From a virus (lineage: Duplodnaviria; Caudoviricetes), in IMG/VR virus record IMGVR_UViG_3300034121_001930, positions 608 to 64,607 of that record: a stretch of 64,000 bases of DNA. One strand, given 5' to 3'. Under the pieces are notes generated by a model. The model was not told the origin of the DNA. It ran no database searches and worked only from the letters and a program-made list of their open reading frames with translations. This document shows, piece by piece, positions 1 to 64,000 of the stretch. Position numbers and translations under genes: made by a program. Within the stretch, counting starts at the first letter, position 1. The number at the start of each line of letters is the position of its first letter.

Positions 1-626
1 ACTGGAGTTTCGACCGATCCTTCCGCCAGCTCATCTGTCGTAGTAGTTGGCGACAAAACACGGAACTTAGGCGGCAGCGGATCTTGCCTCTCAGTAGAGA
101 GCGTCAGCACTTCGTCGAGCACGGCCTCTTCCACATAGCTGTGGGCCTCAATAACGAACAGAGCGTTCAATTCTTCCTGCTGCGTGTTCTGCTGTTCCTT
201 GTCATAGAAAACGTAATTAACTCCTTCAAACTTATCTTCTGGCACGTTCGGCATGGCTGTGCCGAACTCAATATCTACTGGCTCGAAGTTCTCGCGGAGC
301 GTGACATAGGTACGAGTAACGGTGCGGAACTCCCTGTTTCCAATAACTCTGTTACCAAAAGCGAAGTTGTAGAGATCCTGATTCTCGCGTTCTGATGCGT
401 AGAAGAACTCGAAGATCTCGTTGCGTTCGATGTCTACTGGCTTGATGTATACGAGCTTGTGATCCGGCCACTTGTTGGCGTTAGGGTACGGGGTTCCGTA
501 TTCAGGGAACGGGTTTCCACGATTGCAGTCACGAACCTCACTGAACAAGACATCTCCAATAATTGGAGTTGGGAAGATCTTGCGGTCTTGTCTATACGGA
601 GCTTGTGGTAATTGGGATATTGGCAT
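1..626 (-). CDS. Virion/tail-associated protein, N-terminal part (runs off the left edge)
   Basis: ATG at 626, 11 nt after the stop of the 638..4585 gene; open frame MPISQLPQAPYRQDRKIFPTP... to position 1. Motif DPLPPKFR resembles DTVPEKFR in the ORF at the right edge. Confidence 0.7.
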   Translation of the reverse strand, partial: MPISQLPQAPYRQDRKIFPTPIIGDVLFSEVRDCNRGNPFPEYGTPYPNANKWPDHKLVYIKPVDIERNEIFEFFYASERENQDLYNFAFGNRVIGNREFRTVTRTYVTLRENFEPVDIEFGTAMPNVPEDKFEGVNYVFYDKEQQNTQQEELNALFVIEAHSYVEEAVLDEVLTLSTERQDPLPPKFRVLSPTTTTDELAEGSVETP

Positions 627-637
627 GTGTTTAGATG

Positions 638-3600
638 TTAGCCTTGGAACGTAATTCCATTGTAATTAGAAATAATCGGGGCACTTGATCCAGCCGCATT
701 AGTCGCACTCAACATAATATTTGTTCCGCTAAAACTACTAATGGATATGTTTTTAGAGATTGTTCTGGATTGCTGAACATCGCCACCGATAGAATAACTG
801 ATTAGTGTTTCAAATTTAAACACTGAAGATGACGTTCTAGATATTTTTACGTTTAGTGAAACTGATGTACCGGAGTTTGCGTCAAACGTGAACGGTGAGT
901 TTAGAATATCCACACCACCAAATTTAAGTTTGTATGTTTGTGGGAACTGCGAACCAGCTTGTACGCGCGTTGTTGAGAACTGAACAGTAACTGATTTCGT
1001 CGCAGATGTAAGTGACGATGTAGTTACTGGAACAGTGTGTAGTTCAACCTCGCCAGTGCTTGATCCGGTTGTCGCTTGAGAAATACTAGGGTTGGGGTTG
1101 GGATTGGGGTTAGGATTAGGGTTAGTGTCTGTATCCGGATTAGTTGATTCGTTAGGTGGCTCTACAACACTAATAGGAAGGGTTAAATATGTCGTACCCT
1201 TATACTTAAAATTATTTATATTGGGTAAAATAACCTCAAGATCAGCATAATCAATCTTGATTTTAGACTCATATGATCCTGTTGTAGTTGGGGCCCCAAT
1301 TAAATTACCTGAAGCAAGCGGGTCTGGATCAATACTTAAACCTGACGGGAGCGATTTACTTGACAACACGAGTCTGTTATTAAATACGTCTTTTTTATCT
1401 TTCTGGATTAATTGTGGAGTGTCGAGTTGGTCTGGCGCGGCGGATTGGGCTGTAGCTCCAACGTCATAAATATTAAGCCCCCAACAATATAGATTTCCAT
1501 CGTTGGTTACGGCAAAAGCAGAATTCTCAGTTACAGCTATGTCCACTATATTTAAGTGAGAAGGTATCCCAGACTTACCCCTTTTAACTTTTTTCACGAA
1601 CGGTGTGAAACCGTAAGAATTCCCGATTCCAAGCTGCCCATAATCGTTATTTCCGTAACTAAAAAGTGTCCCATCACCCGTTAAAACAAGATAAAAACCT
1701 TTACCTACTGCTATCTTTTTAATGCTTTTGTTCTTTTTAATTGTATTTAGTGAAGGGGATACCTCAGCACCTAAGTCCAACAATAATTCAGCAGACCCAT
1801 CAGAATAATCGGCTACAATTGTTCCGCTCCACTCGCTTGTTCTGAGTTTTGTTATGTACTTATCCGAAAAATTTTGTAGCAACGTCCAGTTAACTTTACA
1901 AAATAGTCTCGTTAATATGCCATTATTTGTACTGAATGGGTTTGTTTCTAATGATAGATTTACACTTGCTATTCTATTTGAAAAACTTACGCTCGCATTT
2001 TTTAAATTCGTTGGGGTTATTGTGTCGGACACATAACTAAAACTCGCACTATATTTTGGGCGTGAGTAATCAGAAGCAATGTTTAAGTTTTCGTCTGGTA
2101 GCTCGGCTCTCCAAGCATGTAATTCTTGACTAGATACAATTGAATATACAGTTCCTTGTGGGAATGTATCCTGAAAAACAGTACTCAAATAAGGAACCGT
2201 TGCGTTATATGGTATATCGACTGTTTTTTGTTTATAGCTTAAATCAAACTTAAACGCTCTAAACCTATTATCATTAACTGGAGCAAAGTATGGTAAAACC
2301 GCTTCGCTTTGATTGGGACGATCAACGTATAAAGATTTCATAGCTGACCCTATCCTTTTTTCACTAGTGTCTACGACAAAAACACGTAAAGCATCGTCTT
2401 CATAAACAAGAAAGTCTTTACTATCATATGGTACATACCGTGAATAAAGGTCACCTACCCTAAAGTCCGCTGTATTGGCTACATAAGAAACATTATTATC
2501 ATCTAATAAGCTATAAAACTCAACTCTATAATTACTCTTATACACACTGCCGGAAATAATACTTTCGGTTAGGTATACTTCACCAGAATTATTTCTTATT
2601 ATAAAACCAGAACAATATAAGTTTGTTGGTGTGTTTTGCCCTGTTAGAGATATTCTTTCAACTCGCCCTTGTGTTCTATACCGTGCTGCTACGTTCCCGT
2701 AAGAGGAGTCCGAACGCAGATAAAACGTAGAAGATTCAGGTGCTTTAACAGCTGTGTTAATCACTAAAATATTTCCATTCTGGTCAAACGAAATTGATCG
2801 TGGTTCAAAAGGGTTATTTGTATCACCAACATAAAGTGTTGAGACCACTCCAGATGGAGTTATTTTGCGAACCGCATGTGAACCAGAAGTTATTACAGCA
2901 CTAGACCACAATGATTGTTGCTCCCCAAAAGGCCCCTCATTAAGATATATATTTCCGTTTGAATCAATTATTGCTTGTTTTATTACACCAAATCGAGCAT
3001 TGCCCCCAACCCCGTCTTGATGCCCAGATGTACTAGATCCCGCAAAAGTAGATACTACTCCCGCAGGAGTAACTTTCTCAATCCTTGATCCATAACAGAA
3101 GAAAAAATTACCTGAAGAGTCTTTAAGCATTGAAGGTGGGTACACACCAGCGTCGCCAATACTGCCAAAATCCATTCTGAAAATACCACTACCAGTAGCG
3201 AGAGAGCGTACTCCGTAATTTTTATCGTATTTATAGACCCTAAAATCTTTTTGAGTACCCCCTTGCAAAGGAATATCGTTTTTATATAGGATATAAATAA
3301 AATCATTATCCACAGTAAAATACATCGTAGGCGTAAAACTACCTATGCCATCAAGATGGGGGAGGGAAATTTCAAAAGTTTGTAAACCCAATTTAGAGGT
3401 GTTACTATTAGTATCTACTATAATTTCAGCATTAGGGGCACTAAGTTGTAGATTTTGCGAATGTAAACTCGTACGCCGTGCAGACAATTCAGCGACTCCC
3501 GTTAATGTACATGTATTTACTGTAGCACTTACTCTAGTAACACCACCTGTGGGGGGTGCAAACGTTTGGGCGTTTGTCGTAGTAGTTGGTAAAGTCTCAG

Positions 3601-4585
3601 TGTATGCATCTAATGATAAATAAGCTGCGGTCTTATCTGTAAATAAAACCCCTAGCCGTAGAGTATTGCCCAGATTCGAACGTCGCAAATTCATAGGTAA
3701 AATTGACTGGATAATTTTATCCTGTACAATAAAACTATTATCCTGATTATCGAGTATTTGAAAGCCTGTGCCGTCGGTAATTGAGGTGTCGATAATCCCC
3801 GATCTAAAGTTAGAAGAAATATTAAGTTTTCCGTTAGCTAGAACACTAACGGAAATGCTTCTACCACCAGAGAGCCAAGGGCCTCTATTTATAAATGAAG
3901 TAGGTATTCCATGTAAATCATAATAGGAGTATGCGCGTACAAATTTATCATCAAAGATGTAAGAATCACTATCTACCGAACCTAAATAATTTATTTGTGG
4001 TGTAATGTAATTATAAGAGCTAATACTCCATAATTCAAATGTTTGTGATATAAAGTTTCGTGTGATATTGCATTCTAACTTCTGAGTATTCACATTATAA
4101 CTAGTGACAACACCAATCATTGCTACATCCTCCACTTGTTGGGTGTTTGTAACTCTGCTAATTTTAATTGGATCACCAGCTCTCCACCCCCAATCATAAC
4201 CCACACTACCCGCTAGCGTAAAGGTCTTAGAGCCAATGCCAGCAAGAATCGAAGTCTGGGAAGCATTTGGACCTTTAACTGGCAATGCTGCATTAATATA
4301 ACTCGGCGTCATTAACGATGCAGCTCCTGTATCAGTAAGGACCTCAACGCATTCGACCACCGTACTATGATGCGGCGCAACTTTTATAATATTTTCTCCG
4401 CTTAATATATTTCCTTCTGTTGTACTATTTGGAGTTAATGGCGGGTTCTCATTAATGGTATTACCATCAATTCCTCGGACGTTGATTACATCCAATAGAT
4501 TAATATTTACTGGTTGGTTCTTATAGAACCTAAGACGATCATTAATAGAATAATTCAGTGAGGCCGTAATAGTATCTTTTGACAT
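638..4585 (-). CDS. Large tail/receptor-binding protein with NHL-like beta-propeller repeats, RCC1-like repeats and an Ig-like segment
   Basis: 1315 aa. NHL-like motifs (RIEKVTPAGVVSTFAGS, HAVRKITPSGVVSTL), RCC1-like motifs (LTGDGTLFSYGNNDYGQLGIG, VTNDGNLYCWGLN), LPSGLSID...GAPTTTGSY Ig-like motif, (NP)n linker. Markedly AT-rich. Confidence 0.7.
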   Translation of the reverse strand: MSKDTITASLNYSINDRLRFYKNQPVNINLLDVINVRGIDGNTINENPPLTPNSTTEGNILSGENIIKVAPHHSTVVECVEVLTDTGAASLMTPSYINAALPVKGPNASQTSILAGIGSKTFTLAGSVGYDWGWRAGDPIKISRVTNTQQVEDVAMIGVVTSYNVNTQKLECNITRNFISQTFELWSISSYNYITPQINYLGSVDSDSYIFDDKFVRAYSYYDLHGIPTSFINRGPWLSGGRSISVSVLANGKLNISSNFRSGIIDTSITDGTGFQILDNQDNSFIVQDKIIQSILPMNLRRSNLGNTLRLGVLFTDKTAAYLSLDAYTETLPTTTTNAQTFAPPTGGVTRVSATVNTCTLTGVAELSARRTSLHSQNLQLSAPNAEIIVDTNSNTSKLGLQTFEISLPHLDGIGSFTPTMYFTVDNDFIYILYKNDIPLQGGTQKDFRVYKYDKNYGVRSLATGSGIFRMDFGSIGDAGVYPPSMLKDSSGNFFFCYGSRIEKVTPAGVVSTFAGSSTSGHQDGVGGNARFGVIKQAIIDSNGNIYLNEGPFGEQQSLWSSAVITSGSHAVRKITPSGVVSTLYVGDTNNPFEPRSISFDQNGNILVINTAVKAPESSTFYLRSDSSYGNVAARYRTQGRVERISLTGQNTPTNLYCSGFIIRNNSGEVYLTESIISGSVYKSNYRVEFYSLLDDNNVSYVANTADFRVGDLYSRYVPYDSKDFLVYEDDALRVFVVDTSEKRIGSAMKSLYVDRPNQSEAVLPYFAPVNDNRFRAFKFDLSYKQKTVDIPYNATVPYLSTVFQDTFPQGTVYSIVSSQELHAWRAELPDENLNIASDYSRPKYSASFSYVSDTITPTNLKNASVSFSNRIASVNLSLETNPFSTNNGILTRLFCKVNWTLLQNFSDKYITKLRTSEWSGTIVADYSDGSAELLLDLGAEVSPSLNTIKKNKSIKKIAVGKGFYLVLTGDGTLFSYGNNDYGQLGIGNSYGFTPFVKKVKRGKSGIPSHLNIVDIAVTENSAFAVTNDGNLYCWGLNIYDVGATAQSAAPDQLDTPQLIQKDKKDVFNNRLVLSSKSLPSGLSIDPDPLASGNLIGAPTTTGSYESKIKIDYADLEVILPNINNFKYKGTTYLTLPISVVEPPNESTNPDTDTNPNPNPNPNPNPSISQATTGSSTGEVELHTVPVTTSSLTSATKSVTVQFSTTRVQAGSQFPQTYKLKFGGVDILNSPFTFDANSGTSVSLNVKISRTSSSVFKFETLISYSIGGDVQQSRTISKNISISSFSGTNIMLSATNAAGSSAPIISNYNGITFQG

Positions 4586-4612
4586 AAATTTTAGTCGCTA
4601 TTGGCTTATGGG

Positions 4613-6949
4613 TTAGATTGTTACAGATTTAACGACAGCAAAAGCAATTACGATTGCTTCTGCTAATGACGAATTAGACGCATTACGGACATCGATTGTC
4701 GCAGAACCAGCAGCTGATCTAGCGTTCAGGACGTATGATGCGAAGTTAGTGCCGCCGGAAATATGATTCAGGATGAGAACATCACCAGCTTCTATTTTGG
4801 AGTTTGTAAGAGTAAACGAAACAGCTGTGTTCGCAGAAAGAGCGGCTGCGTTCATTGTGATCTGGCCGTTTGTTGTATTAAGGGTAACGCCAGTTGTCTT
4901 GCTTGTATTTTGCGTAACAAGCCCGCCAGAACCGTTAATGTAACCAATCTTGCCAGTGCCATTTACTAGACCGTTCTCAAAATATTTTGGGGTTACGTAA
5001 ATAGAACCTGTAGAGCCGTCTACGTGAGAAACGTATCCAACACGTACTTTGTGTGCAGGATACGTTGGCTCAGTTGCCGTGATCCCGCCGCTAGTTGATA
5101 GCCATACTTCTTGTCCAATAGTGTAGCCAGTCAAATTTAAACCTCTAACTAATCCAGTTAAAGTAACATAACCAGACTCACCAATATTTATATTTTCTGT
5201 AGCGAGTCCGACAACCGACTTAGCCGACAACGAATTATTGGAAGCCAAACCAACTTCGGGCATCCCATCAAAAGAACTGTCGATATAGACTACTTGTCCG
5301 TTTAGAATATTCTGAGAGGCCGTTGCCCGCATTAGCACCTCTTGACCAACTTGTTGCGTGACCGAAGTGCCAGACATTTTAAGGTCCAGTGTCTTGTCGA
5401 CCCCGTTCCAACGGAGCTGGCCTTCCGAAAGAGCGCCAGTTGATTGACTAGATGTTTTGAATTTAAGGGTATCGAATGTAAGTGCTGTTACGGCAGTGCC
5501 GTCATTCGCTGTGCCGCCATTGGCGATTGGCAGTATTCCTGTTACGCCAGCAGTAAGAGGCAAACCAGTACAGCTTGTAAGAGTACCAGAAGTCGGTGTG
5601 CCTAATTGTGGGTTAACAAGCACTGGCGAAGTCGCAAGTACGTTTGCGCCAGAACCAGTCGAAGTAGTTACGCCAGTACCGCCGTTTGCGACTGGTAGAG
5701 TTCCAGTAAGATCAGCAACCGGAACTGTAGCAGCAGCAGTCATTGCTGTAGTGCCTGTTCCTTTTACATAACCAGTAAGGGTAGCTGCGCCAGTACCGCC
5801 GGAAGCAACTGCGATAGGGGATGACAGCGAAGAAATTGTGCCACCAGAAATTGTCGGAGAAGTAAGAGTCTTATTCGTTAAGATTTGGGTATCAGTTGTC
5901 CCAACAATAGCTCCATCTGGAGCAGTCACAGTTGTGAATGAACTTGTTCCATTCGCCTTTAAGATACCAGCAGTGAAGGTAGCCGCACCAGTGCCGCCGG
6001 AAGCGACAGGAATAGCTGTGCTAAAAGTAACACCACTACCAAACGTTTTATTGGTAAGCGTCTGCGAATCAGATGTTCCAACAAGATCTCCAGCTGGAGC
6101 AGTCACAGTTGTGAATGAACTCGTTCCGTTCGCCTTCAAGACACCAGCAGTGAAGGTAGCCGCACCAGTGCCGCCGGAAGCGACAGGAAGACTGCCAGAG
6201 ATTCCAGCAGAAAGATCGACAGGAGCCCATGAAGGAGCGGCAGATCCGTTCGACTTCAGAACATATCCAGCTGTTCCGGCTGCGAGCATCGCTGTTGCTC
6301 CAGAACCAGTTTGATATGGAACTTGACCAACACCGCCGCCAGCAAGATTGGTAGCGGTTGTAGCGGTTGTAGCAGTATTAGCGTTTCCTGTTGTATTTTG
6401 ATTAAGGGTTGGGATAACATCAGTAACCGAAACCCATGACGGCGCGGAAGACCCATTTGATTTGAGTACGAAACCGGATGTTCCGGCGCTCAACAAAGCA
6501 GTTGTGCCGGAGGCACTCTGATAGGGGACTGCGCCAGCAGCGCCACCAGCGATGTTAGTAGCCGTCGTAGCGAGCGTAGCGGTAGCCGCGTTGCCAATTG
6601 TAGACTGGTTTAGCGTTGGGTAGTCGTTAGCGGTAGCAGCAGCGATAACACCACCAGTTGTAGTTTTTAAAACTGTGTTGTTTGGGAAAGAGGATAGATC
6701 TACACCGTTAATCTTATTAACAGTCAGGACACCAGCTGTGTCTGTGACATCGCCAGTATGGGTGGCATTCGAGACCTTAGCGGTATTGATTCCGTGTTGA
6801 GTAAAAATAGCCGCACTCATCAAGCCGCTGGCGCTTGACGTTGCGGTTGGGATCGCGTCGCTTCCGCCGCTGATGTGGGTGCTGGCGTGGCTGGACGGAA
6901 CCGAAACTCCGGCTTCCGAAATGGTCAAGATGTAGGTATCTGATGGCAT
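4613..6949 (-). CDS. Tail fibre protein
   Basis: 778 aa, Gly/Thr/Ala-rich; repeated LPVASGGTGA and TQTLTNKT fibre motifs. Confidence 0.75.
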   Translation of the reverse strand: MPSDTYILTISEAGVSVPSSHASTHISGGSDAIPTATSSASGLMSAAIFTQHGINTAKVSNATHTGDVTDTAGVLTVNKINGVDLSSFPNNTVLKTTTGGVIAAATANDYPTLNQSTIGNAATATLATTATNIAGGAAGAVPYQSASGTTALLSAGTSGFVLKSNGSSAPSWVSVTDVIPTLNQNTTGNANTATTATTATNLAGGGVGQVPYQTGSGATAMLAAGTAGYVLKSNGSAAPSWAPVDLSAGISGSLPVASGGTGAATFTAGVLKANGTSSFTTVTAPAGDLVGTSDSQTLTNKTFGSGVTFSTAIPVASGGTGAATFTAGILKANGTSSFTTVTAPDGAIVGTTDTQILTNKTLTSPTISGGTISSLSSPIAVASGGTGAATLTGYVKGTGTTAMTAAATVPVADLTGTLPVANGGTGVTTSTGSGANVLATSPVLVNPQLGTPTSGTLTSCTGLPLTAGVTGILPIANGGTANDGTAVTALTFDTLKFKTSSQSTGALSEGQLRWNGVDKTLDLKMSGTSVTQQVGQEVLMRATASQNILNGQVVYIDSSFDGMPEVGLASNNSLSAKSVVGLATENINIGESGYVTLTGLVRGLNLTGYTIGQEVWLSTSGGITATEPTYPAHKVRVGYVSHVDGSTGSIYVTPKYFENGLVNGTGKIGYINGSGGLVTQNTSKTTGVTLNTTNGQITMNAAALSANTAVSFTLTNSKIEAGDVLILNHISGGTNFASYVLNARSAAGSATIDVRNASNSSLAEAIVIAFAVVKSVTI
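5917..6189. repeat. Near-identical 96-bp direct repeat inside the tail fibre gene (5917-6012 and 6094-6189)
   Basis: Two copies of CTGGAGCAGTCACAGTTGTGAATGAAC...GAAGCGACAGGAA, 177 nt apart (in frame), with few substitutions. Confidence 0.85.
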
Positions 6950-6953
6950 GGTC

Positions 6954-7331
6954 TTAACTGATTGGGTCTACTGGTACTCCTTTGGTAATGTTGGCCCGCA
7001 CCGTAACGGAGCCGTAAAGCAAGCGTTCCATAGTGGCGGCGCGTTGCATGAAGATGTCGTATTCGTAACTGCCAGAAGGCTTTAGCAAAAGCGTGTTAGC
7101 CTCCGAAAGATTGAACGCCACTTGACCGTTGTTGCCGTCGTCAAGGATTGTTGCTGTAAACGAGACCACTTCTTTCTTCGTAACGGCATCGCGGATGTCG
7201 GCAAAGAAACCGTAAGCTGCCGCCGCTGGCGGGTCCAGATCAATCGGCTGCTCCAACTGATTCTGGATCGTCAGAACGAAGCTGTATTCAGCTGCACGGT
7301 CAATCGTGATATCGTAGTTGGCGGCGAGCAT
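6954..7331 (-). CDS. Small virion structural protein (BppU-like fibre adaptor), paralogue of 11125..11457
   Basis: AANYDITI...YEYDIFM...RLLYGSV matches AANYDLSI...YKWDFFW...KLLYGSV; each copy lies directly upstream of a fibre gene. Confidence 0.6.
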   Translation of the reverse strand: MLAANYDITIDRAAEYSFVLTIQNQLEQPIDLDPPAAAAYGFFADIRDAVTKKEVVSFTATILDDGNNGQVAFNLSEANTLLLKPSGSYEYDIFMQRAATMERLLYGSVTVRANITKGVPVDPIS

Positions 7332-7343
7332 TTCAGTTTGAGC

Positions 7344-7598
7344 TTAAATAGCTTTGTAGAAGATAGCTGTTCCGGTGATTACACCAGTGCCGCCAGTAAT
7401 AGGAGTATCAATGCGGAGTAGTGCTGGATAGGTGATCGACGTTTGGGTTCCGGTAAGGAGCGGTGCGTTTAGGGCCGTCGTAATTGTGCCGGAAGTAACC
7501 CACTGCATAGCGCAGTAATCACCAGCAGGAACGGTTGTAGCGGTCACGATTACAGCACCACCGCGTCCGGCATTTTGTTTGAGAATTGTGTCAGTCAT
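7344..7598 (-). CDS. Small hypothetical virion protein
   Basis: 84-aa beta-rich ORF with a promoter directly upstream. Confidence 0.6.
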   Translation of the reverse strand: MTDTILKQNAGRGGAVIVTATTVPAGDYCAMQWVTSGTITTALNAPLLTGTQTSITYPALLRIDTPITGGTGVITGTAIFYKAI

Positions 7599-7604
7599 AA
7601 TAGG

Positions 7605-7633
7605 AGTCTATAGGATTAAGGGTGGTTGGTCAA
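7605..7633 (-). promoter_or_regulatory. Sigma70-type promoter, near-leaderless
   Basis: TTGACC-17 nt-TAGACT, then 6 nt to the ATG at 7598. Confidence 0.65.
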
Positions 7634-7647
7634 GGGTAGTCGTGGGT

Positions 7648-8007
7648 TTATTCCAGCGTTACAGTCCCATTCTCTGAGATGCTGTGTGCGGGGATGGCTT
7701 CGTGCAGGGCAGTGATATCAGCGAGCGCATCGGCATCCTGTTGAGCGAGCACTTGAGTCAGAAACGCAAACAACGCTCCCTCGATAGTGAGCAACTCTGC
7801 GGCTGCGGCTGTCTCGTTGAGCTTTGCGATGCGTTGTGCTGGAGTCACCTCGCCTTGGTTCCCCCACATCAGGCTGTGTGCCTGTTTGTAGGCAGCGATG
7901 AGCTGACCTTTGACTTGATTAGGTGTTTCGATCAGGCGGGAAACCTGACGGGCAATTTTGTTCTCCTGCGTAGGCTGGGGGTTTACGGTTGGTGCTAGTA
8001 GTGGCAT
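7648..8007 (-). CDS. Hypothetical protein
   Basis: 119-aa ORF co-oriented within the tail module. Confidence 0.6.
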   Translation of the reverse strand: MPLLAPTVNPQPTQENKIARQVSRLIETPNQVKGQLIAAYKQAHSLMWGNQGEVTPAQRIAKLNETAAAAELLTIEGALFAFLTQVLAQQDADALADITALHEAIPAHSISENGTVTLE

Positions 8008-8039
8008 AGTGTTGTATTCTGTTGGTCGTTGTTGGAGAA

Positions 8040-8870
8040 TTAGTATCCAAGAGCAGTGAAGTACCAGTCGAAGTCTTTGCGGATGACATCGGATAGCTTA
8101 TCGGGAAGCACGTCGTTCCAGCCCTTCATGGGGGCGAGCTTGTTGCCAACGTTGTGATCCCCGAACACGCCGAACATCTTGGTATCTTCCTCGACCTGCT
8201 TTTGGATGTTGTCAAAGTCATGGGCAAACTCTGGGAGTTTGAGGTAGGAATAAATCCGGCTCATCGTAATCGCAGGAGCGGTCGTCAAATCTTCGCATTT
8301 CACGAAGAGCACCTTGTCCGCAGTCCCGTCCATGAACAGGCCGCGCAAGCGGTTTAGAGCCAGCCCTACGGGTGGCGACCCTACGTTCGGGTTGTTGCCG
8401 ATTGGCTGGACATTCAGGTTAAGCCAGTTGAACACCCGCGCATCCAGTTGCAGCGGTAAGCTGGCGCACTCGACGGTATCAGTATTCTTGCGGTAGATGC
8501 GCTCCATGCTGGCGACGATCCCGCGCAGGTCGCGCACCATGACAACCATTTTAGGTTGATCTGCCCATGAACTTGTCCAGTTATAGTTGGCCGACCATCC
8601 ACGGTTCTTGTCGCAGACAATGGGGCGGTCAGTGATCGCAGAGTAATAGCCATCGGCAGCGGCCTTGCAGGTGCGCGCAAACGCATTTCGCATCAGTTCA
8701 CGCGGCTGCGCTTGAACTTCCGTGAGTCCGGTGTTGCCCCGCATCCCATACAAAAACTCCAATAAGGGAGATGTGGGTGAGCCGTAGATATCGGGGTTCT
8801 GGTGCAGTAGCACTTGAAGCAGTTCGGAACCGCTGCGAGGCATGGAGGAATTGAAGATTATTTTTTTCAT
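8040..8870 (-). CDS. Sulfotransferase family protein
   Basis: 5'-PSB motif SMPRSGSELL, plus DKNR and 3'-PB motif VMVRDLRGIVAS; probable start MKKIIF at 8870. Confidence 0.85.
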   Translation of the reverse strand: MKKIIFNSSMPRSGSELLQVLLHQNPDIYGSPTSPLLEFLYGMRGNTGLTEVQAQPRELMRNAFARTCKAAADGYYSAITDRPIVCDKNRGWSANYNWTSSWADQPKMVVMVRDLRGIVASMERIYRKNTDTVECASLPLQLDARVFNWLNLNVQPIGNNPNVGSPPVGLALNRLRGLFMDGTADKVLFVKCEDLTTAPAITMSRIYSYLKLPEFAHDFDNIQKQVEEDTKMFGVFGDHNVGNKLAPMKGWNDVLPDKLSDVIRKDFDWYFTALGY

Positions 8871-8881
8871 GTGTGATTTAT

Positions 8882-11125
8882 TTAGCCGACCTGTGTGATG
8901 TTGACTTGCGCTGTCCACTTAATGTTTTTCGATGCTACCCCCGTGCCAACGATTTTGAGCGCGTCGTTGGGATCATCCGCTGTGATGGCGACGGTTGCTG
9001 CCAGCGTTCCCAACACATGATCCGTCCCAATGGTGTCGAGAGACGAAATCGTAACCGCTCCTGCGTTGTTGCCGATCAAGCCGCGTCTAGTGAATGTCTT
9101 AGCGTTAGCCGTTGCTGTTTCTCGCGCAACGACTGTGGCCGTGAACGACCATGTAGAGTTGGCAGGAATGTAGATGCGGTTGAGCACACCCTCTGCAGCT
9201 CCGCCCAATGTAAGTGTGGTTGGTGTGGCGTCGGTTGTCGCCGCTTTGGCTACTATGTCGATGATGCGGGAGAACAGCGAGCCGCCGTGGACTCTGGCGT
9301 AGCTGAGGGCATTGAAATCCGCATAGTAGCCGCTTATCTGGCAGTAAGCGCCGGAGTTGGAGCCGTTATTTCTACCGCTGATCGAGCAGTAGTTGCCAGT
9401 GTTGGAGTGGTTGTTGTAGCCGCTGATCGAGCAGTTGTTGCCGGAGTTGGAGTAGTTGCCATAGCCGCTGATCGAGCAGTAAGCGCCGGAGTTGGTGCGG
9501 TTGCTATAACCGCTAATTGAGCAGCCGTAGCCAGAATTGGTGTGGTTGCTGGAGCCGCTGATCGAGCAGTTGTTGCCGAAGTTGGAGTAGTTGTTTCCGC
9601 CGCTGATCTGGCAACGCGAGCCGGAGTTGGAGGTGTTGGATTCGCCGCTGATCTGGCAGTAGTCGCCGGAGTTGGAGTCGTTGGCGGAGCCGCTGATCTG
9701 GCAGTAGCTGCCGGAGTTGGAGCCGTTGAAGGAACCGCTGATTTGGCAGAGGTTGCCGGAGTTAGAAGAGTTGTTAAAGCCGCTGATCTGGCAGTAGTTG
9801 CCGGAGTTGGAGCCGTTGGAGGAGCCGCTGATCTGGCAGCAGTTGCCGAAGTTGAAGTTGTTGTTGAGGCCACTGATCTGGCAATGTGAGCCGGAGTTGG
9901 AGTAGTTGTCGCGACCGCTGATTAAACCGTAGTTGCCGGAGTTGGTGTGGTTGAAACGACCGCTAATTGAGCAGTTGGAGCCGGAGTTGGAGTAGTTAGC
10001 GCGCCCGCTAATCGAGCAGTTGGAGCCGGAGTTGGAATTGTTGTTGAAACCGCTGATTGAGCAGTAGCTACCAGTGTTGGAGAAGCTGCTGAAACCGCTG
10101 ATAAGGCTGTCAACGCCAGTGTTCGCACCACTAGCTGTCGGGTTAGACGTGCCTATGACTACAATTCCTCCGCCTTCGGCCTTAATCGTATCTATGGCGT
10201 GAACGTGGTCAGCGCGCGCATATTTTAGGGACGTGCCGACAGCGGCAGTTCCGATGGCGGCTGGTGTCGTAGTGGATACCTGCCCGATAACGTAGGCCGT
10301 GGTAGCAATCTGTGTCGTGTTCGTATCGACAGCCGCCGTAGTCGAAAGTGGTACACCTGTAAATGTCGGGCTGGATAGGTTAGACTTTAGATCGAGTGCC
10401 GCTGCTGTGACATAGTCGGTTCCCGCGACCGCCTGAGACACGACTGAGCCGTTGCCCTTGATGATGCCAGTAATGTTTGTTGTCGTCGATGTCGTGACAG
10501 AGTTCGGGCCAGTAGCTCCTTGGATTCCTTGAATTCCTTGAACTCCTTGAGTCCCTTGAGGTCCTTGAATTCCTTGTGGGCCTACTGCACCGACTGCACC
10601 AGAAAGATTTACGGACCATGAAGAATAAGTACCGCTGCCATCAGTATCTGTAACTACAGCGACCATTACACCCGTAGTTGGATTATAGGAATCAATCTCA
10701 GCGTGGATATGGTTGCCAATATCGTGAGAGATAAGAACGTTCTGGTTTGTGCTGTATGATAAACCAGTTCCGACAGTAATAGTAATCGTAGAACCAATTG
10801 CTGGTATAAGAAGATTTGTTGACGAAGTAGTCTGATACTTATCACCAGCTAACCCTTGAGGGCCTTGAATACCTTGAATGCCTTGAACTCCTTGCGAGCC
10901 AGTTGCGCCAGTATTTCCTTTTGGCAGAGTTAGACTCAGTACTTGCGAAGGGCTAGAGCCAGTAATGTTAGCCGCTGCTGGTACATTACTTTCGACAGTT
11001 GTTACTGTACCAATCGATAGAACATTAGATGGTCCAGCTGGACCAGCTGATCCGCTCAATGACAATTGAAGCTCAGTGCCTTCAACTACGGATAGCTTAT
11101 ACTTTGATGTTTCGTTAGAGGCCAT
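8882..11125 (-). CDS. Tail fibre/spike with collagen-like G-X-Y repeats and a 13-aa repeat solenoid
   Basis: GxQGxQ tracts and about 20 tandem NSGxxC(S/Q)ISGxxN repeats. Confidence 0.8.
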   Translation of the reverse strand: MASNETSKYKLSVVEGTELQLSLSGSAGPAGPSNVLSIGTVTTVESNVPAAANITGSSPSQVLSLTLPKGNTGATGSQGVQGIQGIQGPQGLAGDKYQTTSSTNLLIPAIGSTITITVGTGLSYSTNQNVLISHDIGNHIHAEIDSYNPTTGVMVAVVTDTDGSGTYSSWSVNLSGAVGAVGPQGIQGPQGTQGVQGIQGIQGATGPNSVTTSTTTNITGIIKGNGSVVSQAVAGTDYVTAAALDLKSNLSSPTFTGVPLSTTAAVDTNTTQIATTAYVIGQVSTTTPAAIGTAAVGTSLKYARADHVHAIDTIKAEGGGIVVIGTSNPTASGANTGVDSLISGFSSFSNTGSYCSISGFNNNSNSGSNCSISGRANYSNSGSNCSISGRFNHTNSGNYGLISGRDNYSNSGSHCQISGLNNNFNFGNCCQISGSSNGSNSGNYCQISGFNNSSNSGNLCQISGSFNGSNSGSYCQISGSANDSNSGDYCQISGESNTSNSGSRCQISGGNNYSNFGNNCSISGSSNHTNSGYGCSISGYSNRTNSGAYCSISGYGNYSNSGNNCSISGYNNHSNTGNYCSISGRNNGSNSGAYCQISGYYADFNALSYARVHGGSLFSRIIDIVAKAATTDATPTTLTLGGAAEGVLNRIYIPANSTWSFTATVVARETATANAKTFTRRGLIGNNAGAVTISSLDTIGTDHVLGTLAATVAITADDPNDALKIVGTGVASKNIKWTAQVNITQVG
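9325..10110. repeat. 39-bp coding tandem repeat (about 20 degenerate copies)
   Basis: Recurring CCGCTGATC(T/G)..GCAG...GCCGGAGTTGGAG with 39-nt period. Confidence 0.85.
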
Positions 11126-11457
11126 TACAAGTTACTGATGTTGGATATGGCAGATACACTACCATAGAGAAGTTTAGTTGTGGTGCCAGATTGGGTCCAA
11201 AAGAAGTCCCACTTGTACTTTCGAGTAGGGCTAATGAGCTTTGTTTGGGTATCCGTTAAGGCAAACTTGAGTGTGCCATCGCCCAAAGAAGTAATAGTAA
11301 AGGCGGCAATTAGCGGCCTCTTGTGTTCCTCGCGGATCTCCGCGACGAAGTTAGAACCGACGAAATTAACTGGATCGTCGAAAGCATCAAGGACTCGCAA
11401 CGTGAAGTTGAAGTCCTCGCCGCAAGAGATGGAGAGATCGTAGTTTGCTGCGCTCAC
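11125..11457 (-). CDS. Small virion structural protein (BppU-like adaptor), paralogue of 6954..7331
   Basis: GTG at 11457 aligns with the paralogue's start; the ORF-track TTG at 11493 is actually the -35 box. Confidence 0.6.
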   Translation of the reverse strand: MSAANYDLSISCGEDFNFTLRVLDAFDDPVNFVGSNFVAEIREEHKRPLIAAFTITSLGDGTLKFALTDTQTKLISPTRKYKWDFFWTQSGTTTKLLYGSVSAISNISNL

Positions 11458-11464
11458 GTGACGT

Positions 11465-11493
11465 ACTTTATTTTTTAATAAAGCTTTTGTCAA
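11465..11493 (-). promoter_or_regulatory. Sigma70-type promoter, near-leaderless
   Basis: TTGACA-17 nt-TAAAGT, then 7 nt to the GTG at 11457. Confidence 0.7.
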
Positions 11494-11515
11494 TCAATTA
11501 TTGCTATTTGCCGAG

Positions 11516-12085
11516 CTAAATGGTAGGCGAAACAGACAAATAATCAAGCAATGCGTTAGCGTAACACTCGGCTAGCTTGGTTTGGTTGACTGTATAAAAG
11601 TCCGTTTCGGATGTATTGGAACCGAAGAAAGGCTCAAGAATAACCGCTGGACAACGGGTAATACGCAGGAACAAGCTGCCTCTGTCCTCCTTGTCGGCGG
11701 ACTTGACGCCGCGTACACGAGCTTCTGGAAAGGATTCCTTAAAAGCGTGATTGAAACAGGACGCAAGACGCTGCCCCTTTGTGCTACGGAACCAGTGCAG
11801 CCACTCATGGCCCTGAGCAAACGGTCCGGCCGAGTTAAAGTGCAGCTCAACGGCCACGTTTACGCCAAGCCTTGCAAGGTGGTCCGACAACCAGCAGATG
11901 GCACTGGAGTAAGAACCACCCTCATATTTGTCAACAACATGTACTGTGTGTCCTTTTTTACGCAGTAGATCGGCGGTAAGGTGCCCAATTTTGCTATTGA
12001 AGGCGTGTTCGCTTACACCTTTTGTGTTAACAGCACCCTTGTCGCCGGAACGACTGTGTCCAATACAGATTCCGATGGTGCTCAT
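11516..12085 (-). CDS. Endolysin, N-acetylmuramoyl-L-alanine amidase (Amidase_3 type)
   Basis: Zn-binding and catalytic motifs: IGH, SE, ELHFNS, PAVILEPFF. Confidence 0.9.
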   Translation of the reverse strand: MSTIGICIGHSRSGDKGAVNTKGVSEHAFNSKIGHLTADLLRKKGHTVHVVDKYEGGSYSSAICWLSDHLARLGVNVAVELHFNSAGPFAQGHEWLHWFRSTKGQRLASCFNHAFKESFPEARVRGVKSADKEDRGSLFLRITRCPAVILEPFFGSNTSETDFYTVNQTKLAECYANALLDYLSVSPTI

Positions 12086-12126
12086 GTTTAGGATCTACGT
12101 TGTAGGTCGTGTTACACTTGACCTAT

Positions 12127-12303
12127 TTAGAATTTCTTAAGCAGTCGGAACAAGGAAAGCAATCCCACGACAATACCAATCGTCAGTGAGGTCATGCGCA
12201 AACCCCATTCCAGCTGCTCTTGAAACGAAGTAACGACCCCAAGAGCAGGGGCTACTGTACCAGCTACGCCGTGTAGAATATCCCTGCCTTGGTCTGTGGT
12301 CAT
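12127..12303 (-). CDS. Putative holin / small membrane protein (58 aa)
   Basis: MTTDQGRDILHGVAGTVAPALGVV...LTIGIVVGLLSLFRLLKKF; hydrophobic segments, basic C-terminus, next to the endolysin; below the ORF-track cutoff. Confidence 0.6.
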   Translation of the reverse strand: MTTDQGRDILHGVAGTVAPALGVVTSFQEQLEWGLRMTSLTIGIVVGLLSLFRLLKKF

Positions 12304-12455
12304 TACTTGTTGTCGCGAGCTTTAATGAGGCCGACTCCGGCGGTTACAGCGGCAAACGCAGCCATGAAATCAGGTGCGCCGCCCTTAAGGACTTGCACGC
12401 CGACATTAGCAAGCGTGGCAACAATAGTCAGGATACCCAATGCTGTGGTCTTCAT
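12303..12455 (-). CDS. Putative holin / small membrane protein (50 aa)
   Basis: MKTTALGILTIVATLANVGVQVLKGGAPDFMAAFAAVTAGVGLIKARDNK; two hydrophobic segments; TAATG overlap with the next gene. Confidence 0.6.
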   Translation of the reverse strand: MKTTALGILTIVATLANVGVQVLKGGAPDFMAAFAAVTAGVGLIKARDNK

Positions 12456-12459
12456 AGTG

Positions 12460-12744
12460 TTATTTAGGTTGTTGTTTTTTGTTCATGGCGTTTTCAATAG
12501 CGGCCATGAAAGAGTCTGGTGCCTGAGCGCCTTCAACTTCGGCTGTTGTTTCGACCTCGGCTTCGGGTTCGGCTTCGGGTTCGGCTTCGGTTTCAGGGAA
12601 CGGAATTCCGTCAACGGCAATAGGATAAAGTTGGCCTTCGCGGTTCTCGAACGTGGTTACAAGATCAAAGGTTCCAGTTTCTGGAATCTCAAGACCCTCT
12701 GGGATTGGCAGGTACATAGGCATGGTATTAGGAAAGGGTAGCAT
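12460..12744 (-). CDS. Acidic hypothetical protein
   Basis: ORF with EAEP repeats; the true start may be the internal Met near 12723. Confidence 0.55.
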   Translation of the reverse strand: MLPFPNTMPMYLPIPEGLEIPETGTFDLVTTFENREGQLYPIAVDGIPFPETEAEPEAEPEAEVETTAEVEGAQAPDSFMAAIENAMNKKQQPK

Positions 12745-12779
12745 CCTGCAGGGTTAAGGCTGCAGGATGCAGGTTGGGT

Positions 12780-13211
12780 TTAGTGGGTGCGATACCAGTT
12801 AGTTCCGTCGCTAAGGTAGCGAGCGGTAGTGGCAACAGCAATAACACTCGTGGCGGATGCGGAAGCAGACGCAGATGTGTAGATGTTCGTGGACGGGCTA
12901 GTGACGGTCACAGCACCAGCCGACGTGTTAGCGTTTTGGATAATGATGTCACGAAGAACGCCAGAAGCAGCAGGAATGGTTGCAGCAGTTGCAGCAGTCC
13001 GACCTGAGAAGATAGTAAGTCGGGTAGCAACTACGGCAGCATCGCCAGCAGCAAGAACAACATCCGAAGCACTAAGACCATTGATTTGGTTCAGAGAAAG
13101 CTTACGGACTTTAGACGAGCCAGTGGCGCTAGGGTCAAATACTGGAAACAAGTCGTCGCCTGTTACGGTAGTAACTGGAGCAAGAGTTGGGAGATCGTCA
13201 AGAGTAGGCAT
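12780..13211 (-). CDS. Putative head decoration / minor virion protein
   Basis: 143 aa, Ala/Thr-rich, ends SDGTNWY; immediately downstream of the capsid gene. Confidence 0.55.
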   Translation of the reverse strand: MPTLDDLPTLAPVTTVTGDDLFPVFDPSATGSSKVRKLSLNQINGLSASDVVLAAGDAAVVATRLTIFSGRTAATAATIPAASGVLRDIIIQNANTSAGAVTVTSPSTNIYTSASASASATSVIAVATTARYLSDGTNWYRTH

Positions 13212-13228
13212 GGTATTAAAGAGGAAGT

Positions 13229-13259
13229 GCTAGGGGTTCCCGTTGTGGGAACCCCTAGC
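13229..13259 (-). terminator. Stable hairpin after the capsid gene
   Basis: GCTAGGGGTTCCC-5 nt-GGGAACCCCTAGC perfect 13-bp stem; weak U-tract. Confidence 0.55.
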
Positions 13260-13266
13260 GGGTTAA

Positions 13267-14556
13267 TTAGGCAGCAGGAGTCGTGCTGTCGCGTTTGAAG
13301 ATGACCACGTGACCGAAGTTGGTCTTGATCGGCTTCGAGGCAGCAGCAAGGATACCGCGGAAGAAACCAATTGTACCGTCTGGGTTTGTGGTTTCGTTCG
13401 GGATATTGGTCCAGCGGAAGTCGCCCTTGTAGTTAACGGGGTTGAACTGGAGACCAGCAACACCGCTAATTGGTTCGGGGATCAACGCTTCCATAACCTC
13501 TTCGTGCAGCACGTACGCGGCCTCGAAAGAAGCGGAGTCGTAGGAGCTGTTGGGTTCAATAACACCGGTTGTGGTGTTGAGGGTGTACGGATTAACGCGG
13601 GTGTACGCGCCGCCACCAAATGTGTAGCGCGGAGCAAGGTCGTCAACCAAGTGGTAGAAGCCGCGGAAGGCTTTCTCGACACCAAGCGGAGCAATGAGAT
13701 CCGAAACCTTGGCGCTGTTGTAGCGCACGTCGTCACGGAAACCAGCTTCGGTTTGGAGCGCGTAGGAGGCTTCCGAGCTGAGCACGAGGCCGAACACGGG
13801 GCGACCGTTTTCGCGGCCGTAGGCTTTGACGCCAGCGCCAGCGCGAACGAGCTTGAAGTACACGCCGTCGAGGACCTTGTTACTGATGTTAGCAGCGGAA
13901 GCTGTCAGACCGGTAAGCGCGGTCGTGGCAACAGCCTTAGCCACACCAGTACCGGTGCCGGAGGCAGCGCAGTTGATGTAGAAGCCGCAGAGGCGGTCGT
14001 ACTCGTCGCGGTAACGCTCTTCCCAGCTAAAGCGGGTCGATTGCTTCAGGAGATCCATGATCGCACGAAGTTGCTCTTGGCGGTGAGCCGCGAAGCGAAG
14101 ATCTTCGATATTGATGCGAGGAGACTCGATGATAGCGCGCTGAAGCGAGTAGCTCTTGAGCTGACGAGTGAAGTCAACGAAGCCCTTACCGGTTTGAGGA
14201 CCGAGGACGTCTTTGACCGCAGGCGAGCCAAGGAAACCAGTGCGGGGACCAGACTCAGCGGTACCGAGAGCGGTCCACGAACCGAGACCAACTGCGGTAG
14301 CAGCTTCGTCGCCGGTCGAACCGTCGGAGTCAACGTCGCGGACGGGGAGGGCACGATCATAGATGATTGTGTTCAGCTGATAACCCATGTCGCTAGGGAA
14401 CGCCGACTTCTTAATGAGGTCGATCCACGGGCTCGTGTGCAGTGTTTCGGAATGGATATCGGAACCAATGCGGTTTGCTTCCTCGGTGAGGATGGTGTTG
14501 ATGACTGCGGTACCGGAACCACCTTGGGTCAGGGTACCAACGTTTGTAAATGCCAT
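13267..14556 (-). CDS. Major capsid protein
   Basis: 429 aa with strongly biased codon usage; portal-scaffold-capsid gene order; own promoter and downstream hairpin. Confidence 0.8.
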   Translation of the reverse strand: MAFTNVGTLTQGGSGTAVINTILTEEANRIGSDIHSETLHTSPWIDLIKKSAFPSDMGYQLNTIIYDRALPVRDVDSDGSTGDEAATAVGLGSWTALGTAESGPRTGFLGSPAVKDVLGPQTGKGFVDFTRQLKSYSLQRAIIESPRINIEDLRFAAHRQEQLRAIMDLLKQSTRFSWEERYRDEYDRLCGFYINCAASGTGTGVAKAVATTALTGLTASAANISNKVLDGVYFKLVRAGAGVKAYGRENGRPVFGLVLSSEASYALQTEAGFRDDVRYNSAKVSDLIAPLGVEKAFRGFYHLVDDLAPRYTFGGGAYTRVNPYTLNTTTGVIEPNSSYDSASFEAAYVLHEEVMEALIPEPISGVAGLQFNPVNYKGDFRWTNIPNETTNPDGTIGFFRGILAAASKPIKTNFGHVVIFKRDSTTPAA

Positions 14557-14698
14557 AAAAGTAGTAGTTTAGAGGTTGAGTTTAGCCACATTTAAGAACG
14601 ACTCTTTTCACCAAAAAACCCTGTATTAGCGCAGTATTTCAGACCTACTGGCAGGTCGATTAGGTTGCTTGGTTGAGCGGTACTCAATGTTCACGAAT

Positions 14699-14728
14699 AA
14701 TATATGCGCAAAACATACTCAGTGTCAA
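14699..14728 (-). promoter_or_regulatory. Sigma70-type promoter for the capsid gene
   Basis: TTGACA-18 nt-TATATT. Confidence 0.55.
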
Positions 14729-14731
14729 TAC

Positions 14732-14771
14732 AAAAACTTAGGGCTGTAAAAATTAATTTACAGCCCTAGTT
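14732..14771 (-). terminator. Rho-independent terminator after the scaffold gene
   Basis: TAGGGCTGTAAA.../...TTTACAGCCCTA stem followed by a T run on the minus strand. Confidence 0.65.
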
Positions 14772-14797
14772 TGCAATGAACACTACCAACAAAAATT

Positions 14798-15988
14798 TTA
14801 ACCGCCAAGAGCCGCGTTAATGGCGTCAAGGAAATTGCCAGACGACTTGGTTGACGTGTTTGCGTTTGAAGAACCGCCACCAATCTTGGGTTCGGCCTTT
14901 TTCAACGCCTCGAGCTCGTCGAGCGCTTCTTCGAGCTCGTTACGGAGGCTCGCGAACTCAACAGCCAGTTTCGGGAAAATATCTCCGGCCATTTTGCTGT
15001 ACACCTTGTTGTGCGTGTCGAGCACGTCAAAGTCTACTTCTCCGGCGCGCTTTGCAATATTGTCGAAGTCAAGACCCTCAATTGATTTCAGGAACGGAAC
15101 CTTACTGGCGAGCTTGCTTTGAACCTGCTCTGCGGCCTCTCTGCGAACCTGCAGTTGGGCCGCGAGTTGCTCTTGATGCTTTTGCTGGTCAAGATGCTCG
15201 AGCTCGGCGAGCGCCGCGGCTGCGTTGTCGGACAACTCTTGCTTGCGCGCTACAATGAGCGGGACCTGTTCGGCGAGAGCGTAAATGGCGAGCTTGTCGC
15301 GCTCCTTGACCCCCTGTAGTAGGTTGTCCAAGGCCTCGTCTTGTTTATCCCTGTCAGAATACGAGAGCACGTCAATGAGCTCGTCGCTATCAATTTCATA
15401 GCGCTTTGCGATCTGGTCTGCGGCCTCGACAAGCTGGACCATAGGAGCCTGAATTTGTTCTTGGTAAGCCGAGGTGGCCTCGAGCTTGGTGATCGCAAGG
15501 GCCTGCTCGTACTCGGCCAAGCGCTGCTGGAACTGCTCGGTGCTCTCGTTGGAAGCGGACAACTCTTGCAGACGAGACTCGCGCTCCTGAAGAGTTTGCC
15601 TAAGAGTCTGCAGCTCGGTGTTGGCGTTCTTTAGCTCTGACTTGAGCTGCTTAAAGCGTCGCCCGGCCTTGCCGACCAGCCCGTCTTCGTTGTCCTCGAG
15701 TACCGGAGTATCCGCGTTCTCGTCAATAGGAAGTGTGGGGCTGTCCGCTTTGGTGCTATCCTCGACCGCTGGCACAGAGTCCGCGGTAACGGGTTCTGTG
15801 TTCTGGCTACTGGAAACAGGAGTCTCCGGTGCCGGTGCGGTTTCTTCAGGAGCCGGGCTCTCTGCGGTGGTTTCCGCGGCGCTAAACGCCTGCTCGATTG
15901 CGCTAAAGAAGTCCCCCGTAGGCGCTGCTGGAGACTCTGCTGCTGGTGTTGCTGTTTGTTCGCTCATTGTGGTGTAACGTAGTCCCAT
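14798..15988 (-). CDS. Putative capsid scaffolding protein
   Basis: Acidic, coiled-coil protein with a disordered N-terminus, between portal and capsid; probable start MSEQT at 15967. Confidence 0.65.
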   Translation of the reverse strand: MGLRYTTMSEQTATPAAESPAAPTGDFFSAIEQAFSAAETTAESPAPEETAPAPETPVSSSQNTEPVTADSVPAVEDSTKADSPTLPIDENADTPVLEDNEDGLVGKAGRRFKQLKSELKNANTELQTLRQTLQERESRLQELSASNESTEQFQQRLAEYEQALAITKLEATSAYQEQIQAPMVQLVEAADQIAKRYEIDSDELIDVLSYSDRDKQDEALDNLLQGVKERDKLAIYALAEQVPLIVARKQELSDNAAAALAELEHLDQQKHQEQLAAQLQVRREAAEQVQSKLASKVPFLKSIEGLDFDNIAKRAGEVDFDVLDTHNKVYSKMAGDIFPKLAVEFASLRNELEEALDELEALKKAEPKIGGGSSNANTSTKSSGNFLDAINAALGG

Positions 15989-16299
15989 TCGGGAATTTCA
16001 ATTCGGTCCGCTGGCAAAACTGTTAGTTGTTGCAGGTGGTCCTCGAAATCATAAAAGCCTGAAATATACGCGTGACGAATAGCCAATGCGTTGTCCCCGG
16101 CCACAAGGTTTGATCCGGTGGGTTTGATCTGCTGGCGCAAGGTGGCGCAAGCAATACGGAACTGAGGATTGTCAAGCACTTGGCGCAGCTGCTCTACATT
16201 GGCGTGGTCAGCATACCATTTCTGGAGGCTGACCGGCAACGCTATGGACTTTGGCGCGCTCCGCTTTTTAGGAGCGGCGCTTACTTTCTTCGCTGGCAT
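15964..16299 (-). CDS. Hypothetical head-module protein
   Basis: 111-aa ORF between portal and scaffold. Confidence 0.6.
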   Translation of the reverse strand: MPAKKVSAAPKKRSAPKSIALPVSLQKWYADHANVEQLRQVLDNPQFRIACATLRQQIKPTGSNLVAGDNALAIRHAYISGFYDFEDHLQQLTVLPADRIEIPEWDYVTPQ

Positions 16300-16310
16300 A
16301 CTTTATTATT

Positions 16311-18536
16311 TTACTTCTGGTTTGAAATCTGCGCTGCCATTTTGGCGTCAGCCAGAGCTTGCTCTTGGCTGGCCTTTGCGGCTCGCATTTGCAAATCCAA
16401 TTCGCCTTTCTGGCGCAAAAAGTCAAGCTTCATTTGTTGTTCCATTACTTTTAGTTCGGCCGGGCTTGGGCCTTGCTCCGCTTGGGCCGGGGCTTGCTCG
16501 GCGTTGCGCTGCTCTTTTTGGGCTGCGCGGGTAGCGTTGAGGATTTTTTGTCCGGCCTGCTGAAGGACTTGCTGGGCTTGGCTGACGATGACCGCTGCCG
16601 AGGGGTTCTGGGCGAGCTGCTCAAGGTGGGCCGCGCAGTGCTCTGAGTAAGCTTGCAGAGCGGGTAGCGTTTGAACAAGGTCTGCTTGGCCCGCGTCAAC
16701 AGCTCCAGTGAGCTCGACCAGCTTTTGCAAATGAATGTTAAGGTGCGTTTCATGAAGTTCTCCGGGCTGGACTGACACGGGACTGCCGCTCTGCAGCACG
16801 CTGTTTTCGAGCTCCGCGACTTTGGCGTCTTGGGGCGGGCGGGGTTCTTCGGGGTTCTGGGCATATCTTGCTGCGTTTTCATATCCTACTCGGGCTGCGA
16901 TTCTGTCGTAAACAACGTTGCGCTTACCGACCTCGTCAAGTAAAGGCAAAAGTTGTTCAAGATCCATAAGGGCGGCGCTTCGGTTTGTGGCGTTGCCGCT
17001 TCCGACCGCGCGAGTGGCCACGGTCTTCTCAAAGTCAAGACTGCGAACGACCTCTGCGGGGACGCCCCGAGCTGCTGTTCGCCTGTAAAAATCGCGCACA
17101 GCAAGGTCGCTTTTGGGTCCGTTCACCAAGCGGCGAACGCACTCGCGCATGAGCCTGCGCCAGCTCGAGTAGAACTGATTAAGCTGGCTGCTAGTGAGCC
17201 GTGTTGCCTGCTCAAGCTCGGCTTGGATCTGGGTTTTGTTGCGGTAAGGGCCGCCGTTCAGAGCGCCGCGGTTACTGTAGAAGTCAAGGTTGTCGTTGAG
17301 CTGTTTGCTTAGGTTCTCCAAGGCCGGGCCGACCGTGGTTGCGGTGTTCGGGATTCCCTTCTCGATGACCTTAAAGTTCGGGGGCAAAACCGAGTACGGA
17401 CCATAAAAGGTCAGGCTAAGATCGTTAAGGGCCCGTGGCGTTTCGGGGCTCAACATAATGCTCGAACTAAGCATGCTGCTGTCTACCAGCTGGCACTGAA
17501 GTCTGTTGCTGGTTTGGATGTGATTATAGATTCGGTGTCCAAGCCCGCGAATGCTGTGGTACGTACCGTTAGTGCCTACGCCATAAGTGAACAAAAGAAA
17601 CGCCTGCTCCGGGTTCTGGAACCGGCTCGTGCGCTGCATAAGAAACGCCTTGGGGCTGTTCTCAGCAAACATAAAGTGGCTAACGGTTCCGTCGAACTCG
17701 CGGACCCACATGTTAACGACGTTGACCACGTTGGCGCGGATTCCGGTGTAGAGGTCGTTGTTCTTGAGCTCGCGTTGGATGTCTTCCCAGTCCGTGAACT
17801 GGCGCGGCATGTTCTGGGTGCTCGCGGTGGTAATGACGCGCTGGACCTCAGCGACGTCCCAGCCGCGGCTCGCGGCGACCTCTTGGTCTTGGATAAACTG
17901 GTAGAGCTCGTGGACCAAGTAAGAGCGGCGCGCAGCGGACACCTCAATGCTGTGCTCGCTCGCCTGAGTCTGGCGGGGCATAAGGAAGTCAGCAAGACCG
18001 CACGTGCGGAAGCGGAAGTCGCGCTCGTCCTCGAAATAAGTTACGCCGACCCCGTGCATAAGGAACTGGTTCGCAAGGCGCAGGTAGGCGCTATAAAAGT
18101 CCGGCCAGCTTCGCAGCACGCGCGTGACCTCTTCAGCGATTACGGTGTCGTTTCGCATGCGAGCGCCGGGCTCGCCAACAGTCGTCTCGACCTGAACGAG
18201 GTTTTCAACGCTGTCAATAAGGTCAACGTAGCCGCTGCTTGCCAAGTCCAAGAACCGACCAGCCTCGCCGAAATTAAGGTTGCACCGGCTCGCCTGATTA
18301 GTGCTTTTCAAGATAGCCGGGTCATATGGCGGCGCGCCGTCGAACATAGCCTGAATGCGGCTGCGGTTAATATTGGACTTTTCGTCCGCGCGGAGCAGCG
18401 CAGCAAAGATCCCCTGAGCAGCGTTTACGTCGGTAAGCCTGCTGCCTACCGGCGGCTTTCCTTGCTCGTCAAGGTTGAGCAGCTCGAGCTCGGTTAGACC
18501 GGTCTGGAACTGCGTGTTGCTTTTTTGAAATGGCAC
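16311..18536 (-). CDS. Portal protein
   Basis: 741 aa, helical, with a Gln/Ala-rich coiled-coil C-terminus typical of podovirus portals; first gene of the head module. Confidence 0.7.
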   Translation of the reverse strand: MPFQKSNTQFQTGLTELELLNLDEQGKPPVGSRLTDVNAAQGIFAALLRADEKSNINRSRIQAMFDGAPPYDPAILKSTNQASRCNLNFGEAGRFLDLASSGYVDLIDSVENLVQVETTVGEPGARMRNDTVIAEEVTRVLRSWPDFYSAYLRLANQFLMHGVGVTYFEDERDFRFRTCGLADFLMPRQTQASEHSIEVSAARRSYLVHELYQFIQDQEVAASRGWDVAEVQRVITTASTQNMPRQFTDWEDIQRELKNNDLYTGIRANVVNVVNMWVREFDGTVSHFMFAENSPKAFLMQRTSRFQNPEQAFLLFTYGVGTNGTYHSIRGLGHRIYNHIQTSNRLQCQLVDSSMLSSSIMLSPETPRALNDLSLTFYGPYSVLPPNFKVIEKGIPNTATTVGPALENLSKQLNDNLDFYSNRGALNGGPYRNKTQIQAELEQATRLTSSQLNQFYSSWRRLMRECVRRLVNGPKSDLAVRDFYRRTAARGVPAEVVRSLDFEKTVATRAVGSGNATNRSAALMDLEQLLPLLDEVGKRNVVYDRIAARVGYENAARYAQNPEEPRPPQDAKVAELENSVLQSGSPVSVQPGELHETHLNIHLQKLVELTGAVDAGQADLVQTLPALQAYSEHCAAHLEQLAQNPSAAVIVSQAQQVLQQAGQKILNATRAAQKEQRNAEQAPAQAEQGPSPAELKVMEQQMKLDFLRQKGELDLQMRAAKASQEQALADAKMAAQISNQK

Positions 18537-18574
18537 GGGACAAAAAATAAACTTTTTTACTAGGGAATGTCAAG

Positions 18575-19033
18575 CTAAAAGTTGTCTTGTTTCTTGAACC
18601 CAGAATCAAGGTTCACCAAGCGGAGCATGGCGTAGCGGCTAAGACCACGGCGTCGGCCCCAGCTGTCGTACAGAACGAACCGCTCGCGTCGCGCACCAAT
18701 GTCAGGGTTCAGCTGGCGAACAATACCGCACGAAGAAACACGGTACGGTGTGCCGCTGGCGTCAACCGAGTAGCTGCGGAAACCGGGCAACGGGAACAGA
18801 AACTCGCCCAACGGTTGCGAGCGAACGGCCTCGGCCAACGCGTGTCTGTACGCTGTACTCCAGATTCCAGATGCAGTTTTCAGTTTGTAGTGAACACGGC
18901 CTTTCTTGTCAGTGTACTCGGGGCACGTGCAAGATCCGGGTGACCGACCGCGATTGGGTGGGTTTCTCCAAGTCGGGGTTCCGTCTTGTGCGAACCAGTA
19001 CAGCGGGTACTTGGATAGCTCATTTTTTTCCAT
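18575..19033 (-). CDS. Hypothetical protein (possible NUMOD4-like, homing-endonuclease-derived)
   Basis: Two similar segments YPLYWFAQDG and LPGFRSYSVDASG; TTGACA-17-TAAGCC upstream. Confidence 0.4.
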   Translation of the reverse strand: MEKNELSKYPLYWFAQDGTPTWRNPPNRGRSPGSCTCPEYTDKKGRVHYKLKTASGIWSTAYRHALAEAVRSQPLGEFLFPLPGFRSYSVDASGTPYRVSSCGIVRQLNPDIGARRERFVLYDSWGRRRGLSRYAMLRLVNLDSGFKKQDNF

Positions 19034-19076
19034 ACGCGGAATGGCTTACGCGGGGGCTGAACCGGTGTCAAGTGGA

Positions 19077-19243
19077 ATTTATCCTACACATACCCCTATA
19101 TATATTCTTTTACTAAAACACCTCTGGGGGTAATGTGTAGGATAAATAAAGTACTCAAAATGACCATTTTATTTATCCTACACATACCCCCCTTGGCGTT
19201 TTGAAATACTTTTCAACCTTGCAGGGAACGTGTAGGATAAATT
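19077..19243. repeat. Four alternating-orientation copies of ATTTATCCTACAC(AT) in a non-coding gap
   Basis: Forward at 19077 and 19171; reverse complement (GTGTAGGATAAAT) ending about 19147 and 19242. Confidence 0.85.
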
Positions 19244-19281
19244 AATTCAAAGATCAAACGTTGGGTCAAGCGACCCGCTTT

Positions 19282-19608
19282 TCAGGTCGCGAAATGCTTT
19301 TCCATGTTCGCCCAAGCTGGCCAGAAGATATTATCCAAGGCCCTGACGACCTGTTCTTGGTCGTACAGTTCGCCCCAGCCCACGCCCGCCAAAAGAAGCG
19401 CGGCTTCAACCATTTCGTGTCTTATTGTCTCTTTTAACTCTTTGGGGTCCTCCAGTAACGTGGAATTAATTTCGATTGCTCTCTTGTCGTACAAGAACTG
19501 ACCGTGCAAATCCTCGAGCTCTTTAACCTGAATCTTAATCTTGCAGCCCCCAATCGTAATTGTTTTTGGTAACTTTATGTTGGTTGTAATTGTTTTTGGT
19601 GGTTTCAT
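19282..19608 (-). CDS. Small zincin-like protein
   Basis: GQF...IEIN...TIRHEMVEA, an HExxH-like motif with the second His replaced by Glu. Confidence 0.55.
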   Translation of the reverse strand: MKPPKTITTNIKLPKTITIGGCKIKIQVKELEDLHGQFLYDKRAIEINSTLLEDPKELKETIRHEMVEAALLLAGVGWGELYDQEQVVRALDNIFWPAWANMEKHFAT

Positions 19609-19628
19609 GTGCTAATGTACTATATTTT

Positions 19629-20234
19629 TTACAAAAATGGCACTGTGTGTCCGATATTTTTTACAATCTTGGTCACGTGCTCGACAAAATATTCAAAGCT
19701 ATTAGTGCCTTTGGATATATTGCAGACTCTGCAGCACGGCACGCAGTTGTCATAATGGTACCCAATATTGTTGTGCAGGCGGTCAATGCCCCAACTTTTG
19801 TCTGTTTCTGGGCTCTGGCCGCAGAAAAAACACGGGGCCCCGTACATATCCTTGAGCTCGTCTGGTGTTAGCGTGTTTAAAATGCCGCGGCTCTTTGCGC
19901 CCGAAGTGTTCCGGCTCACCCATTTCCTGAATCGCGCCTCGAAGCTAGTTCTTGCTGCGCGTGTGAATATACGCATTGCGGGCGTCGTCGCTTTCCTCCG
20001 CCTATTGTACTCGTGCAGCTGTTCTTTTTTAGCCCAGAACATACCGCCTTTGCTCTTAATATTGTACTGGAAGAACGCCTTTCCGTTGTAAACTTCGTGC
20101 CTCGTTAACCGCGTTTGTGGGTTGTCTGTAAGCCACTGCTTAAGTCTATCCCATTCTTGGATCGTTAACGCCCGCCCCAGTTCTGGTGCAAAGCCTGCAC
20201 GCCTGTGCGCTTTAATTTTCGCCTCGGTGTCCAA
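19629..20234 (-). CDS. HNH endonuclease
   Basis: CFFCG...GIDRLHNNIGYHYDNCVPCCRVCN motif. Confidence 0.8.
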   Translation of the reverse strand: MDTEAKIKAHRRAGFAPELGRALTIQEWDRLKQWLTDNPQTRLTRHEVYNGKAFFQYNIKSKGGMFWAKKEQLHEYNRRRKATTPAMRIFTRAARTSFEARFRKWVSRNTSGAKSRGILNTLTPDELKDMYGAPCFFCGQSPETDKSWGIDRLHNNIGYHYDNCVPCCRVCNISKGTNSFEYFVEHVTKIVKNIGHTVPFL

Positions 20235-20660
20235 ATCTCGAGTACTCTATCATTTTTCGTGGCCTCATAAAGGAAAAAATTTTTTTCTCAAGGGGGGATA
20301 TATACATACACGACTCTTGAAAAAAAGTGTGACCCCCACCAGTAGCCTCGCGCCCGCGCGCACGCCCGCCGCGCCCGCCTCAATTCGCGCGCGTGCCCGC
20401 CCGTATTGTATGTACATTGTCGGTACATTGTACCCACATTCTGGCCGTGGAACATTCCCGATCAGCTCGCGCCGTGGAACATGACGCTGGAACCTGCATA
20501 AACACTAGGACTCCGCATTATGTTTTATTGTTACAAGTACTGGTGATTCTGGTCTCTGGCCTCTGGAATCAGGAAGCAAGGGGCACGCAGACCGCTTGGG
20601 GTCCTGCGCGTCTCGAGCCCCGGGGCTTGTGTCGGTCGCACCTCCCCCGTTGCAAGGCGT

Positions 20661-20719
20661 CCTGCATCCTGCATCCTGCATCCTGCTTCCGGTTGCAAAG
20701 CATCCTGCATCCTGCATCC
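20661..20719. repeat. (CCTGCAT)n heptamer repeats
   Basis: Four copies (one variant) plus two further copies. Confidence 0.9.
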
Positions 20720-20813
20720 GGTTGGCTGGTGGTTGGCTGGTGGTTGGCTGGTGGTTGGCTGGTGGTTGGCTGGTGGTTGGCTGGTGGTTGGCTGGTGGTT
20801 GGCTGGTGGTTGG
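20720..20813 (+). repeat. (GGTTGGCTGGT)x8 tandem repeat, containing eight GCTGGTGG octamers
   Basis: Eight exact 11-mers, 20720-20807, each followed by GG. Confidence 0.95.
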
Positions 20814-20866
20814 TACACGCCGCCGGAACGCTACACTAGGCGAGTGTAGTTTTGGCGCTGGGTATT

Positions 20867-20929
20867 GGTTGCTGGTTGCTGGTTGCTGGTTGCTGGTTGC
20901 TGGTTGCTGGTTGCTGGTTGCTGGTTGCT
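20867..20929 (+). repeat. (GGTTGCT)x9 tandem repeat
   Basis: Nine exact heptamers. Confidence 0.95.
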
Positions 20930-21133
20930 GGGCGCAGGAAAGTTGCACGAAATGCAACCATCCTGCTATGCTCTGGCAGTGTATACAAAACGACATTTCA
21001 GCCAACTACTAGGCTCCTAGTAGTTCGCAGAAAAGCGTATACATTTCATCTTTTCGACACTTTCTTGAAAAATATTTTCGGGGTCAATACGCTATAAAAC
21101 AAGGGGTTTCGCGCTACTCTGCAAACTTTCCCG

Positions 21134-21172
21134 AAAAAAAGTTGGTGACAAGTTCGGGGCCCAATGTATGGT
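21134..21172 (+). promoter_or_regulatory. Candidate early promoter of the ribozyme-punctuated operon
   Basis: A7 tract, then GTGACA (21145)-16 nt-TATGGT (21167). Confidence 0.45.
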
Positions 21173-21306
21173 CGTTCTCGTTGGCCGCAAGGTCACCCAC
21201 AAAAGCGGATCGGCCGCCGCCCCAGCACGGGGTCCGGCGGCGAGCTCCAAGCGGTGGTCCAGCTCTTTCCCAGTCCCCGATCTCCGGCCCGCAGTGTAAC
21301 GGGCCA

Positions 21307-21395
21307 TGGTGCAATGCCACCACCGCGAACAAGCCTGCAATGGTTGCAAGCCGCGCGGTGCCAGTCCCAAGTCTGGCCCAAGGCAGAGGGCACCA
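21307..21395 (+). ncRNA. Twister ribozyme, type P1; predicted cleavage C21312|A21313
   Basis: P1 TGGTG/CACCA; L1 CAA and GAGGG; P2 TGCC/GGCA; P3 CACCGCG/CGCGGTG; P4 CCAG/CTGG with loop TCCCAAGT; pseudoknots CCC:GGG and AC(21319-20):GT(21371-72), the latter a compensated variant of the usual GC:GC. Confidence 0.85.
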
Positions 21396-21400
21396 AAAAA

Positions 21401-22081
21401 ATGAGAACGGAATACGAATTGAATATCGGTTTGCTGGTCGAAAAGACTGGCAAAAGAATCATCCGCCAAGACGCCGCCGCCGCGCTCGCCGCGACTGGTT
21501 TTGAAGCACACGCTTCAATCCTGCATGAAGGCGAGTGGGAAGGCCAGCCGCAACCCACGCTGGTGGTCGTTGGCTTTGCTCCCGCCAATTGGAGCGCGGA
21601 CGCCTTGGCCGACGAGCTCCAGCAGGACAGCATCGCTGTCCTCGAGGTGGACGCCAACCACGGCCGCTTGGATGGCCCAAACCCGCAAAACTACGGGTTT
21701 GACCACAGCCTGTTCACCACCTTCGAGCAGGCCGTGGACGCCGAATGCGAACGCCGCAAACGCATCGCCTTGGTAGACCTCGAGCACGCCCGCTTGTTCG
21801 AGGCCGCCAAGGCCAAGGACGCCAGTGACAAGGCGTTCCTTGCCGCGGTGACGCCCCCCAAAGAAAAGACCAAGCAGGTGCACACTTTCAAGGGATTCAC
21901 CCTCGAGCTCGAGTACGACGGCGACACATTGTATGCCGACATTTCGCACGGCGACTTCGCGGGCTCGCTAGCGTTCGCGGAGCACAACGGCTACATTGAC
22001 GATGGCGAGGATGGCAAGCGCAAGCGCGTGCCACAGGAGGTCATCGAAAAGTTCTGGGAGCTCGAAGCAAACTTCGCCTGA
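21401..22081 (+). CDS. SAM-lyase-like (T3 SAMase/Svi3-3-like) protein with an acidic C-terminal extension
   Basis: ATG 5 nt after the twister; LNIGL...GEWEGQPQPTLVV...LADELQQDSIAV pattern; the stop is the UGA of hammerhead 1. Confidence 0.55.
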   Translation: MRTEYELNIGLLVEKTGKRIIRQDAAAALAATGFEAHASILHEGEWEGQPQPTLVVVGFAPANWSADALADELQQDSIAVLEVDANHGRLDGPNPQNYGFDHSLFTTFEQAVDAECERRKRIALVDLEHARLFEAAKAKDASDKAFLAAVTPPKEKTKQVHTFKGFTLELEYDGDTLYADISHGDFAGSLAFAEHNGYIDDGEDGKRKRVPQEVIEKFWELEANFA

Positions 22082-22134
22082 TGAGGCCCTTGGCAAGGGC
22101 CGAAACCCTGCCCCCGCAGGGTCGCGGAAGCCAA
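22072..22134 (+). ncRNA. Hammerhead ribozyme 1 (type I); cleavage after C22123
   Basis: CTGATGA (22078); stem II GGCCCT/AGGGCC; GAAA; stem III ACCCTGC/GCAGGGT; GTC; stem I CTTCGC/GCG(G)GAAG. Confidence 0.93.
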
Positions 22135-22152
22135 CCAATCCGCCCAACAAAA

Positions 22153-22317
22153 ATGAACAACATTGACACAACCATTGCCGTGGCCACCAATTGCGTGGCC
22201 GAATTGCTAGCCCTCGCGAGCGGACTCATTGACGACCTTGAATCCTTCGGGTCCGAATGTGGCGACGACTACAGGGCCGAACTTCAGAACATTGTGGACA
22301 GATTCAACGCCGCCTGA
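22153..22317 (+). CDS. Small acidic early protein (54 aa)
   Basis: MNNIDTT...RFNAA; fills the interval between hammerheads 1 and 2. Confidence 0.7.
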   Translation: MNNIDTTIAVATNCVAELLALASGLIDDLESFGSECGDDYRAELQNIVDRFNAA

Positions 22318-22382
22318 CGAGGCCCCGTCGCAAGGGCCGAAACGGCCAGCCCCTTCGGGGCGCTGGTCGTCGCGGAAGCCAA
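22310..22382 (+). ncRNA. Hammerhead ribozyme 2 (type I); cleavage after C22371
   Basis: CTGACGA (22314); stem II GGCCC/GGGCC; GAAA; stem III ACGGCCAGC/GCTGGTCGT capped by a CTTCGG loop; GTC; stem I CCGC/GCGG. Confidence 0.93.
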
Positions 22383-22402
22383 CCAATCCGCTCCAACCAA
22401 CA

Positions 22403-22822
22403 ATGAGCCAAACGCAATTCCAAAATCGTAGACAAGCAACCAATCACCCGTACCGCCCCTGCTCCGCGCTTAAGAGCCGCGGTGGCCTAGTCATCCACTC
22501 CGCCGCCCAGCGGTCCACTTGGTTCCTGCACCCCAGAATTAACGCTGACGCTTACCAAAGCGGCCTGCGCTGGGCCTGTAGCAGAAGCCAACGAGCCGCC
22601 GACGCGTGGATCGAGCAGGTGGCCGTTGGCCACGCGCTCGAGTGGGCAGAGCACGCGGCGCTGTCCGCGCTGTTCCCTAGCTGGCGGTTCCGGTTCACCG
22701 GAGCGACTGGGCAGGGCTCCGGTGTTCATTGGACCGCCAGCCGCAAGAGCGGTGGGCTGGTCGAAAGTATAGCAGGCACAAGCGCCGCGCACATAGCGCG
22801 CCGCCTGCGCCAAGCCGCCTGA
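22403..22822 (+). CDS. Hypothetical early protein (139 aa)
   Basis: MSQTQFQ...LRQAA; starts after the conserved leader and stops in the core of hammerhead 3. Confidence 0.65.
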   Translation: MSQTQFQNRRQATNHPYRPCSALKSRGGLVIHSAAQRSTWFLHPRINADAYQSGLRWACSRSQRAADAWIEQVAVGHALEWAEHAALSALFPSWRFRFTGATGQGSGVHWTASRKSGGLVESIAGTSAAHIARRLRQAA

Positions 22823-22873
22823 TGATGGCCGTGTGGCAACGGCCGAAACCCCGCAAGGGGTCGCGGAAGCCAA
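22815..22873 (+). ncRNA. Hammerhead ribozyme 3 (type I, extra U after A9); cleavage after C22862
   Basis: CTGATGA+T (22819); stem II GGCCGT/ACGGCC; GAAA; stem III ACCCC-GCAA-GGGGT; GTC; stem I CCGC/GCGG. Confidence 0.92.
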
Positions 22874-22893
22874 ACCAATCCGCTCCAACAACA

Positions 22894-23226
22894 ATGAAAA
22901 AATACGACTGGTCAATCCCCGTGCGCGACTTTCTCCGCACGGCCAAAAAACACGGGCTCGAGCCTGTTGCTGTAGACAACGGCGACGGCTGGGTCAGCAC
23001 CTCCGCCATCGCGATTGCGGTGGACGAAATAGCCGCCACCGACGAAAGCCATGTGCGGTTCACCCACACCGACGGCTCGCGCGTCACTGCGTACATCGTC
23101 CTTGGGAACGAACCCGCAGAGCTGGTGGCGGACTACACGATCCACCCCGCGCTTGACGCGGCCACCGATGAGCACTACAACAACTGGGAAGGCAAGCCCT
23201 GCCCGACAACCACCACCGAACAATGA
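22894..23226 (+). CDS. Hypothetical early protein (110 aa)
   Basis: MKKYDWSIP...IVLGNEPAELVADYT; starts after the conserved leader. Confidence 0.7.
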   Translation: MKKYDWSIPVRDFLRTAKKHGLEPVAVDNGDGWVSTSAIAIAVDEIAATDESHVRFTHTDGSRVTAYIVLGNEPAELVADYTIHPALDAATDEHYNNWEGKPCPTTTTEQ

Positions 23227-23330
23227 AACTACCACCAGAGCCCCCGCTGTGGCTAGGCGCATGCCTTGCCGCCCTCTTCGGGGCCGCCTTCGTAGCGGCC
23301 GCAATCCTATTCCACTACCTAGTATCGTGA
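23223..23330 (+). CDS. Small membrane peptide (35 aa)
   Basis: MKLPPEPPLWLGACLAALFGAAFVAAAILFHYLVS; ATGA and GTGA overlaps on both sides. Confidence 0.55.
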   Translation: MKLPPEPPLWLGACLAALFGAAFVAAAILFHYLVS

Positions 23331-23482
23331 AGCCTGCACCCTTCGCCTGTAGCGAGTGTGGTAGCCGCTGGTGGCCTGACCCAGACAGCAGTTGTCCGGC
23401 CTGCCAGCCAAGCCACACGCACGATCCAGACTACGACGAGCTACCGCCCGACCCGTACGATGAAATCGAACCCGAACCCTGA
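23327..23482 (+). CDS. Small Zn-ribbon protein with an acidic tail (51 aa)
   Basis: CSECG...CPAC; the GTG overlaps the previous stop. Confidence 0.55.
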   Translation: MKPAPFACSECGSRWWPDPDSSCPACQPSHTHDPDYDELPPDPYDEIEPEP

Positions 23483-23493
23483 ATCCTGAAAAT

Positions 23494-23712
23494 ATGAAAG
23501 CATACCTGCTAAAAGACTACTGCGGGCAAGGCCCGCGAATCGTTGTTCACCCGCGCGGCTTGCCGCCCAGCTGGACAGAATCCGGTCTCACGGCCGAGCA
23601 AGAAGAGCAAGCGCAACACAGCGCGTGCAAGCTGGGCCCAGAGTTCCGCAACTATGTGTTGCACTTCGACCCAGAGACACTGGAGCACCTTGACAGCTTC
23701 AAGGTGCGCTGA
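23494..23712 (+). CDS. Hypothetical early protein (72 aa)
   Basis: ORF ends 7 nt before the core of hammerhead 4. Confidence 0.65.
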   Translation: MKAYLLKDYCGQGPRIVVHPRGLPPSWTESGLTAEQEEQAQHSACKLGPEFRNYVLHFDPETLEHLDSFKVR

Positions 23713-23715
23713 ACC

Positions 23716-23784
23716 CCGCCTGATGATGGCCGTGTGGCAACGGCCGAAACCAATCCGCTCCGGCGGTGCGGTCGCGGAAGCCAA
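23716..23784 (+). ncRNA. Hammerhead ribozyme 4 (type I, extra U); cleavage after C23773
   Basis: CTGATGA+T (23720); stem II GGCCGT/ACGGCC; GAAA; stem III ACC/GGT plus CCGC/GCGG; GTC; identical to hammerhead 5. Confidence 0.88.
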
Positions 23785-23801
23785 CCAATCCGCCCAGAAA
23801 T

Positions 23802-24173
23802 ATGAATACATTAGTCACACTAAATATTGGCCTGCTTGTCGATAAGACTGGCAGGGAAATCAGCCGCACCGAAGCCGCACAGGCGCTAATCGAGCACGGC
23901 GTCGAGCCCATCATCAGCCTCCTTCACGAGACGCAGTGGGGTGATAAACCCCAGCCGACCCTCGTGGTCTTCGCGGAGGTCCCCCGCAACTGGACGGCCG
24001 ACGCGCTGGCCGACACGCTCGAGCAGGACGCCATAGCGGTCCTCGAGCATGGTCCCAATGGCCAAGTTAGGGGTCACTTTGATGGCCGCAACCCCAAAGG
24101 ATGGGGCTTCGACTTAAACGAGTTCGTAAGCTTGGACCAAGCACGCGCCGCGTGCAAAGCATCAGCCGCCTGA
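23802..24173 (+). CDS. SAM-lyase-like protein, paralogue of the 21401..22081 N-terminal domain (123 aa)
   Basis: LNIGLLVDKTG...WGDKPQPTLVV...NWTADALADTLEQDAIAVLE aligns with the first gene. Confidence 0.55.
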   Translation: MNTLVTLNIGLLVDKTGREISRTEAAQALIEHGVEPIISLLHETQWGDKPQPTLVVFAEVPRNWTADALADTLEQDAIAVLEHGPNGQVRGHFDGRNPKGWGFDLNEFVSLDQARAACKASAA

Positions 24174-24234
24174 TGATGGCCGTGTGGCAACGGCCGAAAC
24201 CAATCCGCTCCGGCGGTGCGGTCGCGGAAGCCAA
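24166..24234 (+). ncRNA. Hammerhead ribozyme 5 (type I, extra U); cleavage after C24223
   Basis: CTGATGA at 24170; exact copy of hammerhead 4, 450 nt downstream. Confidence 0.88.
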
Positions 24235-24254
24235 CCAATCCGCACCAACCAACA

Positions 24255-24548
24255 ATGAAAGCAGAAACCTATTATGTCCTGTCAATATCCACTCGCGCGA
24301 ACACCTTTGGCTACTTTGGGGTCATCCTATTGTCGGCCAGCGGTCACGGCGTTGAGGCCCTGTACAGCCCCTACGCTGGCGGGCTTCCGAAAGACCAGCT
24401 CGAGAACGGACTCCCCAAGCGCGGCACCCGCGTGCAGGACCTGTTCCAGCACGGCTTCGTAAGCGCACGGGACCAAGGCCACACGACTCCGGCCAAGGCC
24501 GCGCGCGTTATACAGGCCACCCTGCAACGCGAAAAACAAACCGCCTGA
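24255..24548 (+). CDS. Hypothetical early protein (97 aa)
   Basis: MKAETYYVLS...EKQTA; stops in the core of hammerhead 6. Confidence 0.7.
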   Translation: MKAETYYVLSISTRANTFGYFGVILLSASGHGVEALYSPYAGGLPKDQLENGLPKRGTRVQDLFQHGFVSARDQGHTTPAKAARVIQATLQREKQTA

Positions 24549-24600
24549 TGATGGTCCCTTGGCTGGGACCGAAACGCCGCCTAGGCGTCGCGGAAGCCAA
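24541..24600 (+). ncRNA. Hammerhead ribozyme 6 (type I, extra U); cleavage after C24589
   Basis: CTGATGA+T (24545); stem II GGTCCC/GGGACC (compensatory changes relative to other copies); GAAA; stem III ACGCC/GGCGT; GTC; loop II TTGGCT complementary to downstream AGCCAA. Confidence 0.92.
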
Positions 24601-24619
24601 CCAATCCGCACCAACAACA

Positions 24620-24823
24620 ATGACAAACATCCCGATAAAACTATGCGTTGGAGAATCCTATAGGATTCTACCGCCGCCGCCCAAAGAACGCGTTGAGGGG
24701 GTCTTCTATCCGGTCCGCTTCGGGCGACTGGTCGAGATCTACAGCAACGGCGAGTGCACCCTGCAATGGTACAACCAAGGCGGTTTCTACAAGAGCCACA
24801 TCACCCGCTTAACCCACTACTAA
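24620..24823 (+). CDS. Hypothetical early protein (67 aa)
   Basis: MTNIPIKL...; starts after the conserved leader. Confidence 0.65.
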   Translation: MTNIPIKLCVGESYRILPPPPKERVEGVFYPVRFGRLVEIYSNGECTLQWYNQGGFYKSHITRLTHY

Positions 24824-24826
24824 ACA

Positions 24827-25126
24827 ATGAAAACAGAAACATCACATGTGCTGTCCCTCGAGGACGCTTTCACGCCAACCTATGACCTGTTCCTGCAGGC
24901 CCCGTACAGCGGCAACCACAGGGACTTCGCGCACCAGCGCATACGCAATGGTGACGAGGTCGTCGAGCGCACCTTCTGGGGCCGCGATACCGCCGAGCAC
25001 TGGGTCAATGTTCGCGAAACACGCACCAGCATCCGCGGCCTTGTCCAGACGCTCGAGCAGGCCACCGGAGTCCGCATCATACTTGTGGACGACTTGCCCG
25101 AGGGCATAAGCTACCCAACCGCCTGA
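24827..25126 (+). CDS. Hypothetical early protein (99 aa)
   Basis: Stops in the core of hammerhead 7. Confidence 0.7.
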   Translation: MKTETSHVLSLEDAFTPTYDLFLQAPYSGNHRDFAHQRIRNGDEVVERTFWGRDTAEHWVNVRETRTSIRGLVQTLEQATGVRIILVDDLPEGISYPTA

Positions 25127-25191
25127 TGAGGCCCCGTCGCAAGGGCCGAAACGGCCAGCCCCTTCGGGGCGCTGGTCGTCGCGGAAGCCAA
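25119..25191 (+). ncRNA. Hammerhead ribozyme 7 (type I); cleavage after C25180
   Basis: CTGATGA (25123); otherwise the same as hammerhead 2. Confidence 0.93.
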
Positions 25192-25210
25192 CCAATCCGC
25201 ACCAACAACA

Positions 25211-25456
25211 ATGACAACAACAAAAAGCACTGAAAGAATCATAAGCGAGCTCGTGGGCCGCACTATCCGGTACATCGCGCTCGACTCACAGCAAACCAAT
25301 AACGGCGTACGCGTATTTAAAATCGACCAAGTCAACCGAGTTGCGGTTAGCAAAAAAGGCGTGCGCTACGCGGTGGTACGCGCGTGGGATATTGATGACC
25401 GCGGCGAGCAAAAGTTCCGCTCGCTACACTTGGCCGGAATCGACCTCGTAGTCTAA
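25211..25456 (+). CDS. Small WYL/SH3-fold-like protein
   Basis: VRAWDIDDRGEQKFRSLHLAGI resembles the WYL C-terminal FRxFxLxRI motif. Confidence 0.45.
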   Translation: MTTTKSTERIISELVGRTIRYIALDSQQTNNGVRVFKIDQVNRVAVSKKGVRYAVVRAWDIDDRGEQKFRSLHLAGIDLVV

Positions 25457-25477
25457 TCACAAACCAATAGAAAAACA

Positions 25478-26125
25478 ATGAACACAGAAACAGAAACAGA
25501 AACACCAGTGGCCTATTCACGAGGCCGATTCTACAAGGTCAAGGGCCTTCTTGTGAACGCCCCAATCACGGCGGTCTTGCACCGCTCGGTAACGGGTAAA
25601 GGCTGGGCAGTTACGAGCCCCTATTGCGGGCAGGTAATCGCCAAGGGCCCGACCAAGGCCGCGGCCGAGCAAGCCCTGCTCGAGGTGCTCCAGCAGTTCG
25701 GAATCGAACGGGTCCAAGCGGGCATCCAAAGCGCGCCAGCGGCTCCCGATCCGGCAACGCTGGAATCCCCGCCAGCCCCGCAACGACCCGCTCGCGTAGA
25801 CCGCGACCAGATCGGTCAAATAGTCAAAGCCATTGCCGAACGCGCACAGCTTACCGACTCCGAGATCGAGGCCGTGTGGCGCTCGCTGGCCTCTAACGGG
25901 AAGCACGCGGGCCGCCTGCTATCCAAGCCGCCAGTCTTCAGCGTGGACCCGCTGGCCAACGCCGCGTGGAACGGACTACAGCCCAACCCGTGGAAGGTTC
26001 AACCCACCGCAATCCTGTTCGCCAACGGCAACGCTAAAGATTTGCTGAATAAACTTGCCAAGCATGCTTGGCCAGCCTTTCTTGATCGCGACGCCGCGGC
26101 GCTCAAAGCACTAAATGTTTGGTAA
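25478..26125 (+). CDS. Hypothetical early protein (215 aa)
   Basis: ORF preceded by an A/C-rich leader. Confidence 0.7.
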   Translation: MNTETETETPVAYSRGRFYKVKGLLVNAPITAVLHRSVTGKGWAVTSPYCGQVIAKGPTKAAAEQALLEVLQQFGIERVQAGIQSAPAAPDPATLESPPAPQRPARVDRDQIGQIVKAIAERAQLTDSEIEAVWRSLASNGKHAGRLLSKPPVFSVDPLANAAWNGLQPNPWKVQPTAILFANGNAKDLLNKLAKHAWPAFLDRDAAALKALNVW

Positions 26126-26127
26126 TT

Positions 26128-26700
26128 ATGAAAGCAAAAATACAAGCAACCACAGCAATCCTTGTCGGCAAATCTAATGTGAATGGCTGGTGCCCCGTTA
26201 CTGGGGAGCCAGCCAACTCAATCTACCAGTGCTTCCCCACTGGTAGATTGGTGCGCGCGTCCAGCGATGCAAACGCGCTCGAGGCGCACAACAACGAACT
26301 GCCGAACGACACACGAATCCTGTCTCCAGAATCCAGAGTCTCGAAACCAGTCGAGCCCGCGGTCTGGGACAACAAACAAAAAATAGAAACAAAAAAAGTG
26401 AATAACAACATAACACACCTAGTCGCGGTTTCGTGCCGCACGCTACCCGCAACAGACAACTACCCTGCCCGAGTCAAGGTCACCTTACCGCGGTTCCAGA
26501 AAAGTATAACGCTTCCTTGGAACTACGGCGCGTCGCCGGAAGTCTCGGACCAAGTGGCGTTCTGGTTGCAACAGAATAACCTTAAGCACTGCGCGTTCCT
26601 TGACCTGCACGATTTTCATGTGTTGGCCGTGGAATGGGAGCTGGTCCCGCAGCTGCTTGAGTTGTTCAAAAACAAAACACCTAACCGCTACAAAAAATGA
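26128..26700 (+). CDS. Hypothetical protein (possibly two in-frame units)
   Basis: ATG 2 nt after the previous stop; possible internal GTG start near 26398. Confidence 0.55.
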   Translation: MKAKIQATTAILVGKSNVNGWCPVTGEPANSIYQCFPTGRLVRASSDANALEAHNNELPNDTRILSPESRVSKPVEPAVWDNKQKIETKKVNNNITHLVAVSCRTLPATDNYPARVKVTLPRFQKSITLPWNYGASPEVSDQVAFWLQQNNLKHCAFLDLHDFHVLAVEWELVPQLLELFKNKTPNRYKK

Positions 26701-26916
26701 CGCACACAGAACGCAGACTACAGGCGCAGGAAGCCGCTTTTATTTACCTAATAAAAAAGGGGCGCAAGACCTTAAGCAGACCCACTCCTGCGGTGGTTGG
26801 AAGAGACCTATTAATATTCAAAAAGCCATGATTTTAAGCCTAACCATTGTGCTAGTAGTTTTACTAGTGGTTTTGTTTTGCAACGGCCCAAACGACCCCA
26901 ACCCCCCAGCATCATT

Positions 26917-27153
26917 GTGAAAACTATTTACGCGTCTACGTTCAACCCTACCGCTCGAATCGTACATAGCCCCGACGGGGCCGCCGAGATTAGGACCACC
27001 CGCAACTGGTTGTCGTACACCGAAACATTGAGCATGCCAATGTGTGAAAAGTACGGAATAGATTACCACACAATTAGCGAAACCGATGCGCTAAATTTAG
27101 CGCTGGAACTTGCGTATTTGAGCGGTAAAATTAACACCAGCGAAACCCCATGA
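26917..27153 (+). CDS. Hypothetical protein
   Basis: GTGA and ATGA overlaps with its neighbours. Confidence 0.5.
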   Translation: MKTIYASTFNPTARIVHSPDGAAEIRTTRNWLSYTETLSMPMCEKYGIDYHTISETDALNLALELAYLSGKINTSETP

Positions 27154-27347
27154 TAGGCAACACACTAACCACCACCATAACTGGGGACCTCCAGCAGGTC
27201 CCCAGCATTGACCACCTCGTAGATCTTCTGCACATTCAAGACCCCGAATTTATTTTTGTGGACAACCTTGTCGAGGAAGACTACTCTGTACCAACTCCCC
27301 CCACTAACCCCAAAAACGACTACAACTACTATTATGCAAAATATTAA
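27150..27347 (+). CDS. Small acidic hypothetical protein
   Basis: ATGA overlap with the previous gene. Confidence 0.45.
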   Translation: MIGNTLTTTITGDLQQVPSIDHLVDLLHIQDPEFIFVDNLVEEDYSVPTPPTNPKNDYNYYYAKY

Positions 27348-27579
27348 TACCATCGCAAGACTGAACGCGCAAGAGCGTGCCGACCACGAGAATAGCCGCA
27401 ACGGAACCTACTGTGTTCTCCGTCATGGGGGAATCCTCCTCCGCAGCGGAGTCCGCAGTAAGACCTTGGACAACCCCGAAGAAGCCGCTGGTTTCCTCGA
27501 ACAAGTCCGCGGCAAGAATAGCGGTATTATCCGCCAAGTGGTGCAGAGTTTCTTTGCGCCAAATCTCCAGCTAGCCTAA
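27334..27579 (+). CDS. Hypothetical protein (81 aa)
   Basis: MQNINTIARL... Confidence 0.55.
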   Translation: MQNINTIARLNAQERADHENSRNGTYCVLRHGGILLRSGVRSKTLDNPEEAAGFLEQVRGKNSGIIRQVVQSFFAPNLQLA

Positions 27580-27666
27580 ACAAATTATGCCCTTGTTGTA
27601 CCTAACAGTAGCGGCTTCCCTTTTCGGGGTGGCCGCTACAGTTTACGACATTATTATGTCACTGCC

Positions 27667-27930
27667 ATGATTCGTGATACCTGTATCGTTAGTCATTTAT
27701 TCTTTGATCGAACCAACCACGACCGCGTTTGCGTAGAGTTGCACAAGGACTCAGGATTCCTTTATGTGTTCTACAAAACAAAGTTTGGAACAATGCGTAG
27801 CGCAAGCGCCGCGGTTGACCCAGAGGTTTCATCAAAGATCCACCAGCTGTTCGGGTCACTGTATCCTGAGATGCCCGAGCTAGCTACAGAAATGAACGAA
27901 TGGCTACAAGCAACGCTTGAAAGCCGTTAA
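27667..27930 (+). CDS. Hypothetical protein, last gene of the early region
   Basis: 87-aa ORF ending just before the terminator. Confidence 0.6.
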   Translation: MIRDTCIVSHLFFDRTNHDRVCVELHKDSGFLYVFYKTKFGTMRSASAAVDPEVSSKIHQLFGSLYPEMPELATEMNEWLQATLESR

Positions 27931-27933
27931 ACC

Positions 27934-27972
27934 AAAAGCCCCGAGCATTATGTTGCTCGGGGCTTTTTTGTT
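27934..27972. terminator. Bidirectional rho-independent terminator
   Basis: AAAAGCCCCGAGCA-loop-TGCTCGGGGCTTTTTT between convergent genes. Confidence 0.9.
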
Positions 27973-30900
27973 TTATTTTGTGTTTAATTTCAAGTACTGC
28001 GGCCTAGCATACACGGCCTCGTTAAGGTACTTCACACGCGCGGCACCGTTCTCTTCTCCGCCAATGCGCAAGTAGTCCTTGTACGCGTCTTCGCTAGGTT
28101 TAAACCTTTCGACCCGACCATAACGCACGGCGTCCTTAAAGCGGCGCTTGCTAATGCCCACATCGTAGGCTTGGCTTTCCATTTCAGCGTAGCTCATTCC
28201 GAGCTTCTCGAATCCGGCCGCGTACTTGTTGAGCCTTTCGTTAATCGCAATCAATGATGTTTCATAGCGATCATAAACTCCGTCCACGCGTTCCTTGTCT
28301 AGCTGCTCGTAGCTCTTAAGCTCGCCAAGAGTTTCTCTGGCCGCGTCCATTTGTTGTTTAAGGTCACCGAACGCGCGTCTTGCCAGCTGTTCTGTTTTAT
28401 TGGTGTGAACGCGGAACGGTTTGAACTCGTTGACCACAAGGTCAGCGGCCTTCTCGAAGCGTGCGTCCTTGTCGTAAACCCCGCCGTTGGTATAAGCCTC
28501 GTAAGCTTTCCAAAACTGGAACGGGGTGCGAAGCTTGTACGCGTTAGTGGCCACATGCTTCAGGGTCTTGCCGACTTTGGTTCCCCATGAATCGTCCTCC
28601 AACCACAGCGCACCGCCGCGGTCGTCTCTATTCATACCGGCCTGCGCGAAAGCCTCCACTGCAATCTGCGGGCTCAGGAAACTCTTTGCCAAGGACGAAG
28701 CCATGACCCCCGGTATTTTCTCCCAGCGGCCATTGACTGCATGATGAATGCTGCGGCCGACGGCGTCTGTGATTGGACTAAATCCGTTAATGTAGGTGAG
28801 ATCCCATGTTGTTACTGATTTGTCCGCTGGGTCTGATGTAATGAACAAGTTGGAATCGCGTGCCCAAGGCGGCTGAGCAGCCCGAACACCTTCTTCTTCC
28901 TCGTCTTCGACCTCAAACATTTCTTTCAGCAGGGCCGGAGCACCATACCCAAGGACAGAAAGGGTAGTGCCGAGTCCAATTAGTCTGTTACGGCCCCTCG
29001 CCACGAGCACTGGGTTTCCGCTCTTCACTTCGTCTACTCCGAGCTGGATCGTCGCGATTGGAAGGCGGAACATTTCTGCGGTGAAGCGGAAGAAGCTGTT
29101 GAACAGCATGCCAAGCCCGCTGCGTTGGAACTCTTTAGCAATCGGAGCCACACGCTCGCGGCCCTGTGTGGTAAGCCTGACAACACGCGCCGCCTCCTGC
29201 TTAATTTGCTGTGGTGTTAGCGGAACGCTCCTGTACTTGTTAGCTTTGGTCTGCACATCAATTTCGTGCGCCCAGTAAGCGGCCTTGTAGAGCATATCAA
29301 TTTGATCGTTAAGGGTTGCAAGACCATCGACTGTAACCTTCGCGCCCTTCCACGCCTTGGCAAGGAAGTTGCCCGGGGTACCGACCTCTTTGAGCATAGA
29401 CTCAATCTGATTTGTAATCAGTTCAGGGTCGTCAATTGTTCCGCGGATAAAGTCGCGCATAGTTTGTGTAACCATGCTGCCTTCGGAGATTCCCAGCATA
29501 ACCATATCGGCTCCGAGTCCGTCCATGTCGCGGCCGTACACTTGTTTAATACCTTTAAGCGCTGTAACAATGTTGCTAGGCGTAGGAACAAACCCGTTAG
29601 ACGATGCAAAGATTGGAATACTCACAAGGTTGCGGACAAAGAAGCCAGCGCTTCCCAATGTAAGAAACGCCATACTGGCACCAATTGTTCTGCTAGCACC
29701 AAGCTGTACAAAGTCCCAAACCTTTTTAGCATCGCTACCTTCTGGGGCAGGTGCCGGAGCGAACATAGTTTGGAACGCAGAAACAACTTCGGGCTGCGCG
29801 TAGTACTGGGACAGTGGATCGCCGCCGTTGGTGTCTGTGGTGTTTACTAGCGGAGCGTACCCGCGGTACTTAACTGGATCGTTCTCCACATCTTCGGCGG
29901 TTACAAGCCAGTTGTTGTCGAGACCAAGCTTGGTGTACTGCGTGAGCAGTCTCTGGGTACCAAGAAACTGAGCGAGGTTTCCGTAAGTGCGCAGCGCATT
30001 TTCAATTGGGTTCTGTACCTCGCCAAGCAGCACTCGAAGTTCCGGCGGCACTTCACCTTTCTGCATGAATCTTGTAAGATCAGTGCGGCTGGTTGCTCTT
30101 CCAAATACTTTTGGCGTCGCGCTGTGCTTGTCAATAAACTTGTAGAGCTCGCGCGTTCCAACATCTTTGGAGGCCGCTTCAGCTCGCACAAGCGACATGA
30201 CTTCTGAGTCTGTGTACGGCTCGTACGCAACGTCCTTGCGCCACTGCTCGTATGTGTTATCAATCCACTTTTTCTCAAGGAAGTTACGGGCAAGCGCACG
30301 CTGGTGCGCGAACTCGCTGTCCTCCAGTACGCGTTGCGCGTAGCCTTCGTCCTGATGGATGCGGTAGGTGCGGGTAAGGTAGACTCCAAGATTTTGGTCA
30401 ATAATTGCACGAAGCGGATTACCGGAGCCCAGCTCGTCTGAAAGTTCAGAGCTAAGTTTGTCCACGGCCACGCGGAAATTGGCAATGGCAATTGCAGTTT
30501 TCGGGGAGTTCAACTCCAGCCTAAGCTGCGCTTGCTGCTGCGCCTTGCGCACCGGTGCGAGGTTTTGTGCACGCGCGTCTTGGATATCCTTACTGTACTG
30601 GGCCTCGGCCGCGGCAATTGCTGCGTCCCTTTGCTGAATTTCTGGGCTATTTTTTCTATCAGCGCGGGCCTGCTCAACTTCTGCAGTATACTTTTGTTTG
30701 CTGCGATGAGTCCTATAGTTCACACGCGCCGTATTAACGGCGTCCATGTAAGCTTTGTTTGCCGGGGCCCTGTCAAATACATCGTTAGCCTTGTCAATGC
30801 GTGCGCGCTTGGCCGTTTCTGCAGCGTCGCGTTGCGCCGCGCCTACGGTTGGCTCTGTGCTACCGAGCGCCAAGTTAACGTCGTCCAAGTCTGCGTTTGG

Positions 30901-33900
30901 TTCCGACTTAAGTGCGGCTTGGAACGCTTGCGTAAGATCCTTAAGCCGCGCCTTGGCAAGACGCAGCCCACGCTCTTGGTACTTGGCGGCCTCGAACAAG
31001 CGAGGGTCCATGTTTCCACTGGCGCGGAACAAGCGGCTAACTGGTCCACCCGCGTCCCATTCACCGGTGGCGTTGTTAATAAACAGGTCGTCCAAGCTAA
31101 CCGCGTACGCGCTTTCAACGTCCGGGCTCGTAATAGCATACAGGGCCTTGCTGTAGCGCGGGCTCTTGTCTGTCATATAACCAGTGGCGCGCTCAGCAAA
31201 CTCAGCGTTGCGTACGAATACTCGCGGGCCCACCATAATAGCTTCGGACCCACCGACCACGGCGAGCTTACTGCGCACGTCAACGAAGTCGCTGCTGCGC
31301 ACGGGGTTAAAGCCGACCTCGGTCCAGACTTCTGGATCGTTAATGTCTGCGGGCATCTCGGTAATTGTGGAGATGTTACCCTTTACAGTCGCAAGAGGGA
31401 ACTTGCCGGTACCTGCTGCAATATCACGTGCCTCACCTTTTCCGCTAATAGCACGAACCACCATAGTTGGGTTCGTAATCCGAGCAACACTAGTGTACGA
31501 CAACGGCGCTGCTACACGCGTCGCAGTTTCTGCGGCGGGTTGATGAAGTGTAATCGCATATACCGATTCACCAGCAGCTGTAGATCTGTTGTATGTGGGT
31601 ATATCAATACGGGCTTCAACAACAGTTCTATCGGCTACAGCCACGCCAACTTTATCAACTTTGCTAGCGTCTATGTACTGTTTAATTTTATCAATTGCTG
31701 GAGCGTCCGCAGCCCCTTTGACTTCCCACGGATCAAAGAAGCCAACAAGATCGGCGTATTCATCCACGGTAATTTTACCTTCGATCATTCGCACAGCAGC
31801 TACAGCAAGCTCGGGTGCGTTACGCCGAGCCGTCGCCTTGCCCGCGGCTTTCTCTTCTGCTGGCGTTACCGGTGTAAGGTTTGCTAAGCTCTTGGCTATG
31901 CTGGCTGGTGCGGCCAGCGGCAAGCTAGTGTCACCATCCTTTACCTTGGTTACCTTTTGCTTATTGAACAATACACCAGCTTGGTAAGACGTGCTAACAT
32001 AACCCTTGAATCCTGCATCCTTAACCGCTTTCTCGAGCAGTGTAAGTGCAGCGCGGTTGTCGAACCTAGCGTAGCCAGCCTTCTGCAGGGCGTCTGCGTC
32101 CGGGTACAGGTCTAGTGGATCACGGTCCAAGTCGTACAAGGCATCGCCGTTGACCAGCATGCTGTAGCGGTTGACCCCGACCTGAGTCTCGCGGCGGTAC
32201 TTGCCGTATCCGAAATAGGTTCGCGGCATGTAGATGTCTCCGTACTCGCGGCGGCGCTCGAGTTCTTTACCAGCGCCACCATTACCGTGTTCGCTTGGGT
32301 CTGTCTCCTTAAGCTCGGTGGCCTTGGACCAATGGGTTAGCTGGACCATGCGTCCACGGAAAGCCTTGGGCGCGGTGTCGAGCCCGGCCTTGCTAAGCGC
32401 AATGTTCGCGTTAGTGAAGCCATCCTTAAGCGATGTCGGGCTCCACGCGACCAGCTCGAGCACGTCTCCATTGTTGTCCACAATAATGATTCCGTCGTAG
32501 CCGAGCTTCTGACCCATGGTCTGGAACTGCTTACCTATGTAGCCTTTCTCTTCTAGGATCTTCTCGGTCTTTGCTTCGGCCTTGTCTGGGTCCATGCCAA
32601 GAGCTTGGAATATATTGGCTGGATACGCTTGGCTATACTCAAACACCAATGGATTCTGTAGGCTAACATCGAATACCGAAACGCTACCACCGGTAATGCC
32701 TGCTCCGAGGCTACCCTCGCGCGCATACTTCTTCGCTGAGTCAACGCTTGGCGTGACGTAGTAACCAGATCCCAGAGCGCCTTCCTTGCTCGGACGCAGC
32801 GCACCCACACCCTGCTTGTATGTGCCGCCGTGGAATGCTGTTGTGGAGTACGGCTGGCCAGTTGCGACTATGGCTTTGCTGCGCGCAATACTAAGATTAA
32901 CACCCAAGCGGGTCGCAATTCTTGTATCTTCAATTTCAATATCAGTTACCGTAGGCAAGTTCATTGCGTACGTAATGATTTCCGAATCTGTATACAAGCC
33001 CTTGGTTTGTTTCTTAATGCGGTCAAGAGCTTGAGTACGCAGATCAAACTCAGTTCTAAGCTTGTTTCTGAAGGCCGCGTCAAGATCGTACCAAGCCGCA
33101 TCGGTTTCAACCGGTGAGGTAACAATATCCAAGATGTCATTACCGGCCATATCAGTTTCTCTTTGAAGTTTCTTAGAAACTTCTGCGACTGTAGCAAGAT
33201 CTTGCAAAGCTTTCGGCATATCCGAAATTCGCATATATCTTCCTTGAATCACTGGGATCTCTGACGGATGAACTCGCGCGCCCAAGAACTCTTTGGCTGC
33301 TTTGGACCATGTGTTGCGTCGTTCGCTGTTCGCGAACATAGCCTCGTCATCTTGGGTAATTGCACGGCTGCGGGCAATGCCGACCCCGGCCGGGGCCGGA
33401 CCTTCGGTAACGTCGGCCCAGCTTGGGAAACCAAGACCAAGCTCTTCATTGTTGCTATTGGCCACGGCGGTTGCCAAGTCCTTGCCGTTGGTCGCCATTG
33501 CAAACACTGCGGTCTGCGCTTGCTCCAACGTAATCTCGTTGTTCTGGTACCGGGCCCATACGGCGCGCACACCGTTAACGTTTTCAGACTTACTCTTCCA
33601 TCTGGCCGTGAACAACATACGCACGGCTTCCCAAGTAATGCTTTGCACTTGGCGCGGGAGCATTCCGTACTCAGCGGCGACCGCTCTGTACGCTTCTGCG
33701 AATGCTGGGTAAAGACCACCAACGCCGGTAAGGCTGTCGGTGGCGGTGTTTGCGGTTCCAAAGTTCTGGCCGACCTCGCGGCTGTTGCCGCTGAACGCTT
33801 GCCAGAACAGCGCCGCAATGGCGTGGGTGTCCATGGTCACGTGGCCGTCTGCGTTCTGCGGGTCCACAATGTTATTGTAAAAGCTACGAACCTTGTGCTG

Positions 33901-36900
33901 GTCGCCAAGCTCGTCGCTAATAACTTTCATTTGGGTTTCGGACGGCGCGGTAAGAATACTAATAGCCTTGCCAATGCTGCCGTAGGTTCCCCACGCTAGT
34001 TTGATTTCTTTGGTGACGCCCTTGTTATTGGTGCTTGAGCTAGGCGTACCAAAGCGTCCGTCCGGGCTAACGATTGGGAAGCTAGTGGCGTACTTGGTTT
34101 CAGCACGCATGCGTACAAACCAAGCCTGTTGCTCCGGGCTAAGATCCTTGAGCTTTTTACCTTTTAAGGACTGAAGCCGTTCAAACGCTTGCTGCCTTTT
34201 TGCTTTTACTTTTTCGCTGCCCCAGCCGTGGAACAACAGCATGCCGTTCTCGTCTGTGCGGTGCTCGCCGTTTTCGTCAAGGTCCGGTTTGATCCCCTTG
34301 GCATAACCAATGGTCCCGTCCTTGTTCTCCTTAAGCTCTGGCTCACCGCCGCGCATAAGCCAGCGCGCGCTCATTGCGTCGTCCCATTCGTACTCTTGGT
34401 CCGCGGTCCAGATTTCCATTGTCCGCTTGGCCAGCTCGACGTTCATGAACCAGTCCTTTTGTGGACTGAACACGGCAAGCACACCTGCGCTCTGCTCAAG
34501 GGAGTAGTTGTCCCCGGCGAACTGCTGCGCAATAATGTTTGCGCCGTCGTACCAAAGGTTGGCGATGTCGCGGATATCGCTTGGGAAAACATCCATTAGC
34601 GTGCGCAGGTTGCTCTTGGTAACCTCATTTAGTGTGTTGTAAATCTCGTCTGCTTGCTTGGCGATTGGGTGTTTCGGGTCCTTGGCAATCTTGTCAAGCG
34701 TATCGGTGTACGTCTTGAGCGCCTTGCTGCTGTCTGTTCCAAGAACAGCGCCTTCCGCCTCGTACTTTTTAATCTGGTCTAGGTTCTTGTTGAACTCGGC
34801 CAAGGCCTTATTGCGCGCCCTTGCTTCTTTGTTCCCAGCAATAGTACCGGGCTGCTCCTTGGTAACAAATGCGGACTCAGGATTTTCAATTGCGTCCTCC
34901 AGCATTTTGCCGGACACCTTAGCTTTAGGAACACCAAGATAATTAGCGAATGTTTTCTTAGCTGTATCTTTTGCACCCTTAATCTTAATGCCGTTTGCTT
35001 TTGCTTTGTCCTGCGCTTTAAGAACAGCACCACGGATTTTTGCGTATTCTTTGGCGAGCTTCGGGAACTCGCGAGCAACGATTGGGTACTCGAGCAGAAG
35101 CAGCGCGTTCTTGCGGTACGCTTGCGGGTTGCGCTTCAGTGATGCCAGATCCACCAAGTTGCTCGGGTCGGCACCGTCCTCGGTGGCCTTAGCAGATGTT
35201 GGGTTGCGCGTGCCCACAGCCTTGCCAGCCTTGGTTTGCGCGCGAACCTGTACTGGGTCAATATTAACAGCGGCCCGGCTATAACGCACAATTGGTGCTG
35301 GGCTAGCGGCGCGGCTTGCGAGCTGCATGGTTACCGGACTGATATCCAGCGCGTTGAATTTTTCTGGGGCGTCTGGAAGTCCTGCGCCGTCGCGCAGAAG
35401 GTAACGGTAAAGATCCGCCACTCGGTTTTGCGCGGTGGCCAGCCTTTCGTTATCGCCGTTATTTCGCAGCGCAATGTGGTAGTACGCGGACGCGACGAAC
35501 TGTTTGGCCTGCTCTTTAACCTTAAGCAAGTCCTGCAGATCGGAGTTGGTCAGAGTATTGTAGGCGGCCTGCTCAATAACTGAGTCCGGGCTAAGTCCAA
35601 CCTCTTCAAAACTAAGCTGAATGTCTGGACCGTTTGATCCGTTCGCCAAACCAATAGCAACAGCAAGTCTGGTGTCGAGTTCTTGCAGGTCGCCAGCGTC
35701 TTCAACGTCGTAGGCTTCGTAACGGGCTTCGGCCAGAGCTGGGTTAACAGCAAGGCGTCCGTCAACGAACTGCATGGGCTTGTTAATTTCTCGGTCCTCG
35801 ACAACTTGGAACTCGTCCTGAGCTGCTAGACTTCTTGCGATCTTTGTAACAGGAGCGGCTTGCTGGTCGCCCTTGCTGTACTTGATTCCAGAATCCAGAC
35901 TCGTGTCTAGGTCATATTCAACGCGGATTGTTGTTACGTTGCCGTTGGTGTCCAGCAGCGTACTAAAAAAGTTGTCGTCGGCCCCTATTGGTTGGTTAAG
36001 AGACTCGCCAACGCGCGGGCTATACATGCCATCCTTAAAGTACATTCCTGTGTTGGTTACAACGGAGTCCTGTACAAGCTCATTGGCTGCGTCAACCGCG
36101 TCTTGGTCCGTGAGTCCGGGGACAAGGAAGCTATTCTCGCCGCGGTTATACTTGCCAACAATTGGAATTACTTGGTACCCACGGTCCTTCAGCCACTGGG
36201 TAGCCTTCTTGTTGAACTCCTTGTTTTCTCTTTCGGAGAACTGGGTATCATTGGGGTTCTCCCCGGTAAACATACCGAACCTCTGGTTAACAATAATATC
36301 GTTAATCTCTTCGTTGCTAAGGTCCGAGTAACGCAGCGTTTGCACTTGGTGCAGAATCCACTCAAGGTCGTCACGCGAGTGCGGGTTTGGCACGCCAAAC
36401 AGCGGGCCAACTCTGTTCTCGTGGTTAACACCCGCACGGCTGGCGGCCACTTGCGCAACGGTTCTACCGTACGGGTTTTGTCCAAGCGTTTGGTTTGCGT
36501 TTGACAGATCAGTAATAACTTCGGCCAGCTCTTTGTACTGCTTGCTGGCTACTGGTTGCCCGCTAAACAGGCTTGCAATAAGATCAATAAATTTCTGAAC
36601 AAAGTTTCGTTCGCCCTTGGGGCTAAGCTCGACTAGTTGTTTGCGGAACTTGCTGGACCCATAGAAGTGCGCCACCAATTCACGGGCTCCGTCAACATCA
36701 CTAAACGGTTCAGACAAACTAGCGCGACCTTCCAGAGCGTACCGCAAGTCCGGCGGCATGTTGTCGCCGTACTTTGCGTTAGCACGTTCCGCGTACTCAG
36801 CGCGCAGGGACATAAGCCTGTCGCGCACTTGTTGTTCAAACTCGTTTGCCGGGGCTGTTACAACACGATCTGTAACAGCGTGGCCCAGCTCGTGAAGCAA

Positions 36901-39900
36901 AGCGTCCAGCGCACCGCCACCGTTGTCGCTGGCCAAGTTAACAACAACCGCGTTGCTTTGCGGCAGGTACGCCCCGGCCATGCCCATGTTATTCGGAAGA
37001 TACGAGAACGAAACAGGCACACTGTCCGCGCCAAGCCTAAGAAGTTCTTTGGCCGTTTGTCTGTGAACCTTGCTGGTAGCGGAACGGGCCGTGCTTTCAA
37101 GAACAGTTTTAATGTCTGCTCCGGGTTTAATGCCGTGCTTTCTAATTTGATTACTGTTGCGCGCACGAAGCGCTGCAATATTGCTGTCTCGTTTTACGCG
37201 TTCTTGCGGCGGCAATAGTTCATCGCTTATAAGATACTCCAAAAGTGTTTCAGGATTATTGCCGTTACGCGCAAGATTTTGGACGGCCTGACTTTTCTGT
37301 TGCGGAGTAAACGCCTGAAGGTCAAGACCGGCCGCCAGTTCTGGTGCAACCAAGGCGAACAATTCCGCGTCGTCCGTGTATACTTCTGGGTCGATTCCAA
37401 GCTGGGTGGCCACCGCGCGGATCTCCTCCACAAGTTGTTGTGGGGCTCCGGGTTGGTTAATGCGGGTGGCCCTGTAATCTGGGGCCGCCTCCGCCGCGCG
37501 TTGTCCGCGGTCTGTTACCAGCGGTGCGTTATTCTTGGCTCTTTTATCTTGGCGGCGTTGCTTGCTTTGCTTGGCCTTAAAGGTTTGCGCCGCAATATTA
37601 CGACGTGTATTTTCTCGCCCCGCGGTTTCTACTGCGCTTGCGAGATTGGTAACAGCTTCTGGACCGCGCGTACGGTAGGCTGTTTCCACTTTTGGTACGT
37701 TATCACCAGCAACATAAACCCATGTGGCTAAACCTTTGCTGTTAAACACACGCATGTGCATTGATTCAACAGCGCCGGTATCGTCTTTTTTAACGTTCGC
37801 AATTAGCGGTTGCTCAGGCAGGTCGTAAGTTGTATCGCCATAAACAATTTGACCACCATCAGTAACCTCAGACACTTCACGAGCTTGGCGGCGCGGGCTA
37901 ACCGCGGCCCCTTCTTGAAGCAAAGTATTAAAGCCTTCAAAGTCCTTGACTGGAAGATCCTTGTTAGGCGTTACCTCAAAAGGTGTCGAGCCGTCTTCGG
38001 GGTCAAGAATAACTCCTTCGTCTTCAATGCGCAGCCTTCCGCGCAGTCCGTCGATTACTACAACTCTATTGCTAAGGTCATTGAACGTACGGTTTTCTGG
38101 GTTGTCCGCTTGTTCGTCTCCGACAAGTTGGAAGCCGCCCTCGGGGGCAGTAACGTCCGGGCCCGGCAAGAAGCTATTAAGGTCCAGACCCATTTGTTCG
38201 GTGCGCCGATTAACAAAAGCACGCACATCGTTCGGTGTAATTTGTGGGGCACCTTGTTTATCGGTACCGCTTGGCTGAACCGAACTAAGTTCTTCCTCGT
38301 TAACGGCCAGCTCTTTGGCCAATTGTTTGGCCAAGCTTGTTACAGACGCTGGAGCTTTAGTAGCAAGGGGTTCAGCAGGGGCTGTAGGAATTTCAAATGG
38401 CTCCTCGCTAGTCGCGTCAAGCCTGTCGATAATTTCTTGCTTGGCCGCGCGCACCGGAATGTTTTGGCTTATCGCTTGTCCGCGCCGTTGTGCCACGCGC
38501 ATGCGGTCCTGAAGCGCCGCGATTGTTTGCGGGTTGCCGCCGGACTCCTGCAGCTTGGCTACAGTGCGGTCCATTAGGTCCCGCTCAATTGACTGCGCGG
38601 TGCCTGCAAATGTGTCACGCGCAATATCGGCTTGTCTCAGACCAATCTTATTGGTTGTACCAAGCGCACCACCATATACACCACCAACAACAGCAGCCTG
38701 CAATCCTTGCGTGAACGCCTGCTTAAAATTAATCTGCTCGTCGCTCAAAAGGTTTTGAACAACGTTCTGGGTAAACTCATCAGTAAATTCTTCCAATGCT
38801 TCCGCTGGGATTTGTTTTACCGCGTCGCCCCAACCCTCGTTAACTACTTCGCGACTAACTTGTTTAAGTGTGTCGAAAAGTTCTGGGCCTCCAAAACCTC
38901 CTCGTTCCAACGCGTTGGTTAGGCGATTGCTATAGCTTTTAATTTGACGAAGGTTTGCAGTTCCAATTGCTGTGACGTCAGCACCCTCACCAAATACCTT
39001 ACCAAATCCGCGCTCTACCAAAGCGGTAATAGCTCCGCTGTACAGTGCGTTTGTAGTGGCCGCGTCATTAATTTCTTCTTCGGTATACTTGGGCGTTCCG
39101 TCTGGATTTTTAGCCTGCCGCATCTCCATGGTAGTATTAGTCCATGATTGCTGCGCGCTGCGCGTAAAGCTTGTACCAATTTGTGTAGCTGTTGCAGTTC
39201 CCACCACAAACTTTTCTTCCAAGTCTCGGCGCACCGCGCGCAATACTTGAGCTGGACTTTTCTCAGCCCCGGCCACGGTAAACTTTTTAAGATAATTGCC
39301 GACTACGCTTTTAGTTTCTGGTTTAAGCGCGTTACCAATAAATGTTTTTGCGGTCTGGCCCATTAGACCTTCCGTGGTACGAATGGCTGTGCCAACTACA
39401 GGCTTAGCCACAGACTTAGCTAGTGTTCCTGCGCCTTTACTAATAGCGATATCCGCCAGCAATGGGGCCGCTTGGCTGACTATGGTGTAGCCGAGCCCCA
39501 GTTCTCCGCCATAAAGATTGACATAAGTTCCGCGGCGTTGTTCTTGCATGGCATCGGCTTCTGCCCAGTCAGCGAAAGCTTTTTGACCACCTTCCCAGTT
39601 AATCGCATTAGACGCACCACCACCCACTGCTTGGACAATGGCTGAAAGTGAATTAGGAATAGACCTAAGAACTCCCTGTGTTTTCGCACCAAATGTCTTT
39701 CGTGCGCTGGGCTCCATTTGATCCAAATAGGCTTCTGTTAGTTCAACAGTACCGCTATATTTATCTACATTCTTTTGTGTAAATTCTAGAAATTTATCTC
39801 CCTCGAAATCAAACAGCGCGTCTCTAATGGGTGTAAGATTTGCAGATATCCAACCGGTGCGAATGCTTGAAGCTGCTGCTTTTTCTTTTTCGTCAAGACC

Positions 39901-41088
39901 AAGAGTATCCATGGCCTGCGCAAATTTCTCTTTCGGCAGCAAAGCAGCGCTAGCCAATGGCGCGCGAGTCCCGTCCGTAAGGGTGACAAAGTTTTTTGTC
40001 GGGTCGTCTTGGTTGGTCGGAGTATTAATCCTTTGCAAAACATAATCTTGCGCAGCATTAGTAAATTGATCTTCGCTAAATTCTGTTACAAGAGAGTTAT
40101 TTGGGTCTGTTTGTTTAAGGTTGCGGTACGCAGAACGAATAGCCGCGTCAGCTACTCGATTGCTCGCTACTCTTTTCGCTGTGCCTTCTGCGTAAACCGG
40201 ACCCGCAGGAGTCGCTATAACTTGTTTAGTCCCCGCGACCTCATCGGTCGAAGCCTTTGTAATTGCGCCAACGCTAGTACCAAATTCTTCTGTGCTCTGG
40301 GTTGCGTATTCAATAGCGCTTGCCATGTTTTGCTGAAACGCAGAGTCTGGATCAGACTGACTTAAACGCTCTTGCAGAAGGCTCTGGATTTCCGAATTAA
40401 TACGCTGCTCGGCTCGGTTTACCTTTCGGCCCGGATCTGTTTTAATCCATTCCTCGGCCAGCGCTGCAGAACGTGGGTCAACAATATCCTGTGCCAGATC
40501 CAAAGTATCATACACGGCCTTGCGGTCTGGGTTCGCTTGGGTGTTAATCCAAACATCCCGTTTGCCGGGCTCGCTTGTTGGGTAGTCAATAAAGCCTAGC
40601 CCGCGCTCTTTGGCATAACCAATACGGGCTTGTTGGATTACGTCTGGTGTAGCGATATTTTTCCTGACGTCTTCCAAGTCTAGCTCCAAATTAGGATCTG
40701 GTTGGCCGGACTTAATTCGTTGGTAAACATCAGCAGCGCGCGCCGCTTTTTCTGGTTCTGTGTTCAATAGACTCTTGCTAACCAAGTCAAGGTCAGACGC
40801 GTCGTCAACAAAAGACTTATTGGCGAAGCTTTCAAACAATTGAGTTTTTTGCTGCTCGTCTTGCGGCTGAAAAACACCGACCTGAACGCCCTTGTTAAAG
40901 AGTCCGCTATACAGACTATCTTGAAACTCGTCTGGCTTCTGGCCGCTCCGAAGTAGTTGGCCCGTAGCGTATCCAGCGTACTGGTTAAGCGTGTCTTCAC
41001 TGAGTTCCTTTTGATTTTTATCCGACCACTCGGTCAGACTAAGAACTTCAACATCGTTTCCCAGAGGGTCTTTAGTAATCTGCGGCAT
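27973..41088 (-). CDS. Giant polyvalent internal virion / ejection-type protein (4371 aa)
   Basis: HELGH zincin (about 36880), SAM-lyase-like segment (about 35950-36290), HhH-glycosylase-like segment (about 33600-34570), ADP-ribosyltransferase-like segments (about 32420-32850 and 31950-32350), long helical C-terminal region. Confidence 0.8.
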   Translation of the reverse strand: MPQITKDPLGNDVEVLSLTEWSDKNQKELSEDTLNQYAGYATGQLLRSGQKPDEFQDSLYSGLFNKGVQVGVFQPQDEQQKTQLFESFANKSFVDDASDLDLVSKSLLNTEPEKAARAADVYQRIKSGQPDPNLELDLEDVRKNIATPDVIQQARIGYAKERGLGFIDYPTSEPGKRDVWINTQANPDRKAVYDTLDLAQDIVDPRSAALAEEWIKTDPGRKVNRAEQRINSEIQSLLQERLSQSDPDSAFQQNMASAIEYATQSTEEFGTSVGAITKASTDEVAGTKQVIATPAGPVYAEGTAKRVASNRVADAAIRSAYRNLKQTDPNNSLVTEFSEDQFTNAAQDYVLQRINTPTNQDDPTKNFVTLTDGTRAPLASAALLPKEKFAQAMDTLGLDEKEKAAASSIRTGWISANLTPIRDALFDFEGDKFLEFTQKNVDKYSGTVELTEAYLDQMEPSARKTFGAKTQGVLRSIPNSLSAIVQAVGGGASNAINWEGGQKAFADWAEADAMQEQRRGTYVNLYGGELGLGYTIVSQAAPLLADIAISKGAGTLAKSVAKPVVGTAIRTTEGLMGQTAKTFIGNALKPETKSVVGNYLKKFTVAGAEKSPAQVLRAVRRDLEEKFVVGTATATQIGTSFTRSAQQSWTNTTMEMRQAKNPDGTPKYTEEEINDAATTNALYSGAITALVERGFGKVFGEGADVTAIGTANLRQIKSYSNRLTNALERGGFGGPELFDTLKQVSREVVNEGWGDAVKQIPAEALEEFTDEFTQNVVQNLLSDEQINFKQAFTQGLQAAVVGGVYGGALGTTNKIGLRQADIARDTFAGTAQSIERDLMDRTVAKLQESGGNPQTIAALQDRMRVAQRRGQAISQNIPVRAAKQEIIDRLDATSEEPFEIPTAPAEPLATKAPASVTSLAKQLAKELAVNEEELSSVQPSGTDKQGAPQITPNDVRAFVNRRTEQMGLDLNSFLPGPDVTAPEGGFQLVGDEQADNPENRTFNDLSNRVVVIDGLRGRLRIEDEGVILDPEDGSTPFEVTPNKDLPVKDFEGFNTLLQEGAAVSPRRQAREVSEVTDGGQIVYGDTTYDLPEQPLIANVKKDDTGAVESMHMRVFNSKGLATWVYVAGDNVPKVETAYRTRGPEAVTNLASAVETAGRENTRRNIAAQTFKAKQSKQRRQDKRAKNNAPLVTDRGQRAAEAAPDYRATRINQPGAPQQLVEEIRAVATQLGIDPEVYTDDAELFALVAPELAAGLDLQAFTPQQKSQAVQNLARNGNNPETLLEYLISDELLPPQERVKRDSNIAALRARNSNQIRKHGIKPGADIKTVLESTARSATSKVHRQTAKELLRLGADSVPVSFSYLPNNMGMAGAYLPQSNAVVVNLASDNGGGALDALLHELGHAVTDRVVTAPANEFEQQVRDRLMSLRAEYAERANAKYGDNMPPDLRYALEGRASLSEPFSDVDGARELVAHFYGSSKFRKQLVELSPKGERNFVQKFIDLIASLFSGQPVASKQYKELAEVITDLSNANQTLGQNPYGRTVAQVAASRAGVNHENRVGPLFGVPNPHSRDDLEWILHQVQTLRYSDLSNEEINDIIVNQRFGMFTGENPNDTQFSERENKEFNKKATQWLKDRGYQVIPIVGKYNRGENSFLVPGLTDQDAVDAANELVQDSVVTNTGMYFKDGMYSPRVGESLNQPIGADDNFFSTLLDTNGNVTTIRVEYDLDTSLDSGIKYSKGDQQAAPVTKIARSLAAQDEFQVVEDREINKPMQFVDGRLAVNPALAEARYEAYDVEDAGDLQELDTRLAVAIGLANGSNGPDIQLSFEEVGLSPDSVIEQAAYNTLTNSDLQDLLKVKEQAKQFVASAYYHIALRNNGDNERLATAQNRVADLYRYLLRDGAGLPDAPEKFNALDISPVTMQLASRAASPAPIVRYSRAAVNIDPVQVRAQTKAGKAVGTRNPTSAKATEDGADPSNLVDLASLKRNPQAYRKNALLLLEYPIVAREFPKLAKEYAKIRGAVLKAQDKAKANGIKIKGAKDTAKKTFANYLGVPKAKVSGKMLEDAIENPESAFVTKEQPGTIAGNKEARARNKALAEFNKNLDQIKKYEAEGAVLGTDSSKALKTYTDTLDKIAKDPKHPIAKQADEIYNTLNEVTKSNLRTLMDVFPSDIRDIANLWYDGANIIAQQFAGDNYSLEQSAGVLAVFSPQKDWFMNVELAKRTMEIWTADQEYEWDDAMSARWLMRGGEPELKENKDGTIGYAKGIKPDLDENGEHRTDENGMLLFHGWGSEKVKAKRQQAFERLQSLKGKKLKDLSPEQQAWFVRMRAETKYATSFPIVSPDGRFGTPSSSTNNKGVTKEIKLAWGTYGSIGKAISILTAPSETQMKVISDELGDQHKVRSFYNNIVDPQNADGHVTMDTHAIAALFWQAFSGNSREVGQNFGTANTATDSLTGVGGLYPAFAEAYRAVAAEYGMLPRQVQSITWEAVRMLFTARWKSKSENVNGVRAVWARYQNNEITLEQAQTAVFAMATNGKDLATAVANSNNEELGLGFPSWADVTEGPAPAGVGIARSRAITQDDEAMFANSERRNTWSKAAKEFLGARVHPSEIPVIQGRYMRISDMPKALQDLATVAEVSKKLQRETDMAGNDILDIVTSPVETDAAWYDLDAAFRNKLRTEFDLRTQALDRIKKQTKGLYTDSEIITYAMNLPTVTDIEIEDTRIATRLGVNLSIARSKAIVATGQPYSTTAFHGGTYKQGVGALRPSKEGALGSGYYVTPSVDSAKKYAREGSLGAGITGGSVSVFDVSLQNPLVFEYSQAYPANIFQALGMDPDKAEAKTEKILEEKGYIGKQFQTMGQKLGYDGIIIVDNNGDVLELVAWSPTSLKDGFTNANIALSKAGLDTAPKAFRGRMVQLTHWSKATELKETDPSEHGNGGAGKELERRREYGDIYMPRTYFGYGKYRRETQVGVNRYSMLVNGDALYDLDRDPLDLYPDADALQKAGYARFDNRAALTLLEKAVKDAGFKGYVSTSYQAGVLFNKQKVTKVKDGDTSLPLAAPASIAKSLANLTPVTPAEEKAAGKATARRNAPELAVAAVRMIEGKITVDEYADLVGFFDPWEVKGAADAPAIDKIKQYIDASKVDKVGVAVADRTVVEARIDIPTYNRSTAAGESVYAITLHQPAAETATRVAAPLSYTSVARITNPTMVVRAISGKGEARDIAAGTGKFPLATVKGNISTITEMPADINDPEVWTEVGFNPVRSSDFVDVRSKLAVVGGSEAIMVGPRVFVRNAEFAERATGYMTDKSPRYSKALYAITSPDVESAYAVSLDDLFINNATGEWDAGGPVSRLFRASGNMDPRLFEAAKYQERGLRLAKARLKDLTQAFQAALKSEPNADLDDVNLALGSTEPTVGAAQRDAAETAKRARIDKANDVFDRAPANKAYMDAVNTARVNYRTHRSKQKYTAEVEQARADRKNSPEIQQRDAAIAAAEAQYSKDIQDARAQNLAPVRKAQQQAQLRLELNSPKTAIAIANFRVAVDKLSSELSDELGSGNPLRAIIDQNLGVYLTRTYRIHQDEGYAQRVLEDSEFAHQRALARNFLEKKWIDNTYEQWRKDVAYEPYTDSEVMSLVRAEAASKDVGTRELYKFIDKHSATPKVFGRATSRTDLTRFMQKGEVPPELRVLLGEVQNPIENALRTYGNLAQFLGTQRLLTQYTKLGLDNNWLVTAEDVENDPVKYRGYAPLVNTTDTNGGDPLSQYYAQPEVVSAFQTMFAPAPAPEGSDAKKVWDFVQLGASRTIGASMAFLTLGSAGFFVRNLVSIPIFASSNGFVPTPSNIVTALKGIKQVYGRDMDGLGADMVMLGISEGSMVTQTMRDFIRGTIDDPELITNQIESMLKEVGTPGNFLAKAWKGAKVTVDGLATLNDQIDMLYKAAYWAHEIDVQTKANKYRSVPLTPQQIKQEAARVVRLTTQGRERVAPIAKEFQRSGLGMLFNSFFRFTAEMFRLPIATIQLGVDEVKSGNPVLVARGRNRLIGLGTTLSVLGYGAPALLKEMFEVEDEEEEGVRAAQPPWARDSNLFITSDPADKSVTTWDLTYINGFSPITDAVGRSIHHAVNGRWEKIPGVMASSLAKSFLSPQIAVEAFAQAGMNRDDRGGALWLEDDSWGTKVGKTLKHVATNAYKLRTPFQFWKAYEAYTNGGVYDKDARFEKAADLVVNEFKPFRVHTNKTEQLARRAFGDLKQQMDAARETLGELKSYEQLDKERVDGVYDRYETSLIAINERLNKYAAGFEKLGMSYAEMESQAYDVGISKRRFKDAVRYGRVERFKPSEDAYKDYLRIGGEENGAARVKYLNEAVYARPQYLKLNTK

Positions 41089-41141
41089 AGCGTAGAGTCA
41101 CACACTACTACGCAAAGGTCTAGCTAGTCAAGACCAAAGTT

Positions 41142-42128
41142 TTACTGGGTCAATGAATTTAGATTAATCCCGGGGCTCGTCTGGGCTGGTGCTGCGCCCC
41201 CTACGCGCGCTTTATTAATTGTAGAATTAATAATGCGAAAAGCTTTTTTCCTTAGCTTAACAAATTCGTCAGCATTATATTTAGGTAGTTCGGCTTCTGG
41301 GTTGAAGGTTCGGATACCAACTTCTTCCAGATCTTTTTTGGTCTTGGGGTCAACCAAGCCCAGATCATCCAAGGCGCGCAAACCTTCGTCAATATCGCCC
41401 CAATTGATGTCGCTAGCTGTAGTAGCATCAGCGGTATTAAGAGACTTAATAGCGTCCTCGTAAGGCTTAATGGTTTCTTTTGCGAGCTTGGCTGTTTGAT
41501 CCGCTTGCATCTTTTTGGCCATATCTTGAATGGCAGGATTAGTTACATCATAGCCCATAGCAGCAAGAGACGCTATGCTTGTCCCAGACTCCATAAGTCT
41601 CTGGGCCGACGAAGCTTCGTTTGCGGGGGTCCTTGCGGTAGGCGCTTTGCCTTTACCTAGGCCAGCCGCACCCAACGTAAAGTTAAGTCTGTTTGTTGCG
41701 GCCGGATTGTCTGTAAAGAAATCAGGATTTTGTGCCGCAACACCGTAAATCCCCTTAGCCTTCTCGTCTGGTGTAAGGTTGGGATCTTTTGCAAAACGAT
41801 CAAGTTCAGCATAAACATTAGCCCCAGTTGCCGCCGACTCTTGTTGTCTCCTGAACTTTTCGCGGGCCAAACCAAGCTCGAGTTTACCTTGCTCAAGCTG
41901 GGCGCGGCGCACGTCCATGTTCAGCGCGCGGTCTTCTTCTTCCTGCTGTCGGGCCCGCTGTATATCGCGCGCCTGTTGGATGCCCCCAAACGTTTGTTTA
42001 ATAAGCCCGTACGCTTGGGTGCGCAAACGAGGATCAGAAATGCGGCTCTGCACGTTCTGAAAGTAACGGCCCTGCAACGGAGTAATATCCGCGTCCACCG
42101 CAAAAGAAGGCATATCTTTTTCAGCCAT
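41142..42128 (-). CDS. Putative internal virion protein
   Basis: 328-aa helical/coiled-coil protein upstream of the giant gene. Confidence 0.55.
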   Translation of the reverse strand: MAEKDMPSFAVDADITPLQGRYFQNVQSRISDPRLRTQAYGLIKQTFGGIQQARDIQRARQQEEEDRALNMDVRRAQLEQGKLELGLAREKFRRQQESAATGANVYAELDRFAKDPNLTPDEKAKGIYGVAAQNPDFFTDNPAATNRLNFTLGAAGLGKGKAPTARTPANEASSAQRLMESGTSIASLAAMGYDVTNPAIQDMAKKMQADQTAKLAKETIKPYEDAIKSLNTADATTASDINWGDIDEGLRALDDLGLVDPKTKKDLEEVGIRTFNPEAELPKYNADEFVKLRKKAFRIINSTINKARVGGAAPAQTSPGINLNSLTQ

Positions 42129-42940
42129 TAGTATTTCCTGATGCTTCTATCTCTAAGACGCTTAAGATAATCTGGAGTAACGTTTACGCTTTCGCCTTTG
42201 TCCCCGACCCCGAACAACAGCCGCTTGGTTCTTTCTGGTCCGAACCCCGCCGCACGAACTTGTTCGGCCGAAGCCACAGTTGGCTGCGCCGCTGCGCTTC
42301 TAAGCGCGGACGCCGCGGCGTTGCTTGTTGCGGTGGTGCTGGTAGCGAGATCTTGGCGCGGCGCGCCAATACGGTCAATGGCCCGCTGGTTTGCGGCTGC
42401 CTGCGCGGTTTTAAATTGTTGTGCGTATTCTTTGCTGAAGAAACCCCCACGGTTAACTGGTTCGTATGGGTTTGTTCGCGGGGCTTGTTGCGCGCGGGTA
42501 GCCGTAGCTGTTTGGCTAGTCTGGTACGTGTCCCGCATTTGTTGTACGCTCGGGCTCGGCGCGGCTGCAGCCGTTGATGTCGCGGCCGCCGGAGCAGTCG
42601 TTGATTGCTGCGTTGGCGTTTGTTGTGTGCGTGTGGCCGTTGGGGCCGTGGCCGCCGGAGCAGTCGCGGGTTGCGGTGTTGGACTAGCTGGAGCGGCGTT
42701 GCCGTAAACATCATTAGCGTCAGCATAAATGGGAACTCCCGAACGCATCCCAATTAGCTCTTTACCTGCAGGAGCGGTTTGCTGGTCCAGACGGACACCG
42801 CCGGGGCCCCTAGTCTGCTGGCCAACCGTCATGTTCGGCACCTTGCTTTGCACTTGCTCGGATGTTGGCGCAGGCAGCACTTGTTTCCTAGCCGCCTCGT
42901 CGGCTTCGCGCTGCTTTTTTTGCTCTGGTGTATCTGCCAT
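42128..42940 (-). CDS. Putative internal virion protein, Ala/Thr/Gln/Pro-rich
   Basis: 270-aa low-complexity ORF with a TAATG overlap. Confidence 0.55.
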   Translation of the reverse strand: MADTPEQKKQREADEAARKQVLPAPTSEQVQSKVPNMTVGQQTRGPGGVRLDQQTAPAGKELIGMRSGVPIYADANDVYGNAAPASPTPQPATAPAATAPTATRTQQTPTQQSTTAPAAATSTAAAAPSPSVQQMRDTYQTSQTATATRAQQAPRTNPYEPVNRGGFFSKEYAQQFKTAQAAANQRAIDRIGAPRQDLATSTTATSNAAASALRSAAAQPTVASAEQVRAAGFGPERTKRLLFGVGDKGESVNVTPDYLKRLRDRSIRKY

Positions 42941-42943
42941 GAC

Positions 42944-43444
42944 TTAAGATTGTTTTTTGATTTCTGTCCGTGCGCCCGGCAAATCAATAGCCTTCACAAG
43001 CCCTTGCGCCGCCAACACTTCAGGTCTAACAGCTTTTGAGGGGTTATACGCCATTTTATTGCGCTGGAAGAAACTAGCCAGAGCGCTTGGTGTAACTCCA
43101 TATTTAGAGCTCTCCTGTTTTGCGTAGTCCCAAGTATCTTGGTCGCCTTGGGCGGCTTTCTTTTTAAGCTCGTCAGCAAACATTATTCGGCCAGCAAGTT
43201 GCTGCTTATCGTTTTCTTGGGCCTTTTGAATTTCCGTATTTTCGAGCGATTGCTTAAGGTCCGCCATGGCTTGCCGTTGACCGCTTCGCCAAATAGAAGG
43301 TTCCGTGCCTTTTTGCGCAAAGCCTTGCATGGCCAATTCTTCGGCAGCCCTATCAAACCCCATACGCTTTGCGCGCCTAGCTTCTCGAAACAGTCTTGCG
43401 CTTTCGGGAGCGATTAACTGGGCTGGTTTACGTAGTGAAGACAT
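42944..43444 (-). CDS. Putative internal virion protein
   Basis: 166-aa helical ORF; TTGCCT-17-TACATT-7-ATG upstream. Confidence 0.55.
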   Translation of the reverse strand: MSSLRKPAQLIAPESARLFREARRAKRMGFDRAAEELAMQGFAQKGTEPSIWRSGQRQAMADLKQSLENTEIQKAQENDKQQLAGRIMFADELKKKAAQGDQDTWDYAKQESSKYGVTPSALASFFQRNKMAYNPSKAVRPEVLAAQGLVKAIDLPGARTEIKKQS

Positions 43445-43492
43445 AATGCGAAATGTACTAGACTATTTAAAAATAGGCAAGGAAAAAATAAA

Positions 43493-45289
43493 CTAGGTAA
43501 ATTCTAGCAGCATACTGTGCGCGGTGCGCGCTTCAACCTGCAAGTCCTTAAAGTTTATCTGCCGCTGAACTGGCTGCCCGTCTTGCGGGTTTAAGGCTAA
43601 CTCCAGCGCAATAAGGCCGTGCCTGTTGCGCGCCAGATCAACAAGCAAAAATGCGGCGTCCGCGTTGTCAGGAGAATATCCGGTCCGCTTACGGAAATCC
43701 GGTTTGCCCTCTATCCGCATTCTTAAACCTTCGCCGCCCTTAATTGTCTCGTACTGCCTCGCGGTCATTTCCTTGGCGAGCTCAGCGTCCACCCCCTTAA
43801 GCTGGCCACAACGAACTAGCTCCTTGCCCGCAAACCAGATCTCGGTAACGCGGTTTGCGTACAGGTCATAGCAGCTGGTGGCGTTGCTCATGCTGACCCG
43901 GCGGTCTGTGGCCTTGCCCGCAAACACCACCCTTAGAATCTCAGGACTCCACTCGCTGGCCACCACGTCGCAAAACGGAGCGCCCGCGCCGGTAGCATCA
44001 ATAGCCACATTTTCTGGTAAAATGTTTCGCTGCTGGCAAACACTTTTGAGCTGCTTAACAATCTGGTGCGTCCGCGGAATTGATTTATTTGTTTCGTCCT
44101 CGAAGAGCAGCATGGAGTCCGTGAACTGGAGAACATACTGGCCTCGCTCATCGTAGCCCAGCTCACCGAACCGGAGCATGGTTCGGTCACCGCCGTTGGT
44201 AAACGCGGGGTCCAGCGCCGCAAGTTTAATAGAGTCACGCAAGGTGGTTCTCTGCAGGGCCCCTCCGCGCGTTAGCTCGCTCTCCCCGTAAACGCCCTCG
44301 GCCTCATCGCTGTCGAAGAATATAGCGCGGTACATGCGCATGAAACCGCGGCTGTTCTCGCCCAAGTTTGCCTTGGCCTCGTCCATGCGCTGCTGGGTTG
44401 GTAGCCACGGATAGATGTCTTCACCAGCAAGAATGTTAGGGCTTTGCTCGGCGTCGAACCGTAGGTACAGCCCATTGTATTTTGTTCTCCAGCTGTACTC
44501 GATTTCGGAGACCACAGAGTCCCAGCCCTTGCTGGGCTCCGACCAATCTCCGAACGCATCGAAACGACTGCACGGGTTGCTCATAGCGACAACCCTGAGA
44601 TTGGGGTTGCTGCTAAGGTTACTTAAGCTGGTCTGGATAATACTATGGCTAAGCTCGCTAAGCTCGTCCGCTACCAACATAACACGCTCTTGTTTAATAC
44701 CGATTAGTTTGCCGGTCGCTTCGCGTGTTCTGCTCTTTTCGGCGGCAATAAGGCTTAGCCCTGCGCGGTCATAAATAACACCGTTAGCGTCAATATAGTT
44801 GGCGCTTCCAATTGAATCCCGAATCTTGATTGGCAGTCCCGGGACCGCGGTCAGCAAAGTAATAACCGCGCCCCAGATCCGCTTGCGCGCTTCTCGCAGA
44901 GTGGTACTGGTTACAAGAACCAAGGTTCTGTCTGGCGCGGCAAGCCAGTTAACAATGGCCCAGCCAGCCATTGTGTAAGACTTACCGCTAGAAGCGGCAC
45001 CGCCAATAGCCAAATATTTTTCCCTGCTCGCTGCATGGATCATTTGCTCGGCCCACGGGTGCCGCGCGAACAACGGCTGCGGCCGCTCAGGGCCGTTCCA
45101 AAGTATGTCAGCAATACACCAAAAAATATGTTCTCTGGCCGCGGGTACTGTGTGCTCGGCAAAAGCAAACAATAACGCGCTGAGCTCGTTGCACACAGGG
45201 GCCGCAATACCAGCAACGTCCCAACTTCCGTCAGGCAATAGCAGCGCGTCGTATTTGTGGGTCTTAGCCATCGCCAAAGAACAAACCAA
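43493..45289 (-). CDS. terL: Terminase large subunit
   Basis: Walker A GAASSGKS, Walker B LVADE, coupling motif MSNP, nuclease motifs ALDPA, IDATGAG and SPDNADA; probable start MAKTH at 45271. Confidence 0.92.
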   Translation of the reverse strand: MVCSLAMAKTHKYDALLLPDGSWDVAGIAAPVCNELSALLFAFAEHTVPAAREHIFWCIADILWNGPERPQPLFARHPWAEQMIHAASREKYLAIGGAASSGKSYTMAGWAIVNWLAAPDRTLVLVTSTTLREARKRIWGAVITLLTAVPGLPIKIRDSIGSANYIDANGVIYDRAGLSLIAAEKSRTREATGKLIGIKQERVMLVADELSELSHSIIQTSLSNLSSNPNLRVVAMSNPCSRFDAFGDWSEPSKGWDSVVSEIEYSWRTKYNGLYLRFDAEQSPNILAGEDIYPWLPTQQRMDEAKANLGENSRGFMRMYRAIFFDSDEAEGVYGESELTRGGALQRTTLRDSIKLAALDPAFTNGGDRTMLRFGELGYDERGQYVLQFTDSMLLFEDETNKSIPRTHQIVKQLKSVCQQRNILPENVAIDATGAGAPFCDVVASEWSPEILRVVFAGKATDRRVSMSNATSCYDLYANRVTEIWFAGKELVRCGQLKGVDAELAKEMTARQYETIKGGEGLRMRIEGKPDFRKRTGYSPDNADAAFLLVDLARNRHGLIALELALNPQDGQPVQRQINFKDLQVEARTAHSMLLEFT

Positions 45290-45547
45290 ATATTTCTTGC
45301 AAATGCAAGTAATTTATGTTTGTAATAACAGCGTTGTGGAAACGCACTTCATAGAACATCTTGTAGCGAATCAAAGCGAATACGATGAGCTACGCGAAAT
45401 CGCAGCCGAATTTCCAGACAGAGCCGAGATTCTGTTTGACCGCTTGGTCGTGCGTATATCTATTCCAGACTGGCTTGAAAGCCACGCCTACGCGTATGTA
45501 TTCGAGGGCTACGACCCGCTCGCGTAAAGGCATTATGCATCAAATCC

Positions 45548-46135
45548 ATGAAAGCAAAAGAAGACCCAAAGCTTAGCAGCAATCCCAGCAAGGGCCGCGT
45601 TCAGCCACCAATTGTGCGTCAAAAGGCTTTGGACCTATACGCCAAGGGACACGCGGTCCCTGACATCGCAAGGAATATCGGCGTTGACGCGACCACAATC
45701 CGCCGCTGGGTCAAACAGAACGGCGTTACGCACGGCGGTGCTTTGGGTCAGGTCGAGGAGCAGCCAGCCAACCCGGCCGTACTGCCGAGCGTCGAGGAAA
45801 CGCTTACCCCGACCGAGAGGCTAATGAACGCCGAGCAGATTATGGGTGCTATTGAAGCGGCTCTGCAGAGGCCCGGTGATACCGCGGACCGGTATCAGGC
45901 CATTATGGTGGCGCTGGGTCTTAACATTCTTAAGACCACAGCGGCAATGCCCCCGGCCGTTAAAAATATGCGAGACTTGGCCACGCTTAACGAGATCCTC
46001 CGCACCAATATGGGCCTTAACGCAAAGGGCGCTGGGTCGGGCGGCTTGGCAATTAACCTGAACGTTCTTACAAAAGGCGTTAAGGCAGAACAGGTTACGG
46101 TCGAGGCAGAGTTGGCAGATGAGGACCAAGACTAA
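45548..46135 (+). CDS. HTH protein, candidate terminase small subunit
   Basis: N-terminal HTH (VPDIARNIGVDATTIRRWVK), helical middle and INLNVL tail; close to terL but divergently oriented. Confidence 0.55.
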   Translation: MKAKEDPKLSSNPSKGRVQPPIVRQKALDLYAKGHAVPDIARNIGVDATTIRRWVKQNGVTHGGALGQVEEQPANPAVLPSVEETLTPTERLMNAEQIMGAIEAALQRPGDTADRYQAIMVALGLNILKTTAAMPPAVKNMRDLATLNEILRTNMGLNAKGAGSGGLAINLNVLTKGVKAEQVTVEAELADEDQD

Positions 46136-46139
46136 TCTA

Positions 46140-46168
46140 TTGACCCTTGTAAATACAAAGTATATACT
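46140..46168 (+). promoter_or_regulatory. Sigma70-type promoter, near-leaderless
   Basis: TTGACC-17 nt-TATACT, then 7 nt to the ATG at 46176. Confidence 0.7.
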
Positions 46169-46175
46169 CAAGATT

Positions 46176-46472
46176 ATGGCCGTGCCAAAACACTTTAAAA
46201 GACTGCCGTCTGGGAAGATCCAGTTCCGCGGCGAGTTGTTCGCTGGCTTTAATAAGCCAAAGCGCGCCCCAAAGGACTCCGAGAAAAAGTTTGTTGTGCT
46301 CGGAAAGCAAGGCGATAAGGTCAGAAAAGTCTCGTTCGGCGCGCGTGGATACGAGGATTTTACCCAGCACAAGGACCCCAAACGACGCTCAAATTTCAGG
46401 GCGCGCCATAATTGCCAGACCGCCAAAGACAAGACAACAGCCAGATACTGGGCCTGTAAACATCTGTGGTAA
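46176..46472 (+). CDS. Small basic conserved viral protein (DUF5754-like)
   Basis: KVSFGARGYEDFTQHKDPKRRSNFRARH...ARYWA...LW motif. Confidence 0.65.
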   Translation: MAVPKHFKRLPSGKIQFRGELFAGFNKPKRAPKDSEKKFVVLGKQGDKVRKVSFGARGYEDFTQHKDPKRRSNFRARHNCQTAKDKTTARYWACKHLW

Positions 46473-46532
46473 ATGAGTTTAAATTTTTTTTTCTTGCAAA
46501 GTTTTCGTTAATCGGCTAAGACCATCCTCGTT

Positions 46533-46769
46533 ATGAGTTTTGGATCCGGAGCAGGAAAAGGAGATCTTCCCCGTCACGTAGACGGCGAAGCGTTCAGAAA
46601 TAACTTCGACGATATCTTTCGTAAGCAAAGAGAATTCACTTACGGAGAACTTCTTAAGCTACACGACAACGCAGTTGAAGCTGGACAATTTGACAAGGCA
46701 GCAGAATACAAACAAAAAATAGAACGACTAAAATATGAAGACCAAAACAATAAACAACTGTCAGACTAG
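46533..46769 (+). CDS. Hypothetical protein
   Basis: GAGKGDLPR...FRNNFDDIF motif typical of small phage proteins. Confidence 0.6.
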   Translation: MSFGSGAGKGDLPRHVDGEAFRNNFDDIFRKQREFTYGELLKLHDNAVEAGQFDKAAEYKQKIERLKYEDQNNKQLSD

Positions 46770-46959
46770 GCTAGCCACCAACGAAGACTTCGTTAGTCTA
46801 ATGGAATCCATTGGCGTGAAACCAACAGCACCAATTAAAAATAAACGCGTAACCCAAATGATAACACACCCAGATACAGGCGAGTTGGTTTTGCGGGGCA
46901 CCCACGAAGGCGACAACTTGTGGTCCTTACAGTTTAACTCTTTAGTGTTCACTAACTAA
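46735..46959 (+). CDS. Hypothetical protein
   Basis: 74-aa co-oriented ORF. Confidence 0.5.
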   Translation: MKTKTINNCQTRLATNEDFVSLMESIGVKPTAPIKNKRVTQMITHPDTGELVLRGTHEGDNLWSLQFNSLVFTN

Positions 46960-46965
46960 AATTCA

Positions 46966-47943
46966 ATGCAAACACAATACAACGACCCCAAAGGGCAAGC
47001 GGGCTCCCTTAAAGCTCCATTGGGATTAGTCCCGCCGTACGCAATGGAGCAGACCTCATGGGTCCACAAGTTGGGCGCAGACAAGTATGGTCCGTGGAAC
47101 TGGCGCGAGACTGGCGTTTGTGCCAGCACTTATGTCAACGCGATCCTGCGCCACTTGAACGCATGGCGTGACGGTGAATCACTGGACCCTGAATCCGGTA
47201 TCACGCATCTGGCACACATTGCCTGTAGCGCGAACATCCTCATGGATGCAGAGGTATGTGGCAAGCTACAGGATGACAGGAACAAGCGACCCACTAACGA
47301 CGAAACTGAGGAAGGTTCTCCGAAAGTAGGTGGGTTTGAGCTTGATGAGGAGTTAATGAACGACATCCTTAAATGGATTCGTGGCGAAGACGAAGAGCCA
47401 CCAACTAAACATGTCGGCGGCGGTGAGTCGTACGAAGACTTTTGGGGTCCGCTCGCCGAAGACACCGTACCAGAATACCGCGTCCTTAAAGAAGGAGAGT
47501 TCATTCAAGAAGGCGATGAGTTCTTCGATGAACAAGTTGGCGAATGGAAAGAGACGGGCATATTGAAGGATATGGGGATAGAAGTGGCATCCATTGATCT
47601 GTACCGCCGTAAGGTCGCAGATTGCGACCTTAAAGAAGAGCCGTCGATAAAGTATCGCGTCGAGACTGCAGCGTATCGCAAACTAGAAGAAGGCGAAAAA
47701 CTACAGGACGGTGATGAAGTGTATGTCGGTGAAGACCACTGGTTGCCTGTGTACGTTTCAGATTGGGTGACTCCTTCGATTGTCCGCAACGGAACCTACC
47801 GCCGCAAGATCACAGATTGTGATCTTAAACCAGAATCCCCAATCGACGACGAGTGCAAATGCGGTCTCCGTAAAATTTATCATTGGCTTTACGGGTACAT
47901 CTGCGAAGACTGCGAAATCAAATATCCAGACCCACAACCATGA
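46966..47943 (+). CDS. dATP/dGTP diphosphohydrolase-domain protein (DUF5664-like) with a repeated acidic C-terminal module
   Basis: K.PLGLVP...GADKYGPWNWR...Y.NAILRHL.AW.DGE.LDPESG..HLAH motif. Confidence 0.8.
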   Translation: MQTQYNDPKGQAGSLKAPLGLVPPYAMEQTSWVHKLGADKYGPWNWRETGVCASTYVNAILRHLNAWRDGESLDPESGITHLAHIACSANILMDAEVCGKLQDDRNKRPTNDETEEGSPKVGGFELDEELMNDILKWIRGEDEEPPTKHVGGGESYEDFWGPLAEDTVPEYRVLKEGEFIQEGDEFFDEQVGEWKETGILKDMGIEVASIDLYRRKVADCDLKEEPSIKYRVETAAYRKLEEGEKLQDGDEVYVGEDHWLPVYVSDWVTPSIVRNGTYRRKITDCDLKPESPIDDECKCGLRKIYHWLYGYICEDCEIKYPDPQP

Positions 47944-48406
47944 ACGACCGGCAAGAACCAAACAATAGACCGCAGGATGGGCGCATTTGCGATTGTGAAG
48001 ATGCACCGTGTTGCGGGTGTTACGATCTACCATAAAAAATATGCACAACGACCGACGAATGAAGATTACTGTGGAGATCCCACATGAAGGAAGCAAGATG
48101 GAGTTCTCGTTTCCGCGAGACGCTCCGCTAGACGAACTCATTACAGTGTTTCGCACCGTAATGACTTACATGGCATGGCATCCTGATATCACGGAGTCCA
48201 TGTTCAAGCGGGAGTTCCTTGAGGACAACTGCATCTAGTTATGCAACGAAAGCCTAAAGTCACCTACCAGTGTTCCTGCGCCAGCATTGGTGTCTTAAGG
48301 AGCGCCTGTAGGGGACCATTAGGCTGCAAAAACAAACTGGACTATGAAGCGTATTTGGAATCCAAAAAACCAAAGCGTTGGGTCTGGAAAAAATAATTCT
48401 CCGAAT

Positions 48407-48483
48407 CGCAGGGCATGCAGTAGCGGTGCTGCGCCAGTCTCATAAGCTGGAAAGTGTGGGTTCGACTCCCACCCCTGCAACCA
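48407..48483 (+). tRNA. tRNA-Met (CAU) with C1:A72 mismatch; encoded CCA
   Basis: Acceptor CGCAGGG/CCCTGCA, anticodon arm CCAGT-CTCATAA-GCTGG, T arm GTGGG-TTCGACT-CCCAC, ACCA end. Confidence 0.85.
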
Positions 48484-48489
48484 ATCTCC

Positions 48490-48564
48490 GCCCCTTTAGT
48501 ATAACGGTTATTACACGAAATTTGTAATTTTGATATGATGGTTCGACTCCGTCAAGGGGCTCCA
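48490..48564 (+). tRNA. tRNA-Thr (UGU); encoded CCA
   Basis: Acceptor GCCCCTT/AAGGGGC, anticodon loop TTTGTAA, GGTTCGACTCC T arm, TCCA end. Confidence 0.85.
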
Positions 48565-48699
48565 CAATTTCCCGTACCGGTTGGGAGAAACACGACAGTT
48601 TTGGCAGTAGCGGTCAGTGGATCGAGCCGCGCACTCTGAGCAAAAAGGCTGCATTCCCTAACGGGAACTAAACAGGAAACAGACACAACTAAACACTAA

Positions 48700-48948
48700 A
48701 TGACACCGATCAGGAACATGAACACAATAACATCAAGAATAACAGTGCTGCCGAAAGGCGAACCGATCTTCAGCTATAAGGCTACAGAGATCGGCATCAT
48801 GGACGAAGCCGCTGGACCCTTTATCGAAATGCGGCAGATCGCAGAGAACGGCGAAGAAAAAATTCTCCAATTCGACATTGACGAGTGGCCGCACATCGCG
48901 AAGGCTACGAGCAAGCTGATTCAGGAAATCGAGAAACTGAAGCCATGA
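48700..48948 (+). CDS. Hypothetical protein
   Basis: 82-aa ORF (IMDEAAGPFIE); start may be at 48718. Confidence 0.6.
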   Translation: MTPIRNMNTITSRITVLPKGEPIFSYKATEIGIMDEAAGPFIEMRQIAENGEEKILQFDIDEWPHIAKATSKLIQEIEKLKP

Positions 48949-49342
48949 GCGAAGAAGAAACCGACAAAAGATGCGCTCAAATGTTGGGCCGCATTGGCCT
49001 GATGATTCCAGAGGAGTTCTTCGAGACGGACTATTCCACAGTAGAGGATGCTGTGGGCTTGCTGCTCGAACGGTATTACTCTGAGATGGCCACGAAGTTC
49101 TATAACGAAAACCAGAAACAACTAAAACGAAACAGGAAAAATGAGCAGGACACCAAAAACGAATCACGTCTATTGCCCACACTGCGACAGCAACAATGAG
49201 CCGTACTTCTCACGCTCTGTACCGATGGGTTTTTATTGTCGTGATTGCGGCAAAGACGTTGATGAAAAACAATCCGACCAAACAATGAGTGACACACCAA
49301 ATACACGCGCTGTCATTCAGGCCGCCGTGAAAGGAGGGAGCG

Positions 49343-49690
49343 ATGACTAAAGAACAAATCAACATCGCAATTGCAGAAGCGTGTGGGTGGACTGGATTTA
49401 ATCCCGACAACATTCCAGACTGCCTCCAATATACAGCACGATCACCATCTGGTAAATGGGGTTTGATACCCGACTACCTCAACGACCTCAACGCGATGCA
49501 TGAAGCGGAGAACCACCTCCCATCTGACAAAAAAGAAGATTACTGGTATCAGTTATACGAGAATTGTCGCCGATCAGTCTTCTCCCGTGTTGAAGACAAC
49601 TATAAGATGCTACACGCAACAGCCGCCCAACGGGCTCGCGCTTTTCTCAGAACCATTAACAAGTGGGAAGGAGGGAGCCATGATAATTGA
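49343..49690 (+). CDS. Phage ABA-sandwich-like hypothetical protein
   Basis: INIAIAEACGW...PDYLNDLNAMHEAE...ATAAQRARAFL; GGAGG upstream. Confidence 0.55.
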   Translation: MTKEQINIAIAEACGWTGFNPDNIPDCLQYTARSPSGKWGLIPDYLNDLNAMHEAENHLPSDKKEDYWYQLYENCRRSVFSRVEDNYKMLHATAAQRARAFLRTINKWEGGSHDN

Positions 49691-49884
49691 CCAAATGACA
49701 ACGACCGACAAAATAGAGTACTATAAAAAACTACTCGAACTTGAACGGCTCACGCTTGCCGCCGTTACAGAGCAACGCGACAGGCTGGCGGAGGTGCTGA
49801 ATGATCTTTGGCATCATTATTCACTAACAGGTGCGGCATACGAGTTAATCGAGAAAGCGCTCGCCGCCGTGAAAGGAGGGAGCG

Positions 49885-50223
49885 ATGAGTGACACACCAA
49901 GAACAGATAAAGAAACCGGAAAGTCAATGGGGAGCGACTCAATTGTTTATGCGTCGTTTGCCCGACAATTGGAGCGTGAGCTTACAGAAACCTGTAAGAG
50001 ATACGAGATAGCCTGTGAGACAGCCGCAAAGATGCATGCTGCCGCCGTTGGTGAAATCAAAGGTCCGCATATTGATCCTGTCCAAGACGTAGCAAACGTA
50101 CGCCGCGAGCGCGACGAATACAGAGGACTGCTTATTGAGCTTTACAACGACATCAACGTCATTCATTCCGGCAAAGCTGTCAGCAAACTCAATAAACTTT
50201 TCAGGGATGAAAACTACAACTAA
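49885..50223 (+). CDS. Hypothetical coiled-coil protein (SDTPRTD...FARQLEREL family)
   Basis: Common phage accessory motif; GGAGG upstream. Confidence 0.65.
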   Translation: MSDTPRTDKETGKSMGSDSIVYASFARQLERELTETCKRYEIACETAAKMHAAAVGEIKGPHIDPVQDVANVRRERDEYRGLLIELYNDINVIHSGKAVSKLNKLFRDENYN

Positions 50224-50379
50224 TGATTGACGAATCCCACATCATCGGCGTAGTTACCGTTCTGTACGCAGCAGTGGGTGTGTCCCACGCTGTAAGCGGC
50301 AACTATCCGTGGGCATTAGTCTGGTGCGCTTACGCACTAGCCAATGTCGGACTGATGTGGGCTTCCAACAAATAGATCT

Positions 50380-50622
50380 ATGAAACCATACTACTACGTA
50401 TACCGATACAACAATAGCGCACCAAGAGTGCGCCACGCCACACTTGAAGCCGCGCAAGCAGAAGCAATGCGACTGGCAGATCAGCACCCTACAGGATACT
50501 TCGAGATCCTGAAATGTGTTGGGTTTGCCAGAACAACCAAAGCAGCAACGTTCTGGATGGATGGTGAAGAGCCACCTAAAAGTAGAAATCCTATTTATGA
50601 CAACATGCCAGCGTACCACTAA
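50380..50622 (+). CDS. Hypothetical protein
   Basis: PRVRHATLEAAQAEAMRLA...F.IL, a common phage motif. Confidence 0.65.
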   Translation: MKPYYYVYRYNNSAPRVRHATLEAAQAEAMRLADQHPTGYFEILKCVGFARTTKAATFWMDGEEPPKSRNPIYDNMPAYH

Positions 50623-50807
50623 AATTCCGTCGCGTCGCTACACCTGCAAGATGTGTGGGCGAAAGGGACGCCGTAACAACGCACCGGATGAACGGCTGAG
50701 AGAACCCGTCTGTCCATCGTGCGAAAAAAGTCTTCGACATTTCGATTCAATTATCGCACACATGTCTCTCTTCGACATCATCAAACGCAAAATTAGAAAC
50801 AAGTACC

Positions 50808-51101
50808 ATGACACTAAAAGAACTAGAAGACATAATTCATTATCGTAAGAAACTTGATGGGGTGTTCCGTGACGCTGAGAGGGTCGGTGTTATTGACCCC
50901 AATGGACCGCTCTTCGATACCGTGTGGCGTGCTGTCGAAGCCGTCACTTGCATCGTAGATCCCTATGACTGGATCGGATGGTTTATTCATGACAACGAGT
51001 ACGGCAAAAACGGACTCGAAGCCGACATCGATAACAAGACCATCAAAGTCAAATCCGTTAAAGATTTGTACACCGTAATTAAAAGGTCAGAGAAACTATG
51101 A
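50808..51101 (+). CDS. Hypothetical protein
   Basis: DWIGWFIHDNEYGK motif. Confidence 0.65.
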   Translation: MTLKELEDIIHYRKKLDGVFRDAERVGVIDPNGPLFDTVWRAVEAVTCIVDPYDWIGWFIHDNEYGKNGLEADIDNKTIKVKSVKDLYTVIKRSEKL

Positions 51102-51635
51102 GTGCTGTAGACGACGCCATCTCAACGATTATTGCTGACAAAAATGCAGCCCTTAAAGAAGCAGCGTTGTGGAAAGCAGAGGCTGAGAGGTGGAGACAAA
51201 TAGCTTTAGAACAATCACATGAAAACAGAACAGATAGAGAAACAAATAATACAGAAACTAATCCTGACTGCCCTTAAAGAGGCTTATTTCAGAAGAGCCA
51301 AAAAAGAAAAGTTAGGATCTACACAAATACTCACAGCAGAAATGGATTTGCTAGAAATCGCAATTAGAGAACTAGCTGACTCTATTAATAATGAAAAATA
51401 ATTTAGATCCTATAAACAAAACAGGCAAACTCCATTGGCACGCCGTAGCGTTTACAGACCCTAATTTCAGAGATTACGCCATAATTGCACCGACCCCCGA
51501 ACACGCGCAAGCGTTAGCGGCTAGGCTAACCGGAGTAAAAATAAAGCGCAGTACGGTACAACCGGTTGTTGTGCGCCCGCGAAAACTTGTTAACCAGACT
51601 TGACATTTGCAACTTATTTACAGTAAGTTGTATGG

Positions 51636-52172
51636 GTGTCCCATAAAAATATAATCGGCATAGATAACGGGCTAGACGGAGGCTGCTGCGCAATGGACGC
51701 GGCGACCGGACGTATACTAGACGTACTACGCATGCCGAACACTAAGTTTGCAGGACTCCGAGAAATAGATCCTGAATCTCTTCTTAAATGGTTAAAGGTT
51801 TGGAAAGACCCACTGGTAGCCATAGAGGAACCACTTTACTACGCGGCAACTTTGCAGAGCATGAGGAGCATGTCTATAAGCTTTGGTAAACTAATTGGAA
51901 TGTGTAGCGCGGCGGACATACCTTATGTGCGCGTGCAGGTTCCAGAGTGGCACAAAAATATGTTAGGAAGTAAAGTGCCCAAAGGCTTGACAAAAGACTA
52001 TGCATTGGCTAAAGCACGTCTGCTTTGGCCGACTCAAGATTGGTGTGTCGGTAAAAGCAAAGTACCGCACGACGGCATTATAGACGCAGCATTAATAGGC
52101 AAATACGCAAATGAAAATAGTATCCAAGAACCGCTACGGAAACGACGTAACACTCGTAAAGTTAAATCCTAA
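51636..52172 (+). CDS. RuvC-like Holliday junction resolvase
   Basis: IIGIDNGLDGG, VAIEE, V.VPEWHK, HDGIIDAALI; TTGACA-18-TAAGTT-6-GTG upstream. Confidence 0.85.
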   Translation: MSHKNIIGIDNGLDGGCCAMDAATGRILDVLRMPNTKFAGLREIDPESLLKWLKVWKDPLVAIEEPLYYAATLQSMRSMSISFGKLIGMCSAADIPYVRVQVPEWHKNMLGSKVPKGLTKDYALAKARLLWPTQDWCVGKSKVPHDGIIDAALIGKYANENSIQEPLRKRRNTRKVKS

Positions 52173-52392
52173 TAAATGGATCTGGCGGGTAGATAGTGAC
52201 GGGCTGGCGTGGAGTTTCGCTGGGGGCCCAGACGGCTACACCATGGTGGACCCTCCGGGCGGTCCGTGTTTAATTGTTGGTAATTTTCTTCTAAACACTA
52301 ACGAAAAAATTACTAAAATAAAATACGAACCGTACTTTGTAGACGGCAACGGTTTTGAATATTTTGATTATATTGTGTACACTGAATCATGA
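52111..52392 (+). CDS. Hypothetical protein
   Basis: NRYG...MVDPPGGP motif; ATGA overlap with the helicase. Confidence 0.6.
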   Translation: MKIVSKNRYGNDVTLVKLNPNKWIWRVDSDGLAWSFAGGPDGYTMVDPPGGPCLIVGNFLLNTNEKITKIKYEPYFVDGNGFEYFDYIVYTES

Positions 52393-53729
52393 AAACATTG
52401 TTTCCAGCGCAGCAAAAGGCCAGAGACTTTTTTGTGAGTGTTCACCGCAATAGAAGTTTAAATACTCTGGACACAAGCATGGTCGGGACTGGCAAAACTG
52501 TAGTTAGCGCCAGCCTAGCCATTGCTCTTGGTTTTCCGGTAGCGGTAGTGTGCCCAAAATCTGTTATAGTTAGCTGGAAGCGTGAACTTGCAGAGCATGG
52601 AATTGAACCTTTGTTTGTCCTAAATTATGAGTCGCTGCGCACAGGAAACACAGTTTACTTGAAAAAGGTAGGGAAAAAAATAATGCGCTGGGCGCTTCCG
52701 CCGGACACACTAATTATTTTTGACGAGGTCCACAAGTGCAAGGGGGCCTATTCCCAAAACGCCCAGCTGCTTATTAGCGCCGCCCAGCAAAAATATAAAC
52801 TGCACTTGCTCAGCGCAACCGCTTGCGAAGACCCAACAGAAATGCGCGCTTTGGGTTACGCAACTGGCCTGCACAACCTAAACACACCGCAGGCTCCTTT
52901 GCGCGGCTGGGTGGGTTGGATGTACTCTGTTGGGTGCGCCCAAGATACTTGGGGGAGCTGGTACCTGCGTGACAAAGAGAAACTAAAGGATCTTAAGGAG
53001 CAACTTTATGGGCCCAACGGAATAGCGTATCGCCTTTCTGTAAAGGATTTTCCCGATAGTTTTAAACAGAATCATGTGCACATGTTTCCTGTATCTTGCA
53101 CCAAGGATGTTTATTCAAGATACAAGATTAGTGAAGAAGCCCTAACAAGCTACATTATTGATTCGACAATTGACGAGGACCAAGAACAAGAAAGCGAGCC
53201 ATTTATTGTGCGGCTGCTCCGGGCTCGACAGGAAGCAGAACTTAATAAGGTGACAAATTTAGTCCAGCTTACCCAAGACTACGTTGACCAAAATATGGCG
53301 GTAATTCTATTCGTTAACTTTAGAGAGACCGCAGAAAAGTTAGCGCAAGAACTTAAATGTAATGTGGTGCAGGGCGGCCAGTTAAGCACCAAACGCCAAG
53401 AGTTTATTGACAACTTCCAAAACGACACTGATCAAGTTCTGGTTATTAACATTGAGGCTGGTGGGACTGGACTGAGCCTCCATGACGTAAGCGGAAAAAG
53501 GCAGCGCGTGTCGTTAATAAGTCCTACCTTTAACGCTAAGAGTCACTTGCAGGTGCTCGGTCGCACACACCGCAACGGCGCTAAATCAGATTCGCTGCAG
53601 CTTGTTGTTGTGGCGGCCGGAACCGTCGAAGAAAACGTAGTCAACATTATTAACAAAAAGTGTGAGAACCTCCAAACATTGCACGGTATTGAATACACGC
53701 GACTTGACGAAAATCTTGATTTAGGGTAA
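52389..53729 (+). CDS. Superfamily 2 (SNF2-like) helicase
   Basis: GTGKT, DEVH, LSAT, GGTGLSL, QVLGRTHR. Confidence 0.9.
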   Translation: MKTLFPAQQKARDFFVSVHRNRSLNTLDTSMVGTGKTVVSASLAIALGFPVAVVCPKSVIVSWKRELAEHGIEPLFVLNYESLRTGNTVYLKKVGKKIMRWALPPDTLIIFDEVHKCKGAYSQNAQLLISAAQQKYKLHLLSATACEDPTEMRALGYATGLHNLNTPQAPLRGWVGWMYSVGCAQDTWGSWYLRDKEKLKDLKEQLYGPNGIAYRLSVKDFPDSFKQNHVHMFPVSCTKDVYSRYKISEEALTSYIIDSTIDEDQEQESEPFIVRLLRARQEAELNKVTNLVQLTQDYVDQNMAVILFVNFRETAEKLAQELKCNVVQGGQLSTKRQEFIDNFQNDTDQVLVINIEAGGTGLSLHDVSGKRQRVSLISPTFNAKSHLQVLGRTHRNGAKSDSLQLVVVAAGTVEENVVNIINKKCENLQTLHGIEYTRLDENLDLG

Positions 53730-53744
53730 GAATTATCCCTTACC

Positions 53745-53963
53745 ATGGACCTAACGACGCACAAACAATTAGCAATTTTTCTAAGCACATCAAACGCAGC
53801 ACTAAGGCAAATGCATAAATTATGCGTTAAGTACAGCGGGCCAGACTCAAAACAAAGTGTTCAAATAAAAGGATTGCTAAAATCCTTAGGCTCAGTTAAA
53901 GAACACTTACTGGCCGACGCCGAACAGATTACTCAAACACACATTAATCCATATGGAAAATAA
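53745..53963 (+). CDS. Hypothetical protein
   Basis: 72-aa ORF; TTGACG-17-TAAGAA upstream. Confidence 0.55.
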   Translation: MDLTTHKQLAIFLSTSNAALRQMHKLCVKYSGPDSKQSVQIKGLLKSLGSVKEHLLADAEQITQTHINPYGK

Positions 53964-55095
53964 AAACGTAGACCATAGCGCACGTCCTCACGCAGAGTTT
54001 GGACCGAGCAGCCTAAAGCACATTAACAACTGCCCCGGCTGGGAGAGTAGGGGCGGCACAAACTCGGCCGCAGAAATGGGCACACGTATCCACGAAGCCG
54101 TTGAAATCCGAAACCCAAGCGCCCTGCATGACGAGAAAGAAGTTGAAATCTATGAGAAGCTTCTCGAGGACATGGACGGCGCAATTGAATTTCTGCGCAC
54201 ACGCACAAAAATCGAGCCAGTTATTCACCAAGAAATTCGTCTGGAAATGCAGCTTAACGGCTGCGAAACATTTGGTACCGCGGACATTGTCGCGGTGGCC
54301 GGTAACTGCGCGGTGCTCCATGACCACAAAACAGGCATTGGAAAAGTAGACGCCCCGCCCGAAAATTGGCAGAGCACTGCGTACGCCGTAGGCGTATTTC
54401 AAATGTTCCCAGAAGTGACCTCCATATTTGCAAGCTTTAGCATGCCGCAGCGAAACGAGCTTTTGGTTGGTGAGTACACCCGCGAGAAGCTTGCGGAGTA
54501 TATTGAGAGACTGAGCATTCCTATCCAGCAGGCCACGCGTACCAGACCACAGTGGGCCTTCGGCGGAGTCCCGGACTGGGAACAACTTAGCATTAGCAAT
54601 AGCTGCCAGTACTGCCTACACAAGGACAGGTGCCCCGCCTTGGGTCACACCGCACAGGAGGTCGTTAAGCGTTATAGTCCCGAACAGCTTCCCAGCGGAA
54701 ACATCTCAGGCAAGGATATTGAGGACCCAGAAGTACTGGCGCGCATGTACGTTGTTGCTACAATTGTAGAAAAGTGGGCAGAAGGGATTCGATACCGTGC
54801 CGTTGAAATGGCCAAGCAGGGCCACGAGTTGCCGGGCCTGCGCCTAAAAAGTTTAGGTTCCCGAAAGATTATTGTGGACAAAGCTGGATTCCTCAGTTAT
54901 GCCTCTGAGCGCGGCCTGACCGCTTTCGACATTATTCAACTCAGCGATGTACCACTGGCCAAAATTAGAGACCATTACGCAAGTAAGGCTCCTAAAGGTA
55001 AAAAGACCGCGTGGGCTCGCGAATTTGAAGACGGCATGCAGGCCGAAAGAATTTTGGATAAGGGCGCCGAAAGGTTCACCCTGACCCAAGAATAA
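53953..55095 (+). CDS. Cas4-like PD-(D/E)xK exonuclease (DUF2800-like)
   Basis: GPSS...CPG, GTRIHE, FGTAD, DHKTG, NWQ..AY, CQYC...CP. Confidence 0.85.
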   Translation: MENKNVDHSARPHAEFGPSSLKHINNCPGWESRGGTNSAAEMGTRIHEAVEIRNPSALHDEKEVEIYEKLLEDMDGAIEFLRTRTKIEPVIHQEIRLEMQLNGCETFGTADIVAVAGNCAVLHDHKTGIGKVDAPPENWQSTAYAVGVFQMFPEVTSIFASFSMPQRNELLVGEYTREKLAEYIERLSIPIQQATRTRPQWAFGGVPDWEQLSISNSCQYCLHKDRCPALGHTAQEVVKRYSPEQLPSGNISGKDIEDPEVLARMYVVATIVEKWAEGIRYRAVEMAKQGHELPGLRLKSLGSRKIIVDKAGFLSYASERGLTAFDIIQLSDVPLAKIRDHYASKAPKGKKTAWAREFEDGMQAERILDKGAERFTLTQE

Positions 55096-55165
55096 AACTG
55101 AAGGCAAGTACCGCAGCAATTGTAGCCAGTAAAATAACAATAGCTGTAAAAAAGAAAACAGAGTT

Positions 55166-55849
55166 ATGAGTGTACCAAATACAGAAACAGTAGTGGCTGC
55201 TCCGGCAGCAAATGTGATTACAGCGCCTAGCTTTAATGCAGGCTTCAATGCCGAGGACTTCCATATTCCTCGTCTTAATTGTATCCATAAAATGAGCGAA
55301 ATCGAGGGTAACCCCGGCGATTTGGTTATGGACCGACGCGTTACAGTTGTTCCGGCGGGCAAAAAAATTCCCGTGAACGTTGTTTCAATTCATAAAAGCT
55401 GGACCGAAAAGGTTCCTTATGATGGAGATATTCAACCACGTGTTGCATATTCTCTTGAGCAGCTGGAAGAACTTAGGCGCGAGACCGACCGTGAGATTGT
55501 GCCGCGCGCAGATATTACGGTGCTAATCCCGCACATTGAAGAGATTAACGGACTGGACGAGGAAGAAGCTTCCGAGTTGTTTCCGTTCCTTCTTAACGAC
55601 ACACCATACCAGCTCGCTCGCCTTACGGTGCAGAGTTTTGCGTACGACCACACGTTCAAAATTGTTAACAGCTTCCATGTTGGCAACCCCGACGTGAAAC
55701 TGCACGAGCAAGTTTGGAACCTTAGCGCTATGCTTCTTGAGCGCGGCAAGTACAGTTGGTACGTGCCGGTCCTTGGACGTAGCATTAACAAGTCCTCGGA
55801 CGCTGTTGTGGCCTTTATTAACCGACTTGTAGCAGGAGGTAACGCCTAA
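55166..55849 (+). CDS. Putative ssDNA-binding / annealing protein
   Basis: DFHIPRL N-terminal motif and GKYSWYVP; lies between the exonuclease and the polymerase. Confidence 0.55.
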   Translation: MSVPNTETVVAAPAANVITAPSFNAGFNAEDFHIPRLNCIHKMSEIEGNPGDLVMDRRVTVVPAGKKIPVNVVSIHKSWTEKVPYDGDIQPRVAYSLEQLEELRRETDREIVPRADITVLIPHIEEINGLDEEEASELFPFLLNDTPYQLARLTVQSFAYDHTFKIVNSFHVGNPDVKLHEQVWNLSAMLLERGKYSWYVPVLGRSINKSSDAVVAFINRLVAGGNA

Positions 55850-56070
55850 TGAACCCTAAACTAGCCGTACTGGAAAACCCGCTTACGCATCTTAGTCGCG
55901 AAAATAATAGCGTTAAGGCTGTTATTGAAGAGCTCGAGGGAAACCTCACTAAGCTAGCGGTTCAACTGGAAGGTCTTAAGACAGTCCGCCAAGCAATCGA
56001 AAATGAAATGGATCGCCTGCGTGCAAATCCAGCACCAATCGACCAACTCGAGTTCGAGCTTGAAGAATAA
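55849..56070 (+). CDS. Small coiled-coil protein
   Basis: 73 aa with heptad pattern; TAATG overlap. Confidence 0.6.
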   Translation: MNPKLAVLENPLTHLSRENNSVKAVIEELEGNLTKLAVQLEGLKTVRQAIENEMDRLRANPAPIDQLEFELEE

Positions 56071-56085
56071 ACCCTAAATAATTAA

Positions 56086-56127
56086 TGGCCGCGTGCGTAT
56101 AGATTTACGCGCGCGGCCTAATTTTTG
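56086..56127 (+). terminator. Putative rho-independent terminator
   Basis: GGCCGCGTGCGTA/TACGCGCGCGGCC stem followed by TAATTTTT. Confidence 0.55.
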
Positions 56128-56134
56128 ATCTAAT

Positions 56135-57877
56135 ATGAAAACGTACGCAGTAGATTTTGAAACATACTATGACAAAGAGTGCTCTGTTAGGGTATACGGG
56201 CCTCGTGGGTATTTCTCCCATCCTAAGTTTGACGCTTATATGGTATCGGTTGTAAGTGATACCGGTTACGAGTTCTGTGGCCACCCTAAAGATTTTGATT
56301 GGACGCTGTTAGAAGATCAGCGTGTCCTAAGCCATAACGCCTTTTTCGATGAGTCTCTTTACATATACGGTGTCAACCAGAATTGGTGGCCGTTAGTGGC
56401 CTACAAGGAGTGGCACTGCACAGCGGACATGGCGGCTTATTGTGGCAGGCCCCGAAGCCTAAAAGAGGCCGTAAAAAATACTTTTGGCTACGACATAAGT
56501 AAGGGCACCCGTGACAACATGAAGGGGCTAGACTGGAAATCAATGGACCCAGAGTTCAAAAAAGAAGTTACCGAGTACGCGCTAGAGGATAGTCGTTGGT
56601 GTCTTAAATTATGGGATGCTATGCAAGAAAGCTGGCCGGAGTTTGAGCGTGCGTATAGCCGACACACCCGTGTTATTTGCTGGCGCGGAATTCCAGTGAA
56701 CGAAGCTAAAATATCAACGAACGCAGAAATACTAAACGTAGCTCTATGGGAAGCCGAGCAAAGTATTCCTTGGAAAGATACCGGCGCGCTGCTGAGCCGC
56801 AAAGAGGCCAACAAAGCTTGTCGTGATGCTGGGATTACACCCCCGCTGAGCTGGGCTATGGGAGACGAGGAATGCGAAAAATGGATGGACAAGCACGCAG
56901 ATAAATTCCCTTGGGTCTACGCTGTGCGGAACTGGAGGCGAATTAACTCGCTGCTGAAAAAGGTCCAAAGCTTTGAGCGTGGGACCAGTCTAGGTCGTTA
57001 CTACGGTGGCCTAATGTACTGCGGCGCGCACACAAAAAGATTTAGCGGAAGCGGTGGAAACTTAAATCTTCAGAACTTACCGCGAGGTGAGATGTTTGGT
57101 GTGGACCTAAGAAGTCAAATCGAGGCGGCTCCGGGAACCACCTTGGTTGTCGTGGACCTTAGTCAGATTGAAGTTCGCACGCTTTGCTGGCTCGCCCAAG
57201 ACCACGAGACGCTAGAAGAGATTCGTAAAAGCGACGATATTTACGAGGCGTTCGCAATTCGTTTCGGGTTGTGGGACGAATCAAAGGGTTCCCTGCGTGA
57301 GAATAATAAGGAGCTAAGACAGACCGTTAAAGGAATGGTGTTGGGTTGCGGATACGGAGCAAGCGCTAAAAAGTACGCAATGATTATGAAGTGCTCAGAA
57401 AAAGAGGCCAACAAAAGCGTAAACCTATACCAAACAAAAATGAAAAAAGTTGTAGAACTTTGGAGAACCTACAAACGACAACTCAAGTTAGCCGCGAACA
57501 GCAACGAGTATAAAATCGACTTGCCTAGCGGCAACTCAATTACATACCGCAACGTAACCCAAGGAACAGAGTCCGTAACGTGCACACTAGTCCGCAATGG
57601 TAAGCCAATGGCTGTGCGCCCGTGGCACGGCATGATTACAGAAAACTGCAGCCAGAGCTTGGCCAGAGATATTTTTTGCTACCAGCTCATGAATATTGAG
57701 AACGCTGGCCACAAAATAATCTTGCACGTCCACGACGAAGTAATTATTGAGTGTGCAGACGCCGATGCTGAACGAACACTTCAGCATGTTACCGAGATTA
57801 TGAGCACACCCCCACCATGGATTCCAGATATTCCTTTGAGCGCTGAGGGATCAATTACAAAAATTTACACAAAATAA
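56135..57877 (+). CDS. DNA polymerase family A with 3'-5' exonuclease
   Basis: Exo I DFETY, Exo II HNAFFD, Exo III YALED, motif A DLSQIE.R, motif B K GMVLGCGYG, motif C HVHDE. Confidence 0.95.
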   Translation: MKTYAVDFETYYDKECSVRVYGPRGYFSHPKFDAYMVSVVSDTGYEFCGHPKDFDWTLLEDQRVLSHNAFFDESLYIYGVNQNWWPLVAYKEWHCTADMAAYCGRPRSLKEAVKNTFGYDISKGTRDNMKGLDWKSMDPEFKKEVTEYALEDSRWCLKLWDAMQESWPEFERAYSRHTRVICWRGIPVNEAKISTNAEILNVALWEAEQSIPWKDTGALLSRKEANKACRDAGITPPLSWAMGDEECEKWMDKHADKFPWVYAVRNWRRINSLLKKVQSFERGTSLGRYYGGLMYCGAHTKRFSGSGGNLNLQNLPRGEMFGVDLRSQIEAAPGTTLVVVDLSQIEVRTLCWLAQDHETLEEIRKSDDIYEAFAIRFGLWDESKGSLRENNKELRQTVKGMVLGCGYGASAKKYAMIMKCSEKEANKSVNLYQTKMKKVVELWRTYKRQLKLAANSNEYKIDLPSGNSITYRNVTQGTESVTCTLVRNGKPMAVRPWHGMITENCSQSLARDIFCYQLMNIENAGHKIILHVHDEVIIECADADAERTLQHVTEIMSTPPPWIPDIPLSAEGSITKIYTK

Positions 57878-57879
57878 AT

Positions 57880-60018
57880 ATGTACTTCGCAATTAGTAAC
57901 CTACGGTCAACCACGGCCTTCCAAATTGACCCAAAAACTTACACGCCAAACTATCCGGCGTTCTCTAGCAAAAGCGCGTTCCGCATGTGGTGTGGTGACG
58001 CAAACACCAAGCACGCATTTATTAGCGGAGTTGAGGGCTTAAATCCTGCGGAACGCATTAACGCAGACAACCCAGCCTGTAAAATTCATGCCTTAGTTTT
58101 AGACTATGATGCTCCGGTAAGCTGGGGCACGCTTGAGGCGGATCTTGAGAAAAGGTGTAAGGGAACCCCCAAACCAACATGGGCTGTGGTTACGTACAGC
58201 GGCTACTTGCGGCTGGTGTGGGAGCTCGCTACGCCAGCTATTGTTAACGAGTTTACAGCAGGAGGGGTGCTCGAACACTTGGCCAAGCTAGTGCAAGGCA
58301 CCAAGCTACACGCTGGGTACGACAAGACCAGCGTTAATCCGTCCCAGTACTTCGATATTGGGACCAAGTGGACCCCGCTTGGTGGGGGAATTAGCGCCGA
58401 CGATGTCCTTACCGCGGTATTCAAAACGGGCCTCGGCAAGACAACCGTAACCGATGTTAACGTGCCTCTTGAATCCGTAGCCTTGGAAATTGAAAAGAGA
58501 TTCCCGAACCGCTGGAAGGGCGACTTTGTAGAAGGGGCTCGGGGTCCACTATTCTGGATTCAGGACGGAATTGACCGTGACGGTGCGGTGGTGAAACAGG
58601 AAGGAATGCTGTGCTACAGCGACCGTGCTGGCGCGCCGTTCATTAGCTGGAGAGAAATCCTTGGCAATGAGTTTATTCAGCAGTACGAAACCCGTCGTCT
58701 TGTGGACGGGGTAAGCGATATCTGGTACGACGGAAGAGACTTCTGGATCTTTGGTCCGCAGGGTCCGGTCCGCAATATTCGGGACAACGTTATTTTGCAC
58801 TTAAAAATGGCGGGGTTTAGTTACGACAAGAAAAAAGGGCAAAAAGTTTCCGACGTAGAAAGCGCGCTGCACTACATTATTACAAACAATCGTGTGGACG
58901 GCGCGGGGCCTTTTGTGTTCCGGTCCGACAAAATAGTTGTGGATAACGATGGTCGCCGTTATGTGAACACCAGCCGCTGCAAAGCCATTGCGCCTGCGGA
59001 TTCTGGAGACCCAATCCATTGGCCGTGGCTGCATGACTTCTTTGGCCGACTATTTGATCCTGTTGCGGACGAGATTGGCGCAATGCCTTTGGACTTCTGG
59101 TACGCATGGCTTAGCCGCGCGTACAAGGCCAGCCATTACAAGCAACAGCTAAGCGGACACGCCGTTATTGTTGTGGGCGTGGCGGGCCGCGGCAAGACTC
59201 TGCTTAGCCAGTTCATTATGGGCGAGCTTATGGGCGGCGCGGAAGACGCCAGTGAGTTCCTTAGCGCCAAGACCAATTTCAACAAGAGCCTAAGCGAGGC
59301 CCCTGTTTGGGCCGTGGATGATACCGTTAGCGCGACAAACTTTGCGGACCACCGTAAGTTTGTGGAAATGTTGAAAAGGCTCGTGGCGAACCCGCGCGTG
59401 GCGGTCGAGGCCAAGTACGCGGACCGCGTTAGCATTCCGTGGTTCGGCCGTATTATTATTACCCTAAACGAGGACCCGAACAGCCTAAGCATGATTCCCA
59501 ACTTGGAGAGCAGCAACAGGGACAAGCTAATGGCGTTTAGAATTAGCGACAACGCAAGGCACGAGTTCCTTGCAAACGACCAACAAGAGGCGTTAATTCG
59601 CAAAGAGCTACCGCATTTTGCCAAGTGGTTGCTAGACTACGAGCCGAGCTTAGGAGTTTTAGGCAACGCACGCTATGGAGTGCGTAGCTACTTCCACCCA
59701 CTAATTGAGAACAGCGCAAGGGATAGCAGCACGCGTCAGGGCTCAACAGAATTGCTGGACATCTTCCTTAAGTACTTTAAGGAATCGAATCCAAAAGTTG
59801 AGCACTGGACCGGCACTACTACCGAGCTGCTTGTTGAAATGAACAAGGTCGAGGAGCTTAGGACGTTCCCGCTACTTAAGGACCCAATGCGTTTGCAGCG
59901 GGATCTAAGCAGCGCTGAAGAGTACTCAAAGGCCAACCCAACACTGCGCAGCATAACAAGCGTCAGCACAGGAAGCGGTAGAATTTGGACAATTTCTACC
60001 CAGCACAAACACGATTAG
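57880..60018 (+). CDS. Primase-helicase (AEP-like N-terminus, SF3/DUF5906-like helicase)
   Basis: LDYD and TYSG motifs at the N-terminus; GVAGRGKT Walker A, AVDD, ITLN. Confidence 0.8.
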   Translation: MYFAISNLRSTTAFQIDPKTYTPNYPAFSSKSAFRMWCGDANTKHAFISGVEGLNPAERINADNPACKIHALVLDYDAPVSWGTLEADLEKRCKGTPKPTWAVVTYSGYLRLVWELATPAIVNEFTAGGVLEHLAKLVQGTKLHAGYDKTSVNPSQYFDIGTKWTPLGGGISADDVLTAVFKTGLGKTTVTDVNVPLESVALEIEKRFPNRWKGDFVEGARGPLFWIQDGIDRDGAVVKQEGMLCYSDRAGAPFISWREILGNEFIQQYETRRLVDGVSDIWYDGRDFWIFGPQGPVRNIRDNVILHLKMAGFSYDKKKGQKVSDVESALHYIITNNRVDGAGPFVFRSDKIVVDNDGRRYVNTSRCKAIAPADSGDPIHWPWLHDFFGRLFDPVADEIGAMPLDFWYAWLSRAYKASHYKQQLSGHAVIVVGVAGRGKTLLSQFIMGELMGGAEDASEFLSAKTNFNKSLSEAPVWAVDDTVSATNFADHRKFVEMLKRLVANPRVAVEAKYADRVSIPWFGRIIITLNEDPNSLSMIPNLESSNRDKLMAFRISDNARHEFLANDQQEALIRKELPHFAKWLLDYEPSLGVLGNARYGVRSYFHPLIENSARDSSTRQGSTELLDIFLKYFKESNPKVEHWTGTTTELLVEMNKVEELRTFPLLKDPMRLQRDLSSAEEYSKANPTLRSITSVSTGSGRIWTISTQHKHD

Positions 60019-60019
60019 T

Positions 60020-60943
60020 TTAGAAGAAGTTTCTAACACCAATTATCCCGTCCCCGGCTAGTTGAAGATCTAGACTGGGGCGGGCAGGTCCTCGGTACTG
60101 GTCGAGCTGCTCATCCAAGATTTGGCGGCACTTGCCCCAATGAATCTCTGCGCGTTCAAGGTCCGCGTTATCTTCAGCTAATACCCCGAGCAGCGCATGT
60201 TTTAGCGCCGGAATATTGTTAATGTATACTGAATCGGAATCATTTTGAACGGGAATAAATCTTCGCTTACAAAGTACATGCACGAAGCTCCCTGCCTTTG
60301 CTTGCGGGACCCGGTAGCGTCTAAAGCGAGCCACGCCGTCGCCGGGACCCACAGTTGCAACGGTGGTGCTAGGATTTCCAGCGCTTGTGCGAATATCGTA
60401 GCGACGGGCCAGTCCACTATACTGTAGCTCGTGCACGCCAGTTACCGTTTCGGAAAACGTAAGCGTGGCGCCGCTTTGTGCGGACAGAATATACTTAGAC
60501 GCACCGTACCCAGTAACAAATACTTGCTCACCATTAGATGCGCTAATGGCCGTGGTATCGGTTGTATCCGCGGCTGGTGCTATGAAAAGTTGGGTAACGC
60601 CCGGCGTAGGAAGGTCCACCATTAGCGGCTGGAACCCGTCATCAATAAGGCCGTAACTTATAAGGGTATCTTGGGCGGCTCCAATAGTGCGGTAGTCCTG
60701 CCACAAGCTGCGCACGCGGGCTGGCTGGTCATCAACCACAGCGAAAAGGACATTCTCGGCTTGGTCTGGCAGGCTAAAGTATCCGTTGCCACAACTAAAG
60801 GTACCCTGAATTGTAAGGTCCCGCCAAGCGCCCATGCCGTAAATGGTTTCCAACGCTTGATTAAGGCTCGGCGCGAAACTTTGGCCCGGGGCTATATAGC
60901 TATTAAGCTGCTGGTTTAGATATCCTAGTGTGGTTGCGTGCAT
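60020..60943 (-). CDS. Putative tail adaptor / tubular protein
   Basis: 307 aa with helical termini and a beta-rich middle; end of the minus-strand tail module. Confidence 0.5.
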   Translation of the reverse strand: MHATTLGYLNQQLNSYIAPGQSFAPSLNQALETIYGMGAWRDLTIQGTFSCGNGYFSLPDQAENVLFAVVDDQPARVRSLWQDYRTIGAAQDTLISYGLIDDGFQPLMVDLPTPGVTQLFIAPAADTTDTTAISASNGEQVFVTGYGASKYILSAQSGATLTFSETVTGVHELQYSGLARRYDIRTSAGNPSTTVATVGPGDGVARFRRYRVPQAKAGSFVHVLCKRRFIPVQNDSDSVYINNIPALKHALLGVLAEDNADLERAEIHWGKCRQILDEQLDQYRGPARPSLDLQLAGDGIIGVRNFF

Positions 60944-61071
60944 TACTTTTTAGGTTTAATTTTAACGTCGCCGGAATGAAGTTCTTTCTTAAGTTTGCCT
61001 TGTTCCTTGCCGCTAAGGGGGCTAACCTTGCTGAGCAGGTAGGCTACTTGTTTTTGAGTCTTGGTCTTCAT
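60943..61071 (-). CDS. Small basic protein (42 aa)
   Basis: MKTKTQKQVAYLLSKVSPLSGKEQGKLKKELHSGDVKIKPKK; TTGACC-17-TATTAT-9-ATG upstream; TAATG overlap. Confidence 0.55.
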   Translation of the reverse strand: MKTKTQKQVAYLLSKVSPLSGKEQGKLKKELHSGDVKIKPKK

Positions 61072-61116
61072 ACAGGTCAAATAATACAGGAAAAAGGGTT
61101 AGGGGTCAAGGATGGT

Positions 61117-61350
61117 TTACCACTTGCCAATAGGGCACTTTTCGGTGGCCATCCGTAATTTTGCCCATGTCGAGCAACCGCACTTGCGGCAGCGACCAGT
61201 CCCGCGCATTCCTTCTGCGTCCCAGAGGTCGCAGGATCGGCATTTTGATTCACGCTCGGCGAGAACATCAGGTGATGTCAAAGTAAATCCTGATCTCGCA
61301 AAACGCTGCGCTGCATTTGCAGCCATATTTATTTGCTGTGCTGTTCTCAT
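61117..61350 (-). CDS. Small Cys-rich protein (DUF6171-like)
   Basis: CRSC...CRKCGC...K...CPIGKW. Confidence 0.7.
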   Translation of the reverse strand: MRTAQQINMAANAAQRFARSGFTLTSPDVLAERESKCRSCDLWDAEGMRGTGRCRKCGCSTWAKLRMATEKCPIGKW

Positions 61351-61895
61351 GTAGCAGGTTCTAAATAAAACGAGATATTTTCATAACCAGCAGATTCCAA
61401 CTCGGCAATGCCGTTAAAGCTAAAATCTAAAGCCAATGAATTGGTTGGCGTGAGTATTGCTTCTGCTGTCCCAGCTTGGATTTTTTTATTTGACCCTCCG
61501 CAGTTTTCGGAATCCTCCAAACTGAATCTGATTGTTTTTCCATTATTAGAAATGCTCCAAGGGTTTCCTGTTGTTCCGCTATATGTGGTTTGCCAAACTA
61601 ATTGAAAAGAAGATAATGAACTATAATTAGCCTGATAATATGAACCTAAATGGTAAAGATGATCCCCTGAATTAAAAATAATTGTTAATTTGTATGAAAT
61701 CCCAGCTTTTAATTTGTATGGTGGCGGTATGTAGTAAGTTTGCACAGCTTCACCCATCTGACATTCAAGATTTCCACCCGCCGATGTGGCACTTGCAAGA
61801 AGTCCAAAAAAAGTACAGCATTCACAGCTTACTTTGCCATCATTCGTGACAATGCGTTCTACTCCTTCGGTTTCGTTGTATTTTATAGTTGGCAT
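61347..61895 (-). CDS. Hypothetical beta-rich protein
   Basis: N-terminal KVSCECC; AT-rich; ATGA overlap. Confidence 0.6.
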   Translation of the reverse strand: MPTIKYNETEGVERIVTNDGKVSCECCTFFGLLASATSAGGNLECQMGEAVQTYYIPPPYKLKAGISYKLTIIFNSGDHLYHLGSYYQANYSSLSSFQLVWQTTYSGTTGNPWSISNNGKTIRFSLEDSENCGGSNKKIQAGTAEAILTPTNSLALDFSFNGIAELESAGYENISFYLEPAT

Positions 61896-61913
61896 GACTT
61901 ATCCAGAGGTGTT

Positions 61914-62480
61914 TTAGTCTTCCTCACACGATTCAGTTTCGACCCATCTCAATTCACCATCAGAAACTCCAAGCACAAACAATTGGCTGCCAGATGGTAG
62001 TGGTGGCAATATAGATTCTGCACCCCCTCCCCCCCTCCTTGGAGTACCACCCGCTGACGTTAATGGAGATGGTTTGTCTTCTGTGATTCTGCTAGTAGTC
62101 GTAGATGGTGTATTTGTCGGGGCGACTTCCCCGCCTTTTTTTGCTGTAAAGTTTCCGAGACTCTTCTCAATAAACTTCATCATGTCTTCCTCGACCGCTT
62201 TGGCTTCGGACACCGCTCCTTTGATTTCTCTAGTAGACATCCCTTTTGTGTCGATGTCGTATGATTTAGCTTCCTCCCTAGCGGTCTTTCTTTCTGATGT
62301 TCCCTTTGGAGTTTTTCCCTGACTCCTTTCGCGTGATGCGCTTTCCTTCGCCTTCCTCTCCTCACGCGATGCGTTCTCTTTTGCACGGCGCTCTTCACGC
62401 GAAGCATTTTCTTTTGCACGCCTTTCTTCACGTGCGGCACTTTCTTTCGCACGGAAATCGTCCTTATCTTCTTCAGCCAT
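61914..62480 (-). CDS. Charged low-complexity protein with (REERRAKENAS) repeats
   Basis: 11-aa repeats near the N-terminus. Confidence 0.6.
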   Translation of the reverse strand: MAEEDKDDFRAKESAAREERRAKENASREERRAKENASREERKAKESASRERSQGKTPKGTSERKTAREEAKSYDIDTKGMSTREIKGAVSEAKAVEEDMMKFIEKSLGNFTAKKGGEVAPTNTPSTTTSRITEDKPSPLTSAGGTPRRGGGGAESILPPLPSGSQLFVLGVSDGELRWVETESCEED

Positions 62481-62492
62481 ATTTTTAGAGTA

Positions 62493-64000
62493 TTATGCTA
62501 ATACTGATGCGTCAAGAACTACAGCAGAACAGCGGGCCCAGCCCCATTTGTAAGGCACAACTTCTGATTTAAGGATGTATTTTCCTGATGTTGGAATTAC
62601 AGTAGGGGTTGTGGCCGCTAATGTTTTAGGATTTACATCCGCGTTTAAGGTGTGGCTTGCTGCTGCTGCCGTGTAAACGAAAGGAAAGTTGTTTACTGGA
62701 CCTGTTCCCGAATTACAATAAGACGTAACTAATTTTGTTTTGGCTTCTGCGCCACTAATTGTAATCGCCCCATGAATTGTTGGGGAAATTGTTACGGCGT
62801 TTAAAGATGTGCCAACGCCGTAGCTAGTTCCTTGTCCTGTAGTTTTTTCGCTTGTACTGGTTGAGCTAGATGCAGATCTAGCTGCGGTCCAGTTGACTTT
62901 AGCTTGAACTTGAGCAGAGCCACCAGTTAGTACAATAGTATGAGATACTGGTTTAAAGGTGGGCCAGCGTTGTGCTGCTCCAGCTATTTGGGAAACTTTA
63001 CTTAAAAATGCTGATTCACTTATTACATTATTGTTTCCTTTTAGGAAGAAGTAATACGCTGTTGCGGACACATCTGCGCCCCATGGACGTTCAATGTCGA
63101 TTATAAGTTCTGGCTTAATGCTGGCTGAAGATTCAGAAGAGGCGCTCTCACTACCCGTTAAACCATACGACGTACCGCTACTAGAGCCCTCCCACTGAGA
63201 GTCGTAATTGCCTTCAGCTAAGTCTTCTGCCCATACTACAGAAATTGATTTGAGAATATCTGGAAGTCGAACATCAACCTGAATTGGGAAACTCATTACA
63301 TATGAAGAAAGAGCCGATGTAGGCTCAGTTTCTGTAATCTTCAAAGATCTATCTTTATTTACTGCGCGGTAAGAAGTATTTACTTCAGTAAAACTCGAAG
63401 ACGGAGCAACAAACTGTTCCGTTTTTTGCACCTGTACTTGAAGCTCGTTGTCCCATTCGGAACTTTTAAGTTCCGGCCATTGGTCAACTTTAACCGTTTG
63501 AACAACAAATTTACCATCCCCAATAGGGATAGCAGCGGATTCCGAAACTAGTAGGCCCGATTCGATTGTCGGGCTTGTTGACAGTTTCTCATTAACTTTG
63601 GCAATTGTTCCTTCGACATAAGCTCTCCGGACTTCTGGTAGAGCAACATCATTTGACAAATTACGTTTAGTGATTTGTTCTCTATAGACAAATTTATTAG
63701 ATTGTTGAACGGACCGTTCAAGCTCTCCTGACGCCAAAGCTGGTTTAATGGCTGTTCCAACTTTGCTTACGCTCTCCGTTTCAATCGGGATCGTAGCCCT
63801 AAATTTTTCTGGGACAGTGTCCGGCTTTTGAATACTAAAAGCCCGCCCATCAAAAAGCTCTGGTACTGACACCTCCCGTACAACATAAGTACCGTCTCCC
63901 AATGCTTCGCTTTGGACATCCACTAGAGCAGACGGAGCTACAGACGTATCTCCATTTTGTAGCGTTTCTTTTACTGTAGCTACTTGCTTTTCATTAGTAG
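62493..64000 (-). CDS. Virion/tail-associated protein, C-terminal part (frame open to the right edge)
   Basis: No in-frame stop between 64000 and 62493; Ser/Thr-rich. Confidence 0.7.
   Translation of the reverse strand, partial: TNEKQVATVKETLQNGDTSVAPSALVDVQSEALGDGTYVVREVSVPELFDGRAFSIQKPDTVPEKFRATIPIETESVSKVGTAIKPALASGELERSVQQSNKFVYREQITKRNLSNDVALPEVRRAYVEGTIAKVNEKLSTSPTIESGLLVSESAAIPIGDGKFVVQTVKVDQWPELKSSEWDNELQVQVQKTEQFVAPSSSFTEVNTSYRAVNKDRSLKITETEPTSALSSYVMSFPIQVDVRLPDILKSISVVWAEDLAEGNYDSQWEGSSSGTSYGLTGSESASSESSASIKPELIIDIERPWGADVSATAYYFFLKGNNNVISESAFLSKVSQIAGAAQRWPTFKPVSHTIVLTGGSAQVQAKVNWTAARSASSSTSTSEKTTGQGTSYGVGTSLNAVTISPTIHGAITISGAEAKTKLVTSYCNSGTGPVNNFPFVYTAAAASHTLNADVNPKTLAATTPTVIPTSGKYILKSEVVPYKWGWARCSAVVLDASVLA

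What the first reader, a model, noticed from the sequence alone, without database searches (positions are those of the whole stretch)
21307..25210. Early operon punctuated by eight self-cleaving ribozymes: an RNA-encoded mRNA-processing system
Seen in sequence: one twister (21307-21395) and seven type-I hammerheads with cores at 22078, 22314, 22819, 23720, 24170, 24545 and 25123. All are on the sense strand and all sit at gene junctions. Each has CUGANGA, GAAA and a GUC site. Stems II and III differ between copies yet stay paired (GGCCCT/AGGGCC, GGCCGT/ACGGCC, GGTCCC/GGGACC; five different stem III sequences), which points to selection on structure. Predicted products are 811, 248, 491, 911, 450, 366 and 591 nt, mostly monocistronic. 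Established: these ribozymes leave 5'-OH and 2',3'-cyclic phosphate ends, and T7 splits its early transcript using host RNase III. Inference: this phage achieves the same subdivision without host enzymes, giving individually stabilised early mRNAs. I know of no described phage operon systematically punctuated this way, but could not search the literature.
Basis: partly seen in the sequence, partly recalled or inferred. Interest (0 to 1): 0.97.

Follow-up and report, generated by a model that had tools for sequence, protein, structure and literature searches.

The report
Ribozyme-punctuated phage operon, confirmed
One strand of this uncultured phage carries a twister and seven hammerhead self-cutting RNAs at its gene junctions, which most likely chop one long message into separately protected short messages; this layout has been known in phages since 2011.

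Summary
One twister-P1-like element (21308-21394) and seven type I hammerheads (cores exactly where stated) lie on the sense strand of a roughly 6.8-kb operon. The genome holds none elsewhere, and shuffles give none.

Rfam finds only the twister, below its gathering score, and misses 6 of 7 hammerheads. A covariance model built from hammerheads of other families finds exactly the seven (51-73 bits; next hit 14.5 bits).

Four viral contigs and several metagenome contigs carry the same architecture. Stems II and III covary across them.

Mechanism (inferred): the RNA cuts itself during transcription. Each cut leaves a standard 28-31 nt leader whose first bases refold into a 5' hairpin. A three-way compensatory change supports both pairings.

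The upstream stop codon lies inside the catalytic core in 6 of 7 units.

Perreault et al. 2011 described and tested clustered hammerheads flanking single phage genes, and this scan has many similar notes on other DNA.

"Early" timing is plausible, not shown. No cleavage data exist.

The parts
21145..21172 (+). sigma-70-like promoter candidate (GTGACA, 16 nt, TATGGT)
   Evidence: Consensus scan, 9 of 12 matches. Both hexamers keep their position in L003 and L002 while the spacer sequence varies. Function not shown.
21180..21307 (+). conserved structured 5' leader that twister cleavage would release as a separate RNA of about 130 nt; function unknown
   Evidence: Conserved in L003, L002, L001 (partial), L047 and L068. 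The consensus fold has 8 pairs changed on both sides, and an invariant single-stranded stretch at 21258-21280. No Rfam family matches. The start coordinate is inferred from the promoter.
21308..21394 (+). twister ribozyme, type P1, long P3 insert; predicted cut between C21312 and A21313
   Evidence: RF03160, 45 bits, E=8e-8. The same element is in L001, L003, L002 and L138. 9 pairs in P2, P3 and P4 change on both sides in L002.
21401..22081 (+). gene A (226 aa); the N-terminal domain is a paralogue of gene A'; the stop codon lies in the HH1 core
   Evidence: Translation; phrog_11722, function unknown; 52% identity to A' in alignment A4.
22074..22152 (+). hammerhead HH1 (cut after 22123) plus 29-nt leader
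   Evidence: Custom model R1 72.6 bits, E=2.5e-15. Rfam Hammerhead_3 only 17 bits.
22153..22317 (+). gene B (54 aa), stop codon in the HH2 core
   Evidence: no family hit.
22310..22402 (+). hammerhead HH2 (cut after 22371; long bulged stem III) plus 31-nt leader
   Evidence: R1 62.6 bits.
22403..22822 (+). gene C (139 aa), stop codon in the HH3 core
   Evidence: no family hit.
22815..22893 (+). hammerhead HH3 (extra U after A9; cut after 22862) plus 31-nt leader
   Evidence: R1 60.1 bits.
22894..23712 (+). four-gene block without ribozymes (110, 35, 51 and 72 aa) with overlapping or nearly abutting start and stop codons
   Evidence: ATGA and GTGA overlaps and one 11-nt gap.
23716..23801 (+). 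hammerhead HH4 (extra U; cut after 23773) plus 28-nt leader; the only unit whose core is not the upstream stop codon
   Evidence: R1 54.0 bits.
23802..24173 (+). gene A' (123 aa), predicted SAM-lyase-like fold, stop codon in the HH5 core
   Evidence: Model pLDDT 85.5. Foldseek top hit is phage SAM lyase 6zm9, E=1.7e-3. VIA-align Z 9.1, rmsd 2.9 A over 97 residues, against Z 7.0 or less for the rest.
24166..24254 (+). hammerhead HH5 (core, stems and first 20 leader bases identical to HH4; cut after 24223) plus 31-nt leader
   Evidence: R1 51.5 bits.
24255..24548 (+). gene of 97 aa, stop codon in the HH6 core
   Evidence: no family hit.
24541..24619 (+). hammerhead HH6 (extra U; cut after 24589) plus 30-nt leader
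   Evidence: R1 57.9 bits.
24620..25126 (+). two genes (67 and 99 aa); the second stops in the HH7 core
25119..25210 (+). hammerhead HH7 (differs from HH2 only at N7; cut after 25180) plus 30-nt leader
   Evidence: R1 61.4 bits.
25211..27930 (+). distal part of the operon, several genes, no ribozyme
   Evidence: ORFs. No hammerhead by descriptor or by model R1. 90% identical to L003.
27934..27967 (.). 14-bp hairpin flanked by A and T runs; terminator-like on the + strand (the A/T flanks suggest it could act on both) between this operon and the converging 4371-aa gene

Best explanation
This is a phage operon whose transcript cuts itself. Host RNA polymerase probably starts near 21180 at a sigma-70-like promoter. 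A twister ribozyme cuts off a structured leader of about 130 nt. Seven type I hammerheads, one at each of seven gene junctions, then cut the RNA 42-57 nt after the stop codon of the upstream gene. That stop codon is usually the UGA of the catalytic core. Each upstream RNA therefore keeps its stop codon and ends in the two stable hammerhead hairpins with a 2',3'-cyclic phosphate. Each downstream RNA begins with a 5'-OH and a nearly invariant 20-nt sequence. Its first four bases (GCGG) form the 4-bp stem I before the cut. The next bases (AAGCCAA) can pair with loop II as the tertiary pseudoknot. After the cut, GCGGA pairs with UCCGC 10-11 nt downstream to form a 5'-terminal hairpin. That hairpin releases the product, blocks re-ligation and probably shields the new end. 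An A/C-rich spacer of 8-11 nt without a Shine-Dalgarno sequence leads to the AUG. The outcome is eight RNAs with standard ends (811, 248, 491, 911, 450, 366, 591 and about 2790 nt), which resembles a natural version of the engineered RiboJ insulator. Shown here: the motifs, their strand and position, their covariation and their recurrence in relatives. Inferred: cleavage itself, the order of folding, end protection, effects on translation, and early timing.
For: Presence and specificity: 7 of 7 units carry the full core and sit in the sense orientation at junctions, with 0 elsewhere in the genome and 0 in 100 shuffles. A covariance model trained on 22 hammerheads from other families finds exactly these 7 at 51.5-72.6 bits, and the next hit scores 14.5 bits.

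Selection on structure: among 33 copies in the window and four related viral contigs, stem II has 10 distinct sequences with 53 of 60 cells paired, against 30-63% when the register is shifted. Stem III has 18 distinct sequences with 93 of 106 cells paired, against 25-39% shifted. There are G-C/A-U and C-G/G-C swaps.

Twister: 9 pairs change on both sides in L002.

Recurrence: arrays of 6-7 hammerheads behind a twister occur in L001, L003, L002+L004, L005, L047 and L068.

Folding: the hammerhead alone folds to the three-way junction as minimum free energy in 5 of 7 units. With the leader added, GCGG moves to the leader hairpin in all 7.

Both pairings are selected: at one orthologous junction CCGC/GCGG/UCCGC became CCAC/GUGG/UCCAC (L047, L066, L068 against L086). 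A 5'-terminal hairpin of at least 4 bp occurs in 76 of 91 non-redundant copies, against 25% of shuffled leaders.

Gene layout: the core UGA closes an ORF of at least 40 codons in 35 of 47 distinct family copies. The cut-to-AUG distance is 28-32 nt in 44 of 47. An ORF of at least 30 codons follows in 46 of 47.

Precedent: clustered prophage hammerheads cleave in vitro and in E. coli (PMC3088659). RiboJ, a hammerhead plus hairpin, raises protein 2-10 fold in E. coli (PMC6206723).
Against: No cleavage has been observed for any of these RNAs, and no RNA run was listed (reported under Tried and rejected). Rfam's curated models do not reach gathering score for any of the eight, and miss six hammerheads entirely. 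Stem I is only 4 bp and invariant, so it has no covariation of its own apart from a single event seen as one sequence in three loci. The thermodynamic folds favour the leader hairpin over stem I by about 1-6 kcal/mol (about 2-3 in five of the seven units), so part of the RNA could be trapped uncut. Two units (HH2, HH7) do not give the hammerhead as the minimum-energy fold even without the leader. The loop II pseudoknot is imperfect: 11 of 33 copies lack UGGC. Four of 7 units carry an extra U in the core; that this is tolerated rests on a paper whose title alone I saw. My custom model and the relatives were retrieved with patterns taken from this window, so those tests are not fully independent. 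The related copies share ancestry, so the counts overstate independent events.
Confidence: 0.75

Rival explanations
1. The cut is conditional, not constitutive. The mutually exclusive pairings (stem I against the leader hairpin) act as a switch. A ribosome at the upstream stop codon, which lies inside the core, would block cleavage. A ribosome starting on the downstream AUG would melt the hairpin and permit cleavage. Processing would then be tied to translation or to conditions in the cell.
For: Both pairings are under selection (three-way change). The hairpin form is the predicted minimum once the leader is present. The stop codon lies in the core in 35 of 47 family copies. Perreault et al. 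discuss regulated cleavage as a possibility for phage hammerheads.
Against: A trap that forms after cleavage explains the same covariation more simply. No ligand-binding or sensor element is visible. The same leader sits on every unit, so unit-specific control is unlikely.
Confidence: 0.1
2. The repeated unit of about 100 nt (hammerhead plus leader) matters mainly as a recombination joint. It lets gene cassettes be gained, lost and swapped between related phages. Cleavage is secondary or came along with the cassettes.
For: Between the window and L003, the colinear blocks end inside hammerhead units. Three cassette-level differences (W-only 23793-24541; L003-only segments of about 310 and 155 nt) are bounded on both sides by units. 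Slot content differs among five genomes, and two of them have adjacent hammerheads with no ORF between. Orthologous junctions carry different stem II/III versions. HH4 and HH5 are identical, and HH2 and HH7 differ only at N7.
Against: Recombination alone does not explain an intact catalytic core in every copy, or compensatory changes that keep the stems paired. The strict four-gamete test on stem II x stem III types found 0 quartets among 34 combinations. This reading is compatible with the main one and does not replace it.
Confidence: 0.07
3. The motifs are structural only. They would be hairpin pairs serving as targets for host RNases, as pause or termination sites, or as decayed ribozymes that no longer cut.
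For: Rfam models fail. Stem I is short, and 4 of 7 cores have an inserted U.
Against: Hairpins need no CUGANGA, GAAA or GUC, yet all are intact in the 7 window units and in the 33 copies. One of those 33 (L004-4442) has a mismatched stem II. The same inserted U is common in 44 hammerheads of other families. No T-run follows the stems.
Confidence: 0.05
4. The units become circular RNAs. Every fragment ends in a hammerhead whose stem I strand matches the 5' end of the same fragment, so self-ligation or a host RtcB-type ligase could close each unit into a circle.
For: All units share the same stem I, and the ends are 5'-OH and 2',3'-cyclic phosphate, the chemistry that such ligation needs (established knowledge). 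Eukaryotic retrozymes use this route (title and abstract of PMC4918200 seen in a search listing).
Against: The selected leader hairpin sequesters the very bases needed for re-ligation. Perreault et al. looked for circular or spliced products from prophage clusters and found none.
Confidence: 0.03

Closest known systems
Clustered hammerhead ribozymes flanking single genes or short gene blocks in prophages (Perreault et al. 2011, PMC3088659)
   Same: Several sense-strand hammerheads lie between small phage genes. The proposed role is processing of a long transcript into single-gene mRNAs. The cargo relates to anti-restriction (ardA there; a SAM-lyase-like fold here). A pseudoknot joins loop II to a tail beside stem I.
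   Different: There are seven hammerheads plus a twister in 3.9 kb, against the triple arrangements tested there. All are type I with a 4-bp stem I. An identical 20-nt leader follows every cut. The word 'stop codon' does not occur in that paper.
Twister ribozyme, type P1 (Rfam RF03160; Roth et al. 2014, known to me through the review PMC6765202)
   Same: P1, P2 and P4 helices, the conserved P4 loop and the GAGGG strand are all present. It lies next to hammerheads and phage genes, the association that led to the discovery of twister.
   Different: It scores 45 bits against a gathering score of 67.2. It has C-A instead of U-A at the cut, a 27-nt insert in P3, and A-C/G-U where the model has G-C/G-C in the second pseudoknot (my reading; the pseudoknot assignment is recalled).
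RiboJ synthetic insulator (sTRSV hammerhead plus 23-nt hairpin; PMC6206723)
   Same: A hammerhead removes the upstream RNA and leaves an identical hairpin-bearing 5' end before each coding region.
   Different: RiboJ is engineered, is used once behind a promoter, and its hairpin is a separate element. Here the hairpin re-uses the stem I strand, and the unit is repeated seven times inside an operon.
RNase III processing of the phage T7 early transcript (established knowledge, recalled)
   Same: A polycistronic early phage RNA is split at intergenic structures into stable, separately translated mRNAs.
   Different: T7 uses a host protein enzyme and leaves 5'-phosphate and 3'-OH ends. Here the RNA would cut itself and leave 5'-OH and cyclic phosphate ends.
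Other ribozyme-punctuated phage operons noted in this scan (176 notes in at least 149 genomes)
   Same: Same layout, with the same closest literature cited by the follow-ups (for example an array of 11 twisters, e1-5891544).
   Different: This one is hammerhead-dominated and has the standard leader. Those notes are unchecked AI notes on other DNA.

Membership tests
Hammerhead ribozyme | Conserved core: C3 U4 G5 A6 N7 G8 A9, G12 A13 A14, A15.1-U16.1, H17 | tested here: met
   7 of 7 units. N7 is U or C and H17 is C. 4 of 7 have one extra U after A9.
Hammerhead ribozyme | Three helices around the core, supported by covariation | tested here: met
   Stems II and III are 88% paired, against 25-63% when shifted, with compensatory changes. 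Stem I is an invariant 4 bp, with one compensatory CCAC/GUGG variant.
Hammerhead ribozyme | Type I topology (stem I open, stems II and III capped) | tested here: met
   Order of the elements in all 7 units.
Hammerhead ribozyme | Tertiary contact between the stem I and stem II regions | tested here: inconclusive
   Loop II UGGC can pair with GCCA in the leader in 22 of 33 copies. Some relatives (L001, L005, L047) have a 7-nt loop fully complementary to the leader's AAGCCAA. One distant copy shows GAC/GUC instead of GGC/GCC. 11 of 33 copies lack the match.
Hammerhead ribozyme | Score at or above the gathering threshold of an Rfam hammerhead model | tested here: not met
   No hit at gathering score. 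One hit of 17 bits at E=8. None in a 501-nt stretch holding two units. A custom model from other families scores 51.5-72.6 bits.
Hammerhead ribozyme | Site-specific self-cleavage giving 2',3'-cyclic phosphate and 5'-OH ends | not testable with these tools
   Needs in vitro transcription or end-specific RNA sequencing.
Twister ribozyme, type P1 (RF03160) | Score at or above the gathering threshold | tested here: not met
   45 bits against 67.2; E=8e-8 on 5 kb and 1e-6 on 64 kb.
Twister ribozyme, type P1 (RF03160) | P1, P2 and P4 helices with conserved loop nucleotides, supported by covariation | tested here: met
   Full-length alignment to the model. 9 pairs change on both sides between the window and L002.
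Twister ribozyme, type P1 (RF03160) | Two pseudoknots | tested here: inconclusive
   The CCC and GGG strands are intact, and the second pair of strands reads AC and GU, which stay complementary. Which strands pair is recalled, not computed.
Twister ribozyme, type P1 (RF03160) | Self-cleavage | not testable with these tools
   No experiment was possible.
Phage SAM lyase (cargo genes A and A') | Fold similarity to solved SAM lyases | tested here: inconclusive
   Top Foldseek hit is 6zm9, E=1.7e-3, TM 0.50. VIA-align Z 9.1 against 7.0 for the next entry. 7-9% identity. No Pfam, PHROG-function or PDB sequence match. Catalytic residues not examined.

The most novel reading that the evidence does not exclude
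The invariant 20-nt sequence after each cut could be a three-purpose RNA part. Before the cut it supplies stem I and the pseudoknot partner. After the cut it snaps into a 5' hairpin that makes cleavage irreversible and protects the new end. At the DNA level, the unit of about 100 nt would serve as the joint at which related phages exchange gene cassettes. Together with a twister-released structured leader of about 130 nt that may make the polymerase resistant to termination, this would be a self-contained, RNA-encoded system for expressing and shuffling anti-defence genes, in effect a natural counterpart of engineered ribozyme insulators.
Probability: 0.25. Interest if true: 0.6.

Novelty: new member of a known kind. 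Interest (0 to 1): 0.45.

Why it matters
The role of the many hammerhead and twister ribozymes in phages and bacteria is still called an open question (PMC6155905; PMC6765202). This locus is a compact test case: eight ribozymes in 3.9 kb, with relatives that supply natural mutants. They include a three-way compensatory change that points to a cleave-then-trap design. The locus could be used to test whether ribozyme processing sets mRNA stability and translation gene by gene in a host that makes little use of Shine-Dalgarno sequences. It also shows that the curated hammerhead models miss a widespread phage subtype (4-bp stem I, AAGCC tail, optional extra U), so counts of phage ribozymes based on Rfam are too low. 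It does not reveal a new kind of system.

Tried and rejected
N4-like phage: I first took the 4371-aa ORF for an N4-type virion RNA polymerase. Pfam shows polyvalent-protein domains instead (DUF7178, DUF3293, ART-PolyVal), so I dropped this.

RNA evidence: the look-up of sequencing runs (kind rna) listed no RNA holder. None was listed, which says nothing about expression.

Host: the scan of bacterial and archaeal genomes gave 31 loci. 29 have no paired hammerhead and look like chance, and 2 are lone hammerheads with other leaders in MAGs. No host emerged. blastn against GenBank phages found nothing.

Leader RNA: no Rfam family matches. A second viral scan found only the known relatives. Its single-stranded motif resembles boxA as I recall it, but I could not retrieve the consensus from two papers, so this stays a lead.

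Cargo: no hits in Pfam or PADLOC, only a PHROG of unknown function, no PDB sequence match and no usable Atlas hit. hhalign between the cargo alignment and the DUF3293 segment of the giant protein gave a probability of 2.7%, so no relation was shown.

Module shuffling inside the ribozyme: the strict four-gamete test gave 0 quartets.

Pseudoknot: my first idea, UUGGC with GCCAA, holds for only part of the copies.

Papers: Roth 2014 and Weinberg 2015 are not held. De la Pena and Flores 2001 was seen only as a title in reference lists. Supplements were closed; those of Perreault 2011 may list this subtype.

Full report
WHAT THE WINDOW IS. The window is nearly all of a single 64,607-bp contig. It carries phage genes: tail-fibre-like proteins, a family A DNA polymerase, a helicase, and a 4371-aa protein with polyvalent-protein domains. 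It is not N4-like, as I first guessed. Genes run leftward up to 21005. A rightward block runs from about 21164 to 27930. It ends at a strong hairpin flanked by A and T runs, terminator-like on the + strand, at 27934-27967, which faces the converging giant gene.

THE OBSERVATION.
- A pattern made of the hammerhead core, GAAA and the cut site matches seven times, all on the + strand, at the stated coordinates. 100 shuffles gave none.
- My first, strict descriptor found three. After I allowed one extra nucleotide after A9, it found exactly seven in the whole genome, none on the minus strand and none in 100 dinucleotide shuffles.
- All core positions are intact.
- The twister aligns end to end with Rfam's type P1 model at 45 bits (E=8e-8 on 5 kb, 1e-6 on the window), below the gathering score of 67.2.

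THE COVARIANCE-MODEL TEST.
- Rfam at gathering thresholds reports only two tRNAs.
- In permissive mode it gives one 17-bit Hammerhead_3 hit on HH1 and nothing for the other six, even on a 501-nt stretch holding two units.
- I then collected hammerheads of other families from metagenomes and aligned the 22 that lack the extra U. They have different leaders, mostly with Shine-Dalgarno sequences.
- I wrote the three stems onto that alignment. It shows 93.9% of cells paired, against 28-42% when slid, and 0 of 500 shuffles reach the covariation score. These rows were pre-selected for pairing, which inflates the percentage.
- I built model R1 from it. With filters off, R1 finds exactly the seven units in the window at 51.5-72.6 bits (E from 2.5e-15 to 2.8e-10). 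The next hit on either strand scores 14.5 bits.
- The training rows were retrieved with a pattern taken from this window, so the test is not fully independent. It still shows that the failure lies in Rfam's coverage of this subtype.

RELATIVES AND COVARIATION.
- The 23-nt sequence that spans the cut occurs several times in four viral contigs. There are 25 properly paired hammerheads in those loci, and 33 copies with the window's by a looser pattern.
- Three of the contigs show the twister in front of the array.
- Two metagenome contigs carry arrays of seven. Their twister is a variant that Rfam misses at E<=0.1.
- I counted outward from the core, so no alignment was needed. Stem II has 10 distinct sequences with 53 of 60 cells paired (30-63% when shifted). 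Stem III has 18 distinct sequences with 93 of 106 cells paired (25-39% when shifted). Both show swaps on both sides.
- Stem I is an invariant CCGC/GCGG.
- For the twister, 9 pairs in P2, P3, the P3 extension and P4 change on both sides between the window and L002.

THE JUNCTION DESIGN.
- Six of seven upstream genes in the window end at the UGA of the core. All six proteins end in Ala, because the stem I strand is coding.
- Across 47 distinct family copies, that frame is open for at least 40 codons in 35. One third would be expected from frame alone, and the other two frames give 23 and 12. The cut therefore never removes a stop codon.
- After the cut comes a nearly invariant 20-nt sequence and an A/C-rich spacer. 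The AUG follows at 28-32 nt in 44 of 47 copies, and an ORF of at least 30 codons follows in 46 of 47.
- The lack of a Shine-Dalgarno sequence is not special to these units. Only 8 of 62 genes in the window have an SD-like 4-mer upstream.
- Junctions without a ribozyme have overlapping or nearly abutting start and stop codons.

TWO EXCLUSIVE PAIRINGS.
- RNAfold gives the three-way junction for 5 of 7 units when the hammerhead is folded alone. Once the leader is added, GCGG leaves stem I in all seven and pairs with UCCGC downstream. The free 3' product always starts with that 5-bp hairpin.
- At one orthologous junction, three loci read CCAC, GUGG and UCCAC where the sister locus reads CCGC, GCGG and UCCGC. 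This one set of changes keeps both pairings. It appears as one sequence in three loci, so it counts as one event.
- A hairpin of at least 4 bp starting at the first nucleotide of the product occurs in 76 of 91 non-redundant copies, including families with quite different leaders. It occurs in 25% of shuffled leaders.
- I read this as cleave-then-trap. The short stem I lets the product go, and the hairpin keeps it from re-ligating and caps the new 5' end. The alternative, that the hairpin holds cleavage back until some signal arrives, is not excluded.
- The stretch between the two hairpin arms can pair with loop II. In some relatives a 7-nt loop is fully complementary to it, and one distant copy has GAC/GUC in place of GGC/GCC. 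However, 11 of 33 copies lack the match. Such pseudoknots are known in about 40% of hammerheads (PMC3088659).

THE HEAD OF THE OPERON.
- Upstream of the twister, a sigma-70-like promoter keeps its place in three lineages while the spacer varies.
- Between promoter and twister lies a conserved leader of about 130 nt. Its helices show 8 pairs changed on both sides, and it has an invariant single-stranded stretch. Only two lineages exist, and no Rfam family matches.
- Twister cleavage would release this leader as a separate RNA.
- Its single-stranded motif resembles boxA as I recall it. I could not retrieve the consensus, so this is a lead only.

CARGO AND TIMING.
- The genes between the ribozymes have no Pfam or PADLOC hit.
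- Genes A and A' share a domain. The model of A' (pLDDT 85.5) is closest to phage SAM lyase: Foldseek E=1.7e-3, and VIA-align Z 9.1 against 7.0 for the next entry. That gives moderate support for an anti-restriction role, which would fit early expression and parallels the ardA gene inside a tested hammerhead trio.
- Timing itself is not shown.

CASSETTES.
- Gene order is broadly shared among five genomes, but slots differ, and two genomes have adjacent hammerheads with no ORF between them.
- Between the window and L003, the colinear blocks end inside ribozyme units. Three cassette-level differences are bounded by units on both sides. One further break lies inside gene A.
- The strict four-gamete test for shuffling of stem II against stem III was negative.

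WHAT IS KNOWN.
- Perreault et al. 2011 (passages read) describe multiple hammerheads flanking single genes or short blocks in prophages. They propose processing into single-gene mRNAs, and show cleavage of three triple arrangements in vitro and of one in E. coli.
- The 2019 review and the 2017 review call the function still open.
- RiboJ is the engineered analogue.
- This scan holds 176 notes on similar layouts in at least 149 genomes, including an array of 11 twisters. The scan has therefore found this kind before on other DNA.
- My literature searches turned up no description of a stop codon placed in the hammerhead core, or of the stem I/leader-hairpin exchange in phage arrays. The supplements and two key papers were not available to me.

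VERDICT. The locus is a dense, clean new member of a known kind, with a few details worth testing at the bench.

Noticed in passing
window 21180-21307: A conserved, structured 5' leader of about 130 nt lies between the promoter and the twister. No Rfam family matches it. Its invariant single-stranded stretch resembles boxA as I recall it. Twister cleavage would release the leader as a separate RNA.
   Followed up: partly
L021, L024 and about 40 metagenome loci (for example L050, L053, L099, L104, L109): A wider class of phage-type type I hammerheads shares stem I CCGC/GCGG, an AAGCC tail, GGC in loop II and often an extra U after A9. There are 44 non-redundant examples outside this family. Many of their leaders carry Shine-Dalgarno sequences, and many of their 3' products also start with a hairpin. 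The window's units of this class are missed by the Rfam hammerhead models.
   Followed up: partly
window 46966-47943: A 325-aa protein with the N-terminal domain of dATP/dGTP diphosphohydrolase (PF18909, E=4e-29). Such enzymes occur in phages that replace adenine with 2-aminoadenine (recalled). No PurZ-like gene was looked for.
   Followed up: no
window 27973-41088 (minus strand): A 4371-aa polyvalent protein (DUF7178, DUF3293, weak ART-PolyVal) converges on the ribozyme operon. Its DUF3293 segment shows no detectable relation to cargo genes A and A' (hhalign probability 2.7%).
   Followed up: partly
whole window: Only 8 of 62 ORFs of at least 70 aa have an SD-like 4-mer at -18 to -4, and the upstream regions are A-rich. 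The host probably relies little on Shine-Dalgarno pairing. The host is unknown.
   Followed up: partly
window 48416-48480 and 48490-48561: Two adjacent tRNA genes on the + strand. The first is short and scores weakly (34.8 bits).
   Followed up: no
L001 and L005 (operon strand): Two hammerhead units are adjacent with no ORF of at least 35 codons between them, as if a cassette had been lost between two joints.
   Followed up: no
L047 about 3365-3450; L068: A twister variant with U-A at the cut and an A-to-C change in the P4 loop. Rfam does not report it at E<=0.1.
   Followed up: partly
window 23720-23773 and 24170-24223; 22314-22371 and 25123-25180: HH4 and HH5 are identical, and HH2 and HH7 differ only at N7. 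Genes A and A' are paralogues. These point to recent duplication or gene conversion within the array.
   Followed up: partly

What the first reader, a model, noticed from the sequence alone, without database searches (positions are those of the whole stretch)
21307..21403. A twister ribozyme forms the 5' UTR of the first early gene
Seen in sequence: all twister-P1 elements are present, with a C|A cleavage step instead of the common U|A, an A-U/C-G version of the second pseudoknot and a long P3 insert. P1 ends 5 nt before the ATG at 21401. Inference: cleavage removes the triphosphorylated leader and the P1 5' strand, which could free the initiation region. A different ribozyme class at the first position suggests selection for cleavage itself, not simple spread of one repeat.
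Basis: partly seen in the sequence, partly recalled or inferred. Interest (0 to 1): 0.75.

Follow-up and report, generated by a model that had tools for sequence, protein, structure and literature searches.

The report
Twister ribozyme leading a phage operon
A lake-water phage carries a well-supported twister self-cleaving RNA just before the first gene of an operon whose later genes are each separated by hammerhead ribozymes; this is a clean new example of a known but functionally unexplained arrangement.

Summary
Window 21308-21394 (+) matches Rfam twister-P1 over the whole model: 45 bits, E 1e-6 for the window, but below the curated cut-off of 67.2.

- **Covariation.** Seven homologous copies (6 distinct) from two phage clades keep the fold. 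97.8% of cells pair, 12 of 31 pairs have changes on both sides, and slid controls pair at 20-48%.
- **Pseudoknots.** Both are complementary. T2 is A-U/C-G, where the Rfam consensus has G-C/C-G.
- **Details confirmed.** The C|A step at 21312/21313, the long P3 and the 5-nt gap to the ATG at 21401 are all as described.
- **Copy number.** There is exactly one twister in the own genome and in 4 of 4 related records. It always sits ahead of the first gene of a + strand module in which 7 hammerhead-like ribozymes follow.
- **Link to the leader.** In one relative the first gene differs but the twister stays.

The likely role is to cut off the roughly 130-nt leader. The first mRNA would then get the same kind of 5' end as the hammerhead-released mRNAs: a 5'-OH, a folded 5' domain, and about 10 nt of A/C-rich spacer before the AUG. 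This is inferred, because no RNA data exist.

"Early" is not shown. Ribozyme clusters in phages have been in print since 2011-2014, so this is a new member of a known kind.

The parts
21145..21172 (+). Sigma-70-like promoter match (GTGACA, 16 nt, TATGGT). It would start transcription near 21180.
   Evidence: 1 site found against 0.2 expected. The hexamer positions are kept while the spacer diverges in the alignment of relatives. It is a consensus match only; the host and its promoter type are unknown.
21180..21285 (+). Conserved structured leader that cleavage would remove. It contains an invariant pyrimidine-rich stretch (CUUUCCCAG..CCC).
   Evidence: the consensus fold of 6 sequences over 21171-21306 has 21 pairs, 7 with changes on both sides. 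No Rfam family matches at E<=1. Function unknown.
21286..21305 (+). 6-bp hairpin that abuts P1, with a 1-nt linker. It is possibly the optional P0 stem of type-P1 twisters.
   Evidence: columns 119-124 pair with 133-138, and 2 of 6 pairs have changes on both sides between the clades. Gebetsberger and Micura name P0 as an optional stem. Its placement 5' of P1 is my recollection.
21307..21395 (+). Type-P1 twister ribozyme, from the first pair of P1 to the last. The predicted scissile bond lies between C21312 and A21313.
   Evidence: Rfam RF03160, 45 bits, full model; the MFE fold reproduces P1, P2, P3 and P4; covariation; paired changes in an independent contig.
21321..21360 (+). Extended P3: a 7-bp proximal helix, an invariant AACAA/CG internal loop, and a 7-bp distal hairpin.
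   Evidence: helix 4 has 5 of 7 pairs and helix 5 has 2 of 7 pairs with changes on both sides. The loop letters are invariant in all 7 sequences. Rfam aligns a 27-nt insert where the consensus has 8.
21364..21373 (+). Loop L4 (GUCCCAAGUC). It carries the CCC strand of T1 and the GU strand of T2.
   Evidence: It is invariant in 5 of 7 sequences. L012 and its twin L013 read GUCCCCAGUC.
21386..21390 (+). GAGGG: the probable catalytic guanine (G21386) and the GGG strand of T1.
   Evidence: It matches the invariant GAGGG of the Rfam consensus. Equating G21386 with G45 of the 54-nt rice twister is my own arithmetic from the numbering, not a tested alignment.
21396..21403 (+). A5 spacer and the start codon of the first gene.
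21401..22081 (+). First gene (226 aa, function unknown). Its TGA stop lies inside the CUGAUGA box of the first hammerhead.
   Evidence: searches (phrog_11722, E 3.9e-6, unknown function; no Pfam), 33, and 66 (22 homologues, all metagenomic; 7 carry a JGI name, 6 of them 'hypothetical protein').
22074..25200 (+). Array of 7 hammerhead-like ribozymes. The predicted cuts follow 22123, 22371, 22862, 23773, 24223, 24589 and 25180. Each is followed by a 20-21-nt hairpin, an 8-11-nt A/C-rich spacer and an ATG.
   Evidence: (7 core matches, 0.39 expected, 0 of 100 shuffles reach 7). Rfam hammerhead models do not score them.

Best explanation
This is a functional type-P1 twister self-cleaving ribozyme. 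It forms the last 95 nt of the leader of the first gene in a ribozyme-punctuated module of a complete 64.6-kb lake-water phage.

**Shown**
- The sequence, the fold, both pseudoknots and the core nucleotides fit the class.
- The fold is kept by compensatory changes in two phage clades.
- There is one copy per genome, always in front of the module's first gene.
- Hammerhead-like ribozymes sit in front of seven later genes.

**Inferred**
- The nascent transcript cuts itself between C21312 and A21313.
- The 5' product is the triphosphorylated, structured leader of roughly 130 nt, plus the 5' strand of P1. It is held by only 5 base pairs and leaves.
- The mRNA then begins with a 5'-hydroxyl at A21313, tucked into the compact double-pseudoknot body.
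- The freed P1 3' strand plus the A-run (CACCAAAAAA, 10 nt) becomes an unpaired A/C-rich spacer before the AUG.
- That is the same format the hammerheads give the later genes: a 5'-OH, a 20-nt hairpin, and 8-11 nt of A/C-rich spacer before the AUG.

The twister therefore makes the first cistron equivalent to the others. All would be released as separate mRNAs with 5'-OH, structure-protected 5' ends and open, Shine-Dalgarno-free start regions.

A type-I hammerhead leaves its body on the upstream RNA. A type-P1 twister leaves its body on the downstream RNA, which suits the one position that has no upstream gene.
For: **Family match**
- RF03160 aligns over the full model at 45 bits, with E 1e-6 for the window.
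- The relative L002 scores 38.1 bits.
- The other relatives score 44.5-45.1 bits.

**Structure**
- 97.8% of 186 cells pair.
- 12 of 31 pairs have changes on both sides, and every nested helix has at least one.
- 0 of 500 shuffles reach the covariation score. Slid controls pair at 20-48%.
- An independent contig from another study (run X21) carries 6 paired substitutions at the same helix positions.

**Core and cleavage site**
- Relative to the Rfam consensus, T2 changed on both sides: GC/GC became AC/GU.
- C or U at the -1 position both occur in this lineage. The review calls that uridine less conserved.

**Position**
- There is one match per record in the own genome and in 4 of 4 relatives.
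- In L014 the twister is kept ahead of a different first gene.

**Parallel format with the hammerheads**
- The hammerhead spacers are 8-11 nt, and the A+C share of -12..-1 is 0.89.
- The unpaired probability of 21391-21400 rises from 0.52 to 0.81 once the 5' fragment is removed.

**Literature (passages read)**
- The twister 3' fragment keeps both pseudoknots, and its 5' end is thought to be buried.
- An active P1-format twister raised reporter output 5-fold in E. coli.
- Clustered hammerheads in prophages cleave in vitro and in E. coli, and were proposed to cut long phage transcripts into gene-length mRNAs.
- A halovirus hammerhead sits just upstream of the first ORF of an early transcript, whose mapped 5' end lies within 3 nt of the cut.
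Against: - No cleavage or expression data exist for this sequence.
- The score is below Rfam's gathering cut-off: 45 against 67.2.
- The folding energy is not better than shuffles (z -1.11).
- T1 and T2 never vary among the 7 sequences, so covariation says nothing about them.
- The compensatory changes come essentially from one split between two clades. They are 12 positions but few independent events.
- L012/L013 carry an A-to-C change in the conserved L4 loop. That may weaken activity, or show the position is tolerant.
- The promoter and transcription start are only a consensus match. The genome is Shine-Dalgarno-poor: 3 of 45 other ORFs have an SD-like motif before the most upstream start, against 7.6% at random positions. 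The host may therefore not use sigma-70-type promoters.
- In E. coli, cleavage of a 5' UTR by itself changed neither expression nor mRNA level, and the P1 format left an inhibitory structure upstream.
- The accessibility model ignores pseudoknots.
Confidence: 0.6

Rival explanations
1. The product that matters is the upstream RNA. The twister defines the 3' end (a 2',3'-cyclic phosphate) of the conserved, structured leader of roughly 130 nt. That leader would act on its own, for example on RNA polymerase as an antiterminator-like leader RNA, or as a small regulatory RNA. The effect on the first mRNA would be secondary.
For: - The leader 21171-21306 is conserved in both clades. It has 21 predicted pairs, 7 with changes on both sides, and an invariant unpaired pyrimidine-rich stretch.
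- A covarying hairpin abuts the cleavage site.
- The leader and twister stay together when the first gene is replaced.
Against: - No Rfam family matches the leader.
- No independent evidence shows that it accumulates.
- The match between the post-cleavage leader format and the hammerhead-led genes is explained better by mRNA maturation.
- The two roles do not exclude each other.
Confidence: 0.12
2. The twister is a regulated switch. The invariant AACAA/CG internal loop of the long P3, or the C-rich leader stretch competing for the GGG strand of T1, would let a protein, ligand or alternative fold tune cleavage. That would tune expression of the module.
For: - The P3 internal loop is invariant in 7 of 7 sequences, while both flanking helices covary.
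- The leader holds a CCAGUCCC string identical to part of P4/L4.
- Extra domains on twisters can control activity in engineered switches, and natural regulation has been proposed (Felletti 2016, passages).
Against: - No ligand or protein is known.
- The CCAGUCCC similarity is weaker in the second clade.
- An invariant loop could equally be a tertiary contact that speeds folding.
- Nothing was tested here.
Confidence: 0.1
3. It is a decayed or very slow twister: the fold is kept by recent common descent, but it no longer cleaves. The C at -1, the A-U pair in T2, the shortened J4-2 in one clade and the large P3 insert would together lower activity. The element would then act only as a 5' UTR structure.
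For: - The score is below the Rfam cut-off.
- There are several departures from the consensus.
- Not all predicted ribozymes cleave when tested (Olzog 2021, introduction passage).
Against: - Twelve compensated pairs, with every conserved core letter kept across two clades of 75-82% protein identity, argue for selection on the catalytic fold and not just on a hairpin.
- The T2 change is itself compensated.
- The -1 position is the non-conserved one.
Confidence: 0.06
4. It is a chance resemblance in a GC-rich intergenic region.
For: The folding energy is not better than shuffles. Weak twister-P1 hits at E<=1 occur in 2 of 14 control genomes.
Against: E is 1e-6 for the window. The full-length model is matched. 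Covariation supports the fold. The same element sits at the same place in 8 other contigs.
Confidence: 0.01

Closest known systems
Type-P1 twister ribozymes (Rfam RF03160; class described by Roth et al. 2014, which I could not open; known to me through the reviews read)
   Same: - P1-P2-P4 stems, an optional P3, and two pseudoknots.
- The AA after the scissile bond, the GUCCCAAG loop and the GAGGG strand.
- Ends open in P1.
- Often found within a few kilobases of hammerheads.
   Different: - C instead of U at -1 (U in two relatives).
- An A-U/C-G T2 where the Rfam consensus shows G-C/C-G.
- A 40-nt P3 with an invariant internal loop.
- A hairpin abutting P1.
- The score is below the Rfam gathering cut-off.
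Clustered hammerhead ribozymes flanking genes in prophages (Perreault et al. 2011, PMC3088659, passages read)
   Same: Several self-cleaving ribozymes flank single genes, or short blocks of small genes of varying identity, in phage DNA. They were proposed to process long transcripts into gene-length mRNAs.
   Different: - Here the first position is held by a different class (twister), conserved across relatives.
- The array is dense: 8 ribozymes in 3.9 kb.
- For 6 of the 7 hammerheads, the stop codon of the upstream gene lies in the ribozyme core.
- I did not find this combination described in searches.
Hammerhead variant of haloviruses HF1/HF2, upstream of the first ORF of an early polycistronic transcript (Perreault et al. 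2011, discussion passage)
   Same: A self-cleaving ribozyme lies in the leader, just upstream of the start codon of the first gene of a multi-gene viral transcript. There, the mapped 5' end lies within 3 nt of the cut.
   Different: That case is archaeal, involves a hammerhead and not a twister, and has no downstream ribozyme array. It also has an experimental 5' end, which is lacking here.
Engineered twister and hammerhead 5'-UTR devices in E. coli (Felletti et al. 2016, PMC5052635, passages); the RiboJ insulator is recalled only
   Same: A ribozyme in a bacterial 5' UTR whose cleavage unmasks the start region.
   Different: - Those devices mask a Shine-Dalgarno sequence, whereas this phage hardly uses one.
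- The P1 format gave low absolute expression there.
- This one is natural.
Self-cleaving ribozymes in 5' UTRs of RNA mycoviruses that enable cap-independent translation (Lopez-Galiano et al. 2026, PMC13725137, abstract and passages)
   Same: Viral 5' UTR ribozymes, including twisters, whose cleavage activity is needed for translation initiation.
   Different: Those are eukaryotic hosts and RNA genomes, and the need is to bypass the cap. Nothing comparable is shown in bacteria.
glmS ribozyme (as described in Weinberg et al. 2019, section 13 read)
   Same: A 5' UTR self-cleaving ribozyme in bacteria with a defined effect on its mRNA.
   Different: glmS needs a metabolite cofactor, and its cleavage leads to degradation. 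That is the opposite outcome to the one proposed here.

Membership tests
Twister ribozyme, type P1 (Rfam RF03160) | Stems P1, P2 and P4 in the type-P1 order, with the ends open in P1 | tested here: met
   The Rfam alignment covers model positions 1-68. The MFE fold reproduces the stems. P1 has 2 of 5, P2 has 1 of 4 and P4 has 2 of 3 pairs with changes on both sides, with 100% of cells paired.
Twister ribozyme, type P1 (Rfam RF03160) | Pseudoknot T1 (CCC of loop L4 with GGG of the 3' internal-loop strand) | tested here: met
   21366-21368 is complementary to 21388-21390. All 6 distinct sequences pair, but the pairs never vary, so there is no covariation evidence.
Twister ribozyme, type P1 (Rfam RF03160) | Pseudoknot T2 (two nucleotides after P2 with two nucleotides of L4) | tested here: met
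   A21319-U21372 and C21320-G21371. Both sides differ from the Rfam consensus letters in a compensating way. The pairs are invariant within the phage group.
Twister ribozyme, type P1 (Rfam RF03160) | Conserved core nucleotides: the A 3' of the scissile bond, the following A, the GUCCCAAG loop, the AA before the P2 3' strand, and GAGGG with the active-site G | tested here: met
   All are present in the window and invariant in the alignment, except one loop A-to-C in L012/L013. The U at -1 is C here; the review calls that uridine less conserved and non-conserved.
Twister ribozyme, type P1 (Rfam RF03160) | Rfam's operational gathering score. This is a curators' cut-off, not a structural feature of the class. 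| tested here: not met
   45.0 bits against 67.2. The relatives score 38.1-45.1. Part of the shortfall probably reflects the 27-nt P3 insert and the consensus departures; that is my reading of the alignment. E-values remain 1e-6 or better.
Twister ribozyme, type P1 (Rfam RF03160) | Site-specific self-cleavage giving 2',3'-cyclic phosphate and 5'-OH ends | not testable with these tools
   No RNA run holds the stretch. A transcription and cleavage assay is needed.
Hammerhead ribozyme, type I (context elements at 22074-25200) | Core boxes CUGANGA and GAAA, a cleavage triplet ending in H, and three stems with stem I open. The consensus is recalled. | tested here: met
   There are 7 matches to the two-box pattern against 0.39 expected. 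GUC precedes the predicted cut in all 7. Stems II and III differ between copies while staying complementary, by reading. Stem I shows CCAC/GUGG in L012 against CCGC/GCGG elsewhere.
Hammerhead ribozyme, type I (context elements at 22074-25200) | Match to the Rfam hammerhead models | tested here: not met
   RF00163 gave no match at E<=10. RF03152's only match is elsewhere, at 10.5 bits. RF00008 scored 17.1 bits, E 5.4, at one copy. Four of the 7 copies have an extra U after the CUGAUGA box, which may explain the misses. I file these as hammerhead-like, not as proven members.

The most novel reading that the evidence does not exclude
The module is a dedicated ribozyme-dependent expression system. 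Every cistron, including the first, must be cut free to be translated. The ribozyme-made 5'-OH end, together with an adjacent fold and a short A/C-rich spacer, would act as the initiation signal in a host that barely uses Shine-Dalgarno pairing.

This would be a bacterial counterpart of the cleavage-dependent, cap-independent translation just reported for RNA mycoviruses.

A bolder variant is that the 5'-OH and cyclic-phosphate ends are joined by a host RtcB-type ligase into circular mRNAs. The phage itself encodes no RtcB or Rnl2-type ligase. Perreault et al. state that they could not detect circular or spliced products in their study (data not shown there).
Probability: 0.15. Interest if true: 0.85.

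Novelty: new member of a known kind. Interest (0 to 1): 0.55.

Why it matters
The biological role of bacterial and phage twister and hammerhead ribozymes has been an open question for over a decade. The 2019 review says their roles are largely elusive and that mRNA processing is only a suggestion.

This phage group offers an unusually legible case:
- The genome is complete.
- One twister sits at the 5' leader, and seven hammerhead-like ribozymes sit between small genes.
- Stop codons are built into the ribozyme cores.
- A post-cleavage 5' hairpin covaries with stem I.
- Natural variants in two clades already supply compensatory mutants.

If cleavage is shown to set the stability or translation of each cistron, it would give the first defined function for a natural twister in a bacterial virus. 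It would also explain why different ribozyme classes cluster together.

Tried and rejected
- **Rfam at gathering thresholds.** It lists only two tRNAs. The twister appears only with E-value reporting.
- **blastn (distant mode) of 20000-24000 against the phage collection.** No match.
- **The search of earlier findings.** Closed, so no earlier notes were used.
- **Sequencing runs.** No RNA holder is listed. The 24 holders are DNA contigs of lake or freshwater metagenomes, so there is nothing on expression or cleavage.
- **A 14-nt pattern from the hammerhead 3' tail.** It was too short and returned 119 or more stretches, mostly single chance matches. The longer pattern replaced it.
- **The twister-specific pattern in prokaryote genomes.** It gave 7 hits. 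On reading them I saw no partner strands for P1 or P2 and take them as chance. They were not scored with a covariance model. No prophage relative and no host was found.
- **Rfam hammerhead models.** They do not score the seven repeats.
- **Shine-Dalgarno masking by the GAGGG strand.** I considered and set this aside. Only 3 of 45 other ORFs have an SD-like motif before their most upstream start, 6 of 45 before any start in the first 40 codons, and 7.6% at random positions. The ORF set is a crude longest-ORF list from which I dropped the ribozyme-module ORFs and several overlapping ones.
- **An upstream in-frame extension of the first gene (ATG at 21164).** Rejected, because in-frame stops lie 51-255 nt upstream at different places in the 7 sequences.
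- **Function of the module proteins.**
  - Of the 15 + strand module proteins scanned, only two match phrog_11722 (unknown function); no other PHROG family matched any of them.
  - None of the 15 matched a Pfam family.
  - The PHROG endonuclease/HNH and phrog_1233 matches and the weak SprT-like Pfam match belong to neighbouring minus-strand genes.
- **Giant 4371-aa ORF.** No PDB sequence match. Only phrog_3842 matched. I could not tell whether it is a virion RNA polymerase.
- **Phage-encoded RtcB or Rnl2-type RNA ligase.** None.
- **Papers.** Roth 2014 and Weinberg 2015 are not held, so what I say of them comes from reviews. Supplementary files were not requested; those of Perreault 2011 and of Lopez-Galiano 2026 may show arrangements closer to this one than I could see.
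- **Tools not called.** The look-up of encoding contigs, which its description marks as closed.
Full report
**What the window is.** The window is bases 608-64607 of a 64,607-bp IMG/VR virus record with direct terminal repeats, rated 100% complete. DNA runs that hold it are lake and freshwater metagenomes.

A crude ORF map gives this layout:
- Minus-strand genes run from 638 to 21005, including tail-fibre-like proteins.
- A + strand module of small ORFs runs from 21401 to about 27579.
- A 4371-aa ORF and a large terminase lie on the minus strand.
- A + strand block contains a DNA polymerase.

The finding lies in the divergent intergenic region 21006-21400.

**The observation.** At default thresholds Rfam lists only two tRNAs. 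With E-value reporting, twister-P1 (RF03160) aligns over its whole model to 21308-21394 at 45.0 bits. E is 4.8e-9 for the 301 nt searched and 1e-6 for the whole window. It is the only ribozyme family among the five matches at E<=1. The curated cut-off is 67.2 bits, so this is a sub-threshold hit.

- P1 is 21307-21311 with 21391-21395.
- The scissile step is C21312|A21313.
- P2 is 21315-21318 with 21382-21385.
- P3 is 40 nt long (21321-21360).
- P4 is 21361-21363 with 21374-21376.
- T1 pairs CCC 21366-21368 with GGG 21388-21390.
- T2 pairs A21319/C21320 with U21372/G21371.
- Five A follow, and then the ATG at 21401.

Where the Rfam consensus has G and C in T2, this RNA has A and U, a change on both sides. 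The minimum-energy fold reproduces P1, P2, P3 and P4. Its energy is ordinary, however (z -1.11; 25 of 200 shuffles fold as well).

**Relatives and covariation.** Searches with the downstream protein and with a twister-specific pattern found the same element in front of the homologous gene, in four IMG/VR records and four metagenome contigs. They fall into two clades whose first proteins are 75-82% identical.

Seven sequences (6 distinct) were aligned, and the structure, including both pseudoknots, was counted:
- 97.8% of 186 cells pair.
- 12 of 31 pairs have changes on both sides.
- Every nested helix has at least one such pair: P1 2 of 5, P2 1 of 4, proximal P3 5 of 7, distal P3 2 of 7, P4 2 of 3.
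- No shuffle of 500 reaches the covariation score.
- Sliding the 3' partners by 1-3 columns drops pairing to 20-48%.

T1 and T2 never vary, so covariation is silent on them. Because there are two clades, the 12 positions reflect few independent events.

An independent 980-nt contig from a different study (run X21) carries six paired substitutions at the same helix positions: 21318/21382, 21321/21360, 21336/21348, 21337/21347, 21362/21375 and 21363/21374. These are the changes seen in the second clade. The contig's other differences inside the ribozyme are 21322 A>G (giving G-U), 21349 A>G (repairing a mismatch) and several indels.

Two near-identical contigs (L012, L013) read U|A at the scissile step and have one A-to-C change in loop L4. 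The review by Gebetsberger and Micura (passages) calls the uridine 5' of the scissile phosphate less conserved and non-conserved, and reports that P1 is dispensable for cleavage. C at -1 is therefore no obstacle to membership.

**Position.**
- RF03160 finds exactly one match in the own genome and in each of 4 of 4 related records.
- The N-termini of the first proteins align from the ATG that follows P1.
- In-frame stops lie 51 to 255 nt upstream, at different places in the 7 sequences. In two of them the stop is inside the ribozyme. The start at 21401 is therefore sound, and the 305-aa ORF from 21164 is not a gene.
- In L014 the twister is followed by a different gene. The homologue of the window's first gene comes second, with no ribozyme between them. 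The twister therefore belongs to the leader of the module, not to a particular gene.

**The context.**
- Downstream there are seven matches to a two-box hammerhead pattern, all on the + strand. The expected number is 0.39, and 0 of 100 shuffles reach 7.
- Each has a GUC before the predicted cut, then a 20-21-nt hairpin, an 8-11-nt A/C-rich spacer and an ATG.
- For 6 of the 7 hammerheads, the stop codon of the preceding gene lies inside the CUGAUGA box.
- Relatives have the same arrays.
- One copy in L012 has CCAC/GUGG/CCAC where the others have CCGC/GCGG/CCGC. So stem I and the post-cleavage hairpin covary together.
- Rfam's hammerhead models do not score these repeats, so I call them hammerhead-like.
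- The module proteins have no known function.

**Mechanism.**
- Shown: a twister fold under selection, placed 5 nt before the first start codon of a module in which other self-cleaving motifs precede later genes.
- Inferred: the transcript starts upstream. The only candidate is a sigma-70-like match at 21145-21172, whose hexamer positions are kept in the relatives.
- Inferred: the transcript cuts itself at C21312|A21313.
- The 5' product would be a conserved, structured leader, held to the mRNA by only the 5-bp P1.
- The 3' product would start with a 5'-OH inside the compact ribozyme body. Olzog et al. (passages) note that the twister 3' fragment can still form both pseudoknots and that its 5' end is thought to be buried.
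- Once P1 opens, CACCAAAAAA (10 nt) precedes the AUG. This matches the 8-11-nt A/C-rich spacers behind the hammerheads.
- In a nested-fold model, the mean unpaired probability of 21391-21400 rises from 0.52 to 0.81.
- The genome hardly uses Shine-Dalgarno motifs: 3 of 45 other ORFs, against 7.6% at random (upstream regions shown). An open, G-poor start region is probably what matters, and the GAGGG strand is not a masked ribosome-binding site.

A type-I hammerhead leaves its body on the upstream RNA, whereas a type-P1 twister leaves it on the downstream RNA. That is a plausible reason for a different class at the one position without an upstream gene.

**Against the functional reading.**
- There are no RNA data.
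- In E. coli, cleavage of a 5' UTR as such changed neither expression nor mRNA level.
- In the same study, a P1-format twister left an inhibitory structure upstream of the start region, although the active form gave 5-fold more reporter than the inactive form (Felletti 2016, passages).
- "Early" is not established. The module is about 22 kb from the record's left end, and nothing dates its expression.

**Comparison with what is known.**
- Perreault et al. 2011 (passages) describe several hammerheads flanking single genes or short gene blocks in prophages. They report cleavage in vitro and in E. coli, and propose that long phage transcripts are cut into gene-length mRNAs.
- The same paper describes a hammerhead just upstream of the first ORF of an early halovirus transcript, whose mapped 5' end lies within 3 nt of the cut.
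- Lopez-Galiano et al. 2026 (abstract and passages) show that ribozyme cleavage in the 5' UTRs of RNA mycoviruses enables cap-independent translation.
- My searches found no paper describing a twister conserved at the first position of a hammerhead array in a phage. Roth 2014 and Weinberg 2015 could not be opened, and supplements were not read.

**Verdict.** This is a new, slightly atypical member of the type-P1 twister class in a known kind of setting. Identity is very likely (about 0.93). The 5'-end-maturation role is the best reading, but it is inferred (overall 0.6).

The leader RNA, the invariant P3 loop and the SD-free start regions are the parts that could hold something new.

Noticed in passing
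window 22074-25200 (+): There are seven hammerhead-like ribozymes between small genes. For 6 of the 7, the TGA stop of the upstream gene lies inside the CUGAUGA box (at 23720 the TGA stop lies 8 nt upstream). The 3' product starts with a GCGGA..UCCGC hairpin that reuses the 3' strand of stem I. The stem II loops of 5 of the 7 copies contain UGGC, complementary to the GCCA in the conserved tail after the cut, which suggests a tertiary contact. Rfam hammerhead models miss all seven.
   Followed up: partly
L012 5061-5160 (and its twin in L013): One hammerhead copy has CCAC / GUGG / CCAC where all others have CCGC / GCGG / CCGC. This is a three-way compensated change linking stem I and the post-cleavage 5' hairpin.
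   Followed up: partly
window 21171-21306 (+): The leader upstream of the twister is conserved in both clades. It has covarying hairpins (7 of 21 predicted pairs changed on both sides) and an invariant unpaired CUUUCCCAG..CCC stretch. Part of it (CCAGUCCC) repeats the P4/L4 letters of the twister. No Rfam family matches.
   Followed up: partly
L014 2203-2500: In this marine metagenome contig, a different 93-codon gene sits directly behind the twister. The homologue of the window's first gene follows it with no ribozyme between them.
   Followed up: partly
window 27973-41088 (-): This single ORF is 4371 aa. It has only one PHROG match (phrog_3842, unknown function) and no PDB sequence match. 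It could be a giant virion or injected protein.
   Followed up: partly
whole window: Start regions are G-poor and almost free of Shine-Dalgarno motifs (3 of 45 ORFs). Three neighbouring starts at 49331, 49668 and 49873 carry a strong AAGGAGGGAGC motif. The host may belong to a lineage with little SD use.
   Followed up: partly
window 21401-22081 and 23802-24173: The first gene and the fifth ribozyme-led gene are paralogues. Both match phrog_11722 and share a 22-nt DNA repeat near the 5' end.
   Followed up: no
window 20709-20937 (- strand gene 20505-21005) and 9238-10167: There are ten copies of an 11-nt unit (8 in tandem at 20709-20829, 2 more diverged at 20862-20937) inside the gene divergent from the twister. 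There are also 15 tandem 45-nt units inside a tail-fibre-like gene.
   Followed up: no
window 22001-26000: The ribozyme module is the most GC-rich part of the genome (0.60-0.62 against 0.38-0.57 elsewhere) and has a strong positive AT skew.
   Followed up: no
window 48416-48561 (+): Two adjacent tRNA genes score 34.8 and 59.9 bits. The first has a shortened D-arm region in the Rfam alignment.
   Followed up: no
L134 6983, L135 9604, L136 (- strand) 4498: Unrelated viral contigs carry single hammerheads with the same GUC|GCGGAAGCCAA tail. The tail is therefore part of a wider hammerhead subtype and not a feature of this phage alone.
   Followed up: no

Follow-up and report, generated by a model that had tools for sequence, protein, structure and literature searches.

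Hammerhead ribozyme cores that end the upstream gene in a phage operon: probable compact packing of ribozymes and reading frames

Introduction

Why should the catalytic core of a self-cleaving RNA also be the stop codon of the gene before it? The question is raised by a phage from lake water, whose source record is a complete virus genome of 64.6 kb with terminal repeats; the stretch analyzed here, which we call the window, comprises 64,000 nucleotides of it. On its + strand, at about 21401-27900, an operon of small genes is interspersed with one twister-like and seven type-I hammerhead elements, and the original prediction was that translation of the upstream gene could gate cleavage at the hammerheads, with compact packing as the alternative explanation. 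Clusters of hammerheads flanking genes in prophages and phages, with pseudoknot contacts in all three topologies, are described in the main text of Perreault et al. 2011 (PMC3088659), which proposes that they serve to process transcripts into mRNAs of gene length; reviews, in the portions available, still term the role of hammerheads in phages an open question.

Results

Searching both strands of the window with the pattern CTGANGA..GAAA..GCGGAAGCC gave seven elements, all on the + strand, with 0.00 expected from 100 shuffles, and a leader-blind scan of both strands for the core, stems I-III and H17 returned the same seven elements and no others (Table 1). They lie within 3.1 kb in one orientation and flank genes, which fits the clustered arrays of phages. 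The hammerhead core (C3 U4 G5 A6 N7 G8 A9 / G12 A13 A14 / A15.1-U16.1 / H17) is intact in all seven; U occupies N7 in six copies and C in the other, and H17 is always C. The topology is type I, with an open stem I of 4 bp (CCGC/GCGG), capped stems II and III, and the cut 3' of the entire motif.

We compared these elements with 115 unique relatives among the matches listed, a set pre-filtered for at least three pairs per stem. The G10.1-C11.1 pair is present in 115/115, and covariation in stems II and III amounts to 4-6 pair types per free position examined; the same two stems also vary from copy to copy within the window, around an unchanged core. For stem I the search pattern fixed the 3' strand, hence only G-U variants are visible (HH1, L096). 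An extra U follows A9 in 4/7 window copies and in 56/115 across the listed family. Loop II is complementary to the 3' tail over 3, 2, 4, 4, 4, 6 and 2 bp in HH1 to HH7, HH2 and HH7 lacking the contact, and the complementarity reaches at least 4 bp in 73 of the 115 listed relatives, against a permuted mean of 36 and maximum of 45 (200 permutations). None of the Rfam hammerhead models reached its gathering score, and none gave a match within 8 kb even at an E limit of 10; a 96-nt scan produced a partial match to RF00008 (17.4 bits, threshold 48.5) covering CUGAUGA, stem II and CGAAAC. The elements share the catalytic core and three-helix junction with Rfam Hammerhead_1 (RF00163) and Hammerhead_3 (RF00008), but differ in the short open stem I, the extra U of some copies, and a tertiary contact in which loop II appears to form a pseudoknot with the 3' tail. 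The full core, the capped and covarying stems II and III, and this putative pseudoknot support their identity as hammerheads.

The likely gene starts in the operon are the ATGs directly 3' of conserved leaders. The twister-P1-like element scores 45 bits against Rfam RF03160 (E 1.3e-7), short of the 67.2 set as gathering score. The operon probably ends at the hairpin and T run at its 3' side; upstream of 27934, terminator-like matches are no commoner than in shuffles (10 found, 11.5 expected). Junctions in this operon that carry no hammerhead are just as tight as those that do, with ATGA and GTGA overlaps and spacers of 3-21 nt.

Table 1. Genes, ribozymes and other features of the operon, in window coordinates.
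Feature	Position	Strand	Description
Twister-P1-like ribozyme	21308..21394	+	in 5' UTR of the operon's first gene; ends 6 nt before ATG 21401
g0	21401..22081	+	226 aa, ends ..ANFA; stop is HH1 core UGA; phrog_11722, E 3.9e-6
HH1	22074..22127	+	C3 at 22078; stem I 5' strand, CUGAUGA, stem II, GAAA, stem III, C17, stem I 3' strand; predicted cut after 22123; partial RF00008 match
3'-product leader, GCGGA..UCCGC (example)	22124..22143	+	conserved; can fold as hairpin replacing stem I
Further leader copies	starts at 22372, 22863, 23774, 24224, 24590, 25181	+	
g1	22153..22317	+	54 aa, ends ..FNAA; stop is HH2 core UGA; L106 orthologue has same junction
HH2	22310..22375	+	C3 at 22314; CUGACGA, single stop; predicted cut after 22371
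g2	22403..22822	+	139 aa, ends ..RQAA; stop is HH3 core UGA
HH3	22815..22866	+	C3 at 22819; extra U after A9; predicted cut after 22862
ATGA overlap of stop and start, same operon	23223-23226		
GTGA overlap of stop and start, same operon	23327-23330		
g4	23494..23712	+	72 aa; stop 7 nt before HH4 core; the exception
HH4	23716..23777	+	C3 at 23720; predicted cut after 23773; sequence identical to HH5
g5	23802..24173	+	123 aa, paralogue of g0, ends ..ASAA; stop is HH5 core UGA
HH5	24166..24227	+	C3 at 24170; predicted cut after 24223
g6	24255..24548	+	97 aa, ends ..KQTA; stop is HH6 core UGA
HH6	24541..24593	+	C3 at 24545; predicted cut after 24589; loop II/3' tail complementarity 6 bp
g8	24827..25126	+	99 aa, ends ..YPTA; stop is HH7 core UGA
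HH7	25119..25184	+	C3 at 25123; predicted cut after 25180; N7 the only difference from HH2
Hairpin and T run	27934..27967	+	14 pairs, 8 G-C; strong; probable operon end

The layout described in the original prediction was borne out in each particular. At six of the seven hammerheads the core UGA (U4G5A6) terminates the upstream gene in frame, the ORF ending on base 4 of CTGANGA at an offset of +1 from C3. TGATGA gives a tandem stop in five of these six, the remaining one (HH2, CTGACGA) having a single stop; at the seventh junction, 7 nt (23713-23719) separate the stop of g4 from C3. The 5' strand of stem I lies inside coding sequence, in the last two sense codons of the six in-core cases. The upstream frames are real coding frames, since orthologues differ mostly in the third codon position (g0, 56 vs 17 and 18 at the other positions; g2, 29-30 vs 13 and 4-5; g6, 13 vs 1 and 1). 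Ala is the final residue in 22 of the 23 in-core ORFs among the matches listed, and with a single exception the residue before it is S, T, P or A; judged from the sequence, the last two residues of in-core ORFs are dictated by RNA structure. The proportion of 6/7 exceeds both the one third expected from phase (p=0.0069) and the family rate of 16/69 among the matches listed (p=0.00087), values that assume seven independent junctions, which these are not, the ribozyme copies being paralogous.

Gene calls in the relatives are home-made; their self-consistency is 75%, and G+C-rich loci yield many spurious 'opposite strand' calls. In-core stops, read by eye from table rows for each related array, number 5/6 in L030, 4/6 in L132, 4/7 in L106, 4/7 in L096 and L131 together, 3/6 in L138 and 3/6 in L184. 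The expectation that the phase of stop and core would be kept in homologous arrays holds at orthologous junctions: that of g2 is always in-core among the relatives; the g4 stop is always at -10, as seen also in L030, L132 and L106; and g0 orthologues with differing C-termini (..ANFA, ..ANFESA, ..QPA) all terminate at the core UGA. Beyond orthologous junctions, where a class of translation-controlled switches would need it, the phase is not conserved among the matches listed: the extended clade has an in-core stop at 12 of its 26 distinct junctions (p=0.12 against 1/3), and the other families at 16/69, or at 9/49 when restricted to confident calls. In those other families, stops within 30 nt divide between the frames as 17:15:14 among confident calls (p=0.35), as 29:19:15 toward the core frame with every call included (p=0.024), and as 44:22:17 under a cruder longest-ORF rule, all among the matches listed; there may be a mild true preference for the core frame.

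Relatives with the same ribozyme family have the stop in the core or 7-13 nt upstream. Abutment, that is a stop in the core or no more than 13-15 nt from it, is found at 22/26 clade and 53/69 other-family junctions among the matches listed. As these arrays read, abutment of the stop to the core is a general feature and the in-core phase is optional, not a rule. N7=U, which creates the tandem stop, shows no enrichment where the stop is in the core (15/23 vs 34/57 of the others among the matches listed, p=0.8), and there is thus no sign of selection for strong termination.

Discussion

We consider it likely that the overlap is compact packing permitted by the type-I topology, in an operon punctuated by ribozymes. 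This alternative explanation is a better fit than gating, given that the phase is optional, the tandem stop is not enriched, and identical ribozymes, HH4 and HH5, occur with the stop outside and inside the core, respectively. Every hammerhead is packed flush onto the end of the upstream ORF. In the type-I order the 5' strand of stem I and CUGANGA come first, with the predicted cut after C17 41-55 nt later, and one frame in three passes through stem I (NCC-GCC, read as S, T, P or A and then Ala) directly into U4G5A6. The cut would leave the stop codon whole on the 5' product; ending the ORF on the core UGA would thus cost nothing and save a few bases. Self-cleavage would release monocistronic RNAs, each with a structured 3' end and a hairpin leader bearing a 5'-OH, and the overlap appears to stem from compaction instead of being a control device. 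We counted against packing the excess of in-core stops in the window, the frame lean with all calls included, and the g0 orthologues that still end at the core UGA with changed C-termini; the equally tight ribozyme-free junctions of the same operon were counted in its favor.

Translational gating of cleavage is physically plausible, but we regard it as unlikely to account for the overlap. A ribosome would hide the 5' strand of stem I when terminating on the core UGA or on a stop 7-13 nt before it; the emerging GCGG would then pair with the downstream UCCGC in an inactive hairpin and the junction would stay uncut, while an untranslated ORF would leave the ribozyme to fold and cut. With its usual footprint, a terminating ribosome would extend here from stem I over the core into stem II, of which it would cover the 5' strand. 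The overlap geometry, with a stem I of just 4 bp within the last two codons, is consistent with such an effect, as are the minimum free energy folds, in which the leader hairpin forms in 7/7 elements and stem I in none, and the downstream CCGC, which is conserved in 90/115 relatives among the matches listed compared with 13.8% of control windows. Taking the usual footprint size, the stops at all the abutting junctions counted above among the matches listed are within reach of stem I. Nothing in the comparative data singles out the in-core phase, however; spacers are as tight at ribozyme-free junctions, a post-cleavage role as a 5' end structure explains the alternative hairpin equally well, and the direction of a ribosome effect is unpredictable, as unwinding might also rescue misfolded copies. 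We judge it distinctly unlikely that type-I phage hammerheads are ribosome-sensitive kinetic switches, in which upstream translation would decide co-transcriptionally between the cut and the locked uncut state; equally so that the in-core stop is the tightest form of a general coupling, with the 5' strand of stem I always in ribosome reach and UCCGC as a conserved competitor for GCGG.

The in-core stops could also reflect lineage history, the ribozyme-plus-leader unit having served as a recombination joint for gene cassettes, each gene bringing its own junction; the high in-core share would then mirror the cassettes this phage happens to hold, not selection on the overlap. Conservation begins exactly at CCGCC and extends as far as the next ATG, with unrelated genes upstream; ribozyme copies are homogenized (HH4 with HH5, and HH2 with HH7 save for N7), cassette content and order vary at ribozyme boundaries (g6 stands before the g4 block in L030 and after g5 in the window), and the junction type travels with the gene, as for g4 and g2. 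Such a history leaves the origin of in-frame junctions unexplained and is compatible with packing, no true alternative to it; as an account of the overlap we hold it very unlikely. That the elements are inactive hammerhead-like repeats, such as decayed copies or protein-binding sites, so that the overlap has no effect on RNA processing, would agree with the sub-threshold Rfam scores, a stem I of four pairs and the 2 bp that loop II and the tail could form in HH2 and HH7, but is extremely improbable with every core position intact in all copies and stems II and III covarying around a fixed core in the window and the listed relatives.

In its general plan the window resembles the arrays of Perreault et al. 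2011, several hammerheads of the same orientation that separate individual genes or small groups of genes on a phage transcript. A term search of the main text of that paper finds neither 'stop codon' nor 'open reading', and that text does not state an overlap of core UGA and ORF or flush placement. The preprint 10.64898/2026.03.05.709948 notes two tandem UGA triplets within CUGAUGA, but in its available text does not report ORFs that truly end in a hammerhead core. The discontinuous hammerhead of a mammalian 3' UTR, as far as the accessible part of its description goes (PMC6765202), is eukaryotic and, unlike the window elements, split by hundreds of nucleotides; it lies 3' of the stop codon with no overlap, and removes the polyadenylation signal. 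The ATGA and GTGA overlaps of compact phage operons likewise place two functions on one stretch of bases as a by-product of compaction; there the second function is a start codon, whereas here it is the core of a catalytic RNA.

The discovery is a modest one, in that hammerhead arrays are of a kind already known and the overlap is optional and consistent with compaction. Annotation based on Rfam misses this hammerhead family entirely. The array is a clean natural case of a module of ~90 nt that unites a ribozyme, a stop codon, the C-terminus of a protein and the leader that follows. HH4 and HH5 form a natural matched control within it, and the interplay between translation and ribozyme folding should therefore be easy to test.

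An array of hammerhead elements in a compact operon

The virus record is 64,607 bp long with direct terminal repeats, and the window covers nearly all of it; all 20 source runs in which the record occurs are DNA runs from lake or freshwater metagenomes. A unit of about 90 nt occurs seven times, each copy leading from CCGCC just before a TGA through a hammerhead core with two capped helices, GTC and GCGGAAGCCAACCAATCCGC to an A/C-rich stretch. On the 3' side the conservation of the unit extends as far as the next gene's ATG, and the coding sequences upstream of the seven units are mutually unrelated. The hammerhead pattern matches seven times in the window against 0.00 expected, and a leader-independent scan of both strands for the core, stems and H17 returned the identical seven elements (HH1 to HH7) and no others. 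The operon start is preceded by a promoter-like site, with a region of tandem repeats directly upstream of it. A twister-P1-like element lies 6 nt upstream of the ATG of the first gene, so that the operon has two ribozyme classes. By its sequence, a strong hairpin with a T run probably forms the operon end; the 4371-aa ORF that follows on the other strand looks like a phage polyvalent protein from its domain matches. A distant blastn search of 20500-28000 against a phage GenBank collection gave no match.

Features in and around the hammerhead array (window positions)
Feature	Position	Strand	Details
Tandem repeats	20640-20940		three runs of short units of the CATCCTG, GGCTGGTGGTT and GCTGGTT types, many copies each
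Twister-P1-like ribozyme	21308-21394		RF03160, 45 bits, E 1.3e-7, below gathering score 67.2
g0	21401-22081		phrog_11722, E 3.9e-6
Seven ~90-nt units	22074-25184	+	
HH1	C3 at 22078	+	g0 stop in core
Competing hairpin, first leader	22124-22143		GCGGA..UCCGC; also in six other leaders
HH2	C3 at 22314	+	g1 stop in core
HH3	C3 at 22819	+	g2 stop in core
HH4	C3 at 23720	+	g4 stop before core
g5	23802-24173		phrog_11722, E 2.1e-4
HH5	C3 at 24170	+	g5 stop in core
HH6	C3 at 24545	+	g6 stop in core
HH7	C3 at 25123	+	g8 stop in core
tRNA-Pro (ARAGORN)	25687-25764	-	inside g10, on the opposite strand; absent at Rfam gathering score
Hairpin and T run	27934-27967		
4371-aa ORF	27973-41088	-	DUF7178, DUF3293, weak ART-PolyVal match

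No Rfam hammerhead was found at the gathering score, or at E-values up to 10 over 8 kb; on 96 nt the only match is partial, to the CUGAUGA, stem II and CGAAAC part of RF00008 (type III; 17.4 bits). Because Rfam gives no hammerhead call, the fold was validated by our own anchored counts. Viral contigs were scanned for the core plus GTCGCGGA and filtered for at least 3-4 pairs per stem, which retained 119 of 162 among the matches listed, 115 of them unique with the seven of the window included. A MAFFT alignment put stem II out of register because of an optional extra U, and support for the fold comes from the anchored counts rather than from a covariance model. This U follows A9 in 56 of the 115 relatives among the matches listed, and is a known natural variation. 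Across the same 115, again among the matches listed, G10.1-C11.1 is invariant, and the free positions examined in stems II and III have 4-6 pair types each. Complementarity of at least 4 bp between loop II and the tail that directly follows stem I on its 3' side is present in 73/115 among the matches listed, against a mean of 36 and a maximum of 45 of 115 with permuted tails. The main text of Perreault et al., 2011 (PMC3088659) reports such pseudoknots for every hammerhead type and describes hammerhead clusters that flank prophage genes. On these grounds we filed the seven elements as type-I pseudoknotted hammerheads with predicted self-cleavage.

The upstream stop codon lies within the catalytic core at six of seven junctions

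The original prediction held that the hammerhead core doubles as the stop of the upstream gene, and its geometry is borne out. All seven ORF ends are correct in the ORF listing; the stop forms bases 2-4 of CTGANGA at six of the seven junctions (in-core), with TGATGA at five of these, and the seventh ORF stops 7 nt upstream of the core. At the in-core junctions the 5' strand of stem I lies within coding sequence, being formed by the last two codons (NCC GCC), and the last sense codon, GCC, supplies the catalytic C3 as its final base. In-core ORFs therefore end in S/T/P/A-Ala; C-terminal Ala is seen in 22 of 23 in-core ORFs across the family, among the matches listed. Compared with orthologues in related phage contigs the ORFs differ mostly at third codon positions and, read from sequence, those upstream of the hammerheads are real genes. 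HH4 and HH5 are identical as ribozyme sequences, with the stop outside the core in the former and inside it in the latter, while N7 is the sole difference between HH2 and HH7.

An AUG formed by A6-U7-G8 overlaps the stop (UGAUG) at 22081, 22822 and 24548. In these elements (HH1, HH3 and HH6) it opens a frame that crosses the ribozyme over 72 nt and matches that of the following gene's ATG; in the remaining three elements with N7=U the two are out of frame. The shared frame is probably a coincidence arising from equal element lengths.

Position of the stop in related phages

The phase of stop and core proved to be conserved at orthologous junctions and not as a general rule, the counts per array being mixed. 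The in-core stop is kept for g0, g1, g2, g6 and g8 in every relative having them, and g4 keeps the stop before the core (-10) in every relative having g4. By our own reading of the junction rows, in-core stops account for 5/6 in L030, 4/6 in L132, 4/7 in L106, 4/7 in L096 and L131 (one contig), 3/6 in L138 and 3/6 in L184, all related phage loci with hammerhead arrays. Comparison of six relative arrays with 21401-25210 of the window shows gains, losses and changes of order among the gene cassettes that lie between hammerheads, with the boundaries exactly at the ribozyme units; g6 stands before the g4 block in L030 but follows g5 in the window, and L030 lacks both g1 and g5. The genes g0 and g5 are paralogous to each other, and the g0 orthologues in relatives have shorter and different C-terminal parts.

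Junctions of the window's clade were collected, among the matches listed, by scanning viral and metagenome sequences for the leader of this clade, with orthologues grouped by hand and two ambiguous rows left out of the count; most of the 120 metagenome loci listed lacked a CTGANGA-type element by regex, and 34 new matches were obtained among the matches listed. The 26 distinct junctions among the matches listed comprise 12 in-core (share 0.46, p=0.12 against 1/3), 13 with an upstream stop, mostly at -7 to -13, and one with the stop 85 nt upstream. Six-frame longest-ORF calling was dropped, with 53/118 'opposite strand' calls that were mostly artefacts of G+C-rich DNA. A codon-usage caller performed better, yet it made 32/65 'opposite' calls in the window's clade and miscalled g2; because of this weakness the clade junctions were classified by hand. 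For other families with the GUC/GCGGA junction, codon-usage calls gave 16/69 in-core (9/49 for confident calls) and stop frames within 30 nt of 29:19:15 for all calls (p=0.024) and 17:15:14 for confident calls (p=0.35), all among the matches listed. Cruder rules gave higher shares among the matches listed: with a minimum of 60 open codons, 46/148 were in-core where random TGA gives 15.5%, and with the longest ORF 28/97 unique junctions were in-core, with frames 44:22:17. These rules are biased to the core frame, because an ORF in that frame necessarily ends at the core, whereas open stretches in other frames pass through it uncounted.

The general feature is the abutment of the stop to the hammerhead. 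The stop lies in the core or at most 13-15 nt from C3 at 22/26 clade junctions and 53/69 junctions in other families, and its positions have a sharp mode at -7/-8, directly adjoining the 4-5-bp stem I, in each case among the matches listed. Ribozyme-free junctions of the same operon are equally tight, with ATGA/GTGA overlaps and 3-21 nt spacers.

Compaction and translation gating

What stands of the original prediction is the overlap itself, with stem I in the last codons; the in-core phase as a rule does not (12/26 and 16/69, among the matches listed). Its two explanations were gating of cleavage by translation and, alternatively, compact packing. We regard compaction allowed by type-I topology as the best explanation, and as reasonably probable. 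No sign of selection on the overlap appeared in N7, the fifth stem I pair, the identical HH4 and HH5, or the tRNA and recoding checks. A U at N7, which gives the tandem stop, is not enriched at in-core junctions (15/23 vs 34/57 others, p=0.8), and a weaker fifth stem I pair was not found there (8/23 vs 26/57, p=0.46), both among the matches listed. Against packing stand the high in-core share in the window, 6/7 (p=0.0069 against 1/3 and p=0.00087 against the 16/69 among the matches listed, for junctions that are mutually dependent), and the persistence of the in-core stop of g0 through three different C-termini; retention of the in-core frame is nevertheless expected anyway, because a frameshift near the ORF end would read into the next gene. 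There is no sign of TGA recoding in the window. Stop-codon reassignment or a suppressor tRNA was ruled out, the tRNAs being Met, Thr and a doubtful Pro and the long ORFs being open under table 11; the Pro call is probably a false positive.

That translation of the upstream ORF gates hammerhead cleavage appears unlikely to us. In nearest-neighbour folding predictions all seven elements form stems II and III and a GCGGA/UCCGC hairpin, and never the 4-bp stem I. This hairpin of the 3' product is mutually exclusive with stem I, and the downstream CCGC is present in 90/115 relatives among the matches listed vs 13.8% of control windows; a conserved element nearby thus competes with stem I. In such a model the hairpin would fit a post-cleavage 5' end structure, and it may also keep translation gating alive in a more general form. 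With the usual footprint, a ribosome that terminates in the core, or as far as about 13 nt before it, would cover the 5' strand of stem I, in both layouts. From the coordinates, the predicted cut in type I lies 41-55 nt past the stop, so that the stop codon would stay on the 5' product, with stems II and III at its end, and the 3' product would begin at G1.1, 28-31 nt upstream of the next ATG.

The genes after the hammerheads have an A/C-rich leader before their ATG, for example CAACAACA, and no Shine-Dalgarno-like motif was found in these leaders (22153-25211); GGAGG precedes the ATG in many other families. A leader of this kind may be informative on the host.

The main texts searched contain no statement that any ORF ends within a hammerhead core, which is no proof of novelty; the sole related point, in the text of one preprint (10.64898/2026.03.05.709948), is that CUGAUGA holds two UGAs. 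Judged by the main text, Perreault et al., 2011 (PMC3088659) describe the closest known system, hammerheads clustered in phages and prophages. The array is a further case of these clusters, from a lake phage and in a sequence family missed by the Rfam models.
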